A stretch of 64,000 nt of DNA from an uncultured bacterium (lineage in GTDB: Bacteria; Bacillota_I; Bacilli_A; RFN20; CAG-826), in the NCBI GenBank assembly GCA_949299335.1, contig CASGAD010000014.1, positions 183,186 to 247,185 of the forward strand, read 5' to 3'. The notes under the pieces are model-generated. The model was not told the origin of the DNA and did not search any database. It saw nothing but the letters and a program-made list of their open reading frames with translations. This document shows, one piece after another, positions 1 to 64,000 of this stretch; the stretch's first letter is position 1; each line of letters opens with the position of its first letter. The translations under genes were made by a program, and so were the position numbers.

Positions 1-435
1 GATATTCCATCTAGCATTAACTTCAGCCTTTGAGTCGCTACTACTAGCGTGCTTAATTTGTAATGAAATATTACTCTTTAATGAATAAAATGTTATACCT
101 GTATCAAGTTCTTCAATAATTACTTTTTGATAGGAATCACTTGAAATTAAACAATATTGAAGCGTGGAATTATATTGAGTTAAAAAGTTTTCTTTATCAA
201 GTTTTAATGGTGCACTTATTGTTTCACTTTGATTAGTTGACATATCTTTATCTGATCCACTAATCTGACGAGTCTCACCAATATAATAGATTTCTCCACT
301 ATAACTATATGTAGTTACACTTGTATCTTTAAAACTTTTAACAATTGTATTTGCTTCATCAACTGTTAAACCAACTTGACTCTGACAGCTAGTCAATAAT
401 AGTAATGGAAGTAAAAATAATAAACATTTTTTCAT
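1..435 (-). CDS. Lipoprotein of unknown function (C-terminal part lies outside the window)
   Basis: Minus-strand frame is open from ATG 433-435 to the window edge (145 codons hand-translated, no stop). It is absent from the ORF track because no stop lies in the window. N-terminus MKKCLLFLLPLLLLTSCQSQ is a signal peptide plus lipobox. AGGAGG lies about 8 nt upstream. Confidence 0.6.
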   Translation of the reverse strand, partial: MKKCLLFLLPLLLLTSCQSQVGLTVDEANTIVKSFKDTSVTTYSYSGEIYYIGETRQISGSDKDMSTNQSETISAPLKLDKENFLTQYNSTLQYCLISSDSYQKVIIEELDTGITFYSLKSNISLQIKHASSSDSKAEVNARWNI

Positions 436-447
436 TATTAATTCCTC

Positions 448-2997
448 CTAATAAAGTCTAATATTCATTGCTGTTTCAGTTATAATTGAATTTTCTAAAT
501 TAACAACTACATGTAAATTATCACCAACTTTATGTTTAAATGATTCTACTTCAATATAAATATCATCTTTTACTTCAGGTGAAGTGACAATCATGAATTT
601 TTTATTTCCAAAGTCTTTAAAGTCTTTAACTGTTACAGGAAGTGAATTACTATTTTCAGTAATTGTATAAGCATCATGTGGTAATTCAATTTTAAATTGT
701 TTACTAAAGACACTTGTTCCTAATCCTTGAACTAACTTATTTGAAATTACGCTATTTAATTCATAGTAGTAATCACCAAATCTCATAAAGAAGATTAAGT
801 TAGCTTTTTCAATTTCATTAGCTGCATTGACGCTTAATTCTTTTAATGCTTTAGCGTGTGCTCTTTCTAATGCTTTAACAGGATTATTTTCGTCTTGGAC
901 CTTTCTACTAGCTTCTTTGTAATTTAATTTTAATTCTTTAATACTACGTTTATATACACCTTTAATGGTTGTAACTTCGCTATCGAATCTTAATGTTTCA
1001 TTAGATAATTTCATATCTAAATCATTTGCTTTATCTTTAGGGAAAATTTCTTTAAAGATTCTATGATCTTCTTTTCTCTTTCTAATAGCATCCTTATCTT
1101 TATTTTCCATTAAGAATTCTTTAAATTCGCGATTTTCAGTGGCTTTCTTTTCATCGAATATACGTTTATTTTCAGCTTTAAGTTCACTTACAATTCTATC
1201 ATGCTCTCCTTTTAATTTTTTGTATTCGGCAAGATAAGTTTCTTTAAATTCTTTTGCTTTTTGTGCGTTTTCTGCTTTGATTTTATTCAATAACTCTTTA
1301 TTTTTTTGAATTGTTTCTGTTAAATCTAATCCACGAAGTTTACTTGCTTCTTCATTGAATTTATCATTTTCCTCTTGAACTAAAGCAGCATGTTTAGTCT
1401 TTAACTCTTCAATAACTTTATTCTTTCCATCAATTAAAGTTTGATCTTTTAAATTGAAGAAAGCTGTCTTTAAGTTAACGAACTTACCTTCTAAAACATC
1501 TCTTTCTTTTAATGGAGTAATAACATTCTCTTCATTAACTTTGAAATATACTTTACTTAAATCAAAGTCGATATTAATTGTTTGACCTTTACTAAATTCT
1601 TTTAAACCACTCTTAGCAAAGAATGTACGACCATCGATTTCTAAATAAAGTAAGTCTGTTTGTCCAATTGTTTCAATATTCGTAATTTTAGCTTTAATAT
1701 TGCCTTTATTTAAACTAATACTTTCAATTGGTACTAATAAGTCACCTTCACCTTTAACATCTTCATAAACTTTAGGTAATTTTAATGATAAAGATAAAAC
1801 TTTCATCTCGCCATTTTCACATTTTGCTTTAAATAAGTTGTCATTTGGTAAACGTGGAACAATTGAGTTTTCAGTCTTCTTATCAAAGAAATGACATTTA
1901 TGAATATTAAAGTGAGCTTTAATAACATCACCGATTTTAATTCCGTCACTACTGTTTGCTTTAATAATTACACGGGTGGAACTCTCTCTAAAGCCATCAC
2001 CTTGCATATTGATATCACCATAAATTAATGTTTCGTTTCCTAACTCTTCAAAGTGAGAAACTTTAACATTTAATAAACTGTGTGAGTTCTTACAAACTTC
2101 AGGATCAACTGTGATATCTTCGCATCTTAAACCAACATAAACAACATGTTTTCCATCTAAATAATTTGGATGGACTTTCAATAATTCGTTATATGGGATT
2201 GTTAACTTATTATCTGAATATTCAAATTTAATTTCGACATTATCACCGATTCTATTTAATGTTGCTTCAAAGAAATTCATTTGAGGAGTTCCAATAAATC
2301 CAGCAACGAATTTATTTTCTGGATAATCATATAAATTCTTTGGAGTATCAATTTGTTGAATAACACCAAGTTTCATAACAACAACTCTAGTACCTAAAGT
2401 CATAGCTTCGACTTGGTCATGAGTAACATAAATAAATGTAGTTTTTAATTCTTGATGAAGTTTAGCAATTTCACTTCTCATTTGAGAACGAAGTTTTGCA
2501 TCAAGGTTACTTAAAGGTTCATCAAGTAACATAACTTTAGGATTTCTTAAAATTGCTCTTCCTAAAGAAACTCTTTGACGTTGACCACCACTCATAGCGT
2601 TAGGTTTACGGTCTAAATATTCTCTTAAACCTAATACATCAGCAGCCCACATAACTTTACGATGAATTTCATCATTTGGTAAATGTCTTAATCTTAAACC
2701 AAAAGCCATATTTTCATAAACTGTCATATGAGGATAAAGTGCATAGTTTTGGAAAACCATTGCAATATCTCTATCTTTTGGTGTGACATCATTAACTATT
2801 CTATTATCGATATAAAGTTCACCTGCACTAATATCTTCAAGTCCGGCAATCATTCTTAAAGTAGTTGATTTACCACATCCTGATGGACCAACAAAGACAA
2901 TAAATTCGCCATCTTTGATATCCATACAGAAGTCACTTACTGCTTTAGTGCCGTTAGGATAAACTTTGTAGATATGTTCTAATTTTAAACCAGCCAT
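448..2997 (-). CDS. MalK/MsmX-type sugar ABC transporter ATPase with a ~470-aa C-terminal extension
   Basis: 849-aa ORF. Residues 1 to ~380 form a complete MalK-like unit: Walker A GPSGCGKST, Q-loop FQNYALYPH, signature MSGGQRQRV, Walker B MLLDEPLSNLD, H-loop VTHDQ, then a TOBE-like domain. It is the last transporter gene of the maltodextrin cluster. The extension includes a Lys/Glu-rich helical stretch (~aa 520-745). Confidence 0.9.
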   Translation of the reverse strand: MAGLKLEHIYKVYPNGTKAVSDFCMDIKDGEFIVFVGPSGCGKSTTLRMIAGLEDISAGELYIDNRIVNDVTPKDRDIAMVFQNYALYPHMTVYENMAFGLRLRHLPNDEIHRKVMWAADVLGLREYLDRKPNAMSGGQRQRVSLGRAILRNPKVMLLDEPLSNLDAKLRSQMRSEIAKLHQELKTTFIYVTHDQVEAMTLGTRVVVMKLGVIQQIDTPKNLYDYPENKFVAGFIGTPQMNFFEATLNRIGDNVEIKFEYSDNKLTIPYNELLKVHPNYLDGKHVVYVGLRCEDITVDPEVCKNSHSLLNVKVSHFEELGNETLIYGDINMQGDGFRESSTRVIIKANSSDGIKIGDVIKAHFNIHKCHFFDKKTENSIVPRLPNDNLFKAKCENGEMKVLSLSLKLPKVYEDVKGEGDLLVPIESISLNKGNIKAKITNIETIGQTDLLYLEIDGRTFFAKSGLKEFSKGQTINIDFDLSKVYFKVNEENVITPLKERDVLEGKFVNLKTAFFNLKDQTLIDGKNKVIEELKTKHAALVQEENDKFNEEASKLRGLDLTETIQKNKELLNKIKAENAQKAKEFKETYLAEYKKLKGEHDRIVSELKAENKRIFDEKKATENREFKEFLMENKDKDAIRKRKEDHRIFKEIFPKDKANDLDMKLSNETLRFDSEVTTIKGVYKRSIKELKLNYKEASRKVQDENNPVKALERAHAKALKELSVNAANEIEKANLIFFMRFGDYYYELNSVISNKLVQGLGTSVFSKQFKIELPHDAYTITENSNSLPVTVKDFKDFGNKKFMIVTSPEVKDDIYIEVESFKHKVGDNLHVVVNLENSIITETAMNIRLY

Positions 2998-3009
2998 TTT
3001 CCTAGCCTC

Positions 3010-4593
3010 CTATTTTAGTAATGCAATTCCTAAAGGTGGAATTTCAATACTTGTTTTTGAATTATCTTTATAACTAATTGTCTCATTATTACTTGTTAAG
3101 TAATTTACACATTCACTATAGTTATATTCTTTTATATTTAACTCATAAGAGTTCTTTTGATTGAAATTAATTACGATTCCTAAATTGCTATCATCATACG
3201 TTTTGCTTAATAGAATTACGTAATTTTCATCATCATCTAGAAGAGTTGTTACATCTCCTCTAGCTATTTCTAGGTGTTTATTTCTAATATTATTTGCTTT
3301 TTTATAGTAATTAAGTAATGAAGTTTCATCATTTAATTGCTCTTCAACTGTTGGGAAAGGATAATCACAAGCTGTTGTTCCACTAATCATATCGCACTTA
3401 TATGAAGAATCCTTACCCCGATTCATTGGAATTCTTACATTTTGATCTGGAGGTATAGATCCAACCATCCCAATTTCATCTCCATAATAAGTAAATGTAG
3501 TTCCATTTAACATTGAAAGTAAACCATACATAAACTTATTCCATACGAGGTCTGAAGAATAATTAATTCTAGTGACATCGTGATTGGATAGAAACGGGGC
3601 AGGTATTTCTTTTTTTGAATCAGAGATTAATTCATACACTCCATCCAAATAATCATCATATAATGCGCCTTGAAGATTAAACGAGGTATTAATAAATCCA
3701 TTAGCTTGGCTTGCAGGAAAATAAAACACACTATCGATTTCACTTTCTGCATATTGAGATATAATTCCTCTGCCATCAAAGCATTCGCCAACAATATAAG
3801 CATTAGGGTTTTTAGCTTTAACAATTGAGTTAATTTTATTTAAGAACTCTACATTTTTATTTACGTTATTTAAGTAATAATACTTAATAGCATCTAATCT
3901 ATAGCCATCAACACCTAAATCAAGATAATATTCTAAAATTGATTTAAAGTATTCAATGACATATGGGCTATCGCAATTAAATTCAGGCATATCATCATCA
4001 AAGTTACATTCATAATAGAAGTCACTCCCTCCATTAGATGTAAGTTTATATCGAGCTGAAGTAATTTCGCTTTCATTTTTAACAAACGAATAGTAAGTCA
4101 TGTATTCCTTTTCTTCATCCGTCATGGTTTCATTTCTTAAGTATTTTCCATAAGCATTGCAAGCTTTTGAAAATAACTTATTACTTTTGCTAGAATGATT
4201 TAATGCTAAGTCTAAGATTACTTTTATATCACGTTTATGAGCTTCTTCTACAAGGGTTTTTAAATCATCCATTGTTCCAAAGTCTTCATCGATTTGAAAA
4301 TAATCACTAGCATTATATTTATGATATGTAGGTGAACTAAATATAGGAGTCATCCATATACCTGTATAACCTAAATCAGCAATATAATCTAATTTATCAG
4401 TTATACCTTTTAAGTCACCAATTCCATCACCATTACTATCTGCAAATGAAGAAACGAATATTTCGTAATAATTACGATAATTATCATCTTTAATTACAAC
4501 ATCTTTAACATCATTAGCAATTTCTAAATTATTACCACAACTTGATAAAACAAGTAATGGTAAAGTTAAAAGAAATAAACGCTTTTTAAACAT
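3010..4593 (-). CDS. GH13 alpha-amylase-family lipoprotein (surface alpha-glucan hydrolase)
   Basis: 527 aa. N-terminus MFKKRLFLLTLPLLVLSSCGNN carries a lipobox. GH13 conserved regions are present: DLALNHSS, GVDGYRLDAIKY, IVGECFD, FLSNHDVTR. Confidence 0.9.
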   Translation of the reverse strand: MFKKRLFLLTLPLLVLSSCGNNLEIANDVKDVVIKDDNYRNYYEIFVSSFADSNGDGIGDLKGITDKLDYIADLGYTGIWMTPIFSSPTYHKYNASDYFQIDEDFGTMDDLKTLVEEAHKRDIKVILDLALNHSSKSNKLFSKACNAYGKYLRNETMTDEEKEYMTYYSFVKNESEITSARYKLTSNGGSDFYYECNFDDDMPEFNCDSPYVIEYFKSILEYYLDLGVDGYRLDAIKYYYLNNVNKNVEFLNKINSIVKAKNPNAYIVGECFDGRGIISQYAESEIDSVFYFPASQANGFINTSFNLQGALYDDYLDGVYELISDSKKEIPAPFLSNHDVTRINYSSDLVWNKFMYGLLSMLNGTTFTYYGDEIGMVGSIPPDQNVRIPMNRGKDSSYKCDMISGTTACDYPFPTVEEQLNDETSLLNYYKKANNIRNKHLEIARGDVTTLLDDDENYVILLSKTYDDSNLGIVINFNQKNSYELNIKEYNYSECVNYLTSNNETISYKDNSKTSIEIPPLGIALLK

Positions 4594-4596
4594 ATT

Positions 4597-5460
4597 CTAA
4601 CCTTTAACTGCTCCACCAGTTACACCTTCAACATAATAGCTTTGTAAGCAGAAGAATAATGTAACAATTGGGATTGAAGTTACAACTCCACCAGCACAGA
4701 ATATTGGGAAGTTTTGATTAATATTACCTTTTGTAAGCATACCTTGAAGACCAACAGCTACGTTATATAATTCCAAGTGACCTTGAGCAATATAGCTTGC
4801 AAGCATGAAATCTCCCCAAGGAGCAGTAAATGCCATTAAAATTGTGTAAACAACAATTGGTTTAGATAATGGCATGATAATCTTCCAAAATACTGTATTT
4901 TTAGAAGCTCCATCAATCATTGCAGCTTCATCAAGTGACTTTGGAATAGTATCAAAGAAGCCTTTAGCAATATAATAATTCATTGCACTTCCAGCGACAT
5001 AAACTAATACTAAGCCAAAAATTGATCCAGTAAGTCCGATTAAATCAAGAATAAAGTAAACACAAACCATGCTTAAGAATCCTGGGAACATGCCAATGAT
5101 AAGCATCAATTTCATAAGTGCTTTTCTACTTTTAAATCTTAATCTTGAGAAAGCATACGATGTCATCAAAACAATAATTGTTTGGAATATACAAGTAATA
5201 GAAGCGATGATTAAAGTATTTAAGAACCATCTCCAGAATGGATGTTCTACACTTGTGAATAAGGCAATATAGTTGTCAAAAGTAAATCCACCACCAGGTA
5301 AGAACGAATAATCATTAAATGATTTTGAGAATGATTGCATAATTAAATATATAAATGGGAAAATCCAAATAACTGAGATAATCACAAGTATAGTATAAAT
5401 TACAATCTTTTTTATAAGTTCACGAGTTTTTTGACTATGCATTTTATTTTCTTTAATCAT
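4597..5460 (-). CDS. malG: Maltodextrin/sugar ABC transporter permease (MalG-like)
   Basis: 287 aa, multi-TM. EAA loop is SLDEAAMIDGASKNTVFWKIIMPL. The ATG overlaps the stop of the upstream permease (TAATG), which suggests translational coupling. Confidence 0.85.
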   Translation of the reverse strand: MIKENKMHSQKTRELIKKIVIYTILVIISVIWIFPFIYLIMQSFSKSFNDYSFLPGGGFTFDNYIALFTSVEHPFWRWFLNTLIIASITCIFQTIIVLMTSYAFSRLRFKSRKALMKLMLIIGMFPGFLSMVCVYFILDLIGLTGSIFGLVLVYVAGSAMNYYIAKGFFDTIPKSLDEAAMIDGASKNTVFWKIIMPLSKPIVVYTILMAFTAPWGDFMLASYIAQGHLELYNVAVGLQGMLTKGNINQNFPIFCAGGVVTSIPIVTLFFCLQSYYVEGVTGGAVKG

Positions 5461-6980
5461 TATTGGAAGTCCTCCTCATTTTTAACACTCTTAGTTCTGC
5501 TATAGAAGACGAGTGAGAAGAATGCAACGATACAGAAAATAATTAAACCGATAACACTAGATAGACCATAATCAACTGCTGCACTACTAGCTGTTAATTT
5601 ATAAAGCCAAGTAATAAGAAGGTCGGTAGCACCTGCATTCGTGTCATTAGGAACCTCTGTAATTAATGGTCTTCCTTGAGTTAGTAAGTAAATAACATTG
5701 AAGTTATTGATATTACCAACAAATTGAGAAATTAAATATGGCGTAGTTACAAATAACATGTAAGGGAGAGTAATCTTCATATACATCTTATATGGACTTG
5801 CTCCATCAATTCTAGCAGATTCATATAAATCTGCAGGGATATTTAATAAAATACCGGTACAAATTAATACTGTGTAAGGAATACCTACCCACATATTAAT
5901 TAAAATAATCATTACGTTTGATAAATATTTTTGATTTAAGAAATCAATTCTAGTTGAAATGACACCTAAAGATTCAAGTAGCCTATTAACAAAGCCAACA
6001 TCGCTAAACATCTTAGACAAAAGCAATAAACTAATAAATTGAGGAACAGCAATTGTAGTAACTAAAATTGTTCTCCATAATTTCTTTAATTTAATACCTT
6101 TAGCATTAATCATAATTGCTACGATCATACCAAAGAAATAGTTACTAAATGTAGCAAAGAAAGCCCAAATGAGTGTCCATAAGAGAATGTTTACAAAGAT
6201 GTAAGCATAACCTTCACTTGCACCTGAATTCTTCATGCCAAATAAATTTTCAAAATTTGATGTGCCAACCCAGTCAAATAATTGTTTAGGTGGCATATGG
6301 TATGAATTGTAATTAGTAAAACCAATACAAATCATAATAAGCATAGGTATAACGGTAAAAACCAAAATACCTAACATTGGGAAAGCTAATAAAGTTTTAT
6401 CATAGTTTCTATTTGTTAAACTACTTAAGAGTTCTTTATCAGAAGTATGTTTTCCTACTCCAAGCATATCTTGCAATTTTTTTGAAAAAGCAATACTTGA
6501 ATACCATGAATACGAAAAGCATAAAATTATGACAATTGAAATTACAGAATATAGAAGAATCATGAATGAATCATCTTGATATCGATAAACAATAAATGGT
6601 GGAGTATCTATCTCGATTTGCCCACTAGCAAAATCACCAAAATTATGTAGTTTAGATAAATATCCTGCACCAAACATAGCCATATAAACAATAAAAACGA
6701 TTTCAAATATTAAATGCAAAAAACCTCGAATATATTGTTTTCGAGATATTTCACCAAATCCAGAGAACAAAAATGTTAATTTTGTTTTCCAATCTCCATT
6801 TATTAATGCATCATACAAATTGACAAATGGAGATGCTAATTTACTAAATATTTTATAAAAGAAACCAGGTATTTTTTTGAAAAATATTGCACATTTGCTT
6901 GGTATTGACTTGAAAAACTGTAACGTTTTTAGTAAAGCTCTCTTAGGTTTAGAATATGATAAATATTGAATTGTAGTCAT
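5460..6980 (-). CDS. malF: Maltodextrin/sugar ABC transporter permease (MalF-like, long N-terminal membrane extension)
   Basis: The track ORF runs to 7013, but the ATG at 6978-6980 (MTTIQYL...) is directly preceded by AGGAGGAG. The longer version would run into the hairpin at 6999-7028. EAA loop is LYESARIDGASPYKMYMKITLPYM. Confidence 0.85.
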   Translation of the reverse strand: MTTIQYLSYSKPKRALLKTLQFFKSIPSKCAIFFKKIPGFFYKIFSKLASPFVNLYDALINGDWKTKLTFLFSGFGEISRKQYIRGFLHLIFEIVFIVYMAMFGAGYLSKLHNFGDFASGQIEIDTPPFIVYRYQDDSFMILLYSVISIVIILCFSYSWYSSIAFSKKLQDMLGVGKHTSDKELLSSLTNRNYDKTLLAFPMLGILVFTVIPMLIMICIGFTNYNSYHMPPKQLFDWVGTSNFENLFGMKNSGASEGYAYIFVNILLWTLIWAFFATFSNYFFGMIVAIMINAKGIKLKKLWRTILVTTIAVPQFISLLLLSKMFSDVGFVNRLLESLGVISTRIDFLNQKYLSNVMIILINMWVGIPYTVLICTGILLNIPADLYESARIDGASPYKMYMKITLPYMLFVTTPYLISQFVGNINNFNVIYLLTQGRPLITEVPNDTNAGATDLLITWLYKLTASSAAVDYGLSSVIGLIIFCIVAFFSLVFYSRTKSVKNEEDFQ

Positions 6981-6998
6981 ATCTCCTCCTATAAAATA

Positions 6999-7028
6999 GT
7001 TTAGCCCAAACAAATATTTGGGCTAAAC
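6999..7028 (-). terminator. Intercistronic stem-loop after the binding-protein gene (partial terminator or mRNA stabiliser)
   Basis: Perfect 12-bp stem GTTTAGCCCAAA / TTTGGGCTAAAC with a 6-nt loop. It sits between the malE-like stop (7040) and the malF-like start (6980). U-rich sequence flanks it. Confidence 0.55.
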
Positions 7029-7039
7029 TTATTTTTTAA

Positions 7040-8302
7040 CTAAGCAACGTTTTCGATTGCGTCGTTTAAAGTTTTCATAGCAGCAGCTATGTTGTCGTTA
7101 GTTGTATCTCCTGCTTCGATACCAGCAGCTAAGACTTCTGGAGCATTCCAAATAGCTGCAGGGAGAGCACCTTGTCCTAAATAACCATTCTTTGCGTTTG
7201 TAGCATCGATGATTTTAGCCATTTCACTATTAGCAACTTCTTCATCTTTTAATGCTTCATTATTTGTTGGTAAAACGCCTTTTTGTTCAAATCTATAAAG
7301 TTGAATTTCTTCACTTGTAATAAATTTAGCAAGTTCATGAGCAGCAACTAATCTATCATCACCTGATTTAAGTGGGTTAACACCAAGAAGTTTTCCACCT
7401 AAGAATGATTTTGTAATGACTGTTTGATTGTCAACAGTAATTGTAGGCATGATTGTATATCCAAAATTATCACCCATTTCTTTCTTATAAGCTGCTAAGT
7501 TCCATGAACCATCGACACAAGCTACTAATTTATTATCATCTGTTGGAGCAGCTTGAGTTTTTTGCCATGCTGTACTTGTCATAATTTTAACCATAGCTTT
7601 ACCAGCTAAAATTCCTTTTTCACCATCGAAGTCAGCACTGATTTTTGTAACTTTACCAGTATTATCAAGTGTCATTTCCCATCCAGCGCCAAAGCTAGTA
7701 ATCATAGCACCGCTATAGAAGCCTGTTCCTAATGGATAACAGAATTTCTTTTCTGTTTCAACTGCTTTTTCCATAACTTCTTCCCAGGTTGTAGGTGCAG
7801 TTTTGAATACGCTCTTATCATAATATAAGAAGTATGTGTTACTTCCATCATATGGATAAGCTAATACTTTGTCATTAAATGTTGCTAAGTCAACATTGAC
7901 CTTATTATTTTGTGAAGTGACAAATGTTTTGTATGATCCACCAAGTTCTGCTAAAGCACCTTTTTGATAAAGTGGGAGAATCTTATCGGAAGCATAACAA
8001 TAGACATCTGGTGCAGATGAACCTTTCCAGTCAGTAATTTCACTATCGACTTTATCTTCACCATGGTCGACAAAAGTAATGTTATAAGTATTTTTGTCTC
8101 CTTCAGCTGCCTTTGCTTCTTTAAATTTAGCAAATACTGAATTATAGAATTCGAGGTCAGATTTTGGTCCGCTGAAAACTAAATTGATTGTTTTGCCATC
8201 AGTATCTCCATCATCGACATCTGTGCTGCCACAGCTAACTAATACACCGACGGAAAGTAGCATAGCTGCTCCTAAACTAAATAATTTTAAATTCTTCTTC
8301 AT
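7040..8302 (-). CDS. malE: Maltodextrin-binding lipoprotein (ABC family-1 solute-binding protein)
   Basis: 420 aa. N-terminus MKKNLKLFSLGAAMLLSVGVLVSCGST carries a lipobox. A strong RBS (TAAGGAGGTT) precedes it. It sits directly upstream of the MalF/MalG-like permeases. Confidence 0.85.
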   Translation of the reverse strand: MKKNLKLFSLGAAMLLSVGVLVSCGSTDVDDGDTDGKTINLVFSGPKSDLEFYNSVFAKFKEAKAAEGDKNTYNITFVDHGEDKVDSEITDWKGSSAPDVYCYASDKILPLYQKGALAELGGSYKTFVTSQNNKVNVDLATFNDKVLAYPYDGSNTYFLYYDKSVFKTAPTTWEEVMEKAVETEKKFCYPLGTGFYSGAMITSFGAGWEMTLDNTGKVTKISADFDGEKGILAGKAMVKIMTSTAWQKTQAAPTDDNKLVACVDGSWNLAAYKKEMGDNFGYTIMPTITVDNQTVITKSFLGGKLLGVNPLKSGDDRLVAAHELAKFITSEEIQLYRFEQKGVLPTNNEALKDEEVANSEMAKIIDATNAKNGYLGQGALPAAIWNAPEVLAAGIEAGDTTNDNIAAAMKTLNDAIENVA

Positions 8303-8364
8303 AATAACCTCCTTAAAGAATTTTTTATTTATTTTAATTAAGTCAAACGACTTTAATTACCAAA

Positions 8365-9876
8365 TTAGTCTCTGCTATATTTAATAGCATTTTCTTTTAA
8401 AAACTTTGTAATTCTAGATTTATTTTCGTTAAATACATTTTTAGAGAACCTATAACTCCAATTATCGTTTGATAATGTAGCTGGAGCATTAATTCTTCCT
8501 TCTTTTCCTACTGGAATTAAATCTTGGAATAAGAATATTGAGATTCTTGCTTCATTAGCAAAGTTTAATTCGTTAATTTTACTCACAAGTTCTATTTCGT
8601 CACACTCCTCATCAAATGGAATATTGAAATACTCACATTCTTCTTTAACTACGTTCCAATAAATCTTTTTATTTTCAACAGTCAAATTATTAATAAATTG
8701 AAGTGTTGTTTCATTGTCATGAGTTGATGAATAACTTATGAAATTATATGTATAATTTCTTGGTCTCCGTGTATCATTAATATCTTCATTTAATAATCCT
8801 AAACTTAATGTTTTCATTCCAGGATAATTAGTTAACTTCATTAACTCTTTAAAATCATCATCTATATAACCAAGATCTTCAGCAATAATTGGCAAATCAA
8901 GTTTATCTTTAAATAAATCAAATCCAGGTCCTTTTACCCATTTACCATTTTTTGCTGTCTTATCCTTGAATGGGATTGAATAATAGCCACTGAAGCCTCT
9001 AAAATGATCAATTCTTAATAAATCATATAACTTTAATGCATTGCCTATTCTTTCGTTCCACCACTTATAGCCACTAGTTTTATGGTATTCCCATTTGTAT
9101 AAAGGATTTCCCCATAATTGGCCATCTTCACTAAAACAATCTGGTGGACAACCTGCAACTCTAGTTGGATAATGCTCTTCATCTAATTGGAATAATTCTG
9201 GATATTTCCAAACTTCAACCGAATCAAAGGCTACATAAATTGGTAAGTCACCCATAATTTTAACATTATGTTTATTAGCATAATCCTTTAAAGCTTTCCA
9301 CTCTTTCAAAAATTCGTATTGTGTCCGCATATAGAATGCGTATTCATCATAATGGCTCTTTTTTATTTCTTTTTCTAAAGCAATAGAATACCTTTTATAT
9401 TTTTCATCCCATAAATTCCATGGTCTTAATTCATTTAAATCTTTAATAACCATAAAAATACTAAAATCACTAAAATTTTGATTATTTTTAATAAACTCTT
9501 TAAAATCTTTATTTTCTTTATTAAATCTTGAGTAAGCCAAACGAAGCATTTTTAATTTGTTATTATAAATTGCTTCATAATCTACTCTAAATGGGTCATT
9601 ACCCCAATTAATCGAGTCAACTTCTGATTTTTTTAATAGACCAGCCTTAATTAAAGATTCAAAATCAATGAAATAATAGTTTAAACCATAATTAGAAGGT
9701 GATTGATATGGAGAATTTCCAAAACTAGTAACATTTAAAGGAAGAATTTGCCATATATGCATTTTTGAATCGCATAAAAAATCAACAAACTCATAAGCTT
9801 CTTTACTAAAACTACCTATTCCATAAGGAGAAGGTAAAGAAAAAATTGGAAATAATACACCAGCTTCTTTGTTCAT
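8365..9876 (-). CDS. malQ: 4-alpha-glucanotransferase (amylomaltase, GH77), paralog 1
   Basis: 503 aa. GH77 hallmarks: GVLFPIFSLPSPYGIGSF, GDLPIYVAFDS, LLRIDHFRGF, IAEDLG, SSTHDN. About 75-80% identical by eye to the ORF at 13162..14673. Confidence 0.92.
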   Translation of the reverse strand: MNKEAGVLFPIFSLPSPYGIGSFSKEAYEFVDFLCDSKMHIWQILPLNVTSFGNSPYQSPSNYGLNYYFIDFESLIKAGLLKKSEVDSINWGNDPFRVDYEAIYNNKLKMLRLAYSRFNKENKDFKEFIKNNQNFSDFSIFMVIKDLNELRPWNLWDEKYKRYSIALEKEIKKSHYDEYAFYMRTQYEFLKEWKALKDYANKHNVKIMGDLPIYVAFDSVEVWKYPELFQLDEEHYPTRVAGCPPDCFSEDGQLWGNPLYKWEYHKTSGYKWWNERIGNALKLYDLLRIDHFRGFSGYYSIPFKDKTAKNGKWVKGPGFDLFKDKLDLPIIAEDLGYIDDDFKELMKLTNYPGMKTLSLGLLNEDINDTRRPRNYTYNFISYSSTHDNETTLQFINNLTVENKKIYWNVVKEECEYFNIPFDEECDEIELVSKINELNFANEARISIFLFQDLIPVGKEGRINAPATLSNDNWSYRFSKNVFNENKSRITKFLKENAIKYSRD

Positions 9877-9895
9877 AAATTTTGCCTCTTATTAA

Positions 9896-9909
9896 TGTAA
9901 GCGCTTTCA
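9896..9909. promoter_or_regulatory. Catabolite-responsive element (cre, CcpA operator)
   Basis: TGTAAGCGCTTTCA fits the Firmicute cre consensus TGWAANCGNTNWCA at all constrained positions. It abuts the -10 box of the malQ1 promoter. Confidence 0.6.
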
Positions 9910-9937
9910 TAATAATCCACAAAAAGAAAGTTGTCAA
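9909..9937 (-). promoter_or_regulatory. Sigma-A-type promoter of the malQ1-malEFG operon
   Basis: The minus strand reads TTGACA (9932-9937), a 17-nt spacer, then TATTAT (9909-9914). The cre, an AAGAGG RBS and the ATG at 9876 follow. Confidence 0.6.
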
Positions 9938-10159
9938 ATTGTCTTTTAATGATAATAAGCGTATTTTTATCGATTTAGGTATTTTTTAAGTATGAAATCT
10001 TGATTTTTACTTCGTTTTTTGTCACCAAATTGAAATTTATTCGATGGTTATCGCTAAATTAAAAAATTAACGCTGGTATAAAAAAATAAGGATATTTACA
10101 TTAAAATTAATATTTTTTTGTTTTTTTCTTTTTTTAATAAGAGAAAATTATTTTTTTAA

Positions 10160-11671
10160 TTATTTATGGCGATTATATTTTTTATTTAATTCTTTAAAAT
10201 AGTTTATAGTTCTTTTATTAAATTCAAACTCTAAAAAACGATAAGACCAATTAAGACTAGAATCAACTCCTGGAGTATTCGTTCTTGATTCTTTCCCACT
10301 AAAAATCATATCTTGGAAAGTTAAAGTAACATGTTCTGCTTTTGAAGCATAAACAAGTTCAATTAAGTAATGGGCGAGTTCAATAGATGAAGCGTTAGAA
10401 TCAAATGGAACATTTAACTTATGTCCTTCGCTTCTTAATCTATCATAAGCCAAATTTTTAATTGAAGGACTTGTTGATTTTAACACTTCTCTTATAGGAT
10501 CATTATCATGATTTTCTAAATATAGATAAACATTCTCGCCAGTATTAGAAGGGAGTAAATCTTCTCTAAAATCTTTTTCACTAGCAAATAAATTTTGTAA
10601 TGAAACTTGTAAACAAGGTAAATTAGTTTTTTTAGCAAATTCATCAAGATCTTTGCTATATATGCCTAAAAAAGAAGCAATAACTTTAGTTCCCTGAAAA
10701 ACATCATTAATAAAATCAAGTCCAGGGCCATCTAAAAATCTTCCTTTTTTAGCATTTGGGCTTCTAAAAGGGACAGCATATGTTTGATAAAAACCTCTAA
10801 AATGATTTAGTTTAAATCTATCATACATGTTAGAAGCTAAGTAAATTCTGGTTTTCCACCATTTATAATTAGATAACTTCATATAATCCCAATCATATAA
10901 AGGATATCCCCACTTTTGACCTTCTTTTTTATAATCATCTGGTGGAAATCCAGCAACAAAGGTAGCTAAATTTCTTTTATCCACCATAAATAAATCTGGA
11001 TTAAAATACATCGCATCGCAATCATAGGCCATAAAATGAGGTACATCGCCAATGATATCAATTCCAATTTTTTTGGCATATAAATGTAAAGCATTCCATT
11101 GTTTCATAAAGATAAATTGTTCAAAAAAATGGAACTCGATATCTTTTGCATAATGCTTAACATATTTATCTTTTACTTCCTCGTCATAATAGCGATCTTC
11201 TAAAGCCCAATCAAACCAAGCTTTAGAATTATTATTGTCCTTTATGGCAGAATATAGCGCAAATTCAAAACGATTTTTGCTTTTTTTAAAATTTATAAAC
11301 TCAGGATCTAAATTATTAAAACGCTTAAATGCAATTCTTAATGCAGCTTGTTTTGACTTAAATAAAGTCAAATAATCCACTCTACGAGGATCATCTCCAA
11401 AGTCTAATCCACGTAAGTCTCTAGTAGTTAATAAACCTTCTTCAATTAACATTTCTAAATCAATTAAATAAAAATTAAACCCGAAAGCGCTGCAATTAAA
11501 AAAAGGAGAATTTGAATAACCAGTTGCTTCTAAAGGCAAAATCTCCCAATAAGAAAAGCCACATTCATTTAAAAAATCTAAAAACTTATAAGCCTCTTTC
11601 CCTAATGTTCCAATACCATATTTACCAGGTAAAGATGTTATATGTAAAAGCACGCCACTTTCTTTTTTCAT
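10160..11671 (-). CDS. malQ: 4-alpha-glucanotransferase (GH77), divergent paralog 2
   Basis: 503 aa. Motifs: GVLLHITSLPGKYGIGT, GDVPHFMAYD, KLNHFRGF, ENHDN. It is clearly more diverged from paralogs 1 and 3 (roughly 40% by eye). Confidence 0.88.
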   Translation of the reverse strand: MKKESGVLLHITSLPGKYGIGTLGKEAYKFLDFLNECGFSYWEILPLEATGYSNSPFFNCSAFGFNFYLIDLEMLIEEGLLTTRDLRGLDFGDDPRRVDYLTLFKSKQAALRIAFKRFNNLDPEFINFKKSKNRFEFALYSAIKDNNNSKAWFDWALEDRYYDEEVKDKYVKHYAKDIEFHFFEQFIFMKQWNALHLYAKKIGIDIIGDVPHFMAYDCDAMYFNPDLFMVDKRNLATFVAGFPPDDYKKEGQKWGYPLYDWDYMKLSNYKWWKTRIYLASNMYDRFKLNHFRGFYQTYAVPFRSPNAKKGRFLDGPGLDFINDVFQGTKVIASFLGIYSKDLDEFAKKTNLPCLQVSLQNLFASEKDFREDLLPSNTGENVYLYLENHDNDPIREVLKSTSPSIKNLAYDRLRSEGHKLNVPFDSNASSIELAHYLIELVYASKAEHVTLTFQDMIFSGKESRTNTPGVDSSLNWSYRFLEFEFNKRTINYFKELNKKYNRHK

Positions 11672-11677
11672 AAGTTA

Positions 11678-11706
11678 ATTTTAAATAAATTTCTTGTTGT
11701 AGTCTA
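11678..11706 (-). promoter_or_regulatory. Putative promoter of malQ paralog 2 (leaderless geometry)
   Basis: The minus strand reads TAGACT, 17 nt, TAAAAT, 6 nt, then ATG (11671). No Shine-Dalgarno is present. AT-rich context keeps confidence low. Confidence 0.35.
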
Positions 11707-11734
11707 ATAAATTGTTATTTTTATCTTTTAAAAG

Positions 11735-11750
11735 AGAAAGTAAACTTTCT
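11735..11750. promoter_or_regulatory. Palindromic operator-like site between divergent promoters
   Basis: AGAAAGT-AA-ACTTTCT has 7-bp inverted arms. It is centred between the two putative -35 boxes of malQ2 and GH13a. Confidence 0.3.
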
Positions 11751-11768
11751 ACTTCTATTGTTATTACA

Positions 11769-11797
11769 TTGAATTTTCTACAAAATTATTTAATAAT
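11769..11797 (+). promoter_or_regulatory. Putative promoter of GH13 paralog a (leaderless geometry)
   Basis: TTGAAT, 17 nt, AATAAT, 7 nt (TAAACAT), then ATG at 11805. No Shine-Dalgarno is present. Confidence 0.4.
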
Positions 11798-11804
11798 TAA
11801 ACAT

Positions 11805-13094
11805 ATGAAAAATTATTTAAAAAATAGTGTTATTTATCAAGTTTATGTTCGTAACTTTACTCAAGAAGGAACATTTAACGCACTTAAAGAAAAACTTGAG
11901 TACATTAAAAGTTTAAACGTTGATATTCTTTATCTTTTACCAATTAATCCTATTGGTGAAGAAGGTAGAAAAGGAGATCTTGGCTCACCTTATTCTATTA
12001 AAGACTATACAAAAATTAATCCTGAACTTGGAACAATAGAAGATTTTAAATCGTTAATTAAAGCCACTCATGATTTAAATATGAAACTTATGATTGATAT
12101 TGTATTTAATCATACATCTAGGGATTCATATATAGTTAAAAATCATCCTGAGTGGATGTATCATAATAAAGAAGGAAAAATGGCTAATAAGGCTGGTGAT
12201 TGGTCTGATGTTTACGATTTAGATTACTCTAATAGTGAATTAATTGATTATTTAGTTGATGTAATTGAATATTATTGTTCACTTGGAGTAGATGGATTTA
12301 GATTTGATGTGGCTAGTTTAATCACTAAGGAGTTTTATATTAAATTAAAAAAGATGATCGACTCAAAATATCCAGAAACTATTTTACTAGCAGAAGCTAT
12401 TCATCCTTATTTTACTGAATATATTCGTAGTCAAAAATTTAACGATTTAAGTGATGGGGAACTATTTGTTTACGCCTTTGACTTACTTTATGAATATTCA
12501 TCTATTAGTTTTATGAGCGACTATCTAACTAAAAAAGAAGTTAGATATTTAGATATGTATAAAGTTGCCTCTTTATTAGAATCTACTTTGACTCCAAGTT
12601 ATGGTTTAAGAATACGTGGATTAGAAAATCATGATCAAAAACGTCTATATGAATATACTCATGATTTTACAATTATGAAAAACCTAGCTGCTTATCAAGC
12701 TTTTATGAAAGGCCCAATGTTTATATATAACGGCTTAGAAACTAAAGCAGACCACTTAGAAAACCTTTTCACCAAAGATACAATGTCTATTGAAATTGAT
12801 AAAGATTGGTTTGAATTTATTAATAAGTTAATCTCTTTTAAAAAAGACCCAATTAATTTAAAGTTAAATACCTCCACTATTTCTTTAAATAAAGAAGAAG
12901 CTTTAATAATAAAAAATACATATGAAAATAACATTTTTGCATTTGGCATCTTCCCTTTAACAGGAAATAATGAGACAATAATAAGCGTTGATTTAATTGA
13001 TGGAACATATTTTGATTATTTATCGGGTAAAAAATATGTTATCAAAGATAAATCAATTAATGCGATAAACCCTTTAATCTTATTTAGTAAATAA
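11805..13094 (+). CDS. Cytoplasmic GH13 alpha-amylase-family glycosidase, paralog a
   Basis: The track ORF starts at 11712 with a non-ATG codon. The ATG at 11805 (MKNYLKNSVIYQVYVRNF) gives 429 aa, the same length as paralog b. GH13 regions: DIVFNHTSRDS, GVDGFRFDVAS, LLAEA, GLENHDQKR. No signal peptide. Confidence 0.88.
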   Translation: MKNYLKNSVIYQVYVRNFTQEGTFNALKEKLEYIKSLNVDILYLLPINPIGEEGRKGDLGSPYSIKDYTKINPELGTIEDFKSLIKATHDLNMKLMIDIVFNHTSRDSYIVKNHPEWMYHNKEGKMANKAGDWSDVYDLDYSNSELIDYLVDVIEYYCSLGVDGFRFDVASLITKEFYIKLKKMIDSKYPETILLAEAIHPYFTEYIRSQKFNDLSDGELFVYAFDLLYEYSSISFMSDYLTKKEVRYLDMYKVASLLESTLTPSYGLRIRGLENHDQKRLYEYTHDFTIMKNLAAYQAFMKGPMFIYNGLETKADHLENLFTKDTMSIEIDKDWFEFINKLISFKKDPINLKLNTSTISLNKEEALIIKNTYENNIFAFGIFPLTGNNETIISVDLIDGTYFDYLSGKKYVIKDKSINAINPLILFSK

Positions 13095-13120
13095 GAAACT
13101 GATTGCAAGGATTGCAAATA

Positions 13121-13152
13121 AAAAATGGATTCTTTAAATGAAATCCATTTTT
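13121..13152. terminator. Bidirectional AT-rich terminator hairpin
   Basis: AAAAATGGATT / AATCCATTTTT forms an 11-bp stem with a 10-nt loop. A/T runs lie on both sides. It sits between convergent genes ending at 13094 and 13162. Confidence 0.45.
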
Positions 13153-13161
13153 TATTTGCGT

Positions 13162-14673
13162 TTAATTTCTACCATATTTAATAGCATTTTCTTTTAAAAA
13201 CTTAATTATTTCCTCTTTATGATCTAAAAATACTTTTTTACTAATTCGATAACTCCAATTTAAGTTAGATAAAGTTGCAGGAGAATTAATTCTTCCTTCT
13301 TTACCTACCGGAATTAAATCTTGAAAAAGAAAAATAGCACATCTAGCTTCATTAGCAAAATTTAAAGTGTTTACAACTTTCACTAAGTCTTTATTAGTTG
13401 GATTAGTTTTAAAAGGAATATTAAAGTACTCGCATTCCTCTTTAGCAACTTTAATAAAATTGGCTTTTTTAATTTCATTTAATTCTTCGATATATTGAAG
13501 AGTAGTCTCATTATCATGAGTCGAAGAATAACTATAAAAATTATAGGTATAGTTTCTTGGTCTCAAAATATTATCTATTTCTGTATGTTTAAGTCCATGA
13601 GATAAAGTCTTCATCCCGGGATAATTAGTTAATTTCATTAACTCTTTAAAATCATCATCAATAAAACCTAAATCTTCTGCAACTATAGGTAAATCTAGTT
13701 TATCTTTAAATAAATCAAATCCAGGTCCTTTTACCCATTTACCAAATCTAGCTGTCTTATCTTTAAATGGAATAGAGTAATATCCACTGAAACCTCTAAA
13801 ATGATCAATTCTCAGTAAATCATATAAATTTAAAGCGTTATTAATTCGATCATTCCACCATTTATAATCGGTAGATTTTAAATACTCCCAGTTATATAAA
13901 GGATTGCCCCATAATTGGCCATCCTCGCTAAAACAATCTGGAGGACATCCAGCAACTCTAGTAGGATAATGATTTTCATCTAATTGAAAAAGTTCAGGAT
14001 ACTTCCAAACTTCTAAAGAATCAAATGCAACATAAATTGGTAAATCACCCATGATTTTGACACCTTTAGAATTAGCATATTTTTTTAAACTTAAGTACTC
14101 TTCTAAAGCTTCAAATTGAGTCCACATATAAAAATTGTACTCATCTTTAAATTCGTTTTTGACTTTATTATCTACCTCTAAAGAATAATTTTTTTCTTCA
14201 TCTTTCCATTCATACCAAGCCTTTAAGGCGTTATGCTCTTTTAAAACCATGAAAACACTAAAGTCACTAAAATTAGTTTCTTTAGTTAAAAACTCTTTAA
14301 ATCCACAATTATTTTTGTCAAATCTAGAATAAGCCAAACGCAAAACTTTTAACTTATTATTAAAAATTGCTCCATAATCTACTCTAGATTCATCTTCTCC
14401 CCGATTAATGGAATTAACTTCATATTCTTTTAATAAACCTTTTTTAATTAATGTTTCTAAATCAATAAAGTTATAATTTAATCCATAATTAGATGGGGAT
14501 TGATATGGAGAATTACCAAAACTTGTAACAGTTAAAGGTAATATTTGCCATATATGCATCTTTGATTCATTTAAAAAATCAACAAATTCATAAGCCTCTT
14601 TACTAAAAGATCCTATCCCATATTTAGAAGGCAAACTAAATATAGGTAAAATAATTCCTGCATCTTTTTTCAT
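13162..14673 (-). CDS. malQ: 4-alpha-glucanotransferase (GH77), paralog 3
   Basis: The track ORF extends to 14697, but the start at ATG 14671-14673 (MKKDAGIILPIF...) matches the paralog N-termini. It has the same GH77 motifs as paralog 1 and shares a 48-nt identical run with it (13697-13744 equals 8900-8947). Confidence 0.9.
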   Translation of the reverse strand: MKKDAGIILPIFSLPSKYGIGSFSKEAYEFVDFLNESKMHIWQILPLTVTSFGNSPYQSPSNYGLNYNFIDLETLIKKGLLKEYEVNSINRGEDESRVDYGAIFNNKLKVLRLAYSRFDKNNCGFKEFLTKETNFSDFSVFMVLKEHNALKAWYEWKDEEKNYSLEVDNKVKNEFKDEYNFYMWTQFEALEEYLSLKKYANSKGVKIMGDLPIYVAFDSLEVWKYPELFQLDENHYPTRVAGCPPDCFSEDGQLWGNPLYNWEYLKSTDYKWWNDRINNALNLYDLLRIDHFRGFSGYYSIPFKDKTARFGKWVKGPGFDLFKDKLDLPIVAEDLGFIDDDFKELMKLTNYPGMKTLSHGLKHTEIDNILRPRNYTYNFYSYSSTHDNETTLQYIEELNEIKKANFIKVAKEECEYFNIPFKTNPTNKDLVKVVNTLNFANEARCAIFLFQDLIPVGKEGRINSPATLSNLNWSYRISKKVFLDHKEEIIKFLKENAIKYGRN

Positions 14674-14680
14674 ATACATA

Positions 14681-14709
14681 ATTGTATCTAAAAACACTTA
14701 TTCGGTCCA
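14681..14709 (-). promoter_or_regulatory. Putative promoter of malQ paralog 3 (leaderless geometry)
   Basis: The minus strand reads TGGACC, 17 nt, TACAAT, 7 nt, then ATG (14673). No Shine-Dalgarno is present. Confidence 0.4.
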
Positions 14710-14752
14710 TTTCAAATAGTACATATTTTCTTTCTAATAATAATTAAATATA

Positions 14753-14782
14753 TTTACATCTATGGTAAGTAGTTTCTATAAT
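14753..14782 (+). promoter_or_regulatory. Putative promoter of GH13 paralog b (leaderless geometry)
   Basis: TTTACA, 18 nt, TATAAT, 8 nt (CTAAACAT), then ATG at 14791. No Shine-Dalgarno is present. Confidence 0.5.
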
Positions 14783-14790
14783 CTAAACAT

Positions 14791-16080
14791 ATGAAAAAAG
14801 ACTTAAACAATTGTATTATTTATCAAGTATATGTACGTAACTTTACCAAAGAAGGTACATTCAACGCTTTAAAAGAAAAATTAAATCACCTCAACGAATT
14901 AAACGTTGATATTTTATATCTATTGCCTATTTCACCAATCGGTATTGAAGGTAGGAAAGGAGATTTAGGATCGCCATATTCAATTAGTGATTATACCAAA
15001 ATCAATCCTGAACTAGGCACTTTAGATGACTTTAAAGAACTCATTAAAGCAACTCATGATTTAAACATTAAAATTATGATTGATATTGTATTTAATCATA
15101 CTTCAAGAGATTCATACATTTTAAAAAATCATCCTGAATGGATGTATCATAATAAAGACGGAAATTTCGCTAACAAAGTTGGTGATTGGACAGATGTTTT
15201 TGATTTAGATACATCAAATAAGGAACTAATACAATATTTAGTCAATGTAATCGAATATTATTGTTCTTTAGGTGTTGATGGATTTAGATTTGATGTAGCT
15301 AGTTATATTGACAAGCATTTATTTATTGCTATTAAAAAAATGCTTAATAAAAAATATCCAAAAACTATTTTACTTGCTGAATCTGCATTCCCAAATTACG
15401 CTACTTATTTCAGGAGTTTAGGATTTAATGCACTCAGCGACTCTGAATTAACTTTCTATGGTTTCGATATTTTATATCAGTATAGTTCTGCTACCAATAT
15501 GTATAAATATTTAGAAACAAAAGACATTCGCTATTTAAATATGTATAAAGCAGCTTTACGTTTGGAAGATATTCTTTTACCAAATAACGCTTTAAGAATT
15601 AGAGGATTAGAAAATCACGATCAAAAAAGAATTTATGAATATACTCAAAACTTTAAAATTATGCGCAATTTAGCTGCTTATCAAGTTTTTATGAAAGGTC
15701 CTATGTTTATTTATAACGGGCTTGAAACCAAAGCAGATCATTTAGAAAACCTATTCTCTAAAGATACAATGTCATTTGAAATCGATGAAGAATGGGCAGC
15801 ATTTATAAACAAGTTAATTAAATATAAAAAAGAGAAATTTAACAAAACAATAACAATTAGTAATTGTCTTGATATTCCAGAAAACGCATTAGCATTTAAA
15901 ACAACATATAAAAATGGTAAGTATGCATTAGGTATTTTTCCTTTAAGCGGTAATGAAGAAACAATCATACATAAAGATTTCACTGATGGTGCCTATTTTG
16001 ATTATTTATCAAAAAAAGAATACATCATTAAAGACAACAAAATAATTACATCAGAACCTCTCTTTTTACATTTAAAATAA
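14791..16080 (+). CDS. Cytoplasmic GH13 alpha-amylase-family glycosidase, paralog b
   Basis: 429 aa, about 70% identical by eye to 11805..13094. It has the same GH13 regions: DIVFNHTSRDS, GVDGFRFDVAS, LLAES, GLENHDQKR. Confidence 0.88.
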   Translation: MKKDLNNCIIYQVYVRNFTKEGTFNALKEKLNHLNELNVDILYLLPISPIGIEGRKGDLGSPYSISDYTKINPELGTLDDFKELIKATHDLNIKIMIDIVFNHTSRDSYILKNHPEWMYHNKDGNFANKVGDWTDVFDLDTSNKELIQYLVNVIEYYCSLGVDGFRFDVASYIDKHLFIAIKKMLNKKYPKTILLAESAFPNYATYFRSLGFNALSDSELTFYGFDILYQYSSATNMYKYLETKDIRYLNMYKAALRLEDILLPNNALRIRGLENHDQKRIYEYTQNFKIMRNLAAYQVFMKGPMFIYNGLETKADHLENLFSKDTMSFEIDEEWAAFINKLIKYKKEKFNKTITISNCLDIPENALAFKTTYKNGKYALGIFPLSGNEETIIHKDFTDGAYFDYLSKKEYIIKDNKIITSEPLFLHLK

Positions 16081-16091
16081 AATCCAATTAA

Positions 16092-16139
16092 AAAAGACCC
16101 TTCTATTTTGATAAAAAGTCTTCAAATAGAGGGTCTTTT
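16092..16139. terminator. Bidirectional intrinsic terminator
   Basis: AAAAGACCCTTCTATTT / AAATAGAGGGTCTTTT forms a ~16-bp stem with one bulge. A T-run (TTTTATTTTTTT) follows. It sits between convergent genes ending at 16080 and 16146. Confidence 0.75.
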
Positions 16140-16145
16140 ATTTTT

Positions 16146-16634
16146 TTATGCAGCTATTATTTCTTCTTCTTTTTCTTTTATAGGAGTTAAGAATGATGCG
16201 AAAATTAAACCAACTAAAGAAATAATTAATATTACAATTGTTGTAATTGAATGATATACAGCCTCAAAAGCACTATCGTTTCCTAATTCTAAGTCACTTC
16301 CTAATACAACAGCAAAGTCATATACACGTACTCTAATGAATTCAAATGTAACGTACGTGAGGATTATCGCACTAACTACAACACAAATCATCATAATTAA
16401 TTTGCCTATTTTAGTACTGCCAAACTTAAAGAATGGAAGGATACAATAAACTAATAAAAGTACGATAGATACAGCGCCTAAAACGATTAAACCACTATTT
16501 ACGTTAGAAGAGTAATATGGAAGAGAGAAATCACTGCCATACATTGCTAATCCGACGATACTTAATATTATCGAAACGATTCCTACATAAAAACCTAATC
16601 TAAATCTTTTTACGATATTCATTACTTTTTCCAT
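16146..16634 (-). CDS. Small integral membrane protein (4 predicted TM), unknown function
   Basis: 162 aa with four long hydrophobic segments. It lies 10 nt downstream of the GH3 gene and is probably co-transcribed. Confidence 0.6.
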   Translation of the reverse strand: MEKVMNIVKRFRLGFYVGIVSIILSIVGLAMYGSDFSLPYYSSNVNSGLIVLGAVSIVLLLVYCILPFFKFGSTKIGKLIMMICVVVSAIILTYVTFEFIRVRVYDFAVVLGSDLELGNDSAFEAVYHSITTIVILIISLVGLIFASFLTPIKEKEEEIIAA

Positions 16635-16644
16635 TTTATTCTCC

Positions 16645-19600
16645 TTAATCTGCTTTTCTCTTTAAGAATGTAAATACAACGTATGTTCCAACTAAAGCAG
16701 CTGTTGTTATTGTGAAAATGGTTTCTAATGAAATTAATGTTGCCTTCCACCATGTCATATTTTCAATAACCATAGTATTTTCATCCATACCATTTAATAA
16801 GTTACTATTTGCGTAAGCATACCATTGATATTTCATATTAGTTTGTAATTGATTATTAAAGACAGGATCTTTAGATAACTCTTCAATGTTAACATCAGCC
16901 CACTCAGATTTTAGATCAGCATCTGCGCCTTGACCATTAGCCATCATGGTAAGTCCTCCCATAATAGTTTCGACAGGTCTAAACATATAAGCGCCATTAA
17001 CCATATCGGTTGTTGCTAAACCTTTAAAGCCCCGCTCTTCTCTAAGAATATTTTGCATTAAGCCTTGATGTCCGTTGATATACGATGCACCAATTCTATT
17101 AAATGCTGTCATAACTGCCAAACATTCACCGCTTTCAAAGGCTTTTTGGAAGCATCTTAATTCACCCTCTCTTGCGCTTTGCTCAGTCATGAACTCGGAT
17201 AAACCATAACGGTTATATTCGATTGCGTTAAATGCAAAGTGTTTAGGACCAACTAAACATCCGTATTCTCTAGCACCTTTAATCATATTTAATAAGGCAT
17301 AACTTGATAAAACAGGATCTTCTGAGAAATATTCATGTGTTCTTCCTTCATATGGAGATCTATGTTGATTTGCACCACCAGCCCAAATTGAAGGACCACC
17401 AGTCCAAAGTGACATATTTCCAATTTGTCTTCCATATTCTAATTGTAAATCTAAGTCAAATGTTGCCGCTACAACAGGTGCATTAGGTGTTGTGTTCAAT
17501 TTATAATTCTTAAACTCATCATCTTCAGCAACATAATATGGATTTTCTTCATCAGCTCTTTGAGCACCACCAATTCCCATTGATGAATATCCGTTAGGGC
17601 CATCAGCTTGTTTTGCTTGTGGGTTTTCAATAGACTCTAATGTCCAAGTTGTATTACCGCCAACAGCAATAATATGAATTGCATCCTCAAAATCAATTTG
17701 TTCAACTAAACTTTGTAAACGAATATCATCAAAATCTTCAATACCTTTGATACCGGCTAATGTAAGTCTTTCTGCGCCTTTATCAACGCCCCATTTTGTA
17801 TTAACAGTGCCTTCTTTAATTTCGTAAGTTTTATTTCTTAATTGAGCAATCATTTCCTCGTTTGCTTCAAGATTTTCTTGTCTAGTAGGGAATGTTGTGT
17901 CCCAATTTGATCTAGATAAATATGTAATTTCATCTTCTTTATAATAATTTAAATCTGCATCATCAAGTTGATTAGTTACTTTTGTACCATTTCTAGATGT
18001 TGAAAGTGTATTTTTATCAAATGAATTATTTTTCCAAACTTTTACATTATCAGCATCACCATCAACATTATGATTTAAATGTTTTAATACATTATTCGTA
18101 GCTTCATGTGACCCGTTACCTACTGTAAAATAATAATTACCTTCATCTAAAATCCATGTTTTAGCATTGTTGTCATCATACGAAGCAATATCTTCTAAAT
18201 CAGCAGTAATTGTGACTTTTGTTGACGATTTTGCTTTAACTTCAACTTTATCATATCCCACTAATTGAATTGCGCTCTTTTCAATGCCGTTTTCTTTATC
18301 GTAGTTTGTATATGGAACAGATACGTACAATTGAACAGCTTCTTTTCCATCAACTGAACCTGTATTACTAACTTCAACTTCCGCAGTTATTGTTCTACTA
18401 CCTTTATCGACTTTAACATCTAATAATTTTTGTTCAAAAGTTGTGTAAGATAAACCAAAACCAAAAGGATATAAGACTTCATCGTCATAATTCCATTTTG
18501 AGGCGCCTTCTTTAGCACCCTTGCTTGAAGTTGCATTAGATGTAGCAGTAGCAATTGAATCAAAGTATCTTGTTTCGTAATATTTATAACCTACATAAAT
18601 ACCCTCTTGGTAAACAGTATATGCAGATGCTCTTAAGTTTTGTGCATCAACAGCAGTAGGAACAGCAACACCATTATCTAACTTATAAGTAATTCCATCT
18701 TCTTCAGTAGTTGCAATTTTATCTAAATTTGCATAATCAAAGATGTCCCAGTTTTGAGCAGCAGGAGATACAGAATTATCATATACATAAGTATCTGGCA
18801 ATTTTCCACTTGGATTTACTGTGCCATCTAAAACATCTGCTACCGCATTCATTCCATAACAACCTGGATTACCAATCCATAATATTGCATCTATTTCATC
18901 ATCATTTGCAACTTCAGGAATTTCCATCGCACTAGATGAATTAACTAAAACAACAACTTTATCAGCTTGTTTTTTAGCCATTTCAATCATGTCTCTTTCA
19001 TCATCACTAAGTCCTAATGGATCTTTTGCACCAGCATTTGAGGACTTAACACCTTTTTCTCCTGGGATATAATCTCTACCTTCAGAATTTACTCTTCCTA
19101 AGACTACAATAGCAGTTTTATAGTCTCCAAATCCGGTTGTAGTAACACCACTACTTTTAGCTTCTAATTCAGAAAGTTTTACTTCATTAATGTCAAATGC
19201 CCAACCTTTGTCAATATAGTCTTGGCTAGTAACCATACCAAATGAACCGCTAATCGTAGAGACTTTTCGATAGATTGCTTCGCCATTTTTATCTGTATCA
19301 ACTTTATATGCTTCAGACATTGTATTATTAATTTCAAAACCATTAGATTCTAAAGCAGCAGACAAAGTAACTTGTTCATAACCAGCATATGCTGAGTTGT
19401 TTGCGGCTCCACTACCCATTTGACCGCCTAATACATTTGAATATGCAGCTTTACCAACTAATGTTACTTTTTTCTCTGTTGATTTTAAAGGTAATGCATT
19501 ATTCTTGTTTTTTAATAATACAATACCATTTGCTTCTACATCTTCAGCAAATTTTTTATTAGCTTCAACAAATTGTTTAGTAGTGCTATAGTCTGATTTG

Positions 19601-19788
19601 AAATTGTACAAATCTTCATCTGTCGAACCGACATTAACGATAGTTTGGCTTTGTGTATTTAAAAAGCCATCGATTTGTGCAGCGTTTTCGGCTGCTATAA
19701 TAGATGCCATAAAGGAAACAACCATAAAAGATGCTGATAATGTTGCTAACCCTTTAAATGCGCCCATTTTTAAATTCTTTTTTGCCAT
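16645..19788 (-). CDS. GH3 beta-glucosidase-family enzyme, reversed domain order, TM anchors at both ends
   Basis: 1047 aa. Motifs of the GH3 alpha/beta-sandwich domain come first: IVLLKNKNNALPL, VVLGRVNSEGRDY, GNPGCYGMNAVADVLDGTVNPSGKLPDTY, PFGFGLSYTTF. Barrel-domain motifs come last: GRTHEYFSEDPVLSS, KHFAFNAIEYNR, VMTAFNRIG, ERGFKGLATTDM. An N-terminal hydrophobic signal/anchor and a C-terminal TM (ALVGTYVVFTFLKRKAD) are present. RBS is AAGGAG. Confidence 0.85.
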   Translation of the reverse strand: MAKKNLKMGAFKGLATLSASFMVVSFMASIIAAENAAQIDGFLNTQSQTIVNVGSTDEDLYNFKSDYSTTKQFVEANKKFAEDVEANGIVLLKNKNNALPLKSTEKKVTLVGKAAYSNVLGGQMGSGAANNSAYAGYEQVTLSAALESNGFEINNTMSEAYKVDTDKNGEAIYRKVSTISGSFGMVTSQDYIDKGWAFDINEVKLSELEAKSSGVTTTGFGDYKTAIVVLGRVNSEGRDYIPGEKGVKSSNAGAKDPLGLSDDERDMIEMAKKQADKVVVLVNSSSAMEIPEVANDDEIDAILWIGNPGCYGMNAVADVLDGTVNPSGKLPDTYVYDNSVSPAAQNWDIFDYANLDKIATTEEDGITYKLDNGVAVPTAVDAQNLRASAYTVYQEGIYVGYKYYETRYFDSIATATSNATSSKGAKEGASKWNYDDEVLYPFGFGLSYTTFEQKLLDVKVDKGSRTITAEVEVSNTGSVDGKEAVQLYVSVPYTNYDKENGIEKSAIQLVGYDKVEVKAKSSTKVTITADLEDIASYDDNNAKTWILDEGNYYFTVGNGSHEATNNVLKHLNHNVDGDADNVKVWKNNSFDKNTLSTSRNGTKVTNQLDDADLNYYKEDEITYLSRSNWDTTFPTRQENLEANEEMIAQLRNKTYEIKEGTVNTKWGVDKGAERLTLAGIKGIEDFDDIRLQSLVEQIDFEDAIHIIAVGGNTTWTLESIENPQAKQADGPNGYSSMGIGGAQRADEENPYYVAEDDEFKNYKLNTTPNAPVVAATFDLDLQLEYGRQIGNMSLWTGGPSIWAGGANQHRSPYEGRTHEYFSEDPVLSSYALLNMIKGAREYGCLVGPKHFAFNAIEYNRYGLSEFMTEQSAREGELRCFQKAFESGECLAVMTAFNRIGASYINGHQGLMQNILREERGFKGLATTDMVNGAYMFRPVETIMGGLTMMANGQGADADLKSEWADVNIEELSKDPVFNNQLQTNMKYQWYAYANSNLLNGMDENTMVIENMTWWKATLISLETIFTITTAALVGTYVVFTFLKRKAD

Positions 19789-19893
19789 TATTTACTCCTT
19801 AATTAGTTTTTATTTACCAAATCATTTGATCAAGATAATTTGATAAAATATCAATTGGAAGAATTAATAATGTAACAGCTTCTTGCGAATGAA

Positions 19894-19907
19894 TGTAAGC
19901 GGTTACA
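19894..19907. promoter_or_regulatory. Catabolite-responsive element (cre) upstream of the GH3 gene
   Basis: TGTAAGCGGTTACA matches TGWAANCGNTNWCA at all constrained positions. It lies about 105 nt upstream of the GH3 start codon. Confidence 0.55.
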
Positions 19908-20045
19908 TTGTCGACACATATACAATAGAATAAAGAAACGATAATGATAATACTTTTGTGCATTTATGATTAAATGATGAAAATTACACCTAACTACATA
20001 CATACGTAAACATAAATGAACAAATTTGAACATTATAAATTTGTA

Positions 20046-20072
20046 TAAAAAAACTACACTAAATCGTGTAGT
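20046..20072 (-). terminator. Intrinsic terminator after rhaD
   Basis: The minus strand has a 7-bp stem ACTACAC / GTGTAGT with a 6-nt loop, followed by TTTTTTT. It lies 10 nt after the rhaD stop. Confidence 0.6.
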
Positions 20073-20081
20073 AATTTTATT

Positions 20082-20906
20082 TTATTTGCAATTTAAGGCG
20101 TCTTCATTAAGTGTTACTTTAAAATCTTTAGCTAAATCAATAAAATTCTCTCTTGTAATTGTTTGCAATTTTGTATTACTCATCGATAAAACTTTAACTA
20201 AAATTTCAGCACTTTTTTCAACCGTATCAACTAATCCAAATGTAGTATCAAAATCAGGACCAGTGCCAAATATGCCATGATGCGCCCAAATAGCAACATC
20301 AAATTTTTCCATTAATTTTGAAGTTGCAACTGCAATATCTTTACCCCCAGGAACCATCCAAGGTACAACTCCTACACCATCTGGAAAAACAACTGGACAT
20401 TCAGTAGCCATTTCCCGCAATTCTCGAGTAAAAACTTCATTTTTTAAAGGTAATACAAACGTTAATGCAATAATGTTTGTTGCATGACAATGATAAACTA
20501 TTCTATATTTATCATTTGTTCTGCGTTTGACTACTTCAAGATTCATCAAATGACTTGGAAGTTCACTTGTAGGTCTACCACCATTTTTTAAGCCCCAAAC
20601 TATTTTAAATTTAGTACCTGTTTCATCAAGTTTAATAATACAAATATTGTCTTCTGGATCAAGTGGCACATTCATCATATATTTACCACTACCAGTTACT
20701 AAGAAATATTCATTTTTTAAAAAAGGAACTTCAGTACCAATATCTTGATAATCACAATCAATTAAGTTTTCTTTGATTAAATTTATTTCTTCGTCCTTGA
20801 TTCTATAAGATAAATTACCTCCATTTCTTTCGTGCCATCCTTTACGATAACCTTCAGCACAAAGTTTAATAAAATCTTGGACAAACTTAGCTTCTAAAAC
20901 TTTCAT
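20082..20906 (-). CDS. rhaD: Rhamnulose-1-phosphate aldolase (class II aldolase)
   Basis: The track start at 20918 is TTG. The ATG at 20904-20906 (MKVLEAKFVQDF...) follows GGAG and lies just after the rhaB stop. N-terminus FVQDFIKLCAEGYRKGWHERNGGNLSYRI resembles the E. coli RhaD N-terminus. Length is ~274 aa. Confidence 0.88.
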   Translation of the reverse strand: MKVLEAKFVQDFIKLCAEGYRKGWHERNGGNLSYRIKDEEINLIKENLIDCDYQDIGTEVPFLKNEYFLVTGSGKYMMNVPLDPEDNICIIKLDETGTKFKIVWGLKNGGRPTSELPSHLMNLEVVKRRTNDKYRIVYHCHATNIIALTFVLPLKNEVFTRELREMATECPVVFPDGVGVVPWMVPGGKDIAVATSKLMEKFDVAIWAHHGIFGTGPDFDTTFGLVDTVEKSAEILVKVLSMSNTKLQTITRENFIDLAKDFKVTLNEDALNCK

Positions 20907-20907
20907 A

Positions 20908-22365
20908 TTAATCTCCAATATTTCTTTTATATACTTTATATTTTTCTTGATACAATTCTATTTCTTTTGGATAATAGACCTCTTTAAAATGATATCGATA
21001 TAATTCTTCCCTAGCTTCATCAAGATTACTAAACTCCTTCCAATAAATCAATTGGGCAAGAGCGTTTCCATAAGCTGTGCCTTCACTTTCACCTATTTCA
21101 ACCTCAATGCCTAAAACATTCGCAATTAATTGATTTAAAAGCTTAGCATTAGATCCACCACCAACAATAATTAGTTTTTTGATATCAAGCTTTGTTATTG
21201 ATTTTAACAACAAAAATTCATCCAAATATTTAAAAGCCATTGATTCATAAATTGATCTTGTTATTTCACCAATAGACATTTCTCCCTTATATTGATTAGT
21301 TTTTTTCAAATAAAGGTAATATTTGTTTAACATATCGTTAGGTTTTTGAAATAATTCATCGTTAATATCAACATATATATCATTATCAGATACCTCTTTA
21401 GACATTTCATGCATGCGTCCGAAAGTTATCTGTTTGTCTTCTTTTTCAAATTCTTTTTTTAATTCTTGTATAATAAATAAACCCATTATATTCTTTAAGA
21501 ATCTAATTTTATTTTCTAAGCCAATCTCATTAGTAAAATTAGCTTTATAACTTTCATCATTTATAATCGGTTTATCAAGTTCTACACCAAGTAATGACCA
21601 TGTGCCACTACTTAAATAAGCTACATTTTTTGTTAAATGCAAACTCGCAATTGCACTAGCAGTATCATGACTTCCAACACTTAATACTTTCACCTTTTTA
21701 AGATTAAATTTTTCAACTAGTTCATCTTTTAATTCTCCTACCACACTAGAAGGAAAAATAATTTGAGGAAAAATTGATTTATCAATTTTAATTAATCCTA
21801 ATAAATAGTCGTCAATCTTTTTTGATATAGGATTATATAATGCTGTTGTAGATAGATTAGTCAATTCAATGTATTTATATCCAGTTAAATAATAGTTAAT
21901 TAAATCTGGTATTAATAATATTTTTTGAGTTCTTCTATTATTTTTATAATCATCAAAAAGTTGAAAAATAGTATTAAAATTTAAAAATTGTATGCCAGTT
22001 TTACCATATATAGTTTTATAGTCTATATTCTTAAGCAATTCAGAACTAGCTTTGAAACATCTTTCATCTCTATATCCAAAAGGTTCGTCAATTAATTCAC
22101 CTGTCTCATTTAATCTACCATAATCAACACCCCATGTATCAACTCCGATTGATTTTATATCTGGATGTAAATTAAAAGCTTTATTTAATCCAATAAGGAT
22201 ATTATTCATGATTTCATTAAAATCCCAATATAGTGAATTATTTTTTACTATTTGACCATTAGAAAATCTATAAATTTCCTCAAAAGAAAATTTATTCATT
22301 TTGTCATAACTAATTAAAGCAAGTCTTCCACTGCTTGCACCTATATCTATTGATAATACCTTCAT
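20908..22365 (-). CDS. rhaB: Rhamnulokinase (FGGY carbohydrate kinase)
   Basis: 485 aa. N-terminus is MKVLSIDIGASSGRLALI. It carries FGGY motifs (GVDTWGVDYG, VGGGSNAKLLNQ). It sits next to rhaD in a rhamnose cluster. Confidence 0.85.
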   Translation of the reverse strand: MKVLSIDIGASSGRLALISYDKMNKFSFEEIYRFSNGQIVKNNSLYWDFNEIMNNILIGLNKAFNLHPDIKSIGVDTWGVDYGRLNETGELIDEPFGYRDERCFKASSELLKNIDYKTIYGKTGIQFLNFNTIFQLFDDYKNNRRTQKILLIPDLINYYLTGYKYIELTNLSTTALYNPISKKIDDYLLGLIKIDKSIFPQIIFPSSVVGELKDELVEKFNLKKVKVLSVGSHDTASAIASLHLTKNVAYLSSGTWSLLGVELDKPIINDESYKANFTNEIGLENKIRFLKNIMGLFIIQELKKEFEKEDKQITFGRMHEMSKEVSDNDIYVDINDELFQKPNDMLNKYYLYLKKTNQYKGEMSIGEITRSIYESMAFKYLDEFLLLKSITKLDIKKLIIVGGGSNAKLLNQLIANVLGIEVEIGESEGTAYGNALAQLIYWKEFSNLDEAREELYRYHFKEVYYPKEIELYQEKYKVYKRNIGD

Positions 22366-22405
22366 AATACTAGCATTAAAATTTTACCATAATAACTTAA
22401 TGCAA

Positions 22406-22470
22406 AATCAAACTTGATTATATATTGAAATTTAAGTTATATTATAATCAAAATAAATCAAGATTAATCA
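22406..22470. promoter_or_regulatory. Operator-like repeats in the rhaB / deoR divergent region
   Basis: Palindrome AATCAA-AC-TTGATT lies at 22406-22419. Three direct AATCA(A) repeats lie at 22446, 22456 and 22466, spaced exactly 10 bp apart. The last forms AAGATTAATCA, which recurs as AAGATTTAATCA at 27117-27128. Confidence 0.35.
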
Positions 22471-22484
22471 AGGATGAACAATTT

Positions 22485-23246
22485 ATGTACGATATTGAAA
22501 GGCAAAAGAAAATATTAGAAATATTAAGTGATAATAAACCATATAGTGTATATAAACTTGCTGAGATGCTTTATGCTAGTGGTGCAACGATTCGTAGGGA
22601 CCTTACCAAAATGGAACAAAAAGGTCTAGTAACAAGAACTTTTGGCGCTGTAATGCTAAATCCATATCCTACCAATAAAGAAATATCATTTGAATTAAGA
22701 GAAAAATCAAATATCACTCAAAAAAGAGCATTGTGTACTAAAGCTGCCGAATTTTTAAAGGATAATATTTCTATTTTTATTGATTCATCTAGTACATTAT
22801 TGCATATAGTACCTTTTTTGAATTCTTATAATAATATAACAATAATTACAAACGGATTATTTATGGCTCAAGAAGTTATTTCTCACACTAAGTGTAATTT
22901 ATATTTATGTGGAGGCAACGTTCAAGCAAATACAAATTCTATTTTAGGTCCAATGGCGATTAATAGTATTCAAAATTTTCATGCTGATTTACTTTTCATG
23001 AGTTGTGGTGGATTTGATTTTGATTTCGGATTTAGTGAATATACCGTTGATTCAGCCGAACTAAAAAAGAAAATGATTGAAAATAGTGATAAAGTTATCT
23101 TAATTTGTGATCATTCCAAAATCAATAAGAAAGTTTTGTTTAACACATGTAACTTAAAAGACATCGATATAATGATATCTAATGCTAAATTTAGCGATGA
23201 TGAAAAAGAAAAGATCAAACAAGCAAATGTAACGTTGGTGCAATAA
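22485..23246 (+). CDS. DeoR/GlpR-family transcriptional regulator (probable rhamnose regulator)
   Basis: The track ORF starts at 22425 with a non-ATG codon. The ATG at 22485 (MYDIERQKKILEIL...) gives ~253 aa, typical for DeoR. The HTH is YSVYKLAEMLYASGATIRRDLTKMEQKGLV. A C-terminal sugar-phosphate-binding domain is present. Confidence 0.85.
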   Translation: MYDIERQKKILEILSDNKPYSVYKLAEMLYASGATIRRDLTKMEQKGLVTRTFGAVMLNPYPTNKEISFELREKSNITQKRALCTKAAEFLKDNISIFIDSSSTLLHIVPFLNSYNNITIITNGLFMAQEVISHTKCNLYLCGGNVQANTNSILGPMAINSIQNFHADLLFMSCGGFDFDFGFSEYTVDSAELKKKMIENSDKVILICDHSKINKKVLFNTCNLKDIDIMISNAKFSDDEKEKIKQANVTLVQ

Positions 23247-23250
23247 TCAA

Positions 23251-23277
23251 AAAAGGTAAGATCAAATCTTACCTTTT
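23251..23277. terminator. Bidirectional intrinsic terminator
   Basis: AAAAGGTAAGAT-CAA-ATCTTACCTTTT forms a 12-bp perfect stem flanked by A/T runs. It sits between the convergent deoR and rhaA genes and overlaps the rhaA stop codon. Confidence 0.75.
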
Positions 23278-24510
23278 TCTTAATACATCGTTTTCGTACG
23301 CTTTTATTTCATCTAGATAGTCATCATTTTGATTTTCTCTAGTTAGGTATTCTTGCCATACATCTTCAAAAGGCAACAATTTAACCTTTTCTTGATAATA
23401 CATTAATTCAGTAAAGTTACCTTCATTTTGTAATTTTTTAAGAAAATCGTTAGGCAATAATAAAGCATAAAGTAATGCTTTTTCAATCGCTCTTTCACCT
23501 GTTACCCAAGCCATTAATCTATTAATCGAAGCATCAAAATAGTCTAAACCAATAATAACTTTATTAATTGCATCGTTTCTAACTATTTCCTTTGCTATTT
23601 CTTTTATTTCATCTTCAAATAAAACTACATGGTCACTATCCCATCTAACTGGTCTAGTTACATGTAAAGCAACTTTATCATAAAAAGCTAGTAAACTTGA
23701 AATTTTATCGCTAACCACTTCTGTTGGATGATAATGACCATTATCTAGTAAGCAACATATTCCTCTTGTTGCTGCGTAATTTTGATAAAACTCATTATTT
23801 CCCACTGTATAACTTTCTACACCAATTCCGAATACTTTGCTTTCAACGGCAACAGTGACCCATTTTTTATCATAATTGCTTAATATTTTATCAAGAGAAT
23901 CTTTAAGTCTTAATCTTGGTCCTAATCTATCAGCAGGTACGTCTTTAAATCCATCTGGTATCCAAATATTAACTAAACATGGTTTACCGAACGCTTTACC
24001 TAATTCAGCAGCGATTTCTAAAGATCTTTTACCATGTTCAATCCAAAATTCTCTAACATTATCATCTGGAGAAGATAATGTTAAACCATCTTTAACCATC
24101 TTATGTCCAAAGAATGTAGGGTTAAAATCTATTCCATCCAAATTTAATGATTTAGCAAAATCTATCCACTCTTTGAAATATTTAATTGTGTACTTATCAC
24201 GGTCAACCTTACCTAAATCATCCCCTAAAATAGCATAGGAAGCGTGCAAATTTAGTCTCTTTTTCCCAGGCATTAAAGAAATTGCTTTTCTAATGTCACT
24301 AAAAAGTTCTTCCTTATTTCTAGCTTTTCCAAAATAATTTCCTGTAGTTTGAATACCACCACTTAAAGCTGATGATCCATCAAATCCTATTACATCGTCT
24401 CCTTGCCAACAATGAACTGAAATAGAAATATTTTTTAAAGTATTAATTGCTTTGTCACAATCTACTCCTATTTTTTCATATATTTTTTTTGCTTCTAAAA
24501 ATCTAGTCAT
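23269..24510 (-). CDS. rhaA: L-rhamnose isomerase
   Basis: The ATG at 24508-24510 (MTRFLEAKKIYEKIGVD...) lies 1 nt after the GH78 stop. The track start at 24543 would overlap that gene. The motif SVHCWQGDDVIGF and a length of ~413 aa fit RhaA. Confidence 0.88.
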   Translation of the reverse strand: MTRFLEAKKIYEKIGVDCDKAINTLKNISISVHCWQGDDVIGFDGSSALSGGIQTTGNYFGKARNKEELFSDIRKAISLMPGKKRLNLHASYAILGDDLGKVDRDKYTIKYFKEWIDFAKSLNLDGIDFNPTFFGHKMVKDGLTLSSPDDNVREFWIEHGKRSLEIAAELGKAFGKPCLVNIWIPDGFKDVPADRLGPRLRLKDSLDKILSNYDKKWVTVAVESKVFGIGVESYTVGNNEFYQNYAATRGICCLLDNGHYHPTEVVSDKISSLLAFYDKVALHVTRPVRWDSDHVVLFEDEIKEIAKEIVRNDAINKVIIGLDYFDASINRLMAWVTGERAIEKALLYALLLPNDFLKKLQNEGNFTELMYYQEKVKLLPFEDVWQEYLTRENQNDDYLDEIKAYENDVLRKR

Positions 24511-24511
24511 A

Positions 24512-27073
24512 TTAAATCCTTTCTTCAAAATTATATTCGCCATTTTCTAATAAATATTTTTTACCACTAGGTAATTCAAGTTCACATTTACTTCCGATTG
24601 GTACTTTAATTGTAATTAAGAATTTATCATTATTTTCAATTTTCCAATTACTAACAATTTTTCCATACTTAGAATATGTGCTTGCATTAATCCATGTTAT
24701 CGAACTTAAAATATTCGGTTTAATCTTAAAATATTTATACCCATTTTCAATCATTTCTATTCCCGCGATTCTTCTATAAAAGAAATCACCAACCGCACCA
24801 CTTGCATAATGATTAAAAGATATCATACCACCGGTTCCATCATCACCAAGATTAACTTTTCCATCTTCTGTTAGTCCATCCCATCTTTCCCGAATAGTCG
24901 TTGCTCCAACCTTTACTTCATATAACCATGAAGGACATTTTGTGTTTAATAACATTTTTTCAGCAACATCTTTTTGGCCATTATCAAATAAAGCAAAAAG
25001 TATATATGGTGTTCCTGGAAATCCAGTACCTATGCAATAATCATTATCTTTAACTAATTTAGCTAAATTTGAAGCAGCTTTCTTTTTTTCATCTTCATTA
25101 AAGATATCGAAATAGATTGGTAATACATATCCTGTTTGAAATTCTTTTAATAACTTACTATTCCCATCTGTAAGTTTATGTTTAAACGCAGAGGAAATAT
25201 TTTTAGAAATTAAACTGTACTTTTCGTAATCTTTTTGATTATCTAATACTAATGCGGCTTTACTACATACATCTGAGCATAATTTCATTGAACAAGTAGC
25301 AGTCCATTTATGTCTCGCTTGCCATTTTGACATTTGATCGCAATCTGGAGCAATCCAATCACCAAAATGAAGCATATTTATTGTGTTGAAAATATATTTA
25401 TTCTTTCCGAAACTAAATAATTTTGACCAAAATAATTCAGCTTTTACGTACTTTTTCATATTTTCATAATATTTTTCTAATATTCTTTTTTCATCTGTTA
25501 TTTTATATATAAAATATGGAATATTAACAATAGCATCACCCCAAAAGTCAATTGCCATTAAAGGCATCGTTAATGGAAAGCCATATCCATTTGATGGAAT
25601 AGTATTAGGGATTCCCCCACCTTTGCCTTGTTCAGACTTAACATCAATTAACCATTTATTTAAAAATCTAGTCATATCAAAGTTAAAGTATGCAGTAGGT
25701 GTAAATACATTTATATCGCCTGTCCAACCCATTCTTTCATCTCTTTGAGGACAATCAGTTGGAATATCTATAAAATTCGATTTACTTGACCACACTATAT
25801 TTTGCTGTAATCGATTAATTAAATTGTTAGAGCATTCAAACTTACCTATTTGATCTAAGTCACTATAAAGTGCATATGCAACTACTTCTATATTTTCTAG
25901 TTCAATACCTTCAATTGAAATATATCTAAATCCCATATATGTGAAAGTAGGCTCAAATTCTTCGATTTCTTTACCTTCACAAATATAAACTATCTCAGCC
26001 TTTGCACTTCTTAATAATTTAGTATTTAAGTCGCCATCATCAGTTAATACTTCTGCATGTTTAACGATTATTCTTTGATTTTTCTTTACATTTTTAACTT
26101 TAAAATGAACAATTCCTGCAAAATTTTGTTTAAAATCATAGATATGTTTATTATTTATGTCATATAAATAATTTGCATTAAATTTTTCATGTTTAATAAC
26201 ATTACAACCTCTATCAGCAATAATTTGTGGATTATATTTTATAGTTTCATATGAAGATTTATGATATCCATTATTTAAAATAGAAATATTCGCATCATAA
26301 ACCTCTCCATCATATAAATCTGCAGATATAAATGGAGTTTTACTACTTACTTCCCAACTATCATCTGAAGGAATAATTATTTCTTCATTGTTGTCATACT
26401 TAATATGTAACTCACAAAGTAAGCACTGTTTGTCATGAATAAATCTATTTTGTCTATTCATAACAAATGAACCAACTGCCCATCCTCCAGCAACAACAAA
26501 AATTAATGCATCACCATTATGTAATTCATTTGTTAAATCGTATGTTTGATATTGTAAATTAGATTTATAATTTGTAAAACCTGGTGCAAAGAATCTATTA
26601 CTTATTTTTTTATTATTAACTAAAACGTCATATACTCCTATACTAGTCGCATAAAGTTTAATCTCTTTTATTTTATTATCTTTAAAGCAAATTGTTTTTT
26701 TGAAAGCCAAAGGAATAGGTGAAACTTTCTTGTCTTTAAAAGTATAAAGCGGATCACTAATCCATCTGCCTTTCCATTTTGTATTTAAAAAACCAGTTTC
26801 AAACTTTAATTCTTTAAAATCATATTCACCAGAATTTGTTTCAACATATAAAATTGCATTATAAGATGTAAAAGGCTTTAATTTAGGACCATTATATTCA
26901 ATACTTCTCTCATCCTTAAATTCAATGCTCCAATCGTCAATTTTTAATCTACATTTTTTTATCTCAACATTATTTAAATCTGAGAATAAGCAAAAAGAAA
27001 AAATTGGATTATATGTGTCAACTACAATTGGCTTTGTCGAATGCTCGATTGCAAATCTTTCGATTTTAATCAC
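24512..27073 (-). CDS. Alpha-L-rhamnosidase (GH78), cytoplasmic
   Basis: 853 aa. It carries the GH78 motif IPTDCPQRDERMGWTGD. No signal peptide. GTG start with AGGAGG 8 nt upstream. Confidence 0.85.
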   Translation of the reverse strand: MIKIERFAIEHSTKPIVVDTYNPIFSFCLFSDLNNVEIKKCRLKIDDWSIEFKDERSIEYNGPKLKPFTSYNAILYVETNSGEYDFKELKFETGFLNTKWKGRWISDPLYTFKDKKVSPIPLAFKKTICFKDNKIKEIKLYATSIGVYDVLVNNKKISNRFFAPGFTNYKSNLQYQTYDLTNELHNGDALIFVVAGGWAVGSFVMNRQNRFIHDKQCLLCELHIKYDNNEEIIIPSDDSWEVSSKTPFISADLYDGEVYDANISILNNGYHKSSYETIKYNPQIIADRGCNVIKHEKFNANYLYDINNKHIYDFKQNFAGIVHFKVKNVKKNQRIIVKHAEVLTDDGDLNTKLLRSAKAEIVYICEGKEIEEFEPTFTYMGFRYISIEGIELENIEVVAYALYSDLDQIGKFECSNNLINRLQQNIVWSSKSNFIDIPTDCPQRDERMGWTGDINVFTPTAYFNFDMTRFLNKWLIDVKSEQGKGGGIPNTIPSNGYGFPLTMPLMAIDFWGDAIVNIPYFIYKITDEKRILEKYYENMKKYVKAELFWSKLFSFGKNKYIFNTINMLHFGDWIAPDCDQMSKWQARHKWTATCSMKLCSDVCSKAALVLDNQKDYEKYSLISKNISSAFKHKLTDGNSKLLKEFQTGYVLPIYFDIFNEDEKKKAASNLAKLVKDNDYCIGTGFPGTPYILFALFDNGQKDVAEKMLLNTKCPSWLYEVKVGATTIRERWDGLTEDGKVNLGDDGTGGMISFNHYASGAVGDFFYRRIAGIEMIENGYKYFKIKPNILSSITWINASTYSKYGKIVSNWKIENNDKFLITIKVPIGSKCELELPSGKKYLLENGEYNFEERI

Positions 27074-27105
27074 AGGATTACCTCCTATAAATAATAACTA
27101 TTATT

Positions 27106-27134
27106 ACATTAATCTTAAGATTTAATCATTTCAA
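27106..27134 (-). promoter_or_regulatory. Putative promoter with embedded palindromic operator for the GH78-rhaA operon
   Basis: The minus strand reads TTGAAA (27129-27134), 17 nt, then a weak TAATGT (27106-27111). The spacer holds the perfect palindrome AATCTTAAGATT (27111-27122) and the AAGATTTAATCA box shared with the deoR leader. Confidence 0.3.
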
Positions 27135-27220
27135 CTTTATGAGCATAAAATGTATTTTAAACTTATACTTAATCACAAATATACATAATTATTCATATTT
27201 GCGCATATATATAATTAAAA

Positions 27221-28194
27221 CTATTTCCCTATAGCAAAGCAACAGTCATTTTCAAATGACAAGTTTATCTTTTTTCTACATTCATCCATTAATTTAATTA
27301 TTTCTAAATTATCACTTAGTCTAATAAATGAAGATTCTTTATTATTTAATGCTAAGTCATTAAAGGTATCATAAAACTCTTTTTGATAAGTTGTTATTGC
27401 CTTTAATAACATCGTTTTTAAAATGGTTATTATATTTAACTACTATTTTTCTTGGTGCATGTCCTTTATAAACTTTTACTGTTCCATTTTGATAATTGAA
27501 AATTAATTTATCTTTAATTTTATTAATTGAACAATTTAATTTAACTTTAAAATCCTTATATATAAATTCAATATTATCAATTAAATCAACATCATGATAC
27601 ACCTATTTTAATATCTAAAGGTTTACCAAACAAAATATAAGCAATTGTTATTAAATATATACCTATATCTAATAAAGCTCCTCCACCTCTAGATTTGTCA
27701 AAAATTCGATTATTTTTAAAAAGTTTTGATTTATATACTGAAAAAGAGAATGTTGTTTCTTTTAACTTTCCAAGATGTTTATTACTAATAACTTCTTTTA
27801 ATGAATAAAAAATATCACTATGAAGTGTCCACATTGCTACACTTACATAGGTATCATATTTTTTATTCATTAATATAACATCATTAATTTCTTTTGTATC
27901 AACTACAATAGGTTTTTCTACTAGAACTGGTATATGATTCATTAAACATATTTTAATATATTCATAATAAGAAGTATGTGGCGTAGTTATATAGACTAAA
28001 CTAAATAAATGTTTATTATTAATGAAGTCTTCAATATTATTAAAAACCTTTGCGTTACATTTCTTTCCTAATTTTAATGCAGTTTTTTTGTTACGAGAAA
28101 ATATTGCGGAAATTTTAAAATTTCCGCAATAATTAAGTATTTTGCTTACTTTGAAAGGAATTGCACCACTGCCAATTACACCAATTTTATACAT
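27221..28194 (-). pseudogene. Frameshifted Gfo/Idh/MocA-family oxidoreductase (paralog of 29889..30848)
   Basis: Three consecutive ORF fragments (27592..28194, 27369..27602, 27221..27412) align collinearly with the intact 319-aa paralog at ~75-80% identity by eye. Frame breaks lie near 27600 and 27390-27410. Confidence 0.8.
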
Positions 28195-28270
28195 AATAGA
28201 AAGAGCTATACTAACTTATACATCTCATAAATCGACATACAAAACTTGGTCTTTTAAATTTTCAAATAAA

Positions 28271-29857
28271 TTAAGCAAATAATTGATCAGATAAATAACT
28301 ATAATCAATAAATGGATTTCTGTTGCCTTGATATTCATAGATTCTATTATTTCTTTGAATCTCAAATGCATCAACAGGATCGGCTTTGTTCCGCTCCAAT
28401 AGTGTTGATAATTTTCCAAATGATACATCATTATTAACATTTAGTTCATCATCCAAAGTTAAAAAATCATAACGAGTGAACATGTAAAAAGCGATACGAG
28501 CTACATCCCCTCTAAAATCACCAGTATAATTATGTACTATACTAGTCTCACCACTTATATTTGGATAGAAAGTGTTTGATGTATTTTCTTTATCATAAAA
28601 CTTATTCCCATGAGCACCATTACTATTTTGGCAAGTCGCTCTTAAGTTGTGTAAATCTGTAGCGTGGTTTTTAGTTGAACTACTTGGTCGAGGATCTTTT
28701 CCATCTAATTTCATTTGTGAACATGGCCAAACATGCTCTTTATTCCATGTACCATTATTTTCTGCAGGTAATAAATCTCCATCAAACAATCCATATATGA
28801 ATCCAGGATTTTCAATACTTTCATCTGTGTAAATCATTATATTAGTATCATCACCATAAGATAATTTAGTCATATTGGAAATTTTTGTATTAAGTTCTGT
28901 TTTTAATTCATCACCTGTCAATGATAAATCTAAGCCATCATAATACTCTTCTTTACTAATTGGCTCATATGTTCCTAATGGTATATTATTGATACCTGGT
29001 TCAACTGGTTTTGCTTCGGTTAAATCTGTTGATAATTTAATATTAGAGCCTTCAGGAATGAGCGCTGTAAAACTAAAAGTATGAAAATAAATAGCTTTAG
29101 CTGTTGTAGACAAACTTAAATCTATTTTAGAGATTGGCTCATATAAATCTTTAACCTCATAAGTTGTTGCTTCGCTATTTTTATAAGTTTCTTCAAAAGC
29201 ATATTCATCTCCGCAGTCTAAAATGAAATTTGCACCAGTTGATGAATATAAAGTAACGCTAAATGAAGTTAAATAAATCGTTTCATCAAACTCAGTTTTA
29301 AAATGCCATGGTGTAGTTTGTGGAGCTTTATTTGAACCTATTTGAATGCCATCCGAAGTTTGACCTAAATAAGCAAAAGCATCATATTCCCAACTTAAGC
29401 CATTAATATTTTCAGTTACTCCAGCAGTTGTATCATATGAAGAACCTGAAAAATCCTTCTGATTTAGTCTATGGGTGTAAGTTTGAATAGTTCCTTCTAC
29501 TTCATCATGCCCAGGATTTTCTTCTTCGCCAGGATTTTCTTCTTCATCATCTTTAATTGAAAATTTAGCAATTAAATTAGTATCTTTTTCGAGTTTAAAA
29601 GTATAAGTTAATTCATCACTAACTAAAATAGAAGATTCATAAAAGCCATGAAAAATTCCATTAGTATCTAAGCTAACATTTAAAGTTATGCTTGTTCCTT
29701 TAGTATATAACCCATTGATATTGCCAGTTATATCTCCACCTTTTCCCTCTTTAGTAACTGAAAATTGATACTTTGTTTCTTCGCCTGTTTCATTATTTTG
29801 ACAGCTAACTAATGATAACGATAATACCCCAAATAAGAAAATAAATTTAGTTCTCAT
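28271..29857 (-). CDS. Endonuclease I-family extracellular nuclease lipoprotein
   Basis: The preferred start is the ATG at 29855-29857 (MRTKFIFLFGVLSLSLVSCQNN, lipobox), because the upstream in-frame ATGGAGGG acts as its RBS. C-terminal endonuclease I motifs: NKEHVWPCS, DLHNLRATCQNSNGAHGNKFY, GDVARIAFYM, YQGNRNPFIDY. An InlB-B-repeat-like domain lies at the N-terminus. Confidence 0.85.
   Translation of the reverse strand: MRTKFIFLFGVLSLSLVSCQNNETGEETKYQFSVTKEGKGGDITGNINGLYTKGTSITLNVSLDTNGIFHGFYESSILVSDELTYTFKLEKDTNLIAKFSIKDDEEENPGEEENPGHDEVEGTIQTYTHRLNQKDFSGSSYDTTAGVTENINGLSWEYDAFAYLGQTSDGIQIGSNKAPQTTPWHFKTEFDETIYLTSFSVTLYSSTGANFILDCGDEYAFEETYKNSEATTYEVKDLYEPISKIDLSLSTTAKAIYFHTFSFTALIPEGSNIKLSTDLTEAKPVEPGINNIPLGTYEPISKEEYYDGLDLSLTGDELKTELNTKISNMTKLSYGDDTNIMIYTDESIENPGFIYGLFDGDLLPAENNGTWNKEHVWPCSQMKLDGKDPRPSSSTKNHATDLHNLRATCQNSNGAHGNKFYDKENTSNTFYPNISGETSIVHNYTGDFRGDVARIAFYMFTRYDFLTLDDELNVNNDVSFGKLSTLLERNKADPVDAFEIQRNNRIYEYQGNRNPFIDYSYLSDQLFA
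29511..29546. repeat. 2 x 18-bp tandem repeat inside the nuclease lipoprotein gene
   Basis: CCAGGATTTTCTTCTTCG followed by CCAGGATTTTCTTCTTCA. It encodes the acidic linker EENPGEEENPG. Confidence 0.8.
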
Positions 29858-29888
29858 ATTTCCCTCCATTTATTCTTTAATAAGAATG

Positions 29889-30848
29889 TTATTCATTTTG
29901 AAATTTTAAATTTATTTTATTTCTACATTCATCCATTAGTTTAATAATTTCTAAATTATCTTGTAATTTAACAAATGTAGATTCCTTGTTATTTAAATCT
30001 AAATCATTAAAAGTATCGTAAAATTCTTTTTGATATGTAGTTTTCCCTTTAATAACATCTCGTTTAAGATTGTTATTATATTTAACAACAATTTTCTTAG
30101 GAGCATGGCCTTTATATACTTTGACTACACCATTTTGATAATTAAAAACTAATTTATCTTTTATTTTATTAATAGAAGTGTTTATTCTGACTATAAAATC
30201 TTTATAAATAAATTCTATTTTGTCAATTAAATCAATTTCGTGATACATCTTAGCTTTTATTTTAATATCTAAAGGCTTGCCAAATAAGATATAAGCAATT
30301 GTAATTAAGTATATTCCTATATCTAGTAAAGCCCCGCCACCTCTATTTTTATCAAATATTCTATTATTTTTAGAAAGTTTAGATTTATAGACTGAAAAAG
30401 AGAAAGTAGCTTCTTTTAACTTTCCTAATTTTTTTGAGTGAACTATATTTTTTAATGAATAAAAAATATCACTATGAAGTGTCCACATCGCTTCACTAAC
30501 ATAGGTATCATATTTTTTATTCATTAAAATTACATCTTTGATTTCGTTTGAACTAATAGTAATCGGTTTTTCAACAAGAACAGGGACATGTTCTTTCAAA
30601 CATAATTTAATATATTCATAATGAGAAGAATGAGGCGTAGCTATATATACTAACGAATATAAATTTTTATTATCTAAAAATTCTTCAACATTATCAAAAA
30701 TCTTTGCATTATATTTATTAGCTAATTTTTTAGCTGTTTTTTTGTTACGAGAAAATATTGCAGAAATTTCAAAATCTCCGCAAGACTTAAGTATTTTATA
30801 TATTTTAGAAACAATAACTCCGCTTCCAATAATTCCTAGTTTGTACAT
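29889..30848 (-). CDS. Gfo/Idh/MocA-family NAD(P)-dependent oxidoreductase
   Basis: 319 aa. N-terminal Rossmann motif is MYKLGIIGSGVI, and the consensus motif EKP is present (VLVEKPI). No signal peptide and no obvious SD. Confidence 0.75.
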   Translation of the reverse strand: MYKLGIIGSGVIVSKIYKILKSCGDFEISAIFSRNKKTAKKLANKYNAKIFDNVEEFLDNKNLYSLVYIATPHSSHYEYIKLCLKEHVPVLVEKPITISSNEIKDVILMNKKYDTYVSEAMWTLHSDIFYSLKNIVHSKKLGKLKEATFSFSVYKSKLSKNNRIFDKNRGGGALLDIGIYLITIAYILFGKPLDIKIKAKMYHEIDLIDKIEFIYKDFIVRINTSINKIKDKLVFNYQNGVVKVYKGHAPKKIVVKYNNNLKRDVIKGKTTYQKEFYDTFNDLDLNNKESTFVKLQDNLEIIKLMDECRNKINLKFQNE

Positions 30849-30850
30849 AA

Positions 30851-30886
30851 TTAAAAAAGAATAGGTAGTACAAACTACCTATTCTT
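30851..30886 (-). terminator. Strong intrinsic terminator after the 817-aa lipoprotein gene
   Basis: AAGAATAGGTAGT-ACAA-ACTACCTATTCTT forms a 13-bp perfect stem, followed on the minus strand by TTTTTT. The T-run ends about 4 nt before the oxidoreductase ATG (30848). Confidence 0.75.
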
Positions 30887-30897
30887 AGCATTATTTA

Positions 30898-33351
30898 TTA
30901 AGCTACAAATGTGATTCCACCACAATATGTGATATATCCAGGGGTAGTAATTGTTAATGCGCCAGTTGCTGCTTCAGGAACATCATAAACAAATACTGAG
31001 TATGCAATTGACTTGCCATTTTCTGTTTCTACACCATCAATAACAGTTGCTTTTGAGGTATCATCACTTCTTTCAAGCTCAGTTTCGCCAACTGTAATAG
31101 TAAATGGATTAACATATGTTCCACCAGTAACATATTGTTTAATTACAATTTGTTTAATTCCGCTAACGTCGGCAGCTTTTAAAGCTGTTCCGTTTTTACC
31201 AAACATATATGAAGGGATATCAGCTGTAAAGTATCCACCAGCTCCTTCGCTACTATTACCAACTGCGGTTCCGAGAGTAAATTCTTTATTATTGGTCTTG
31301 AAAGATACTTCTTCGTTTAAATATTTATTATCTTTAACACCTTTTTCAGTAAGAATTTCATTAACATCACTTGGTTCAACAGTATATTTAGCATTAGCAA
31401 CTTCTGTAAAGTTAATACTACCAACATATTGAAAACTAAATGTACCTGTAAGTGAAACATCTCCTGTTAATTTTTCAGTATTAGAATAAACATAAGTATA
31501 CTCATAAACTTTCTTGGTGCCAACAAGAAGACCAGGTATTTCTTTTGCTTCACCTAATAAAGTTCCTTTGATTTCAGTGTCACCGATTTTAACTGCGACA
31601 TCATTTGTATATGGTTTTCCAGTTGAACTACTAACACTTGTTGTGTATTGAGTAATTGTTAAATTTGTAAAGCTTGCAGCTTTAGTAACAACTGTTCCAT
31701 TTTTGCTCATCATAAATGCATCGAGTTCAGTTGTGAAGAATCCGCTTGCACCTTCTGAACAATTTCCAACAGATCCTTTTCCGAAAGTAAATTCAACACC
31801 ATCAATAGTTGCATCTTTATCTGCTGCTGTATATGAATTATCTTCAACACCATCTAATACACTTGCTAAATCAGAATTTGTAATCTTTACACCATCAAGA
31901 TTTGTATATTCTGTTAATGCTTCTTCAACAGTAATTTTAATTGAACCAAATTTAGTTGCATCAGATGATGGAGTTGCTTTAATTTCAACTTCACCAACTT
32001 TTAAACCAGTAACAACACCATTTTGATCAACTGTAGCGATAGTTTCATCAGAACTTGACCATGTAATAGTTTGTTCAGTATCAAAATCTAACGCTTCTGC
32101 TGTTAAGGTAATAGTTTTGCCAACAGTAACTTTTGTTGTATCAGCTGTAATTGAAACATTTGGATTAGCAACATAAGCATTGTTATTTACTGTAGCGAAA
32201 GTAGAATCGATAAATGAGAAACCTGGAATTTTCTTTTCAGTTGTATTTCCATCTGAGCCAAGACCATTATAAACGTTTACAGTAGCAATTGGTCCAACAT
32301 AATCTAAAGTTTTGGCGCCATTAGAATCTTTAATTTCTTTTAAAGTGTTATAAAACTTAAGCTTGTCATCATAATCTGCATTGTATCTATCACTAGAAAT
32401 AGTAATTTCTTTACCTTTATAACGAACAATAGCTGTAACATATGCGTTTTCAGTTGTTTTTCCGTTATAAACATTAGCATTAATTGAACATTCTATAACT
32501 TTAGCACCTGTAATTTTATACATTGCAGCATAGTGATCAGTAAATTTAGCAATGTTATCTGCATCTTCTAATTCATTTATAGCAGCTTCTTCAACGCCTT
32601 CTCTGATTTCATCAGCAGCTAATTTAGTAATAACAGCTCCACTACCTGCTATTTGCTTAACATTATTATATGAGCTTGCTTCACCTAAAACTTCAACTGC
32701 ATCACCAATTTCTAATGTGTCAGTAACTGATTTAGCTGGTTTATAAACCATTAAAGCATATTCACCATCTTGGACATAAATTCCATAAGGTGTGCCTTTT
32801 CCATCAGTATCTTTAATAATACCAGTAACATAACCTTGAACAGCAACATCGCCTTCTGTTGGCATATCTTTAATAGTTACATAATTTTTATCATTAACTA
32901 AGTTAATTTCATAAGTAGCTGTAGCTTTTGCATCGCCTAAAGTAGCTTCTGCAGAAATTGTAAATTTGCCTGTACTATTTCCTGCAATATTTCCATCATA
33001 TATAGGCTTCATTTCTAAGAAAGTTTCTTGATCAGTAACTTTCCATTGTGAAGCTTCATATGTCCAGTTAATAGAAACTTGGTGTTCGATATTAGCTTCA
33101 CTTAAATATGTAAAATCTGTAGTAGCTTTTAAATATCCACCAGTTAATGCTGTTAACTCATTATATGCAGTTGGATAAGTTGTTGGTCTCATTGGATTAG
33201 TTTTATTGTCTAATAAAATTGATGCGTCCTTAATAACTGCGTCAACGATTTCTTGATCAGTCATAGTTTCTGAAGCACCGCCACAGCTTGTTAACATTCC
33301 AAATGTAAGAGCTGTAAATGCTAAAACTGATAACATTCTATTTCTTTTCAT
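30898..33351 (-). CDS. Large surface lipoprotein with an OB-like domain, a Big_2 domain and an internally duplicated C-terminal module
   Basis: 817 aa. Lipobox is LTFGMLTSCGG. The OB-like segment is VAVQGYVTGIIKDTDGKGTPYGIYVQDGEYALMVY...GDAVEVLGEASSYNNVKQI. The Big_2 domain is VTVGKTITLTAEALDFDTEQTITWSSSDETIATVDQNGVVTGLKVGEVEIKA. The two related C-terminal modules are FTFGKGSVGNCSEGASGFFTT... and FTLGTAVGNSSEGAGGYFTA.... Confidence 0.7.
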   Translation of the reverse strand: MKRNRMLSVLAFTALTFGMLTSCGGASETMTDQEIVDAVIKDASILLDNKTNPMRPTTYPTAYNELTALTGGYLKATTDFTYLSEANIEHQVSINWTYEASQWKVTDQETFLEMKPIYDGNIAGNSTGKFTISAEATLGDAKATATYEINLVNDKNYVTIKDMPTEGDVAVQGYVTGIIKDTDGKGTPYGIYVQDGEYALMVYKPAKSVTDTLEIGDAVEVLGEASSYNNVKQIAGSGAVITKLAADEIREGVEEAAINELEDADNIAKFTDHYAAMYKITGAKVIECSINANVYNGKTTENAYVTAIVRYKGKEITISSDRYNADYDDKLKFYNTLKEIKDSNGAKTLDYVGPIATVNVYNGLGSDGNTTEKKIPGFSFIDSTFATVNNNAYVANPNVSITADTTKVTVGKTITLTAEALDFDTEQTITWSSSDETIATVDQNGVVTGLKVGEVEIKATPSSDATKFGSIKITVEEALTEYTNLDGVKITNSDLASVLDGVEDNSYTAADKDATIDGVEFTFGKGSVGNCSEGASGFFTTELDAFMMSKNGTVVTKAASFTNLTITQYTTSVSSSTGKPYTNDVAVKIGDTEIKGTLLGEAKEIPGLLVGTKKVYEYTYVYSNTEKLTGDVSLTGTFSFQYVGSINFTEVANAKYTVEPSDVNEILTEKGVKDNKYLNEEVSFKTNNKEFTLGTAVGNSSEGAGGYFTADIPSYMFGKNGTALKAADVSGIKQIVIKQYVTGGTYVNPFTITVGETELERSDDTSKATVIDGVETENGKSIAYSVFVYDVPEAATGALTITTPGYITYCGGITFVA

Positions 33352-33385
33352 ATTGCTTTATTTCCTCCTGCGCAAATATGTTTAA

Positions 33386-34834
33386 TTATTCTACTTCAAG
33401 GATATAATCTTGATATCCTTCTCTAAAACTTGGCAAAGTAAGTTGATATTCAATATCAGAATCTTCGTCATATTGGTAGCAACCAACAAAAGCTTTAACA
33501 GAGTATTTTTTGCCTACTTCGAATACAGCTTCAATTGTTGCTGGGTCTGTAAAGAATGCGTGAGATTCGCATCTAATATTTAATTGCATATTATTATAAT
33601 AAGTCAAAATTGTATAAACAATTCCACCACTTGTAGTTGTACTTGTGTAATATGCAGCATCTGGATTATCCTTACTAGCATGTGTATTTAATACCAGTTC
33701 AACATAGTTACCAGTAAATTTTTCAAAATCACTATATTGGGTAATACTTGTGCTAGGAACAGCATATGCATTGGTGTTATATTCATATCCTAATGCCTCG
33801 ACTTCTTCTTTTGTTTTTGCGACATACTCAAAAGCATATCTAGAAGCAATCGTGCTTGTTTCAATATCAGTCAATTGATAATTACCACTATACTTTGTAA
33901 TCTTACAATAGAACTTAATAATGTATCCTGGTTTTAAATCGATTGATTTATATTGTGTAAAAGCATAGATTCCAGAATAAGTTTCATCAGTATCTAATTT
34001 AGTTAAATCTCTACAATAGAAGTTATATCCTGCAACACCAGTTACAATTGCAGTAATACGTAATTTTTTACCACCAGAACTTGTGTTATAGTCAACACCT
34101 AAAGTATCAAAATTAGCTTTTGCGTTTGCAATAGTAGTTTCAACTACTTCACCACTATCATCATAATCGCAATCAGCTTCACCATTTACTCTTCTCTTAG
34201 CTGCTTTAGCTGCATCACCAGCTTCTTTAAAAGCATCATAATATCCAGGTAAAAGGTCACTATTTTGTTGTAAATAATTTAAAGAGTATCCTTGTTCAAC
34301 AATTTCTAAGTTCAATAAGCGGTAATCACTAGTTTCTGTTTTATACCAAACAAATCCCATGAATCTTCCGCCAGACGAATCATACTTTTCGAATTGGATT
34401 AAATCATTAACAACTACAATTGAAGTTGCACTCTTTAATTTACTTTTTGTAAATAAAGAAGCCTTTAATCCCCAAGGATCGATTTCACCAGTAGATTCTG
34501 GAGTGTCAATAGCTTCATATCTTAATCTGAATCTATCACTATCTTGTCCAGTTCCATTTACAAGTGAAAAGTTTGTGGTATCACCATCAGTATATGCAAT
34601 TACTTTAACTTCACTTATAGCAAGTCCACTTTTTGGTTGAGCAGAAACAAAATTATTACGAGAAATTTTGTCTTCCATTGTGAACTTAAAACTATCAGTT
34701 ATTGGAGTTGCATATTCTTCATTTGATCCACAGGCTTGTTCTGCTGGGCCACAGCTAGTTAAACTAGCTGAAGCGCCAACAAACATTGAAGCAAGAATAA
34801 ATCCAAATATATATTTTATTCCTTTAAATTTCAT
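33386..34834 (-). CDS. Thermonuclease (SNase)-family membrane nuclease lipoprotein with C-terminal OB-like domains
   Basis: 482 aa. Lipobox is ASLTSCGP. The SNase core is VIAYTDGDTTNF...FRLRYEAIDTPES...WGLKASLFTKSKL...GGRFMGFVWY...LNLEIVEQGYS. The OB-like segment is LRITAIVTGVAGYNFYCRDL...GYIIKFYCKITKYSGNYQL. Confidence 0.85.
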   Translation of the reverse strand: MKFKGIKYIFGFILASMFVGASASLTSCGPAEQACGSNEEYATPITDSFKFTMEDKISRNNFVSAQPKSGLAISEVKVIAYTDGDTTNFSLVNGTGQDSDRFRLRYEAIDTPESTGEIDPWGLKASLFTKSKLKSATSIVVVNDLIQFEKYDSSGGRFMGFVWYKTETSDYRLLNLEIVEQGYSLNYLQQNSDLLPGYYDAFKEAGDAAKAAKRRVNGEADCDYDDSGEVVETTIANAKANFDTLGVDYNTSSGGKKLRITAIVTGVAGYNFYCRDLTKLDTDETYSGIYAFTQYKSIDLKPGYIIKFYCKITKYSGNYQLTDIETSTIASRYAFEYVAKTKEEVEALGYEYNTNAYAVPSTSITQYSDFEKFTGNYVELVLNTHASKDNPDAAYYTSTTTSGGIVYTILTYYNNMQLNIRCESHAFFTDPATIEAVFEVGKKYSVKAFVGCYQYDEDSDIEYQLTLPSFREGYQDYILEVE

Positions 34835-34839
34835 AAAAA

Positions 34840-36411
34840 TTAATCTTGTGGAATATGACCTTTATCTAATTGATAGTATGTGTCAAGTAATTTCAAATAT
34901 GTATCTAAACTATTGACATCAACTTCCTTAGGATCTAAGTCTCTAACAGCACCCATAATTGAGCCAACATTAGCTCTGATTGAACTGGATCCAACAAATC
35001 CTGGGTCAACGAATTGTGTCCAAGTTGTGTTTTCACCTAAATAATCATCGAAGTTAACATTGATAGCATCTCTCATAGTTTTTGCTGTGCCAGTTAAAGA
35101 AGTATCTTTTAAGTAGCTTTGATATAAATCAGTTTGATAAGCATTCTTTGTAACTGGAATATAACCACTTGCTTTAGCAAATGTTGCATTTGTAACAGGA
35201 TCATAGCTTAATGTTTTTAATAAATTCCATGTTTCTCTTCTGCTTGCTTCATCAGTGTTCTTAAACATGACTAAGTTAGTTCCTTGAGAAATGACATATT
35301 TACAATCTGGTTTATCTGCGTTATATGGAATTGGGTTGATTTCTACTTCGAATAAGTTATCTGCAGGAACACAGTTACTAACACCAGCACTTGAACCAAT
35401 TGTGAAAATTGTTTTGAAAGCTTTAAATGGTGTAGATGTATAGCTTGATTCACCGAAATCACTTGGAATACCGATAATTCCTTCTTCAAAATATTTATTA
35501 AATGTTTTTAATGCTGTAGCAACTTCATTTGATTTGTAACGCATAACGCCAATTTCGTTACCATTTTTATCTTTTGTTAACTCTGTATATGTACCACCCC
35601 ATTGTCTAACAATTGTAATAAAGAAGTTAGCTTGTGAGTCATAAGAAAGAATTCTGAAATCGTTCTTATTGATACCGGATAAGTCAACTTTAACTGAATA
35701 GCCACTTTCAAGAGCAGCTTTACTGTTATAACATTTGACTTCTCCATTAGCATTCATTGCAAGTACACCATTAAATGCGCCTTTGCCAACTACTTGAAGT
35801 GTTTTATCCTTAATACCATATTTATCGATGTTTGATAAAGCATTAAGAGCTTTTAATCCAAACTCTTCAACACCTTGCCATGTTGTTGGAACACCAGTAA
35901 TTTCATTTTCTGTTCCTTTTGTCATAGCAACTAAAACATCAACAAATGTTTTATTTGTAGTTAAAACTTCAGTTGATTTATTAAATGGTAAACCCATTGT
36001 TTGTCCATCAACAATCTCTTGACATTCAGTTAAATAGTTTTGATAGTAATCATCTAAATTAACATTGTCTTCTTTAATATAATTATCTAATGAGAAAAGG
36101 ATACTAGACTCATTATATTGTGCCATGTGGTCTGGATAAGCAACTGCTAATTGTGGATAAGTTCTTGTAGAAACTGAACCAGAAATTGTACTTAATAAGT
36201 TGTCATAGCCACCTTGACCAGTATGTATAATATCATATGTCAAATCTGGATGTTCTTCCCTATAAGTCTCTAAAACGTTTTCTAATGCTGTAGTCATTGA
36301 TGTACCGAATCCGGTCCAAAAATTAATAACCCCTTTGCTTTGTCCACAGCTTGAGAGAGCCATAACCCCCATAACGGCAGTAATAGCTGCAATCTTCATA
36401 TTTTTGTTCAT
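34840..36411 (-). CDS. ABC transporter solute-binding lipoprotein (family 1 / CUT1-like), substrate unknown
   Basis: 523 aa. Lipobox is VMALSSCGQS. A strong RBS (AAAGGAGGAAAACAA) precedes it. It lies directly downstream of two CUT1-type permeases. Confidence 0.8.
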   Translation of the reverse strand: MNKNMKIAAITAVMGVMALSSCGQSKGVINFWTGFGTSMTTALENVLETYREEHPDLTYDIIHTGQGGYDNLLSTISGSVSTRTYPQLAVAYPDHMAQYNESSILFSLDNYIKEDNVNLDDYYQNYLTECQEIVDGQTMGLPFNKSTEVLTTNKTFVDVLVAMTKGTENEITGVPTTWQGVEEFGLKALNALSNIDKYGIKDKTLQVVGKGAFNGVLAMNANGEVKCYNSKAALESGYSVKVDLSGINKNDFRILSYDSQANFFITIVRQWGGTYTELTKDKNGNEIGVMRYKSNEVATALKTFNKYFEEGIIGIPSDFGESSYTSTPFKAFKTIFTIGSSAGVSNCVPADNLFEVEINPIPYNADKPDCKYVISQGTNLVMFKNTDEASRRETWNLLKTLSYDPVTNATFAKASGYIPVTKNAYQTDLYQSYLKDTSLTGTAKTMRDAINVNFDDYLGENTTWTQFVDPGFVGSSSIRANVGSIMGAVRDLDPKEVDVNSLDTYLKLLDTYYQLDKGHIPQD

Positions 36412-36461
36412 TGTTTTCCTCCTTTTAGAACAAATATATATCTAATATGCCTTACGCATTA

Positions 36462-37508
36462 TTAGCCTTTAATACCACTTCTTGATACACCTTTCATAAT
36501 GTACTTATGGAAGATAATAAAGAATACGAATAGTGGTAACGTAACAACGACAGAACCAGCCATCTTACCAGGTTGGTTATCGCTAAATTCGCTTGAGAAT
36601 ATTGACATTAATCCATTCGAAACAAGTCTAATATCATAACCAGTTCCAAATATAAGGTTGTTTTGTGTCTTACCATTAGCAACAAGTGTTGGCCATACGT
36701 AACTATTCCATCCACCCATCAACGAAAGAATAATAATTGTAACAATAGTTGGCATACCAATTGGAATCATAACTCTTAATAAGTATTTCCAGTCAGTATA
36801 TCCGTCAACTTTTGCTGCCAAATATAATTCGTTTGGAATTTGCTGGAATGTTTGACGCAAATAAAATATATAGAAGACACTAACACCATGTACAAGTATT
36901 AATGCAGCGAAAGTATTTTCCCAGTTAAATTGTTTAACGAGGGCATAATTTGTAATAATCATCATTTCGCCAGGAATCATCATAGTAGCAAGAATGATTA
37001 AAAATAATGCATTTTTACCTTTGAAATTCAATCTAGCAAAGGCGAAAGCTGCAAGTACACTAGTTACAACGGTAACTATCATAGACCCACCAGCAGAAAT
37101 AAGAGTATTTAAGAAATATTGGAAGAAACTTGCTTTTTCTTGAACTTGACCAAGATTATCAATATAAGTTTTTCCAAAAACATCAATATAGTTTTGCCAT
37201 GTAAATGGAATCGGCAATAAAGAAATTGTATTGCTTGATTTGTTTGCTTCATAAGTAGCATTCGATATAAATGATGTAGAAATCATAAATATGAATGGAA
37301 TGATAATAAATAAAGCAAATGCAATCAAGAAAGCATACATTAAAACTTGAGTGATTACTCTAGCAGTTTTATGACTCTTTCCAATATTGTAGCCATCTTC
37401 TCCAGCTTTACTTCCATATTGAAGTTGTTCTCTACTAATTTCGAGTTTTTTATAGCCACTATCTAAATAAGCTTGTAATTCTTCATTAGATTTAATTGCT
37501 TTAGCCAT
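36462..37508 (-). CDS. ABC transporter permease (UgpE/MalG-like) with N-terminal extension
   Basis: 348 aa. EAA loop is LYLAAKVDGYTDWKYLLRVMIPIGMP. C-terminal motif is GVSRSGIKG. RBS is GGAAGGAG. Confidence 0.85.
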   Translation of the reverse strand: MAKAIKSNEELQAYLDSGYKKLEISREQLQYGSKAGEDGYNIGKSHKTARVITQVLMYAFLIAFALFIIIPFIFMISTSFISNATYEANKSSNTISLLPIPFTWQNYIDVFGKTYIDNLGQVQEKASFFQYFLNTLISAGGSMIVTVVTSVLAAFAFARLNFKGKNALFLIILATMMIPGEMMIITNYALVKQFNWENTFAALILVHGVSVFYIFYLRQTFQQIPNELYLAAKVDGYTDWKYLLRVMIPIGMPTIVTIIILSLMGGWNSYVWPTLVANGKTQNNLIFGTGYDIRLVSNGLMSIFSSEFSDNQPGKMAGSVVVTLPLFVFFIIFHKYIMKGVSRSGIKG

Positions 37509-37522
37509 ACTTTTCTCCTTCC

Positions 37523-38764
37523 TTAATAGTGAACTCTCTTCTTACTAACTGCAAATTGTGCAATCGTAATTAAAAGGATAACGCAAAGTAATACTAAACT
37601 TCCTGCAGCAGCATAACCTGGATGAGTTGGATTAGTTTGTTTCATATCCCTATAAAGATAACCGACAACTGTAATCCATTCAACACCTTGTGATCCACCA
37701 AAGAAGTATGTATTTTGACTGATGTAAACAGATCTAACATTTGTATACATCTTAAATGCGCCAATAAACGATGTAATAGTAATATATAAAATTTGAGGAG
37801 ATAATAATGGTAATGTAATTCTTCTAAATATCGTTAAACCACTAGCTCCATCAACTCTAGCAGCATCATAATATTGTTTATCAATTGTTGATAAACCACT
37901 TAAGAAGACTAAAATTTTAAACGCCAAACCACTCCAAATACTATAAGCAACAATGACAAAGCCTTGAGCCCAACGAGGAGCACCTTCTGTAATCCATTGT
38001 TGATTACTATGGAAAATGATATTTATGAAACCTCCACCGATAGATCCGTTAGTATAACTTGAAAATAACAAGTTAAAAACCATACCTAAAGCAATCGTAT
38101 TTGTAACATAAGGCAAGAAAAATACGATTTGGAAGAATCCCTTAAACCATTTAATTGAGTGTATGAAATAAGCGATTAATAACGAAATAATAATTGTTAA
38201 TGGGACCTCAAATATAACGAGTTCAAATGTATTCCACATACTCTTTAAAAATAAAGATGTAGGAATTGTTTGCCCAAATAACGATATTGAATAAGTTGTA
38301 TCATTAAATAAATATGCGAAGTTACCGAATCCAAAGTTAGATGGGTAAGGAGCATCAGTACAAACAACACCGCTTCCTCCAACCGCACTCATATCCTCAC
38401 ATACTTGGCTATTTCCTAAAATAATATTACTTATTGCAAAAGATCCACCACCATCAACCCACGTAAATCCTTCAGTAAATGCAATAACAATACTGTTAAT
38501 AATTGGATAAATCATGAATAGGATGATTAAAATAAACGCTGGAATCAAAACTAAAAAAGCAAGTAAGTTTTGATTCATATAAAAACGACGTTTTCTAGTA
38601 TCAAGAGGCCTATTTACATCAAACTTTGGTGAACCATCTTCATTATAATAATATGATTCATCATGTCCACGATGTCTCATTCTTAAATATAAAGAATGCC
38701 AAAAATGGCCAAATGATGTCTTAGGTTCTGTCATTTCAACTTCATTATTAGTTTTCTTAAACAT
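37523..38764 (-). CDS. ABC transporter permease (UgpA/MalF-like) with N-terminal extension and Cys-containing external loop
   Basis: 413 aa. EAA loop is YYDAARVDGASGLTIFRRITLPLLSP. Confidence 0.85.
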   Translation of the reverse strand: MFKKTNNEVEMTEPKTSFGHFWHSLYLRMRHRGHDESYYYNEDGSPKFDVNRPLDTRKRRFYMNQNLLAFLVLIPAFILIILFMIYPIINSIVIAFTEGFTWVDGGGSFAISNIILGNSQVCEDMSAVGGSGVVCTDAPYPSNFGFGNFAYLFNDTTYSISLFGQTIPTSLFLKSMWNTFELVIFEVPLTIIISLLIAYFIHSIKWFKGFFQIVFFLPYVTNTIALGMVFNLLFSSYTNGSIGGGFINIIFHSNQQWITEGAPRWAQGFVIVAYSIWSGLAFKILVFLSGLSTIDKQYYDAARVDGASGLTIFRRITLPLLSPQILYITITSFIGAFKMYTNVRSVYISQNTYFFGGSQGVEWITVVGYLYRDMKQTNPTHPGYAAAGSLVLLCVILLITIAQFAVSKKRVHY

Positions 38765-38783
38765 AACTTAAGCCACCCTCAAA

Positions 38784-40874
38784 CTATAAAATTCTTTCGC
38801 CTGTCTCTTCAAAGACATAAATACGTTTAGCACTAAAATGTAAAATTTCTTTTCCTTCACACTTTTTAGCAAGTTCGCTTGAAACAATAATTTTAATTGG
38901 TTCTTTTGTTTTGTTTATTTCGCCAACAACAGAAATATCTCTACCAATATGTTCAATATTTTCAACTCTTACCTCAATTGGTCCTTTTTCATCCAAATCA
39001 AAAGATTCAGCTCTAATACCAATTTTACATTTTCTAATTGGATTAAGACGATGTTCTAATGATGTAACGATTTTATTAATAGTTTCTTGTGACTCAGGAC
39101 GTAAAATATCGCTAATTCCATAAATCATATCAAGTTGAGCTTTTTTAATTTTACGAGTTAAATCCCAATCACTATCAGCAAATAATGAATTAACCTTATC
39201 AGCATATTCTTTTGATCTAACGCCATTAAGTGCTCTTCTAACAACAGCTTCAACCTCTAAGACGCCATTTTTGCTTGAAGCATTTTGAATGCCTTTTAAC
39301 ATTTCTCTAGACTCATTAACAACAGTCTTAGCATGCTCAGTATCAACAATAATTGTGTTAAGTGCTTCTTCGGCTCTTAAAAGCGTAATCTCATCCATTA
39401 ACTTAAACAAATCTTCTTCAGTTTTGACTGCTGGTAATGCTTTGTTAACATGATTAATGACTAATTCACCATCAAATTTATCTAAGTATTTGACAACTTT
39501 AGTATATAAGCTAGAAACCTTCTTATCTTCACTAGTAGGTAAAATAACTTTATCTAATAAACTATGTTCTCTATTAAGCAAAACAGCTTCATTAGCTTCT
39601 TTTACAATAGTTGTAAGAGCAAGTTTTCCTTCTTTTGAAGTAGGGCTAGGTGTTGATTCGATTGATTTAATAGCTTTTTCAATAATTTCTTTGTTTCCTT
39701 TAACAAAAGGATTAATCTTATAAATTTGTTCTTTTGCCCTAGCGATTGTAATAGCTTCTTTAGCAGCTTCTAAATCAGCTTCGGTATTTAACTTTCCAAC
39801 ATAAGAATTAAATATTTCAATAACCTTTAAATTATCAAACTTATCCAAGTAAGCAACTAACGCTTTAGCAAGTCTTGATTGCTCTTCACTAAGTCCATTA
39901 GGTAAAGTTACACGTTTATTTAAGAAATAAGGTAAATCTTTAGTTTTTCCTACTCCAGTACCTGTTAATAAATTTCTGCCACAAACGTTACAGTATTTAG
40001 CATTATGTGAAACAACTGTTCCACAATGTGGACATACTAATTCCTCAATATGAACTTTCTTTAAAGCACTATCAACTTTTAAAACATTTCCGGCGATATA
40101 TAAAGTGTCTCCTTTAATTTCACCATCAAAAGTATTGATAGCAGGTGTTCCTAAGAACTTAGCAACAAATAAGTTAGCAGGTTCTTCATAAACCTTTTGT
40201 GGCTCATCCTTTTGTTGAACGATACCATCTTTCATAACAACGATAAAGTCGCTAATTGACATAGCTTCTTCTTGGTCATGAGTAACGAAAATGGTTGTAA
40301 TACCAGTTTGTTTTTGAATTCTTTTAATTTCTTCACGTGTTTGAAGTCTTAAACGAGCGTCTAAGTTACTCAAAGGTTCATCAAGTAAAAGAACTCTAGG
40401 TCTTTTTGCAAGTGCTCTAGCAATTGCAACACGTTGTTGTTGTCCACCACTTAATTCTTTTGGCTTTCTATCCAACAATTTTTCAATGTTAACAATTTTA
40501 GCGTTTTCCAAAGCGATAGCACACTTTTCATCGTAAGTTAACTTTGGACGTACATTATCAAGAGGGAACATAATGTTTTGTCTGACGTTCAAATGAGGAT
40601 AAAGTGCATAGTTTTGGAAAACTAAGCCGATACCTCTATTTTCTGCAGGAACATTAGTTACATCTTCGTTTCCAAAGAAAATTCGTCCTTCGGATGGCTT
40701 ATGAAGACCCGCGATCATATAAAGTGTTGTAGACTTACCACAACCACTAGGTCCTAACAAACCACAAAGTTTGCCATCGGGGATATCGAATGTCATGTTG
40801 TTAACAGCGACAACTCGTCCTCCTCTTTTTTTACTGTCAAAGATTTTTACGAGTTTATCAATTTTGACTTCCAT
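38784..40874 (-). CDS. MalK/UgpC-type ABC ATPase with a zinc-ribbon and tandem-repeat insertion in the C-terminal domain
   Basis: 696 aa. NBD motifs: GPSGCGKST, FQNYALYPH, LSGGQQQRVAIARAL, LLLDEPLSNLD, VTHDQ. The zinc ribbon is CPHCGTVVSHNAKYCNVCG (aa 281-299). Two repeats of ~120 aa follow. The TOBE-like end resumes at KIGIRAESFDL. Confidence 0.88.
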   Translation of the reverse strand: MEVKIDKLVKIFDSKKRGGRVVAVNNMTFDIPDGKLCGLLGPSGCGKSTTLYMIAGLHKPSEGRIFFGNEDVTNVPAENRGIGLVFQNYALYPHLNVRQNIMFPLDNVRPKLTYDEKCAIALENAKIVNIEKLLDRKPKELSGGQQQRVAIARALAKRPRVLLLDEPLSNLDARLRLQTREEIKRIQKQTGITTIFVTHDQEEAMSISDFIVVMKDGIVQQKDEPQKVYEEPANLFVAKFLGTPAINTFDGEIKGDTLYIAGNVLKVDSALKKVHIEELVCPHCGTVVSHNAKYCNVCGRNLLTGTGVGKTKDLPYFLNKRVTLPNGLSEEQSRLAKALVAYLDKFDNLKVIEIFNSYVGKLNTEADLEAAKEAITIARAKEQIYKINPFVKGNKEIIEKAIKSIESTPSPTSKEGKLALTTIVKEANEAVLLNREHSLLDKVILPTSEDKKVSSLYTKVVKYLDKFDGELVINHVNKALPAVKTEEDLFKLMDEITLLRAEEALNTIIVDTEHAKTVVNESREMLKGIQNASSKNGVLEVEAVVRRALNGVRSKEYADKVNSLFADSDWDLTRKIKKAQLDMIYGISDILRPESQETINKIVTSLEHRLNPIRKCKIGIRAESFDLDEKGPIEVRVENIEHIGRDISVVGEINKTKEPIKIIVSSELAKKCEGKEILHFSAKRIYVFEETGERIL

Positions 40875-40934
40875 AATAAAATTCCTCTCTGTTTAATTAT
40901 GATACCATATATGGTACCTATAATTTAAACAATT

Positions 40935-42095
40935 TTATAAATCTTTTCTATCGAGTACACCAGCATTCTTCAAATTTTGAGTGACTTGTTCTGTCAGCAT
41001 GTCTTCTGTTTTTTTGTCAACAAACCACACACTGTTTTTCGTGTCAATCATTAAAGAAGCGCTTATATAATCACTGATGGATCTATGATTTTTTGTAAAA
41101 ACAATCACTAAATAATCCAACAAATAGAAAAGAAACATAGTTAAAAAGCCAATGTAAACTTCAATGGAAATGAAAAAATACTTCGCAAAAACTTGTTTTT
41201 TTGCAATTTGATAACCAAGTGTATTAACTAAACCAATATTCATAATTTTCATTCCTAAAGTTTCGCCGTTTTTAAAAAACATTGGTAAAATTAGAAAATA
41301 TATTACGCTTGCAATTGCTATAGAAATATAAGCTTCATAGCGAGAAATACTCTCTAACTTTTTATATAAAACTTCATATTGAGAAGTTCTAGCTAAATTA
41401 TTGCATGCAATGTGATACGTACCATTTAAATTGTCTGTATCTGTAAATATTCTTAAATAATTAATGATATATTCTTGATTTTTTTCTAAATTATCACCAT
41501 TTCTAGTGTATCTATTTCCAGCAAAAGTAATGGTTTCTTTAATTTTAACATTAATTCCAATGATATTATTATTTTCATCTAATACAACTGGTGAGGTATT
41601 TAAATTAGCATTTTCATAATAATAAACATCGAAATCTTTATCCCGATCAATTAATAATACATTTTTATTATACCATTCATTTTTTTCACTTATTGAAGGA
41701 TTATCATCAAAATAAAAGGAAGTCACCTCATCAGCAAAATCACTTAAAAAATAAAAATAATATGTAGCCTTAATATAACTTTCATAGCCTTCAAAAGTAA
41801 AATATCCATTTTCATTAGTTAATTCAGTTGAACTTATATTAGTCACACTAGTGCAATCTTGTTCAACACTTCTATCAATAAATAAGCCACTTTTTACTTG
41901 CAATCTCATTGTTTCATGTAAAACATCCATTGTTCCAAAACCATAATCAAAAAGACCTTCAGTTGCAGGTAAATATGTTGCTAAAAATAAAATAGCGAAA
42001 AAGATTATATCAATAATTATTCCAAAAACGCGCCTTACTAGTGGTGCATGAACGATACTTTTTAACTCTATGACATTAGAATTCGTCATCTTCAT
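40935..42095 (-). CDS. RDD-family membrane protein with a large extracytoplasmic insert
   Basis: 386 aa. The R-x7-D signature at TM1 is LVRRVFGIIIDIIFF. About 200 hydrophilic aa follow. C-terminal TMs carry GETLGMKIMNIGLV and SISDYISASLMID. It overlaps the upstream paralog by 20 nt. Confidence 0.65.
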   Translation of the reverse strand: MKMTNSNVIELKSIVHAPLVRRVFGIIIDIIFFAILFLATYLPATEGLFDYGFGTMDVLHETMRLQVKSGLFIDRSVEQDCTSVTNISSTELTNENGYFTFEGYESYIKATYYFYFLSDFADEVTSFYFDDNPSISEKNEWYNKNVLLIDRDKDFDVYYYENANLNTSPVVLDENNNIIGINVKIKETITFAGNRYTRNGDNLEKNQEYIINYLRIFTDTDNLNGTYHIACNNLARTSQYEVLYKKLESISRYEAYISIAIASVIYFLILPMFFKNGETLGMKIMNIGLVNTLGYQIAKKQVFAKYFFISIEVYIGFLTMFLFYLLDYLVIVFTKNHRSISDYISASLMIDTKNSVWFVDKKTEDMLTEQVTQNLKNAGVLDRKDL

Positions 42096-43086
42096 TACGC
42101 ACCATCTCTAATTCATCTTTATAAATAGATGAAGTTTTAAGGTTAACTAATCTAGTAAAAGAAATTAAGTCAGGTATACTAGTTCTCTCTTTTAAAATGA
42201 TTGTAGTCACCATTGTAACGAATAAATATCCACCATAAATAGGGAATAATATGAAAGCATCATTAATAATTAAAGGGACTAAAGATAATAAAATTGGAGG
42301 TAAAAAGCGTAAAACAACTTGATAAAGCTTGATTTCAAATCCGTCAACATTACAAAGACCAATTTTAAAAATAAGTCTGCCAACTGTATAGTGTTTTTTA
42401 TTTAATAAAGGAATTAATAAATAAGGGAATATACTACTAAAAGCTAACGAGGTCACAATTTGATAAGTTCCTTGATTATTTACGAAATTGTAAGCATCTA
42501 AATAAAATTTATCGTTAAATAAATCTGAAAAACAACCTTTATAAGTAGTGAGAAAGAAATTTAAAAGTTCAGCTTCTCCATCTTCAGTTAATCCTTTTGA
42601 CTTATCTTCATCAATATATAAACTTTTATCATATACCCCTACTTTAGTCTTATCGATTTCTCCATTATTAGAATCGTATTCAAATAAAGAATCGTCCGTT
42701 CCAATTAATAAAATTGAACTATTAAATTCTTCTATGGAAAGAGCTATCCTTGTTCCGCCGTTTTCAATATACCATTCACTACCAAAATATTTATCGGTCA
42801 AATAATAATTTTCGACAATTTCTTTATATTCTTCGATAGTTCCGTTATTTAGTTGATTATAATATTTATTCTCATCTAAAACATAAAGACCTGAGTTAAC
42901 TAAAGTTTCGTTTTTTAATAGTAAGTTTTTGTAATATGCACTATTTTGATCACCAGTAGGAGTAAAAATTGGATCAAATAAGACATAGGTCGAAAGTAAA
43001 AATAAAGCTAGAAAAAGGACAAAGTCAACGAGTGCGCACGCCACCCTTGTTGTTAATGTAGGTAAGTTAATATGTCTATTTAACAC
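42076..43086 (-). CDS. RDD-family membrane protein with a large extracytoplasmic insert
   Basis: 336 aa. GTG start with a GAGGA RBS. TM1 region is TRVACALVDFVLFLALF. C-terminal motifs are TVGRLIFKIGL and SIPDLISFTRLV. Confidence 0.65.
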   Translation of the reverse strand: MLNRHINLPTLTTRVACALVDFVLFLALFLLSTYVLFDPIFTPTGDQNSAYYKNLLLKNETLVNSGLYVLDENKYYNQLNNGTIEEYKEIVENYYLTDKYFGSEWYIENGGTRIALSIEEFNSSILLIGTDDSLFEYDSNNGEIDKTKVGVYDKSLYIDEDKSKGLTEDGEAELLNFFLTTYKGCFSDLFNDKFYLDAYNFVNNQGTYQIVTSLAFSSIFPYLLIPLLNKKHYTVGRLIFKIGLCNVDGFEIKLYQVVLRFLPPILLSLVPLIINDAFILFPIYGGYLFVTMVTTIILKERTSIPDLISFTRLVNLKTSSIYKDELEMVRNEDDEF

Positions 43087-43120
43087 AACTAAATCCTCAA
43101 GCCCTTTTAATAATATTAAA

Positions 43121-43150
43121 ATTATACATTAATCATGCCTTATATTTCAC
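43121..43150 (-). promoter_or_regulatory. Putative extended -10 promoter for the RDD-RDD-ABC operon
   Basis: The minus strand reads GTGAAA, 18 nt (the last two being TG), then TATAAT, which gives an extended -10 of TGTATAAT. It lies about 35 nt upstream of the GTG start at 43086. Confidence 0.4.
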
Positions 43151-43206
43151 TTAAAATTTTATTAAAATTTAAATAAAAGATTTAAAATATGATATTTGCA
43201 GACTTT

Positions 43207-44859
43207 TTATTTTAAATTAATAATTTTTACAAGGTATTCTTCGATTACGTCTTGAATAAATACACCTGTATCAACAAAGTTATTACCATAACTTTCAGCT
43301 ACATAATTAATTGTACCGATTGTAGTTGTTCCATTAATAAATGTAGGGTCTTTAACTTTTACATAATGATTATAATTGATAACATCATAATATTGGGCTT
43401 CATTAGGATTAAATAAAACTAATGTGTTAGAAAAAGGAAAAACTCTAATTAAATCACTATATGTGAATTCTCCTTTATCAACACTGTCTCTTACTCCACC
43501 ATAATTATGCACAGCAACACTTACTTCAACTCCATATAAATCTTTATGACTATTTATATAAGAAATAATGGCGTTACAAGCAATATCCAATAAATCTTCC
43601 TTACTTTTATATTCATTAAAATTACAAATAACTCTATTTACATCACCAATTACTTCTTTATATTTAGTGGTTAATGAATCAACGATTTCGTTAGATTCAT
43701 TAAAATCCATATTAAAAGTAGATATTGTTTCGTAGCCAATCGAATAACCTAATGTTACTTCATTATTATTTAAAGTAAAACTATATGATAAATGCGAAAG
43801 ATAATTTCCGTTTTTACCACCCTCTACATATGGTACTCCATTATACTCCCCACTTTTGCGGTAATGATCATGCCCTAAAAAGACACCATCAACTATTTCA
43901 CCTGGAGCTGAAACATCTCCGAACTTATAATCCTCATTAGTAGAATAATCATAAAAGCCCGAATCATGTGAAGCTAAAATAACTAAATCACAGCCTTTAT
44001 CCCTTAAAGATTTTGCTTCTTCTTTTATATAATCATTAGGATAGTTAAATTTAAAATTTTTAGAAACTGAAGCTGTAATATCATATCCTAAATCACTAGC
44101 TAAAGTTCCAATAACTCCAACTTTAAGATCTCCTCGACTAATAATAACTGATTTGTCCAAATATGAAGGCATTTGATTGTTAGAAGAATAAGTTAGATTA
44201 GCCGCTAAATAAGGAAAGTCAGCATCCATACAATTTTCTTTAATAACTTCTTCTCCCCAATCAAATTCATGATTACCTAAGGTCATGGCATCAAATGTGG
44301 CAATATTCATAGCTTCATTAACTATCTTACCTTTAGTTTTATTAGATTCAACTCCACCTTGCCACATATCACCAGTTGATAAAATGATTGTAAAAGGATT
44401 TTCTTCTTTTTTCTTTAATAAGTATTCAACAATTCTTGATAGCCCAGTTTGTTCACCTTCTTTATACTCGAATGAGCCATGAAAATCGTTAATAGCATAT
44501 ATATCAACCCTTGTAGTATAAGCTTCATCTTTAGGTAAAACAAAAATGTTAAAAGAACCTTTTTCATAGGCGCCTTTACTAACTTCTACTTTTACTTTTT
44601 CACTTTCACCACTTAAAACCGTACCTTCAGGAATACTTAAAGTGTAATCCGTAATTTCATTATTATTTTCATCATAGACTTTAAGTCCATCGTAATTAAT
44701 TGGGTCACCTTCATAAAAAATTCCACAAAAGTTACCTATTTTTCTAGGAAATAATTTTGTAGACTTAATTTCGTCTTTATTTTCAAAAGTACAAGCGCAT
44801 AACATTAATCCAATAAAAGACAATGTTATAACTGGTAATAATTTAGATTTTGCTTTCAT
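43207..44859 (-). CDS. 5'-nucleotidase / metallophosphoesterase lipoprotein (UshA/YfkN-like)
   Basis: 550 aa. Lipobox is LMLCACTF. Metallophosphatase motifs: INDFHGSF, GDMWQGG, GNHEFDWG, ASHDSG, GHDH. A C-terminal 5'-nucleotidase-type domain is present (NYGGVRDSV...FPFSNTLV). Confidence 0.85.
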   Translation of the reverse strand: MKAKSKLLPVITLSFIGLMLCACTFENKDEIKSTKLFPRKIGNFCGIFYEGDPINYDGLKVYDENNNEITDYTLSIPEGTVLSGESEKVKVEVSKGAYEKGSFNIFVLPKDEAYTTRVDIYAINDFHGSFEYKEGEQTGLSRIVEYLLKKKEENPFTIILSTGDMWQGGVESNKTKGKIVNEAMNIATFDAMTLGNHEFDWGEEVIKENCMDADFPYLAANLTYSSNNQMPSYLDKSVIISRGDLKVGVIGTLASDLGYDITASVSKNFKFNYPNDYIKEEAKSLRDKGCDLVILASHDSGFYDYSTNEDYKFGDVSAPGEIVDGVFLGHDHYRKSGEYNGVPYVEGGKNGNYLSHLSYSFTLNNNEVTLGYSIGYETISTFNMDFNESNEIVDSLTTKYKEVIGDVNRVICNFNEYKSKEDLLDIACNAIISYINSHKDLYGVEVSVAVHNYGGVRDSVDKGEFTYSDLIRVFPFSNTLVLFNPNEAQYYDVINYNHYVKVKDPTFINGTTTIGTINYVAESYGNNFVDTGVFIQDVIEEYLVKIINLK

Positions 44860-44885
44860 ATTCTATCCCTCTATTTTCATATTAA

Positions 44886-46331
44886 TTAAATCTCTAAACG
44901 CGATTCTCTATCTTTATCAAAAACATAAAATTTATTTTCTTTTAAATCAAATTTATTAGGACCTATTTTAACATCGATATCACTATCAATAATAACTTTA
45001 ATTGATCCTTCTATTTTTAATGGATGTTCACAGATAAGAGTTTTATCTTTACCCATCGTAATAATTTCTTTAACATCTAAAGTTAATACGCCATAAGTGT
45101 TATTAAGTTTAAAACCTTCAGGTCTAATAGCTACATATGTATCTTTAAAAACATTTATTTTTTTGCTATTAAGAATTTTTTCCTCGCCTATAAATAATCC
45201 ATTATCATTAATATTTCCTTTAAAAACGTTAACGACAGGTGTTCCTAAAAACTTAGCAACAAATAAATTTATAGGATTATTATATACTTCTTGAGGTTTA
45301 CCTACTTGAATGGCTACCCCATCTTTCATTACAACAATCTCATCACAAATCGACATAGCTTCTTCCTGATCGTGAGTTACAAATATAGTTGTAATACCAG
45401 TAGCTTTTTGAATACGTTTAATTTCTTCTCTAGTTTGTATTCTTAATCTAGCATCCAAATTACTTAAAGGTTCATCTAAAAGTAAAACTTTTGGCTTTTT
45501 AACTAAAGCTCTTGCGATTGCAACACGCTGTTGTTGCCCTCCACTTAGTTCGTTAGGTCTACGCGCTAAATATTCATCAATTTGAACTAATCTTGCAACA
45601 TCTTGAACTAAATCATCAATTTCATCTTTTGTTAACTTTCTTTTAATCTTTATAGTTTGACCTTCTTTATCAAGCCATTCAAAGTTATCATTTAACTTAA
45701 AACCTAGTTTATTAAGTCTATTTAATATTTTTTGATTACTTTGTTCTAATTTCTTAATATTAAACAAAATAACTTCATCTTTATTTTTTAAATGAATTCC
45801 CATGTTAAAGAGTTTTGTTGCCATTGAAGTAACAATATGAAACCTATAAACTAATTTTCTAACGCTTTCATCTTTAGAAATTCTATTTTTATAACTAGAC
45901 GATAAAATTATCTCAACGATTTCATCAGCATGATTTTTTAGTAACTCGATAATTTTATTGTTATAAAGAATACTATTTTCTTTCTTAGTAGTAATTATTT
46001 TTAAATTACTTAATGGATATTTAACATTATTATACACACTCATATGTGGGTAAAGAGCATAATTTTGAAATACCAATCCTATACCTCTTTTTTCTGGTGA
46101 AAGATGAGTTACATTTTCATTTCCGAACCATATTTCACCTTCGGTTGGGGTTTTAAGACCACTAACCATATAAAGTGTAGTTGATTTGCCACATCCACTT
46201 GGGCCTAATAATCCTAAAAGTTCGCCATCTTTTATAATAACGGAAACATCTTTTACAGCTATTGTATCTGGAATATTCTTTTTAGGATCGCCAGGAAAAG
46301 CTTTTGTAATATGTTTTAATTTTATTTCCAT
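44886..46331 (-). CDS. MalK/UgpC-type ABC ATPase with a ~120-aa insertion between Q-loop and signature motif
   Basis: 481 aa. Motifs are GPSGCGKST, FQNYALYPH (aa 88-96), LSGGQQQRV (from aa 262), LLLDEPLSNLD and VTHDQ. The Q-loop-to-signature distance is ~166 aa, against ~47 aa in the 696-aa paralog. Confidence 0.88.
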   Translation of the reverse strand: MEIKLKHITKAFPGDPKKNIPDTIAVKDVSVIIKDGELLGLLGPSGCGKSTTLYMVSGLKTPTEGEIWFGNENVTHLSPEKRGIGLVFQNYALYPHMSVYNNVKYPLSNLKIITTKKENSILYNNKIIELLKNHADEIVEIILSSSYKNRISKDESVRKLVYRFHIVTSMATKLFNMGIHLKNKDEVILFNIKKLEQSNQKILNRLNKLGFKLNDNFEWLDKEGQTIKIKRKLTKDEIDDLVQDVARLVQIDEYLARRPNELSGGQQQRVAIARALVKKPKVLLLDEPLSNLDARLRIQTREEIKRIQKATGITTIFVTHDQEEAMSICDEIVVMKDGVAIQVGKPQEVYNNPINLFVAKFLGTPVVNVFKGNINDNGLFIGEEKILNSKKINVFKDTYVAIRPEGFKLNNTYGVLTLDVKEIITMGKDKTLICEHPLKIEGSIKVIIDSDIDVKIGPNKFDLKENKFYVFDKDRESRLEI

Positions 46332-46642
46332 TAATTAGTTTCTCCGATTTTATTAGATTCATTTTTACAAGAGACACTAACTTTTTTGATATTAATTTTT
46401 GTCTTTATAAAAAGTGTAGTCCCTAGGATTATCAAAACTAATCCTATACTAACGCATAGATAAAATAAAATTGCTTCAAATGAATCATAATCAAATGTTG
46501 TTACTCTTTTATATGTGACTAAACATATAGGCAAAAACAATAAACCTATAATAAAAACCATGAGTCCTAAAATAATCGAACAGAGGCTCATATTTTTGAT
46601 TTCTTCTAATTTTTTTGTTTTCTTTTTTTCTTCTAGTTTCAT
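46331..46642 (-). CDS. Small 2-TM membrane protein embedded in the ABC operon
   Basis: The track ORF (to 46714) starts with TTG and overlaps the binding-protein gene and the hairpin. The ATG at 46640-46642 (or 46591) is more plausible. There are two hydrophobic segments. The stop overlaps the ATG of the downstream ATPase (TAATG). Confidence 0.45.
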   Translation of the reverse strand: MKLEEKKKTKKLEEIKNMSLCSIILGLMVFIIGLLFLPICLVTYKRVTTFDYDSFEAILFYLCVSIGLVLIILGTTLFIKTKINIKKVSVSCKNESNKIGETN

Positions 46643-46657
46643 ATATAAAAAAGTTTT

Positions 46658-46688
46658 GTTAGAAAGAGAATAATCTTCCCTTTCTAAC
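46658..46688 (-). terminator. Stem-loop after the binding-protein gene (partial terminator or stabiliser)
   Basis: GTTAGAAAG / CTTTCTAAC forms a 9-bp stem with a 13-nt loop, followed on the minus strand by AAAACTTTTTT. It lies just after the solute-binding-protein stop at 46699. Confidence 0.4.
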
Positions 46689-46698
46689 AAAAAATTGA

Positions 46699-48327
46699 TT
46701 AAATGTTTTCCCAAGCTGCTTTAAACTCGTCGTTAATATATTTATCTAAAGCGTCTCCTTTCAATGTTGATTTAAAGACATCTTCTAATAAACTTTTTAC
46801 AGCGCTTCTAGCACCATCAGAATATTGAGAAACAGGAGCAATAAATGTTTGCTCATTTGCATCGTAATCTTCATAAATTTCATATACACCTTTTTGTAAA
46901 TAATTGTAGTTATTATTTTGATTTGGTGTTTCTGGTAAAGATACATTAGCATCTGTAATCGCAGTAATTGATGAATCGTTATATGAAGTAGCTCTAATAG
47001 GCATTGAAGACATTTGAACAGCAACTTTTGCTGAATTTGCTGTATTTGTCATGAATTTATAGAATAACCAAGAAGCGATATTTTCAGTTGTACTCTTATT
47101 GAAGAAAACTATATTTGCACCTTGGCTCATTGCTTTAGAATTAGCTGTTTTATCACTTACTACAGGGGTAGTTTCTAACATTCCATCATCGATTACAGGA
47201 GTTGGTAAAACTTCACCTCTATAAAAATCACCACTACCATACCAAGCATTTTTTGAACCATTAATGTAAATAAAGCATTCTTGATTATAATTGTAATAAT
47301 TCCAAACGCCTTCATTTCCATCTGGATCAATTATACTACTAGTTGTGATTAATCCTTCGTCATACCAAGACTTAAGCATTTTGACCATTTTAACAGCTTT
47401 TTCATTTGCACCATTAGTTTCATCATAAAATTTCACAGCTTCAGATTTACTAATTTTACCGTCATTATTTTCATCTTTATTGCCGCCATAAGGTACATTC
47501 ATCATTTCAGAGAAAGTGATATATAAATTATCAGTTGAGTCATAACCAATTGGAGTTACTTTACCTTTTTCCCAAACAACTGTATGTGATTGTGGTTCGC
47601 CTTTTCCAAGTTCACTATTCCATACTGATTTATCTGTGACAATATTATCCATTGCTAATAATTCTCTACCAGCACTAATAATATCTTCCCAGTTTGTTAA
47701 ATCATAATTTCCTTTTCCTAAATATTTATCTAAGACATCAACATTATAGAATAATGCTTCACTATTCTTGTACCAAGGTAATGAATATGTTCCTTTTTCA
47801 ACATACTCTTGTCCTTCCTTTAAGAAAGCACTATTTAAATCATCCTTTTTTGTTGAATCATCGCTAGTTACTTCAGTAGTACTTCCACTTACTGGCTTGA
47901 CTCCTAGTCCATATTTATCATTAGACATATATGAATCCATATTTAAAACATTGCCTGAATCTAAATATCCAACAACATAATCAGGATAACAAACAGCCAT
48001 TGATGGTAACTTATCAGGTGTTTTTAAAACACCAGTAATAGCCTCATCAATATCCCAATATCTACCCATATCTTTTAATTCGACTTTTATATTAGGGTAT
48101 ACTTTATTAAACTCAGTAATTATCTCTTTCATCATGGTGTGTTCTGCACCATTTTCTCCATCCTCGTCGTAAAGATTTTCCCAGAATGTAACGGTAGCTT
48201 CTAATTCAGTGTAGTTTGTACCTTCATAAGGATCAACATCATTACTTGAAGTACATGAAGCTACTAAAAATGAGCAAACTGCCCCTAAGGTAATAGCGGG
48301 CATAAGCATCTTCGATTTAAGTCTCAT
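46699..48327 (-). CDS. ABC transporter solute-binding lipoprotein (family 1 / CUT1-like), substrate unknown
   Basis: 542 aa. Lipobox is SFLVASCTSS. RBS is AAGGGAGGAAA. Confidence 0.8.
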   Translation of the reverse strand: MRLKSKMLMPAITLGAVCSFLVASCTSSNDVDPYEGTNYTELEATVTFWENLYDEDGENGAEHTMMKEIITEFNKVYPNIKVELKDMGRYWDIDEAITGVLKTPDKLPSMAVCYPDYVVGYLDSGNVLNMDSYMSNDKYGLGVKPVSGSTTEVTSDDSTKKDDLNSAFLKEGQEYVEKGTYSLPWYKNSEALFYNVDVLDKYLGKGNYDLTNWEDIISAGRELLAMDNIVTDKSVWNSELGKGEPQSHTVVWEKGKVTPIGYDSTDNLYITFSEMMNVPYGGNKDENNDGKISKSEAVKFYDETNGANEKAVKMVKMLKSWYDEGLITTSSIIDPDGNEGVWNYYNYNQECFIYINGSKNAWYGSGDFYRGEVLPTPVIDDGMLETTPVVSDKTANSKAMSQGANIVFFNKSTTENIASWLFYKFMTNTANSAKVAVQMSSMPIRATSYNDSSITAITDANVSLPETPNQNNNYNYLQKGVYEIYEDYDANEQTFIAPVSQYSDGARSAVKSLLEDVFKSTLKGDALDKYINDEFKAAWENI

Positions 48328-48417
48328 TAAATTTCCTCCCTTAAATACCTATATATAATATAACAATCATCATTCGAAATAAAATTTTAAAATGTAGATT
48401 TAATAGAAAATTTTTGT

Positions 48418-49401
48418 TTATCCTTTAATCCCAGTTCTGCTAGTTCCACTCATAATGTATTTTCTAAAGAAAATAAATATTAATATTAAAGGAATTGTTA
48501 CTATAACAGTTGCAGCCATTTGCAATGATTGAAGAGTAAATAAGAATCCTCCGATATTTGTATCAAAATTAGCAAAATCTCTAATACCGACCGTAATCAA
48601 AGTAAATTCACTATTAGAAACAGTTACAGTTTTAGGCCAAGCATAGGCATTCCAAGTTGAAATTACTTTTAAAATAGTAATTGTAATTAATGTAGGTGAA
48701 GCGATAGGAACCATTACTTTCCATAAATATTTCCAATCGCTTTTTCCATCAACTTTACTTGCTAAATACAATTCTTCAGGAATTTGTTTGAAGTTTTCTC
48801 TAAGTAAATAAATATAAAAAACATTAACAATAAAAGGGAGCATTATAGCAAAATAAGTTCCCCACCTATCATTTAATAATCCATAACGATAAACTGTAAT
48901 AAAATTACTAGCAACAAATAGTTCACTAGGAATCATCATGGTAACCAAATAAATATAAAAAGTAGTATCTCTTCCTTTAAACTGAAGCCTTGTAAAGGCA
49001 AATGAAGCAAAAATTGTTATAAATAATGTTCCAATTGTAGAAATAATTAATACTATAAATGTATTTAGTAAATAACTAAAAAAATTAAATCTAGATGGAT
49101 CAAATATAATTGCATAATTGTTCCAAGCAATTTCATTAACAGGAATAAAAAAATCGTTACTTAATCCGACATATTGTCCATTAACTATTTCACTTTTTAA
49201 ACTAGTTATAAGCATCCAGTAAAAAGGAATCATCATAATAAAAGCAAGGAAAATTAATAAAGCATATGCAAAAATTAAAAAGAAAATCTTTTTAATTTTA
49301 TCGAATTTTTCTGTAGTTTTTGCGTCTTTATTAAACCCATCAACCACAAATTCAATTTTATTATCATTAGAATATAATATTGAATCAATAAACTTTTCCA
49401 T
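48418..49401 (-). CDS. ABC transporter permease (UgpE/MalG-like)
   Basis: The ATG at 49399-49401 (MEKFIDSIL...) lies 1 nt after the upstream permease stop. The track start at 49431 would overlap that gene. EAA loop is LYLASKVDGKSDWKYLWKVMVPIASP. C-terminal motif is GTSRTGIKG. Confidence 0.85.
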   Translation of the reverse strand: MEKFIDSILYSNDNKIEFVVDGFNKDAKTTEKFDKIKKIFFLIFAYALLIFLAFIMMIPFYWMLITSLKSEIVNGQYVGLSNDFFIPVNEIAWNNYAIIFDPSRFNFFSYLLNTFIVLIISTIGTLFITIFASFAFTRLQFKGRDTTFYIYLVTMMIPSELFVASNFITVYRYGLLNDRWGTYFAIMLPFIVNVFYIYLLRENFKQIPEELYLASKVDGKSDWKYLWKVMVPIASPTLITITILKVISTWNAYAWPKTVTVSNSEFTLITVGIRDFANFDTNIGGFLFTLQSLQMAATVIVTIPLILIFIFFRKYIMSGTSRTGIKG

Positions 49402-49402
49402 A

Positions 49403-50338
49403 CTAATAATATATCCTCTTTCTTGATACAAAAAATTGTAATCCTGTAAATACTAAAATAATTAAAAATAAAACAACAGCTCCACAACAGGCATATCTTA
49501 CACTTTCACCATTCCCACTATTAACTTGATCATAGACAAAATATACAACAGTATACAAATTATAGGAATTACCACTCGTACCACGACCATCAAATAGTCC
49601 AGCTATAGCTTGATATTCCTTAAATCCGTTAATAAATGAAGTTATAGAAATATATAAAATTTGAGGGGATAATAATGGAACGGTAATTGAATAAAATTGT
49701 TTAAATCTACTCGCACTATCAATTTTAGCTGCTTCGTAATATTTTTTGTCAATTCCTTGAAGACCACTTACAAATATTAATATTTTAAATGGTAGTTGAT
49801 ACCAAATAATATCGAGAAAAATTACAAACATTGCGTTCCAATACGTTGTTGATGGATTTTCTTCAACCCAATATTCGCTTAAATTAAAAATACTATTAAA
49901 CAAACCATCATGTGAAAAGATGACACCAAATACCATGCCAACCGCAATGATATTAGTAACATAAGGGGTGAAAAATAAAGTTTGAAAAAACCTTTGAAAC
50001 GCTTTTATTGAATTAATTAATACCGCAATAATTAAAGCTAAAACAATAGAAATTGGAACAGTTACAAAAGTAATAATCATTGTATTAGGTAAAGCGTACT
50101 CAAAAAAAGCTTTAATTGGTCCACTTATACCAGCAATGTAATCTGGAGGTGGAATAATTCCAAAAAGAGCTTTGTAATTATCCAAAGTAAAACCATCGCT
50201 AGTGCCTTTTAAGTAGTTATAGTCTTTTAAAAAAGAAATAACAAATGTATCTATTAATGGATATAGGGTAAAAACTGCTATTAAAATCAAACTAGGCGCT
50301 AAATATATCCAACCCTTGTAGTTATTCTTTTCAGTCAT
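49403..50338 (-). CDS. ABC transporter permease (UgpA/MalF-like)
   Basis: 311 aa. EAA loop is YYEAAKIDSASRFKQFYSITVPLLSP. The ATG overlaps the stop of the upstream ATPase gene. Confidence 0.85.
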   Translation of the reverse strand: MTEKNNYKGWIYLAPSLILIAVFTLYPLIDTFVISFLKDYNYLKGTSDGFTLDNYKALFGIIPPPDYIAGISGPIKAFFEYALPNTMIITFVTVPISIVLALIIAVLINSIKAFQRFFQTLFFTPYVTNIIAVGMVFGVIFSHDGLFNSIFNLSEYWVEENPSTTYWNAMFVIFLDIIWYQLPFKILIFVSGLQGIDKKYYEAAKIDSASRFKQFYSITVPLLSPQILYISITSFINGFKEYQAIAGLFDGRGTSGNSYNLYTVVYFVYDQVNSGNGESVRYACCGAVVLFLIILVFTGLQFFVSRKRIYY

Positions 50339-51783
50339 TATAAATAAATCCTTTCGCCAGTTAACTTATCAAATAATAAAACTTTTTTAGGGTTGATATA
50401 TAACTTTATATTTTTTTTATTGATTTCTAAATCATCTTTAAAAACAACCTTAATTGAATCATTAAATTCATTATGAAGAATCAATTCTTTATCTCTACCT
50501 AAAGTCTCGTAATTATCAATAGTACCTTCGATATAATAAATATTATTATCTTCATTTATAATTTCTAACCCTTCAGGTCTAACTGAGAATATAACTTCTT
50601 CCCCATCTAAACTATCGTTATTTAATACAAAAACCTCGTAGTTTCCAACAAAAATTTTATTTTTCACAACTTTAGCATCAAATTTATTTAATGGTGGGGT
50701 GCCTAAAAAAGAAGCAACAAAAACATTTTTCGGATCGTCATAAGCTACTTGAGGATTATCAATTTGTTTAATCTTACCTTTTTCTAAAATAACAATACGA
50801 TCACAAATTGATAAAGCTTCTTCTTGATCATGAGTTACAAAAATAGTTGTTACCTTTGATTGCTTTTGAATACGACGAATTTCTTCTCTAGTAGAAATTC
50901 TCAATCTAGCATCTAAATTGCTTAATGGTTCATCAAGTAAAAGGAGTCTAGGCTTTTTAATTAACGCTCTAGCGATAGCGACTCTTTGCTGTTGGCCACC
51001 GCTAAGTTCACTAGGTTTTCTAAATAGGTAGTTCTCAAGTTGGACTACTCTACTTACTTGTAAAACTTCCAAATCAATTTCTTCTTTACTAATCTTTCGC
51101 TTTACTTGAATTGGTTTATCATCTTTTAAAATTGTAAATTCATTATCAATAGTATAGCCTTTTTTAATCAGTTTACTTTTCTCTTTTTTTATTAACTCCT
51201 TATAAAAATTTATATTTATAAGGATATCAATATGATGAATATTTTTCTTTTTTAATATTCTATAAACCTTTTTACTGACATTAAAAGGCACATCATAATT
51301 AAAACTAATGGCATTAATTGCTTCTAAAGAAACTTTTTTATTATTGACTCTATAATTATCAATTAGTTTTTTAATCTCAGTGGCATTATTTAATAATTTA
51401 ATTAAAGAATCTAAATATTCAATTCTTTTGGACTTTAAACTAGTAACTTTATATGTATCTTCTAAAGGAAAAGCGATATTTTGATAAACATTTAAATGAG
51501 GATACAAAGCATAATTTTGAAAAACTAAACCAATACCTCTTTTTTCACTAGGTAAATCAGTAACATCTTCACCATCAAAATATATACTTCCACTAGTAAC
51601 TTCTTTTAATCCAGCTAACATATATAGAATTGTAGATTTGCCACATCCACTAGGACCTAATAATCCAACTAATTCTCCATCATTAACTGTTAAAGTAAAA
51701 TTAGATACAGCTATGGTATCCTCAATATTCTTTTTGGGATTTCCTTCAAAAACTTTTACTAAATCTTTAACTTCTAGTTTCAT
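50338..51783 (-). CDS. MalK/UgpC-type ABC ATPase with a ~120-aa insertion between Q-loop and signature motif (second copy)
   Basis: 481 aa, the same length and architecture as 44886..46331. Motifs: GPSGCGKST, FQNYALYPH, LSGGQQQRV, LLLDEPLSNLD, VTHDQ. The insert has conserved landmarks (KKGYTIDNEFTILKDDKPIQVKRKISKEEID versus KLGFKLNDNFEWLDKEGQTIKIKRKLTKDEID). Confidence 0.88.
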   Translation of the reverse strand: MKLEVKDLVKVFEGNPKKNIEDTIAVSNFTLTVNDGELVGLLGPSGCGKSTILYMLAGLKEVTSGSIYFDGEDVTDLPSEKRGIGLVFQNYALYPHLNVYQNIAFPLEDTYKVTSLKSKRIEYLDSLIKLLNNATEIKKLIDNYRVNNKKVSLEAINAISFNYDVPFNVSKKVYRILKKKNIHHIDILININFYKELIKKEKSKLIKKGYTIDNEFTILKDDKPIQVKRKISKEEIDLEVLQVSRVVQLENYLFRKPSELSGGQQQRVAIARALIKKPRLLLLDEPLSNLDARLRISTREEIRRIQKQSKVTTIFVTHDQEEALSICDRIVILEKGKIKQIDNPQVAYDDPKNVFVASFLGTPPLNKFDAKVVKNKIFVGNYEVFVLNNDSLDGEEVIFSVRPEGLEIINEDNNIYYIEGTIDNYETLGRDKELILHNEFNDSIKVVFKDDLEINKKNIKLYINPKKVLLFDKLTGERIYL

Positions 51784-52009
51784 AATTATTTACTAAATAA
51801 TTATAAAATGTTAATCGTTCTCTGGCTATTTAAAAATTTGCTTGTTTTCGTAAATACTGTTTTTTAATTCAAATTTGTTATTTAATACGATTTTTAATGT
51901 ATTGTTTAATCTAATTGATAAAAAATCACTTGTAATGAATAGCATATTATAAAAATACATTTTCATTAAAAGTGATAATAATAGAATATAAAGTGTAGAT
52001 AATTACTTA

Positions 52010-53503
52010 TTAAATAAACAATTGATCAGCTAAATAAGGAAAATCAATAAAAGCATTACGATTACCTTGATATCGAGAAACTTTCATATTTCTTTGTATT
52101 TCAAAATCATCTACTGGATCTAATTTATTCCACTCAAGTAAATCACTTAATTTTCCCATCTCTAAGCCACCAGATGGATTTTCTACTAAATCTAAATCTT
52201 CATATTGAGCATACATATAAAATATAATTCTAGCTACATCTCCTCTAAAATCGACATTGTTATTTAAATTTGGATAATAATAAGCACTTCCATTATCTGC
52301 ATATGGTTTATTTCCCCTACTAGAATTGACACTAGGAGTTGAAGCCCTTAAATTATGCATGTCTCCTTTCACTGTAGACCTATTTGAAAGGCCTTCAAAT
52401 CTACTCTGTGGCCAAACATGTTCTTTGTTCCAACTACTTGCACCATCCCATTGATATGGAAGACTTGCTCCGTTATATATACCATATAACTTACCAGGAT
52501 TAATTAAACTTTCATCGATATAGCTTAAACAATATGAAGTAGATGAATATCCATAATATTTTTTAACTTTCGTAACTCTACGAATTTCCGTTCTAAGAGC
52601 TTCACCAGTTAAAGAGCTATCAAAAGTTGAATAATACTCACTAATTGGAACTACATCATAAGTAGGTTTAGTAACACCATTTGTACCTGGTACAATAGTA
52701 TAAATTAATTCAATATCATCAGGATATTCAATGTTGCCTCTTTCTCTAAACTTTGCTATTAAGACTGTATTATGCTCTATATTGAAGCTATACGAACTAT
52801 TAGATGAAATTAACTTTTCATTACTATCATAAAATCCACTAAAAAGATATCCATTAAGAGCAGTCGCCTTTAAACTTATTTGAGTACCTTCATCGTAAAT
52901 TCCATTGCTAGTACCACTAACATTACCGCCTTCGGTCGAACTAATAGAGAACGAATATTTTGGCAAATTTAAAGCGAATTTTGCGATAATATTAGTATTT
53001 TTAGTGATATTAAAGATGTAGTTTTCTTCACTTGTTAATAATATACCATTTTCATAATATCCATCAAAATGAGAACCTTCATCACTCGTTGCAGTCAAAG
53101 AAATTTTTGTCCCTTCTTCGTAAGTTCCATTACTAGTGCCATTTACTTTACCATTTCCATTAACAACAATAGTAAAATCATAATTATGAATTATTTTTTC
53201 GCATTTAATCACTAACTCAGTATCTTCATTAAGTACAAAAAAATAATTAAAATCAGAACTAACTAATTCTTCATCTTTAAATAAACCTTTATATGTGTAA
53301 TCATCATTTTCATTAATGCCAATAGTAATCAATGTTCCTGCCGAATAAGTGCCATTAATATGAGAAACTTCCACATCGCATTCGTTTTCATTATATGTTA
53401 ATGAAAAATTAAATTTTGTATTTACATTAGCACTTCCATTTTCACAACTAATTAATGATAAACTCAATAATGATAATACTATTAATCTATTTTTAAATTT
53501 CAT
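52010..53503 (-). CDS. Endonuclease I-family extracellular nuclease lipoprotein with three InlB-B-repeat-like domains
   Basis: 497 aa. Lipobox is LSLISCENG. Three ~75-aa repeats have the pattern NGxVxGTSNGTYxEGTxISLxATxxxGxxFxGxY. C-terminal motifs are NKEHVWPQS, DMHNLRASTPSVNSSRGNKPY, GDVARIIFYMY and YQGNRNAFIDF. Confidence 0.85.
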   Translation of the reverse strand: MKFKNRLIVLSLLSLSLISCENGSANVNTKFNFSLTYNENECDVEVSHINGTYSAGTLITIGINENDDYTYKGLFKDEELVSSDFNYFFVLNEDTELVIKCEKIIHNYDFTIVVNGNGKVNGTSNGTYEEGTKISLTATSDEGSHFDGYYENGILLTSEENYIFNITKNTNIIAKFALNLPKYSFSISSTEGGNVSGTSNGIYDEGTQISLKATALNGYLFSGFYDSNEKLISSNSSYSFNIEHNTVLIAKFRERGNIEYPDDIELIYTIVPGTNGVTKPTYDVVPISEYYSTFDSSLTGEALRTEIRRVTKVKKYYGYSSTSYCLSYIDESLINPGKLYGIYNGASLPYQWDGASSWNKEHVWPQSRFEGLSNRSTVKGDMHNLRASTPSVNSSRGNKPYADNGSAYYYPNLNNNVDFRGDVARIIFYMYAQYEDLDLVENPSGGLEMGKLSDLLEWNKLDPVDDFEIQRNMKVSRYQGNRNAFIDFPYLADQLFI

Positions 53504-53523
53504 ATCTCTTCGCTTTCTTTATA

Positions 53524-53558
53524 GTCTTAAAAATGGCGAAATACGCCATTTTTAAGAC
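53524..53558. terminator. Symmetric intrinsic terminator hairpin
   Basis: GTCTTAAAAATGGCG-AAATA-CGCCATTTTTAAGAC forms a 15-bp perfect stem. Its core is ATGGCG/CGCCAT followed by T5 in either orientation. It lies between the 1020-aa lipoprotein gene and the endonuclease I gene. Confidence 0.7.
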
Positions 53559-53574
53559 ATACATAAATATTAAA

Positions 53575-56500
53575 TTAACTATAAATAACTATACCAGTAA
53601 CGATAAACATTTGTCCTTTAAATTCGTTTGCAATTGTTATAGTAGATCCAGTTTGACCAGTTAAATCAAATGTTAAAGTTTCTACTCCTGTAGTTGTTAG
53701 GTTTTGATATTCGCCAGTAACTGTGTCACCTCTATAGGCTATAATAGATGGATTCTTTCCTGCCCATGAAATTGCATGAACTTCTATTTTACTAATAGCA
53801 ACGTCAGAACTATTTAAAGTTAAAGTTATATTTCCTGTGTATTTACTAGATCCTAACTTAACACCTAATAACCCTTTAGTATCGGTAAAGCCCTTTGTTG
53901 CTACAGCGCTTGTAACTAAAGGATAATTATCATCAACAAATAAAGCAGATAAATCAGGAGTTTCTTTTCCATAGTCATTGCTTGAAGGTTGTTCATCCTT
54001 AGTATACTCATAAATTTTAGAGTAAATTACATCACTTACTGGTGGCTCATATATACCACTCACAGTCAAAGTAATAGTATCTTTAACAGTTTCGCTAAAC
54101 GCAACAGTTATATTAACAGTTCCTTCGCCTGTAGCTTTAACAATACCATTTTCAACAGTTGCAACAGCTTCATTGTCACTTGTCCATGTTGGCTTTGTTG
54201 TTACATAACCTGGTTCAGTAACATAAGTTAATGTCTTAGTTTCATTAACTTTCATAGTGGTAGATTCTGGAATATTAATTGTAACTAAAGTAGCATCAAT
54301 TGTTTCTTCGAATAAAGTTGCTTTTGTAACAATAATACTTGCATAACTATACTTGCTATTATAGCCGTTAAAGTAAGCTTCTATATCGTATACTTTACCT
54401 TCTACTAATTCTATGGAATCAAGTATATATGCTGGTTCAATATTTACATCTGTTCCATCTAAATTTAAGATTTCATAACCATCAGCCATTCCACAAGTAG
54501 CTCTCCATTTATATAATTGGACATCAGATGTTGTTAATTCACTTGGAGATGCCTCTCCTTTTGTCTTCCAAGAATTTACTATCTCACTTGTCAATTGTGT
54601 TGCTTCATTTAAAGTTGGGCCATTACCATCAAGTTTCTTAATATCTAAAGTAGCGTCACTTCCACCAAATTGTAATAATCCATTATAAATACTTACATTT
54701 CCAGTAACTTCTAAATAATCACCTATTTTATAAGAACCATCATAATTTTTGCCTAAATAAATTAAAATTCCATTCTCTCCATCATGTAAAGTAACAGATT
54801 GTTTATTAGTGGCGGCAACTACCCCGCGTACAGTGTAGGTTCGGCCTTCTTCTTCAATTTGTCCAATAGAATAATCAACTTCATTAACAGTAATATTACA
54901 TGTAGCTTTAGAATTTGGTTTGTCTTTTAATGAGACGGTAATTGTTGCATTACCTTTAGCAACACCAGTTACTACACCATCATTAACACTAGCAACATTA
55001 GAATCGCTTGTTTCATAAAGCAATTCATAATCCTTTACACCAATAACAGAAGGGTTCAAATTAAATGTTTCTCCAACATTAATAGCTTTTTCAGTTGCCG
55101 CAAGTGTAATAGTAGGATTATCACTTTCACTAATTTTAATTTCTAATGGTTCGCTAGTTAATGATCCTATTTTACCTACTACATGAGCTGTTCCGGCACT
55201 AATTCCATAAATTGTATCATTTTCAAGTCTAATAAATTCATTTCCATCAACAATTGAATAAGTTACTGTTCCAGTAGCATTACTTGGGGTCAACGTATAT
55301 GAAAGTTTTGTAGATTCTCCAATTAATAAATCATTATCTAAAGCACTAATTGAAATAGCAGTTGCTTCAACACTCGAATTATCTTTTGTAATAATTGTTC
55401 CATCCCCAAAGTAAGAGAATTGAGGGCCATTGTGCCAAGATAATGCAGTTGTAATTGTAACTTTATCTCCAGCGGTTAAATCAAGTGCTTCAAAATCACT
55501 TACTAATTTGTCAATATTTACATCATACATTTTAGAACTATTTCCATCAGTTCTTAAAATTGTTGATGTATTGCCAATTTTAAATTCAATATTAGCAGCG
55601 TTAGTAGTTGCAGGTTCACCACTAACATATGTTGCGTCAAATGTATAAACATTTCCTGTATCCAAAATATCTATATTTTTATAATCTTCTTCAGTTAAAG
55701 AAATTGGACTAATAGTAGAAATTGTTGTATCGAGTTTTTTTGCGTAAACCTCTTCGATTCTACCACCATTCTCATAAGAACTGAGTTGAATAGCACCTCC
55801 ACCATTAGTATTTAATGCAACTTTTGCATGAATTTCAACAAAATCACCAGCTTTAAAACTACCATCAACTAAAGCTGTGTCACCATCATTTGCACTCCAA
55901 TTATAAATAAATATGCCACCGGTAGCATCAGCAAAGTATGCGCTAGTTCCAGATGTCAAAGTAATCTTACCTTTTAAAGTTACAAAGTCTCCGACACTAA
56001 TATCGCCATTTTTAATCTTTGCGACCGTATCGCCTTCAACTGTAGAAGCGTCATTAATTGTAACTTTTAACGAAGCCTCATAGTTTTTATTTTCACTTGT
56101 ATATGTTGCTTTTAAGGTTACTTCACCTGGTACTAATGCTTTAATTGTTTTCCCATTAATTTCAACTGAAGATTCTGGAGTTGCTGATAAACTAAATCCA
56201 CTATCTAAACTAGTATTATTGAACTTAACATCAATCTCAAAAGTTGATCCTACAATAATTTCTCCACTAGTAACTAAATTTAATGTTAAACCCTCTGTAG
56301 TACTACTTTTGTCTTTTAGCGTAACAATTAAAGTAACATCTGTTCCAGGCATTTTAAAACTATATAGACCATCTACTGCAGTTAACTTAGTTGTATTGAC
56401 AGTTACTTTATCTACTTCTTTTTCAGAATTAGTAACATTTACCCTAAATGAAACATCTTCGCCTTCATCGTAACCTTCGCTTTTTAAACCCTCAATAGTA

Positions 56501-56637
56501 AAATCACTACTAGTGTTATAATTAACTTTATATTTAGTTGTAACATTGGTGTTATTACCACATGAAGTTATACTAAAGGTTCCTATACCTAAAAAGGCTG
56601 ATAAAACGAAAATTGGTACAATCTTTCTTTTTTTCAT
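53575..56637 (-). CDS. Giant surface lipoprotein with four Big_2 domains and OB-like domains
   Basis: The ATG at 56635-56637 (MKKRKIVPIFVLSAFLGIGTFSITSCGNN) has AAGGAG 7 nt upstream. The track start at 56643 is GTG. One Big_2 example is INVGETFNLNPSVIGVKDYELLYETSDSNVASVNDGVVTGVAKGNATITV. One OB-like example is YTVRGVVAATNKQSVTLHDGENGILIYLG...GDYLEVTGNVSIYNGLLQF. Confidence 0.75.
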   Translation of the reverse strand: MKKRKIVPIFVLSAFLGIGTFSITSCGNNTNVTTKYKVNYNTSSDFTIEGLKSEGYDEGEDVSFRVNVTNSEKEVDKVTVNTTKLTAVDGLYSFKMPGTDVTLIVTLKDKSSTTEGLTLNLVTSGEIIVGSTFEIDVKFNNTSLDSGFSLSATPESSVEINGKTIKALVPGEVTLKATYTSENKNYEASLKVTINDASTVEGDTVAKIKNGDISVGDFVTLKGKITLTSGTSAYFADATGGIFIYNWSANDGDTALVDGSFKAGDFVEIHAKVALNTNGGGAIQLSSYENGGRIEEVYAKKLDTTISTISPISLTEEDYKNIDILDTGNVYTFDATYVSGEPATTNAANIEFKIGNTSTILRTDGNSSKMYDVNIDKLVSDFEALDLTAGDKVTITTALSWHNGPQFSYFGDGTIITKDNSSVEATAISISALDNDLLIGESTKLSYTLTPSNATGTVTYSIVDGNEFIRLENDTIYGISAGTAHVVGKIGSLTSEPLEIKISESDNPTITLAATEKAINVGETFNLNPSVIGVKDYELLYETSDSNVASVNDGVVTGVAKGNATITVSLKDKPNSKATCNITVNEVDYSIGQIEEEGRTYTVRGVVAATNKQSVTLHDGENGILIYLGKNYDGSYKIGDYLEVTGNVSIYNGLLQFGGSDATLDIKKLDGNGPTLNEATQLTSEIVNSWKTKGEASPSELTTSDVQLYKWRATCGMADGYEILNLDGTDVNIEPAYILDSIELVEGKVYDIEAYFNGYNSKYSYASIIVTKATLFEETIDATLVTINIPESTTMKVNETKTLTYVTEPGYVTTKPTWTSDNEAVATVENGIVKATGEGTVNITVAFSETVKDTITLTVSGIYEPPVSDVIYSKIYEYTKDEQPSSNDYGKETPDLSALFVDDNYPLVTSAVATKGFTDTKGLLGVKLGSSKYTGNITLTLNSSDVAISKIEVHAISWAGKNPSIIAYRGDTVTGEYQNLTTTGVETLTFDLTGQTGSTITIANEFKGQMFIVTGIVIYS

Positions 56638-56656
56638 AAACACTCCTTAAATATAT

Positions 56657-57595
56657 CTAATTTGAAGAATATAGTTTATTATCTTCTAAAGAATTTAATT
56701 CACGTATATACTCCATTAACCCCTCTTTATAAATTACCTCTTTCTTATTATCAAAGTAGTCATTAACAAATAAAGCTACAACTAAATAAACAAGTGAGGT
56801 TGCCCCTACTATTGAACCTAAGAAACTTAAAAAGTATCCTAAAGGTACATTTTGATATCCATTATATTCATAAAGGACATCTTTAGCGTTTACTAAATAG
56901 TAATCGCTACTTGAATTAGCATCTCCTCTAAATGTGTAATAGACTTCATTATCTATCACCTGACTTTTAATAATTCTATGAATAATTAACTGGTTATCTT
57001 TATTTTTATACCCGTAAATTCCATACATTTTTATTGAATAACTATCTTTTACTTTATTTAATCCAATTAATGAAAATTGCTTAATTTGATTATCCAATGA
57101 ATTAGTAACTAAGTATTCGTTACTTTCATTTTTACTATCCATTGATCCTGTTGCAATTGTTACATAAGTCACATCATTAATTGTATAAATAGAATTAGTT
57201 ACTTTAGAATAAATATTAAAAACTAAAACCCCAGTAAATAGAGCAATAAATAATACATCAAAGAATATTCTTAGCCCTTTAATTAACTTATTTTTATTTT
57301 TCCTAAGAACATAGACATTTTTTTCTTTAATGATTGGATGTTCTTCTGGAGTTAATCTTTCTTCACTATACCCATCTTTGCTATCAAAATATTGATAAAT
57401 AATTAATCTTGAATTAACGTTTACTTCTTCTTTAGTAAGCTTAATATCTTTAGTGTAATCGGAAATCATTTTATTTCTATTTCCCATTTTTTTAACACTA
57501 TAAAGGTATTCTTCTCTCATCACAAAAATAAGTAAACCTAAAACAATGGTTAACATTATAATTGCAAGTATAACAAGTAACGTTTCTTTACTCAT
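56657..57595 (-). CDS. Signal peptidase I, archaeal/SipW type (S26B), with an N-terminal two-TM extension
   Basis: 312 aa. The catalytic-region motifs are collinear with B. subtilis SipW: ATGSMDS (Ser), LIIHRIIK (His), TFRGDANSSSDY (Asp box). The C-terminal TM is PLGYFLSFLGSIVGATSLVYLVVALFV. Confidence 0.7.
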   Translation of the reverse strand: MSKETLLVILAIIMLTIVLGLLIFVMREEYLYSVKKMGNRNKMISDYTKDIKLTKEEVNVNSRLIIYQYFDSKDGYSEERLTPEEHPIIKEKNVYVLRKNKNKLIKGLRIFFDVLFIALFTGVLVFNIYSKVTNSIYTINDVTYVTIATGSMDSKNESNEYLVTNSLDNQIKQFSLIGLNKVKDSYSIKMYGIYGYKNKDNQLIIHRIIKSQVIDNEVYYTFRGDANSSSDYYLVNAKDVLYEYNGYQNVPLGYFLSFLGSIVGATSLVYLVVALFVNDYFDNKKEVIYKEGLMEYIRELNSLEDNKLYSSN

Positions 57596-57609
57596 AGCAA
57601 AAAGTCTTT

Positions 57610-57792
57610 CTAAAGAGTAGATTCATCAAAAGTATTATCTTCAATAGAATTATTCTCTTCTTCATCAAAGCCTATTTCAGGAATGACTTCTTTTTCGACA
57701 GTTTCTGGCGCTACGCCAGAAACATGCCGAATAGAATATCCAATTCCTACAATAGCTGAAATTATTAGTATAGGAATTAATAGTTTTTTCAT
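57610..57792 (-). CDS. Small exported protein: hydrophobic N-terminus with shared VGxGY..H.SG motif plus an acidic tail
   Basis: 60 aa: MKKLLIPILIISAIVGIGYSIRHVSGVAPE...FDEEENNSIEDNTFDESTL. Its N-terminal motif matches that of the upstream 1019-aa protein (8 of 12 positions). ATG start, no clear SD. Confidence 0.5.
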   Translation of the reverse strand: MKKLLIPILIISAIVGIGYSIRHVSGVAPETVEKEVIPEIGFDEEENNSIEDNTFDESTL

Positions 57793-57795
57793 AGA

Positions 57796-60700
57796 TTATT
57801 TATATAAGGCTATATTAAGAATGACTATTCTCTTTCCAGATGTGATTTTTAGAACATTTGAGTTAATATCATCAAAAGTATAAGTTACCACTGAATTTTT
57901 TGCTTCGGTAATTGTTTTTGATTGATCGTTTATAGATAAATAATTTCTCGAAGTATCCCAAACAGCAAATTTAATCTCTACTTTTTTCACTGTTTCATTA
58001 AGGGCTAATGTAAAGGAGCCAGCATCACCACTTTTTCCCATTTTAAGACCAGGATTTCCACTACTTGGTTTATAGACAGCAGATGGTTCAACAAGTTTAC
58101 TATTTTCTTCATCTATCATCTCTTGATTATCAGTTTTTTCTTTTAAATATTCAATTAAACCTTCAGCATTCAATGAACTATTAACGTAACCGTCAGTATC
58201 AATTGAATCATTTAATTCGCCAAAATTAATCTTTCCATAACTAACTGTAGTACTAGCGATGATATTTAAAGTAATTACATCAGAATAAATAGGATTATCC
58301 CCAATGGTTGCAAGTTTAAGAGTTACTGTTCCAGCTACATCACCAGCAGTAATTTCTCCATTTTCAACTGTAACTAAATCACCACCTTCAATTATTTCAA
58401 CATTAACATCTTGGCTAGCGCCAAATGGCTTAACTTCATAAGAAAGTGATATTGTTTCGCCAGTTTCGATATCATATGTATCAACTCCATTTAAATCTAT
58501 TGACTCTGGAGCGAGTTCCTTTACATTCACTTTTGTCGCATAAATATTTAAATAATTATCACCAGCAAAGTTTTTAATATATCCTTCAAATTCATATGCT
58601 TTGCCATCAACAAAACCATCAGTGTAAATTTCTGTATTGGAGATTCCAATTTGTTTTTCAGTACCTTCAATAAATAAATTAACGAATTCCCCATTTTTGG
58701 TACACACTCCCATGCCTTTAACAAATTCATGTTTTGCACCTATATCAGAACTCTCTAAATAGTCCTTATCAACAATTACTGGATTAGTTGGTAAAGTTAC
58801 TGGGTCAATTCCTTCAAGTTTTGAGATTTCACTAACCTTAATCTCGATAATGCCGTTATATGTTGTTTTTTCACCTTTAACAGCAACTACATCATTAATA
58901 TTTATACCATCATCGATAATTCCAACATATTGATAACAATAAATATAATTTGTTCCATCAGAAATCACCGCCATTCCATCTTTTTCACTTATTGCATGGA
59001 CTGTCCCGGCAACTGAAACTATTGTAGAATCGACTTGATTTATAGCTTCATCAATTGTAGAAACATTTAACTCTGTTTTTATAGTAACTTCATTAGTTCC
59101 TTCAACAACATTGATAGTATATAGCCCTTCCTCTTCAGTTAAATCTGTGCCATTATAGGAAACAGTTGTTAATTTATAAAAATCATTTGGTGTAACACTA
59201 AGTTTTAAAATAGTGCCTTCATTAACTTCTGTACCTTCAACATATTCTTCTCCACTTTCATAATATAGGTTATAAATGCAATTAGTTGCTGAAGTAGTTA
59301 CAACTCCTTTTTTAGCGACTTCTTTTTCTTTAAATGTTACTTCTACAACATTATCACCTTTTACTGCTTCAAATGTAACTACTTGATTCTCAACAGTTAA
59401 AGGGGTTTCACTATTTAATAACACTTGGTCAATTTCATAGTTATCGTAAGGCGTAATGCTAATGGTAACTTGGTCGCCTGCCATATATAATTTTCTATCA
59501 TATGTTATGTTACCTTGTTCTTCATTATATTTAACAGAAACTAAAGCAACAGAATCATAATACTTATCATAGTCAACAAATTCACCGACATAATTTTCAC
59601 CATCTTTTTCGCCAGTCAATGCATATAAATTTAGTGAACTATCAAAATTTGTCAAAGAAATATCAACTGTTTGAGATTTTTTATCAAATATTCCAGTTTC
59701 TTTGTCTAAAGTGCCAGTTGAAAGGATGATATTATCATAATCACTTGTAACTAAATTAAATGTATACAAATTTGCTCCATCCATTGCAGCATCGTATGAA
59801 ACAAATGTTATTTCTTGTCCAGGGAAATCTCCGTTATTGGTTTCATCATTCCAAGCATATACATAAGCCTTTGAGCCCATATAATTAAGACCGTTTAAGT
59901 CTTTAAAAAACATGGTTGTAGCTATTTTATAATCGAAAGTATAAGTTGCATCTTTTTCAAAGGTATAAGTTTTTGCATAAACTCTACCGATAGCTCGCCC
60001 ATTACTCTCATCTAACTCAATAGTTTCTTCAGTAGTTTTATCACCAACTTTCTTATAAATAGTTAATTCATTGTTATTTAATAATTGATTGTCACCAGTT
60101 ACTTCAAGAGTAATTTCATGATCTCCAGCAGTAACTTTACCATTACTCATGCCTTCAATTGAGAAAGTAGATCCTTCCACTGTAGGAATAGTAATTTCAC
60201 CCGTTTCATCTAATGATGGAGGAGTAACTTCATTACCTACTTCAAATTTAAAAGTAAATTTTACACCATTTAAAGCTGCAATTAATGCATCGTAATTAGC
60301 TTCTTGCTCTTCAACAGTTAATCCCTTCCAAGCTATTTCAGGATTTTGATTACCTAATTCATCAGACCAACTAAATGTCAAAGCTACAGCATAACCACTA
60401 ACTTTACAAGTTGAATCTAACCATGTTTTATAATCAATAATTTGTGTTTCTGGCAATTTAACATACTTATAAAAGTCATCTTCGCTGCTAAGCTCTCCAC
60501 TATCATCTTTTGCAATAGTTGTGATTTTTAAATTTGGAATATATTCTTCAGCGATTCCATCATAATTAGTTAAATCATAAGGGTCTCTTGTACTACCACT
60601 GTTAGCAAAAGCCTTAACAGTATACTTTACAGTTAAATCTTCATCCGCAACACCATCAAAGTTAATAGTATTGTCCCCGTCTAATGGGGTTACTTCAATA

Positions 60701-60855
60701 TAACCAAAATTCTTATCAACTTCAGTTTCAATCCCAGGCGTTAACTCTGATTCGGTTCCTACAAATCCTCCACTAATGTGCCACATTGCATAGCCAGTAC
60801 CTACTAAAGCACCAACACTAAGAACGCCTAATAATGTTTTTGCAGTTTTTTTCAT
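57796..60855 (-). CDS. Giant surface protein (non-lipoprotein signal) with InlB-B-repeat-like, OB-like and Big_2 domains
   Basis: The ATG at 60853-60855 (MKKTAKTLLGVLSVGALVGTGYAMWHISGG) has GGGGAG 5 nt upstream. The track start at 60861 is GTG. No lipobox Cys. The OB-like segment is VSVAGTVHAISEKDGMAVISDGTNYIYCY...VVAVKGEKTTYNGIIEI. The Big_2 domain is GETISLSYEVKPFGASQDVNVEIIEGGDLVTVENGEITAGDVAGTVTLKL. Confidence 0.75.
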   Translation of the reverse strand: MKKTAKTLLGVLSVGALVGTGYAMWHISGGFVGTESELTPGIETEVDKNFGYIEVTPLDGDNTINFDGVADEDLTVKYTVKAFANSGSTRDPYDLTNYDGIAEEYIPNLKITTIAKDDSGELSSEDDFYKYVKLPETQIIDYKTWLDSTCKVSGYAVALTFSWSDELGNQNPEIAWKGLTVEEQEANYDALIAALNGVKFTFKFEVGNEVTPPSLDETGEITIPTVEGSTFSIEGMSNGKVTAGDHEITLEVTGDNQLLNNNELTIYKKVGDKTTEETIELDESNGRAIGRVYAKTYTFEKDATYTFDYKIATTMFFKDLNGLNYMGSKAYVYAWNDETNNGDFPGQEITFVSYDAAMDGANLYTFNLVTSDYDNIILSTGTLDKETGIFDKKSQTVDISLTNFDSSLNLYALTGEKDGENYVGEFVDYDKYYDSVALVSVKYNEEQGNITYDRKLYMAGDQVTISITPYDNYEIDQVLLNSETPLTVENQVVTFEAVKGDNVVEVTFKEKEVAKKGVVTTSATNCIYNLYYESGEEYVEGTEVNEGTILKLSVTPNDFYKLTTVSYNGTDLTEEEGLYTINVVEGTNEVTIKTELNVSTIDEAINQVDSTIVSVAGTVHAISEKDGMAVISDGTNYIYCYQYVGIIDDGININDVVAVKGEKTTYNGIIEIKVSEISKLEGIDPVTLPTNPVIVDKDYLESSDIGAKHEFVKGMGVCTKNGEFVNLFIEGTEKQIGISNTEIYTDGFVDGKAYEFEGYIKNFAGDNYLNIYATKVNVKELAPESIDLNGVDTYDIETGETISLSYEVKPFGASQDVNVEIIEGGDLVTVENGEITAGDVAGTVTLKLATIGDNPIYSDVITLNIIASTTVSYGKINFGELNDSIDTDGYVNSSLNAEGLIEYLKEKTDNQEMIDEENSKLVEPSAVYKPSSGNPGLKMGKSGDAGSFTLALNETVKKVEIKFAVWDTSRNYLSINDQSKTITEAKNSVVTYTFDDINSNVLKITSGKRIVILNIALYK

Positions 60856-60910
60856 AATCACTCCCCATATGTCATTATCTTGAGTATTTTTCGTTACGAA
60901 TAAATACTAA

Positions 60911-60945
60911 AAAAGAGAAAAAAAGCCGCCTAAAAAGGCGACTTT
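60911..60945 (-). terminator. Intrinsic terminator, minus-strand oriented
   Basis: Minus-strand RNA is AAAGUCGCC-UUUUUA-GGCGGCUUU followed by UUUUCUCUUUUUU. The single imperfect position is a G-U wobble on the minus strand but a C-A mismatch on the plus strand, which fixes the orientation. Confidence 0.75.
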
Positions 60946-60982
60946 ACCTACACATTTTTGAGTAAATTACTCGATTCGCTCT

Positions 60983-60995
60983 TATATATATATAT
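60983..60995. repeat. (TA)6 dinucleotide microsatellite in the intergenic spacer
   Basis: TATATATATATAT is read directly. It is flanked by CGCTC...GAGCG, which could pair around it. Confidence 0.8.
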
Positions 60996-61204
60996 GGAAT
61001 ATTACGTCTGAGCGTTAATGAAAAGGAATCTTTTTTTCTCATAAATTTATTTTACTCTAGTAAGTTATGTTTTTAAAGTTAAATTAAGTAATCAAGTGTA
61101 AATATTTCCTAAAGCTTATTTTTTAAAAGTTATAAATAGTTTCGATTAAATCATGGTTTTAATGCAGATTTACTTATTAATCACTAAATAAATCTTATAA
61201 AAAG

Positions 61205-62131
61205 TTATTTAACTAATAATGATTTAACTTCTTTAAGATACTCACTTTTATTTAAATATATTTTATTAGAGTTTTTATCTACCATCATGATATTAATTAA
61301 TGCATCATGTAATGGAGATTCTTTTTTAGATAAAATCATATATGAATATGAGATTAAAGGAATAATAAATAAAGATAATATTCCTAAAATAAACTCAATA
61401 ACATATATAAATAAAAATCTAAAGATAAATTCTTTAGTCGATAGACTAACTCCATTAGAATTAATTAATCCTACTTTAAATATTTTCATAGATAGAGTGG
61501 CGTGATCACGCTTAAAAATTAAAGGAAATACTAAGTAAATTATTAAGCCACTAATAAGTAAAGAGAATGATATTAAAGATAAATTAATTAAAACTATTTT
61601 TTGAGTAATACTAGTATATAAAGGTAAAGAATATAAAGTAGGCAAAGCGTAACCTAGATATTCCTCTTTATAAAAATCTAAATAAACACTATCTTTAATG
61701 TTATTTTCACTCCTAATAATTTCATCTTCTACTTTAATAAATAAGTTAACTTCATTTTCTTTAGCGTTTAATTTTCTAGTTTCATACTCTTTTAAATAAT
61801 CACTACTTGTATTAATGGTTTCGTTAGTAAATTTATAAAACTTAGTGATTGCTACTTCTAACGCTTCACTTTTTTCATTAATAGTTAAAGAATCATCATT
61901 TTCAAGTTTAACTAATATTTCTTCGTTATCAATAAATAAGTTAGACTCATTTTTTAAACTAATTAAAGATTCGTTATCATTTTGAAAACTAGATGAAGAA
62001 ACATATGTTCCTAGACTAATTAAACTAAGAGTCAAGGTTAAAAAGATTAGAAAGAAAATATCTAATAAACTAATAAAGGTACGCTTAATTAAGCCTACTC
62101 TTTTATAATGAATCACTTTTTCTATCATCAA
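61205..62131 (-). CDS. RDD-family membrane protein with a large extracytoplasmic insert
   Basis: 308 aa. TM1 region is LIKRTFISLLDIFFLIFL. About 130 hydrophilic aa follow. C-terminal TMs carry ATLSMKIFKVGLIN and SPLHDALINIMMVD. It overlaps the upstream paralog by 29 nt. Confidence 0.6.
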   Translation of the reverse strand: MMIEKVIHYKRVGLIKRTFISLLDIFFLIFLTLTLSLISLGTYVSSSSFQNDNESLISLKNESNLFIDNEEILVKLENDDSLTINEKSEALEVAITKFYKFTNETINTSSDYLKEYETRKLNAKENEVNLFIKVEDEIIRSENNIKDSVYLDFYKEEYLGYALPTLYSLPLYTSITQKIVLINLSLISFSLLISGLIIYLVFPLIFKRDHATLSMKIFKVGLINSNGVSLSTKEFIFRFLFIYVIEFILGILSLFIIPLISYSYMILSKKESPLHDALINIMMVDKNSNKIYLNKSEYLKEVKSLLVK

Positions 62132-63248
62132 TAATCACCTTAGTTTCATCTAGTAAAATTGCTTTACTTATCTTTTCTTCAAAAGTTTGATTTAATGGTT
62201 TAATTAAACATAGTAATAAAGAAAAAATATATAGTAAAACTGTAAAAAGTAAAATAAATAATAAGTAATAAACATTATTAATTTCATTAAATAAAATTAA
62301 GCTCATACTATTGCCTAAACTTAAGTAACCACTAAATAAAATAGTGGAATAAAAAATAACTACTCTAATTAAATTAAGTGAAGTTAAAGAAATTATTTTA
62401 CTTTTATTTTTAAATTCATAACTAGATTTAAAAACAATCATTGAGATAGTTTTTTTACTTTTTAAACATAATGGAAGCAAAATAAAATATAAAAAGTAAC
62501 TAATTAAATAACTAACTGATAAAGTAATTAAATTATAATTTTTTCCTACATTTGCATAGTTTTCTAAATTTTTTAAGGAGTTTATATAAGTTATATTATT
62601 AGTTATTAAATCATTAGAGGCTTCACTAAAAGTTTTTTGAATTAGCTCTAAAACATCTTCTTTTAGCTCTTCATTAGAGTTAGTTTCATTAAAAATATTG
62701 TCTCCAATTTTTAAAGCTACATCTTCTTTTAATAAGTAATAACTATTATCAAAAGTAAAATAATCGCTATTAATAAATGATGTAATATAACTATCTGGAT
62801 CAAAGTTAGCACTATTTAAATATATATCTAAATTATTTAATTTATAGTCATGATAATAAAGATATATGGCATCATTTTCTTTAGTTAAATTAATTACTTT
62901 AAAAAAATCTGTACCTGGAAAATTATCTTCACTTAAAGAAGATTTTACTAGCATCATTAAGTAAGATTCATTATTAAAATTAGAAAGATGAGAAGCTTCT
63001 ATAACACTTTCATTTTCTTCATAACTTTCATAAAATAAAGCGGAGTTTTCTTTCACATTAGGTAAGTTATTTGTTATGAAGTTATTAGAAAAAATATTTA
63101 TGATTGTCGTAAACACGACAATCATAAAAAAGTCTAATAAATACGATATTACCTTCTTTTTTACGGAAGTTACTTCGTAAGAAAAAGATAAATTACTCTT
63201 ATTAGATTCTATCGATTGTGAGATTGATTCCTTCTTCATTTGTTCCAT
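62103..63248 (-). CDS. RDD-like membrane protein with a large extracytoplasmic insert
   Basis: 381 aa. TM1 region is KKKVISYLLDFFMIVVF (Lys replaces the usual Arg). About 190 hydrophilic aa follow, then three TMs. It has the same architecture as 42076..43086. Confidence 0.55.
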   Translation of the reverse strand: MEQMKKESISQSIESNKSNLSFSYEVTSVKKKVISYLLDFFMIVVFTTIINIFSNNFITNNLPNVKENSALFYESYEENESVIEASHLSNFNNESYLMMLVKSSLSEDNFPGTDFFKVINLTKENDAIYLYYHDYKLNNLDIYLNSANFDPDSYITSFINSDYFTFDNSYYLLKEDVALKIGDNIFNETNSNEELKEDVLELIQKTFSEASNDLITNNITYINSLKNLENYANVGKNYNLITLSVSYLISYFLYFILLPLCLKSKKTISMIVFKSSYEFKNKSKIISLTSLNLIRVVIFYSTILFSGYLSLGNSMSLILFNEINNVYYLLFILLFTVLLYIFSLLLCLIKPLNQTFEEKISKAILLDETKVIIDDRKSDSL

Positions 63249-64000
63249 TTATTGTGATTACGTAATTCATTTCACTACCATCATTAAATTTGCCATTAGT
63301 AAAGTATTTACTTTGATTAGTAGCACTAAAAGCATAACCATCAGATTTATTTTTAGTATATAAATCGTTGTCATTAGCACCTCTTTTACCATAAAGAGTC
63401 TCATTTTGAGAACTAACTAATTCAATTAAAGCTTCACCATCTTTATTTCTAGAAGTATCGTTTGGTGAATTGGTGTGACTAATAACTGTCCAAGAGGCAG
63501 CGGTATCAGTACCACTATATCCAGGAATTGAAGTTAAATTTGTATCTGTGATATAACTACCAAATTCATAGCTTATTTGTCCAAAGAAATTCATTGAAGC
63601 GTTAAAGATAGCGAGTCTAGCATCTACATGATATATACGTAAACCACTTTCTTTAAAAAAGTATGGATAAGAGCTAGTTATTCCTCCATATTTACTTTCA
63701 CTATCTTGCTTAAATAATCCTTCTGGAGTGTAATATTCTACTATTATATATTCACTAAATGCTGAACCATTATAAGTTCCACTAGGAAGAATGATTGAAT
63801 CGTAACTAGTTGCAAATGGTTTTAAAGTTAATGTTTCTTTTTCATCAATAACCATTGCTTTAGTCCAGCCTAAAGCGTATTTAGAAAAGGCATCATGATC
63901 TCCGATATTTAAATCCATCATATCAAGTTGGCCAGTATATGAATATTGGTTATTATTAGCATAATCATAGTAATCATCTAATCCTAGCATATGCCCTGTT
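63202..64000 (-). CDS. Zinc metalloprotease-like protein (M6/InhA-like), N-terminal part outside the window
   Basis: The frame is open to the window edge (codons ...T-G-H before MLGLDDYYDY). The sequence GHMLGLDDYYD looks like the tail of an HExxH..GL.D.Y zincin motif. Later segments MMDLNIGDHDAFSKYALGW and GLRIYHVDARL resemble M6-domain landmarks. This is recalled from memory, not searched. Confidence 0.45.
   Translation of the reverse strand, partial: TGHMLGLDDYYDYANNNQYSYTGQLDMMDLNIGDHDAFSKYALGWTKAMVIDEKETLTLKPFATSYDSIILPSGTYNGSAFSEYIIVEYYTPEGLFKQDSESKYGGITSSYPYFFKESGLRIYHVDARLAIFNASMNFFGQISYEFGSYITDTNLTSIPGYSGTDTAASWTVISHTNSPNDTSRNKDGEALIELVSSQNETLYGKRGANDNDLYTKNKSDGYAFSATNQSKYFTNGKFNDGSEMNYVITINGTNEEGINLTIDRI

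Follow-up and report, generated by a model that had tools for sequence, protein, structure and literature searches.

A gene cassette in an uncultured low-GC bacterium of the gut was identified that encodes a SipW-type peptidase next to its putative cognate substrates. We read it as a dedicated export and processing unit, with a probability of roughly 70%. Under this reading a large surface protein and a 60-aa protein would be exported through Sec, both on short signal peptides ending in G-x-G-[FY]-[AS]↓x-[W/R] (arrow, cut). A membrane peptidase of the ER/archaeal type, encoded downstream, would cut between the small residue and x-Trp using a Ser151-His206-Asp231 active site. The large protein would then be freed from its N-terminal membrane tether, with MWHISGGFVG... 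as its new N-terminus. We infer cleavage of both proteins by this peptidase from the family, catalytic residues and fold of the enzyme, from the motif, and from the strictness with which this motif accompanies the peptidase gene across genomes.

Operon organization

The three genes lie on the minus strand of the window (the whole 64-kb stretch of DNA analysed), at the positions originally predicted. The ORF of the large exported protein spans 57796–60861. Translation most likely begins with the ATG at 60855 (MKKTAK...; gene 57796..60855), a codon preceded by a GGGGAG Shine-Dalgarno sequence, and the product has the expected 1019 aa. Next come the ORFs of the 60-aa protein (57610..57792), the 312-aa signal peptidase (56657..57595) and a 1022-aa Big_2 lipoprotein (53575..56643; Big_2 E=1.6e-11; all minus strand). 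Gaps of 3 bp (large/small), 14 bp (small/peptidase) and 13 bp (peptidase/lipoprotein) therefore indicate a tight operon running on into the lipoprotein gene. A promoter-like box, TTTAAA-17-TAAAAT, assigned by consensus match only, lies 5' of the large gene (61049..61077, minus strand) and is also kept upstream of its orthologue in the related locus L007. The Big_2 lipoprotein had been counted as part of the cassette, a view that was not upheld. The lipoprotein and the C-terminal half of the large protein are paralogous (25% identity over the C-terminal ~420 aa), and its gene is co-transcribed here, yet it is no conserved member of the unit. It is absent from the same position in most related loci, and only the large-small-peptidase set is conserved.

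The SipW/SEC11-type peptidase

Sequence and predicted structure place the 312-aa protein among the ER/archaeal-type (S26B, SipW/SEC11-like) signal peptidases, as a divergent member. The S26B landmarks that had been reported are present as GSM (150–152), HRI (206–208) and RGDAN..SD (223–231), and two N-terminal hydrophobic helices are accompanied by the reported C-terminal TM segment. Two NCBIfam models matched, SipW NF046067 (E=4.6e-14) and archaeal sigpep_I TIGR02228 (E=2.2e-11), both below their curated cut-offs (52.4 against 190 and 43.8 against 51.85, respectively). Pfam returned no match, S24/S26 included. The assignment to S26B/SipW models was thus borne out by the two matches and not by the curated thresholds. 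Residues S151, M152, H206, R207, G224, D225, N227 and D231 are conserved across 14 homologues, the most distant of which share 35% identity. The catalytic Ser151 and His206 and both aspartates (Asp225, Asp231) are invariant or nearly so.

A PDB profile search matched SEC11C/A over the HR...GDxN..D box. This alignment places H206, D225 and D231 opposite what we take to be His96, Asp116 and Asp122 in SEC11A numbering. The AF2 model (mean pLDDT 81.7) had human SEC11A/C as its best PDB fold matches (7p2p_A, E=8.6e-4, TM 0.56 on target; 7p2q_A), followed by S24/S26 relatives. The SipW-type identity first proposed is thus supported by HMM matches, conserved residues and fold alike. The unusual N-terminal extension (aa 1–132; 57200..57595, minus strand) is kept in all three peptidase clades and is modelled as H3–38, E51–97 and H102–132. 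This corresponds to an extra TM helix, a ~45-aa four-stranded β-domain and a TM helix matching the single N-terminal anchor of SipW, so that one TM helix is additional to that anchor. The positive-inside rule suggests that the β-domain is cytoplasmic.

A shared signal peptide ending

The motif that the two upstream proteins had been predicted to share was found at both N-termini, VGTGYAMWHISG and VGIGYSIRHVSG. It reads GTGYAMWHISG in the large protein (60769..60801, minus strand) and GIGYSIRHVSG in the small protein (57715..57747, minus strand). The signal peptide of the large protein is predicted to comprise aa 1–23, MKKTAKTLLGVLSVGALVGTGYA (60787..60855, minus strand). A logo over 198 N-termini and the analogy to TasA T-W-A↓A-F predict a cut at G-Y-A↓M-W for the large protein and at G-Y-S↓I-R for the small one. 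Over all six reading frames of the window, the pattern G.GY[AS]..H[IV]SG occurs at these two places alone. The motif is absent from the window's lipoproteins, correctly counted as 11 by the original prediction, and from a GH3 enzyme bearing an ordinary hydrophobic N-terminus.

Across the family the core is L-[VI]-G-x-G-[FY]-[AS]-x-W-x-[IVF], which is not limited to one lineage. The logo gave G 96%, [FY] 79%, [AS] 93%, [AST] 87% and W 90%, with the Trp at median residue 26. The full 12-residue motif is lineage-specific; its H-[IV]-S-G tail is confined to the lineage of the window (the window itself, L007 and partly L008) and is not family-wide. The small protein of the window has Arg at P2', where Trp stands in 90% of family members. 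E. coli LepB is a Ser/Lys-type (P-type) signal peptidase. The core motif mirrors the TasA cleavage site in its aromatic residues at P2 and P2'; TasA has Trp and Phe at these positions and is cleaved by SipW, and very poorly by LepB (PMC10269814). Aromatic P2 and P2' residues would explain why the peptidase travels with its presumed substrates, since LepB cleaves such sites poorly. The likeness to SipW-dependent signal peptides did not extend to the curated SipW-cognate signal-peptide model, which matched none of the N-termini tried.

Genomic coupling of motif and peptidase

In dozens of related genomes, the motif ending recurs beside a peptidase of this family. Coupling was quantified over the window and 31 related loci spanning 6–10 kb each side, together 410 kb with 1130 six-frame ORFs (minimum length 40 aa). 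N-terminal matches to the strict core motif numbered 55, every one on the peptidase strand, no more than 3 kb from the peptidase gene and in a peptidase operon. Six loci were reached from the motif-protein side; all six also encode an N-extended SipW-like peptidase, adjoined by tandem arrays of 1–7 motif proteins (on both sides in L032). The predicted co-occurrence thus held wherever it was examined. The large-small-peptidase order is kept in 13 distinct related loci with differing flanks. Some of the same genomes contain a second peptidase clade flanked by three other motif-bearing proteins. Similar cassettes make up a larger family, in which the window cassette represents one branch; this had been overlooked.

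The presumed substrates

In the large protein, the signal peptide is followed by an N-terminal domain of ~190 aa, then by domains of the Ig-like, InlB-B-repeat and OB-like kinds, and finally by a C-terminal domain. Pfam returned only a weak Flg_new_2 match; of 45 family members, 17 contain Big_2, 14 Flg_new_2 and 3 an OB fold. The Ig-like, InlB-B-repeat and OB-like content suggests a role as an adhesin or binding protein. No C-terminal TM segment, lipobox or LPXTG was found in it. The N-terminal domain (aa ~24–215; 60211..60786, minus strand; AF2 core pLDDT 66–92) had no match in Pfam, NCBIfam or PDB, and belongs, by profile comparison, to an unannotated family. It aligned by hhalign to 88 short proteins with 99.8% probability (E=8.9e-29, 188 columns), and HMMER collected 198 clusters among 1.84 billion proteins. 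Members are ~200-aa secreted proteins, and the domain always stands directly behind the motif signal. Comparison with the TasA/camelysin fold, which had been proposed as a check, gave no match (Foldseek best E=0.045, TM below 0.3). PDB profile searches returned nothing, and no pilin fold was found.

The 60-aa protein has the same type of signal, a linker, the first β-strand motif (E-V-I-P-E-I-G) and an acidic tail. It copies the first ~45 residues of the large protein, that is, the signal plus the first β-strand; the original prediction had not remarked on this. A 47–70-aa ORF between the large and peptidase genes is kept in 13 related loci. Both families carry a P-x-[IV] motif ~15 residues past the Trp, and in the small protein it corresponds to strand 40–46 of the large-protein AF2 model, where residues 24–37 are disordered.

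The copied strand invites a more specific reading that we consider rather unlikely, namely a donor-strand fibre or complex like TapA/TasA. The freed N-terminal segment would insert as a β-strand into a neighbouring subunit, and the small protein, a minimal TapA-like strand donor, would prime, cap or chaperone assembly. This would add to the processing unit and exclude nothing of it. The shared signal, the E-x-x-P-x-[IV] counterpart of strand 40–46 and the disordered segment before it are consistent with such a role. So is within-locus similarity at L016 and L017 (z=5.4–5.8) and at L008 and L009 (z=2.7–2.8). Related cassettes also hold tandem arrays of 2–7 paralogous ~200–290-aa subunits and one ~900-aa protein, recalling sipW-bsaA-bsaB-bsaC and tapA-sipW-tasA (PMC11580942; PMC10151520). 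However, in 7 of 11 loci, one of them the window (z=1.6), similarity of the mature segments fell short of significance, the window has one full-length subunit-type protein only, and the TasA, camelysin and pilin folds found no match.

A general or a dedicated enzyme

The peptidase could instead serve as general signal peptidase I in a reduced genome from which LepB has been lost, its gene position being meaningless. Recognisable signal peptidases are few or absent in many reduced Bacilli/Mollicutes, the window contains no LepB-type gene, and the active site is complete. This reading is nevertheless improbable: at least four genomes (CAJJXG, CALVXH, CASERQ and CAUWDL) encode two paralogous N-extended peptidases, each beside its own motif proteins. 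Adjacency to motif proteins also holds across three peptidase clades that are only ~30–37% identical and have unrelated flanking genes, and the other exported proteins of the window lack the motif.

It might also be argued that the hydrophobic N-termini stay in the membrane uncleaved, with G-x-G-F-A-x-W as a docking or interface motif for a non-proteolytic, peptidase-like assembly factor, as with streptococcal SipA/LepA in pilus formation. The 16–19-residue segment could serve as an anchor, the Trp and aromatics ending it would suit the membrane interface, a cleaved large protein would have no other visible anchor, and the extra TM helix and β-domain suggest a role for the peptidase beyond catalysis. 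We regard this as very doubtful, as catalytic Ser, His and Asp are conserved in all clades, which is unexpected for a non-catalytic chaperone, and small residues at -1/-3 fit the signal-peptidase rule in >90% of sequences.

Relation to known systems

The proposed processing unit resembles B. subtilis tapA-sipW-tasA in its Ser/His peptidase with a C-terminal TM segment, co-operonic with presumed substrates. As in TasA/TapA, the substrate signals end with glycines, an aromatic P2, Ala/Ser at P1 and an aromatic P2' (T-W-A↓A-F in TasA, G-[FY]-A↓x-W here). One partner also resembles the N-terminal segment of the other; TapA donates its N-terminal strand to TasA. In contrast to SipW, the window enzyme is ~120 residues longer at the N-terminus, through the extra TM helix and β-domain, and scores far below the equivalog cut-off (52 against 190 bits). 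Its presumed substrates lack detectable sequence or fold similarity to TasA/camelysin (Peptidase_M73). The main one is a 1019-aa multidomain protein, its partner has just 60 aa, and the genes run in the order substrate-substrate-peptidase. The hosts, unlike B. subtilis, are represented by metagenome-assembled genomes (MAGs) of uncultured low-GC Bacilli/'Mollicutes'.

Clostridium perfringens sipW-bsaA-bsaB-bsaC likewise combines one SipW-type peptidase with a pair of small secreted paralogues and a large secreted protein. This layout closely resembles that of the clade-2 cassettes (A, peptidase, B, C), which occur in MAGs that also carry cassettes of the window type. BsaA/BsaB are, however, remote TasA homologues and BsaC has a VWA domain, neither of which was detected here. 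Eukaryotic SEC11 and archaeal signal peptidase I (S26B) share the Ser-His-Asp arrangement and HR...GDxN..D box, whereas SEC11 is general and acts in a multi-subunit complex; the window enzyme stands alone, is operon-linked to few substrates and differs in its N-terminal extension. Streptococcal pilus-island SipA/LepA is similarly a signal-peptidase homologue inside, and specific for, a surface-structure cluster, but is S26A-like and lacks catalytic residues, while the S26B residues are all conserved here.

The host had been thought probably wall-less; related uncultured orders are predicted to be mixed in this respect (PMC10868615). Our literature search found no published description of such a cassette in Mollicutes or Erysipelotrichaceae, in line with the novelty originally suggested. 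The evidence points to a cassette that is related to the SipW/TasA secretion system of Bacillus and has not been described before.

Gene organization

The large, small (60 aa) and peptidase (312 aa) genes lie in this transcription order on the minus strand, at 57796–60861, 57610–57792 and 56657–57595. They are followed on the same strand by genes for a 1022-aa Big_2 lipoprotein (53575–56643) and an endonuclease-I lipoprotein (52010–53503). The first four genes form a tight operon with gaps of 3, 14 and 13 bp. The window has a GC content of 27–32% and reads well with genetic code 11. The start of the large protein is most likely the ATG at 60855, behind a GGGGAG ribosome-binding site, yielding 1019 aa. 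A promoter-like box at 61049–61077 is kept upstream of the closest orthologue. A terminator-like hairpin (60922–60945, minus strand; 10 bp stem with five GC pairs, T-run) sits in the 5' leader, with the promoter-like box on one side and the start codon of the large gene on the other. This hairpin may act as an attenuator or be a stray terminator, and was not kept in the closest orthologous locus, L007. Rfam searches of the whole window and the 5' leader returned nothing at the gathering score, the sub-threshold matches being driven by the hairpin.

Related loci of the window's type (clade 1) and of a second type with another N-extended SipW-like peptidase (clade 2) were assembled from the contexts of homologous peptidases and a scan of one genome per species, giving 31 loci. 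The clade-1 order of large (700–1040 aa), small (47–70 aa) and peptidase gene recurred in 13 distinct loci with varying flanking genes, and the small protein was an intact ORF in every clade-1 locus. The original prediction had counted the Big_2 lipoprotein as part of the system. We rejected it as a conserved member because it is missing from that position in most related loci. In one clade-1 locus the large gene is split into 185-aa and 540-aa ORFs (L008:183–2371), and in one clade-2 locus the first operon gene, A, is split into 59-aa and 254-aa ORFs (L027:4679–5520). Both splits are frameshifts, by assembly error or pseudogenization.

Around the cassette, pairs of RDD-family membrane proteins recur beside a 5'-nucleotidase-type lipoprotein and an ABC ATPase (40935–46331 and 61205–63248 in the window; L005:2566–10783 in a related locus, there also with an endonuclease I). 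These groupings suggest a repeated nucleic-acid or nucleoside scavenging module in the window's lineage. A 262-aa ORF at the window edge (63202–63990, minus strand) had no Pfam match, nor did the 381-aa multi-TM protein that precedes it (62103–63248).

A divergent S26B-type peptidase

Pfam gave no match of any kind to the 312-aa peptidase, S24/S26 families included. The NCBIfam models for SipW (NF046067; E=4.6e-14, 52.4 bits) and archaeal-type signal peptidase I (TIGR02228; E=2.2e-11, 43.8 bits) both matched, but below their curated cut-offs of 190 and 51.85, so that the kinship predicted at the outset held while membership of either curated family did not. By its sequence the peptidase is a divergent relative and no equivalog. 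A database search found 39 homologues of 266–347 aa, the only named one being a 'hypothetical protein' from a Mollicutes MAG.

The catalytic landmarks originally read from the sequence (GSM, HRI and RGDAN..D) proved to be conserved. The nucleophile box is TGSM at residues 149–152, with M152 found in all 14 homologues (identity down to 35%) and S151 in no fewer than 90% of them; a GSM box is present in the peptidases of a third type, clade 3, as well. M152, H206, R207, G224, D225, N227 and D231 were invariant in the alignment of these 14 homologues, and S151 nearly so. The general base position is occupied by His (H206, in the H-R box) and not Lys. When this alignment was used as a profile against the PDB, the best sequences were SEC11C and SEC11A across the HR...GDxN..D box, the H-R box aligning with their HR and G224, D225, N227 and D231 with the SEC11 KGDNNxxDD. 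A phmmer search of the PDB with the single peptidase sequence gave chance matches only; the SEC11 match emerged from the profile search. Foldseek with the AlphaFold2 model (mean pLDDT 81.7) likewise ranked human SEC11A (7p2p_A; E=8.6e-4) and SEC11C (E=1.1e-3) first, both at probability 1.00; next in rank came two proteins of S24/S26 fold, the lambda repressor C-terminal domain and SpsB. Because the HMM matches, the conserved active-site residues and the SEC11-like model agree, we accepted the 312-aa protein as an active-looking but divergent S26B enzyme, with predicted activity.

The peptidase is longer than SipW, which is not known to have such an extra N-terminal helix and β-unit. In the model, helices 3–38 and 102–132 enclose a four-stranded β-unit (residues 51–97; 57305–57445, minus strand), followed by the catalytic domain and by helices at 250–310. 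Lys and Arg abound in the segment behind the first helix, from which, by the positive-inside rule, we infer that the β-unit and C-terminal helix are cytoplasmic and the catalytic domain is outside. Foldseek with the same model also returned many Tudor/chromo-type barrels (53BP1; probability 0.99, target TM ~0.38) that were not assignable to one part of the model.

An N-terminal motif paired with the peptidase

The original prediction described a private signal-peptide ending in the large and small proteins. A six-frame search of the 64-kb window confirmed it in both proteins and nowhere else, and the accompanying count of 11 lipobox proteins was correct. The H-[IV]-S-G tail of this ending is limited to the window's own lineage (the window, L007 and partly L008). 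The family-wide core, in a logo of 198 non-identical N-termini, reads L-[VI]-G(74%)-[TV]-G(96%)-[FY](79%)-[AS](93%)-[AST](87%)-W(90%)-x-[IVF](91%), with the Trp at a median of residue 26.

We then searched 1130 ORFs in 410 kb of peptidase-centered loci with the strict pattern G.[GA][FYVILMA][ASCG].W, confined to the first 48 residues and with Lys or Arg in the first 10. All 55 matches lay on the peptidase strand and within 3 kb of the peptidase. Since these loci were centered on the peptidase, the look-up was also run from the substrate side, with six proteins reached solely via similarity to the N-terminal region of the large protein. Each of the six adjoins an N-extended SipW-like peptidase: L033–L037 hold tandem arrays of 2–7 motif proteins upstream of it, and L032 holds one motif protein on either side.

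Predicted cleavage site

SipW-cognate signal peptides form a class that we take to be NCBIfam TIGR04088. The curated HMM for this class was tried on N-termini from the window's two proteins, clade 2 and the short-protein family. It had no match at E up to 10 in 11 isolated N-termini and none in 12 full-length family proteins (two at E up to 10, ten at E up to 1), though matches this short and weak may be dropped by HMMER filters. The likeness of both window N-termini to SipW-dependent signal peptides, noted in the original prediction, was not borne out by the curated model.

The SipW cut in TasA falls at T-W-A|A-F, which puts a Trp at P2 and a Phe at P2' (PMC10269814). By analogy, a cut after the [AS] of the motif would give G-[FY]-A|x-W: the residue at -3 would be small, P1 would be Ala or Ser, and both P2 and P2' would be aromatic. 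For the window, cuts at G-Y-A|M-W (large protein) and G-Y-S|I-R (small protein) would be predicted. At this assumed position, the 198-sequence logo has a Gly-rich h-region end, aromatic P2, small P1 and aromatic P2'. E. coli LepB processes the TasA site very poorly, and an aromatic P2' is absent from verified LepB substrates (PMC10269814). As comparative evidence, the aromatic P2/P2' pattern independently favors the view that an ER-type enzyme is needed for such sites.

The small proteins of the window (Arg22; 57727–57729) and of L007 (L007:5800–5985) carry Arg at the predicted P2', where 90% of the family has Trp. The H-V-S-G next to it agrees with the large protein of that lineage. The Arg could mean that the two N-termini evolved in concert or that the requirement at P2' is relaxed.

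The large protein and its domain family

A HMMER profile of the first ~230 residues of the large protein, run against 1.84 billion representatives, identified 198 proteins at E≤0.001. A word-index search with the same N-terminus returned 2 and then 13 proteins, the family being visible only by the full HMMER scan. The 48 members at E≤1e-30 are mostly ~630–1065 aa with the domain always N-terminal, the few shorter ones being apparently truncated. Most of the weaker matches listed are proteins of 190–310 aa, many aligned along the whole domain. Profile–profile comparison of the large N-domain with 88 short proteins gave 99.8% probability (E=8.9e-29, 188 columns), and the clade-2 operon proteins A and B are members of this family. 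Named members are 'hypothetical proteins' from Bacilli or Erysipelotrichaceae MAGs, and the family had no sequence match in Pfam, NCBIfam or PDB.

The original prediction had called for a comparison of the large protein's N-terminus with the TasA/camelysin fold, and no TasA-like match was obtained. Pfam gave no TasA/camelysin (Peptidase_M73) match for the large protein and 10 short family members, and PDB profile searches with four alignments (A2, A3, A4 and, for the short members, A8) found no TasA. AlphaFold2 modeled residues 1–230 from an alignment of 13 sequences (core pLDDT 66–92, mean 68, residues 1–37 below 50). With this model, Foldseek found nothing in the PDB at E≤0.001 (best E=0.045, TM <0.3) and no TasA among the 50 matches listed. 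With these searches and NCBIfam all negative, the substrates were rejected as TasA/camelysin relatives. The top Foldseek matches, PapD-type chaperones and HAP2 domain 3, were too weak to count as evidence (E of 0.045 or worse, TM <0.3).

Behind the N-domain, the large proteins carry Big_2 (17/45), InlB-B-repeat (14/45) and occasionally OB-fold or CBM26 domains, a make-up that, judged from domain matches, is that of a binding or adhesion protein. The C-terminal ~420 residues of the window's large protein share 25% identity with the downstream lipoprotein.

The small protein

Beyond the signal, the small and large proteins have in common an E-x-x-P-x-[IV] motif ~15 residues past the Trp, which in the large-protein model forms the first β-strand (40–46, PGIETEV). 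Lineage variants of this motif co-vary between the two proteins: loci L001 and L009 combine PFEI with EYEI or DYEI, and L016 combines DPII with EPII. When the mature segments were compared pairwise, their similarity was significant in some loci and not in others, with z=5.4–5.8 in L016 and L017, z=2.7–2.8 in L008 and L009, and a non-significant z=1.6 in the window. Given the shared signal, the common motif and its co-varying variants, the most fitting description of the small protein is a paralogue of the large protein's first ~45 residues. It recalls TapA, which gives its N-terminal strand to TasA (PMC10151520).

Other cassette types

Clade-2 cassettes (L018–L031, e.g. L020:4918–9936) have the order A (~190–275 aa), peptidase (325–356 aa), B (~210–465 aa) and C (~610–1160 aa). 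Homology of A with B is supported by hhalign (99%, E=1.5e-18). The N-terminal signal ends in VVGSGFSAWYF in A, in GVGFASWVF in B and in SFGMSYFYF or similar (e.g. SFGMSYFYFEN) in C. The clade-2 peptidase occurs partly in the same MAGs as clade 1 (CAJJXG, CALVXH, CASERQ, CAUWDL). Five clade-2 contigs (L019–L023, GC 35–38%) come from 'cleanbin' MAGs labeled Prevotella sp., Sodaliphilus sp., Lachnospiraceae, Bacteroides uniformis and Faecalibacterium prausnitzii. Their gene content and composition suggest mis-binned or mislabeled contigs and no real presence in those taxa.

Clade-3 cassettes (L033–L037, e.g. L035:9001–18627), on Erysipelotrichaceae-like contigs of 32–42% GC, comprise 2–7 tandem motif proteins and the peptidase, then a conserved ~600-aa polytopic membrane protein, a ~420-aa protein (598 and 421 aa in one example), an ABC ATPase, a 12TM_1 permease and a ~800-aa exported protein. 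tblastn with the cluster-specific membrane, ~420-aa, permease and ~800-aa proteins found no homologues in the window or clades 1–2, and these accessory genes were rejected as part of the window's system. The ABC ATPase had generic ABC-ATPase similarity only (~24–35% identity).

Proposed dedicated processing and its alternatives

We consider it probable (about 0.7) that a dedicated SipW-type peptidase processes the motif-bearing proteins of its own operon. That donor-strand assembly operates on top of this processing is doubtful. An ambitious joint reading, unlikely as a whole, sees in the unit the smallest version of a surface-assembly system not yet described, at work in uncultured gut Bacilli and, among them, in peptidoglycan-deficient lineages without sortases. 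A dedicated N-extended SipW-type peptidase would unmask the N-termini of subunits of a new domain family, which would assemble by strand insertion with the 60-aa protein as a stand-alone donor-strand peptide, and the peptidase, through its β-domain in the cytoplasm, would tie processing to a signal from inside the cell. If true, no TapA-like initiator or cap smaller than the 60-aa protein would be known.

That the peptidase is instead a housekeeping enzyme in a fortuitous neighborhood is quite unlikely: at least four genomes hold two paralogous peptidases, each with its own substrates, and the window also encodes exported proteins without the motif, both of which weaken this explanation. Uncleaved anchors docking on a non-catalytic factor are improbable because the catalytic residues of the peptidase are conserved. 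Separately, the window encodes a 1047-aa GH3-family glycosidase (16645–19788, minus strand) with the hydrophobic N-terminus …SFMASIIAAENAAQ, no lipobox and no motif. As an exported or anchored protein, it would need another processing route or be left uncleaved.

Archaea and a few Bacillota are known to have ER-type signal peptidases dedicated to private substrates (in Bacillota, SipW with TasA, TapA, CalY and Bsa), and those known build biofilm fibers. With dedicated processing as the preferred reading, the present unit probably works like tapA-sipW-tasA and sipW-bsaABC (PMC11580942). In contrast to these systems, its peptidase falls under the equivalog threshold and has another architecture, its substrates form a new family in which no TasA fold was detected, and the curated signal model has no match. 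No paper connecting SipW to Mollicutes or Erysipelotrichaceae turned up in full-text literature searches. The related uncultured orders RFN20, RF39 and ML615J-28 are predicted to mix walled and peptidoglycan-deficient families, and RFN20 and ML615J-28 are without sortases (PMC10868615).

The unit would represent a distinct, unannotated branch of the dedicated-peptidase idea, carried by MAGs of uncultured gut Bacilli/'Mollicutes' with reduced genomes and of Erysipelotrichaceae-like bacteria. The new features are the substrate domain family, which has no relative in Pfam, NCBIfam or PDB, the longer architecture of the peptidase and the tiny partner protein. Its members are now all labeled 'hypothetical protein', and the strict pairing with a signal peptidase offers a simple annotation rule, one that flags candidate surface or adhesion proteins in organisms without sortases and, in some lineages, without a cell wall.
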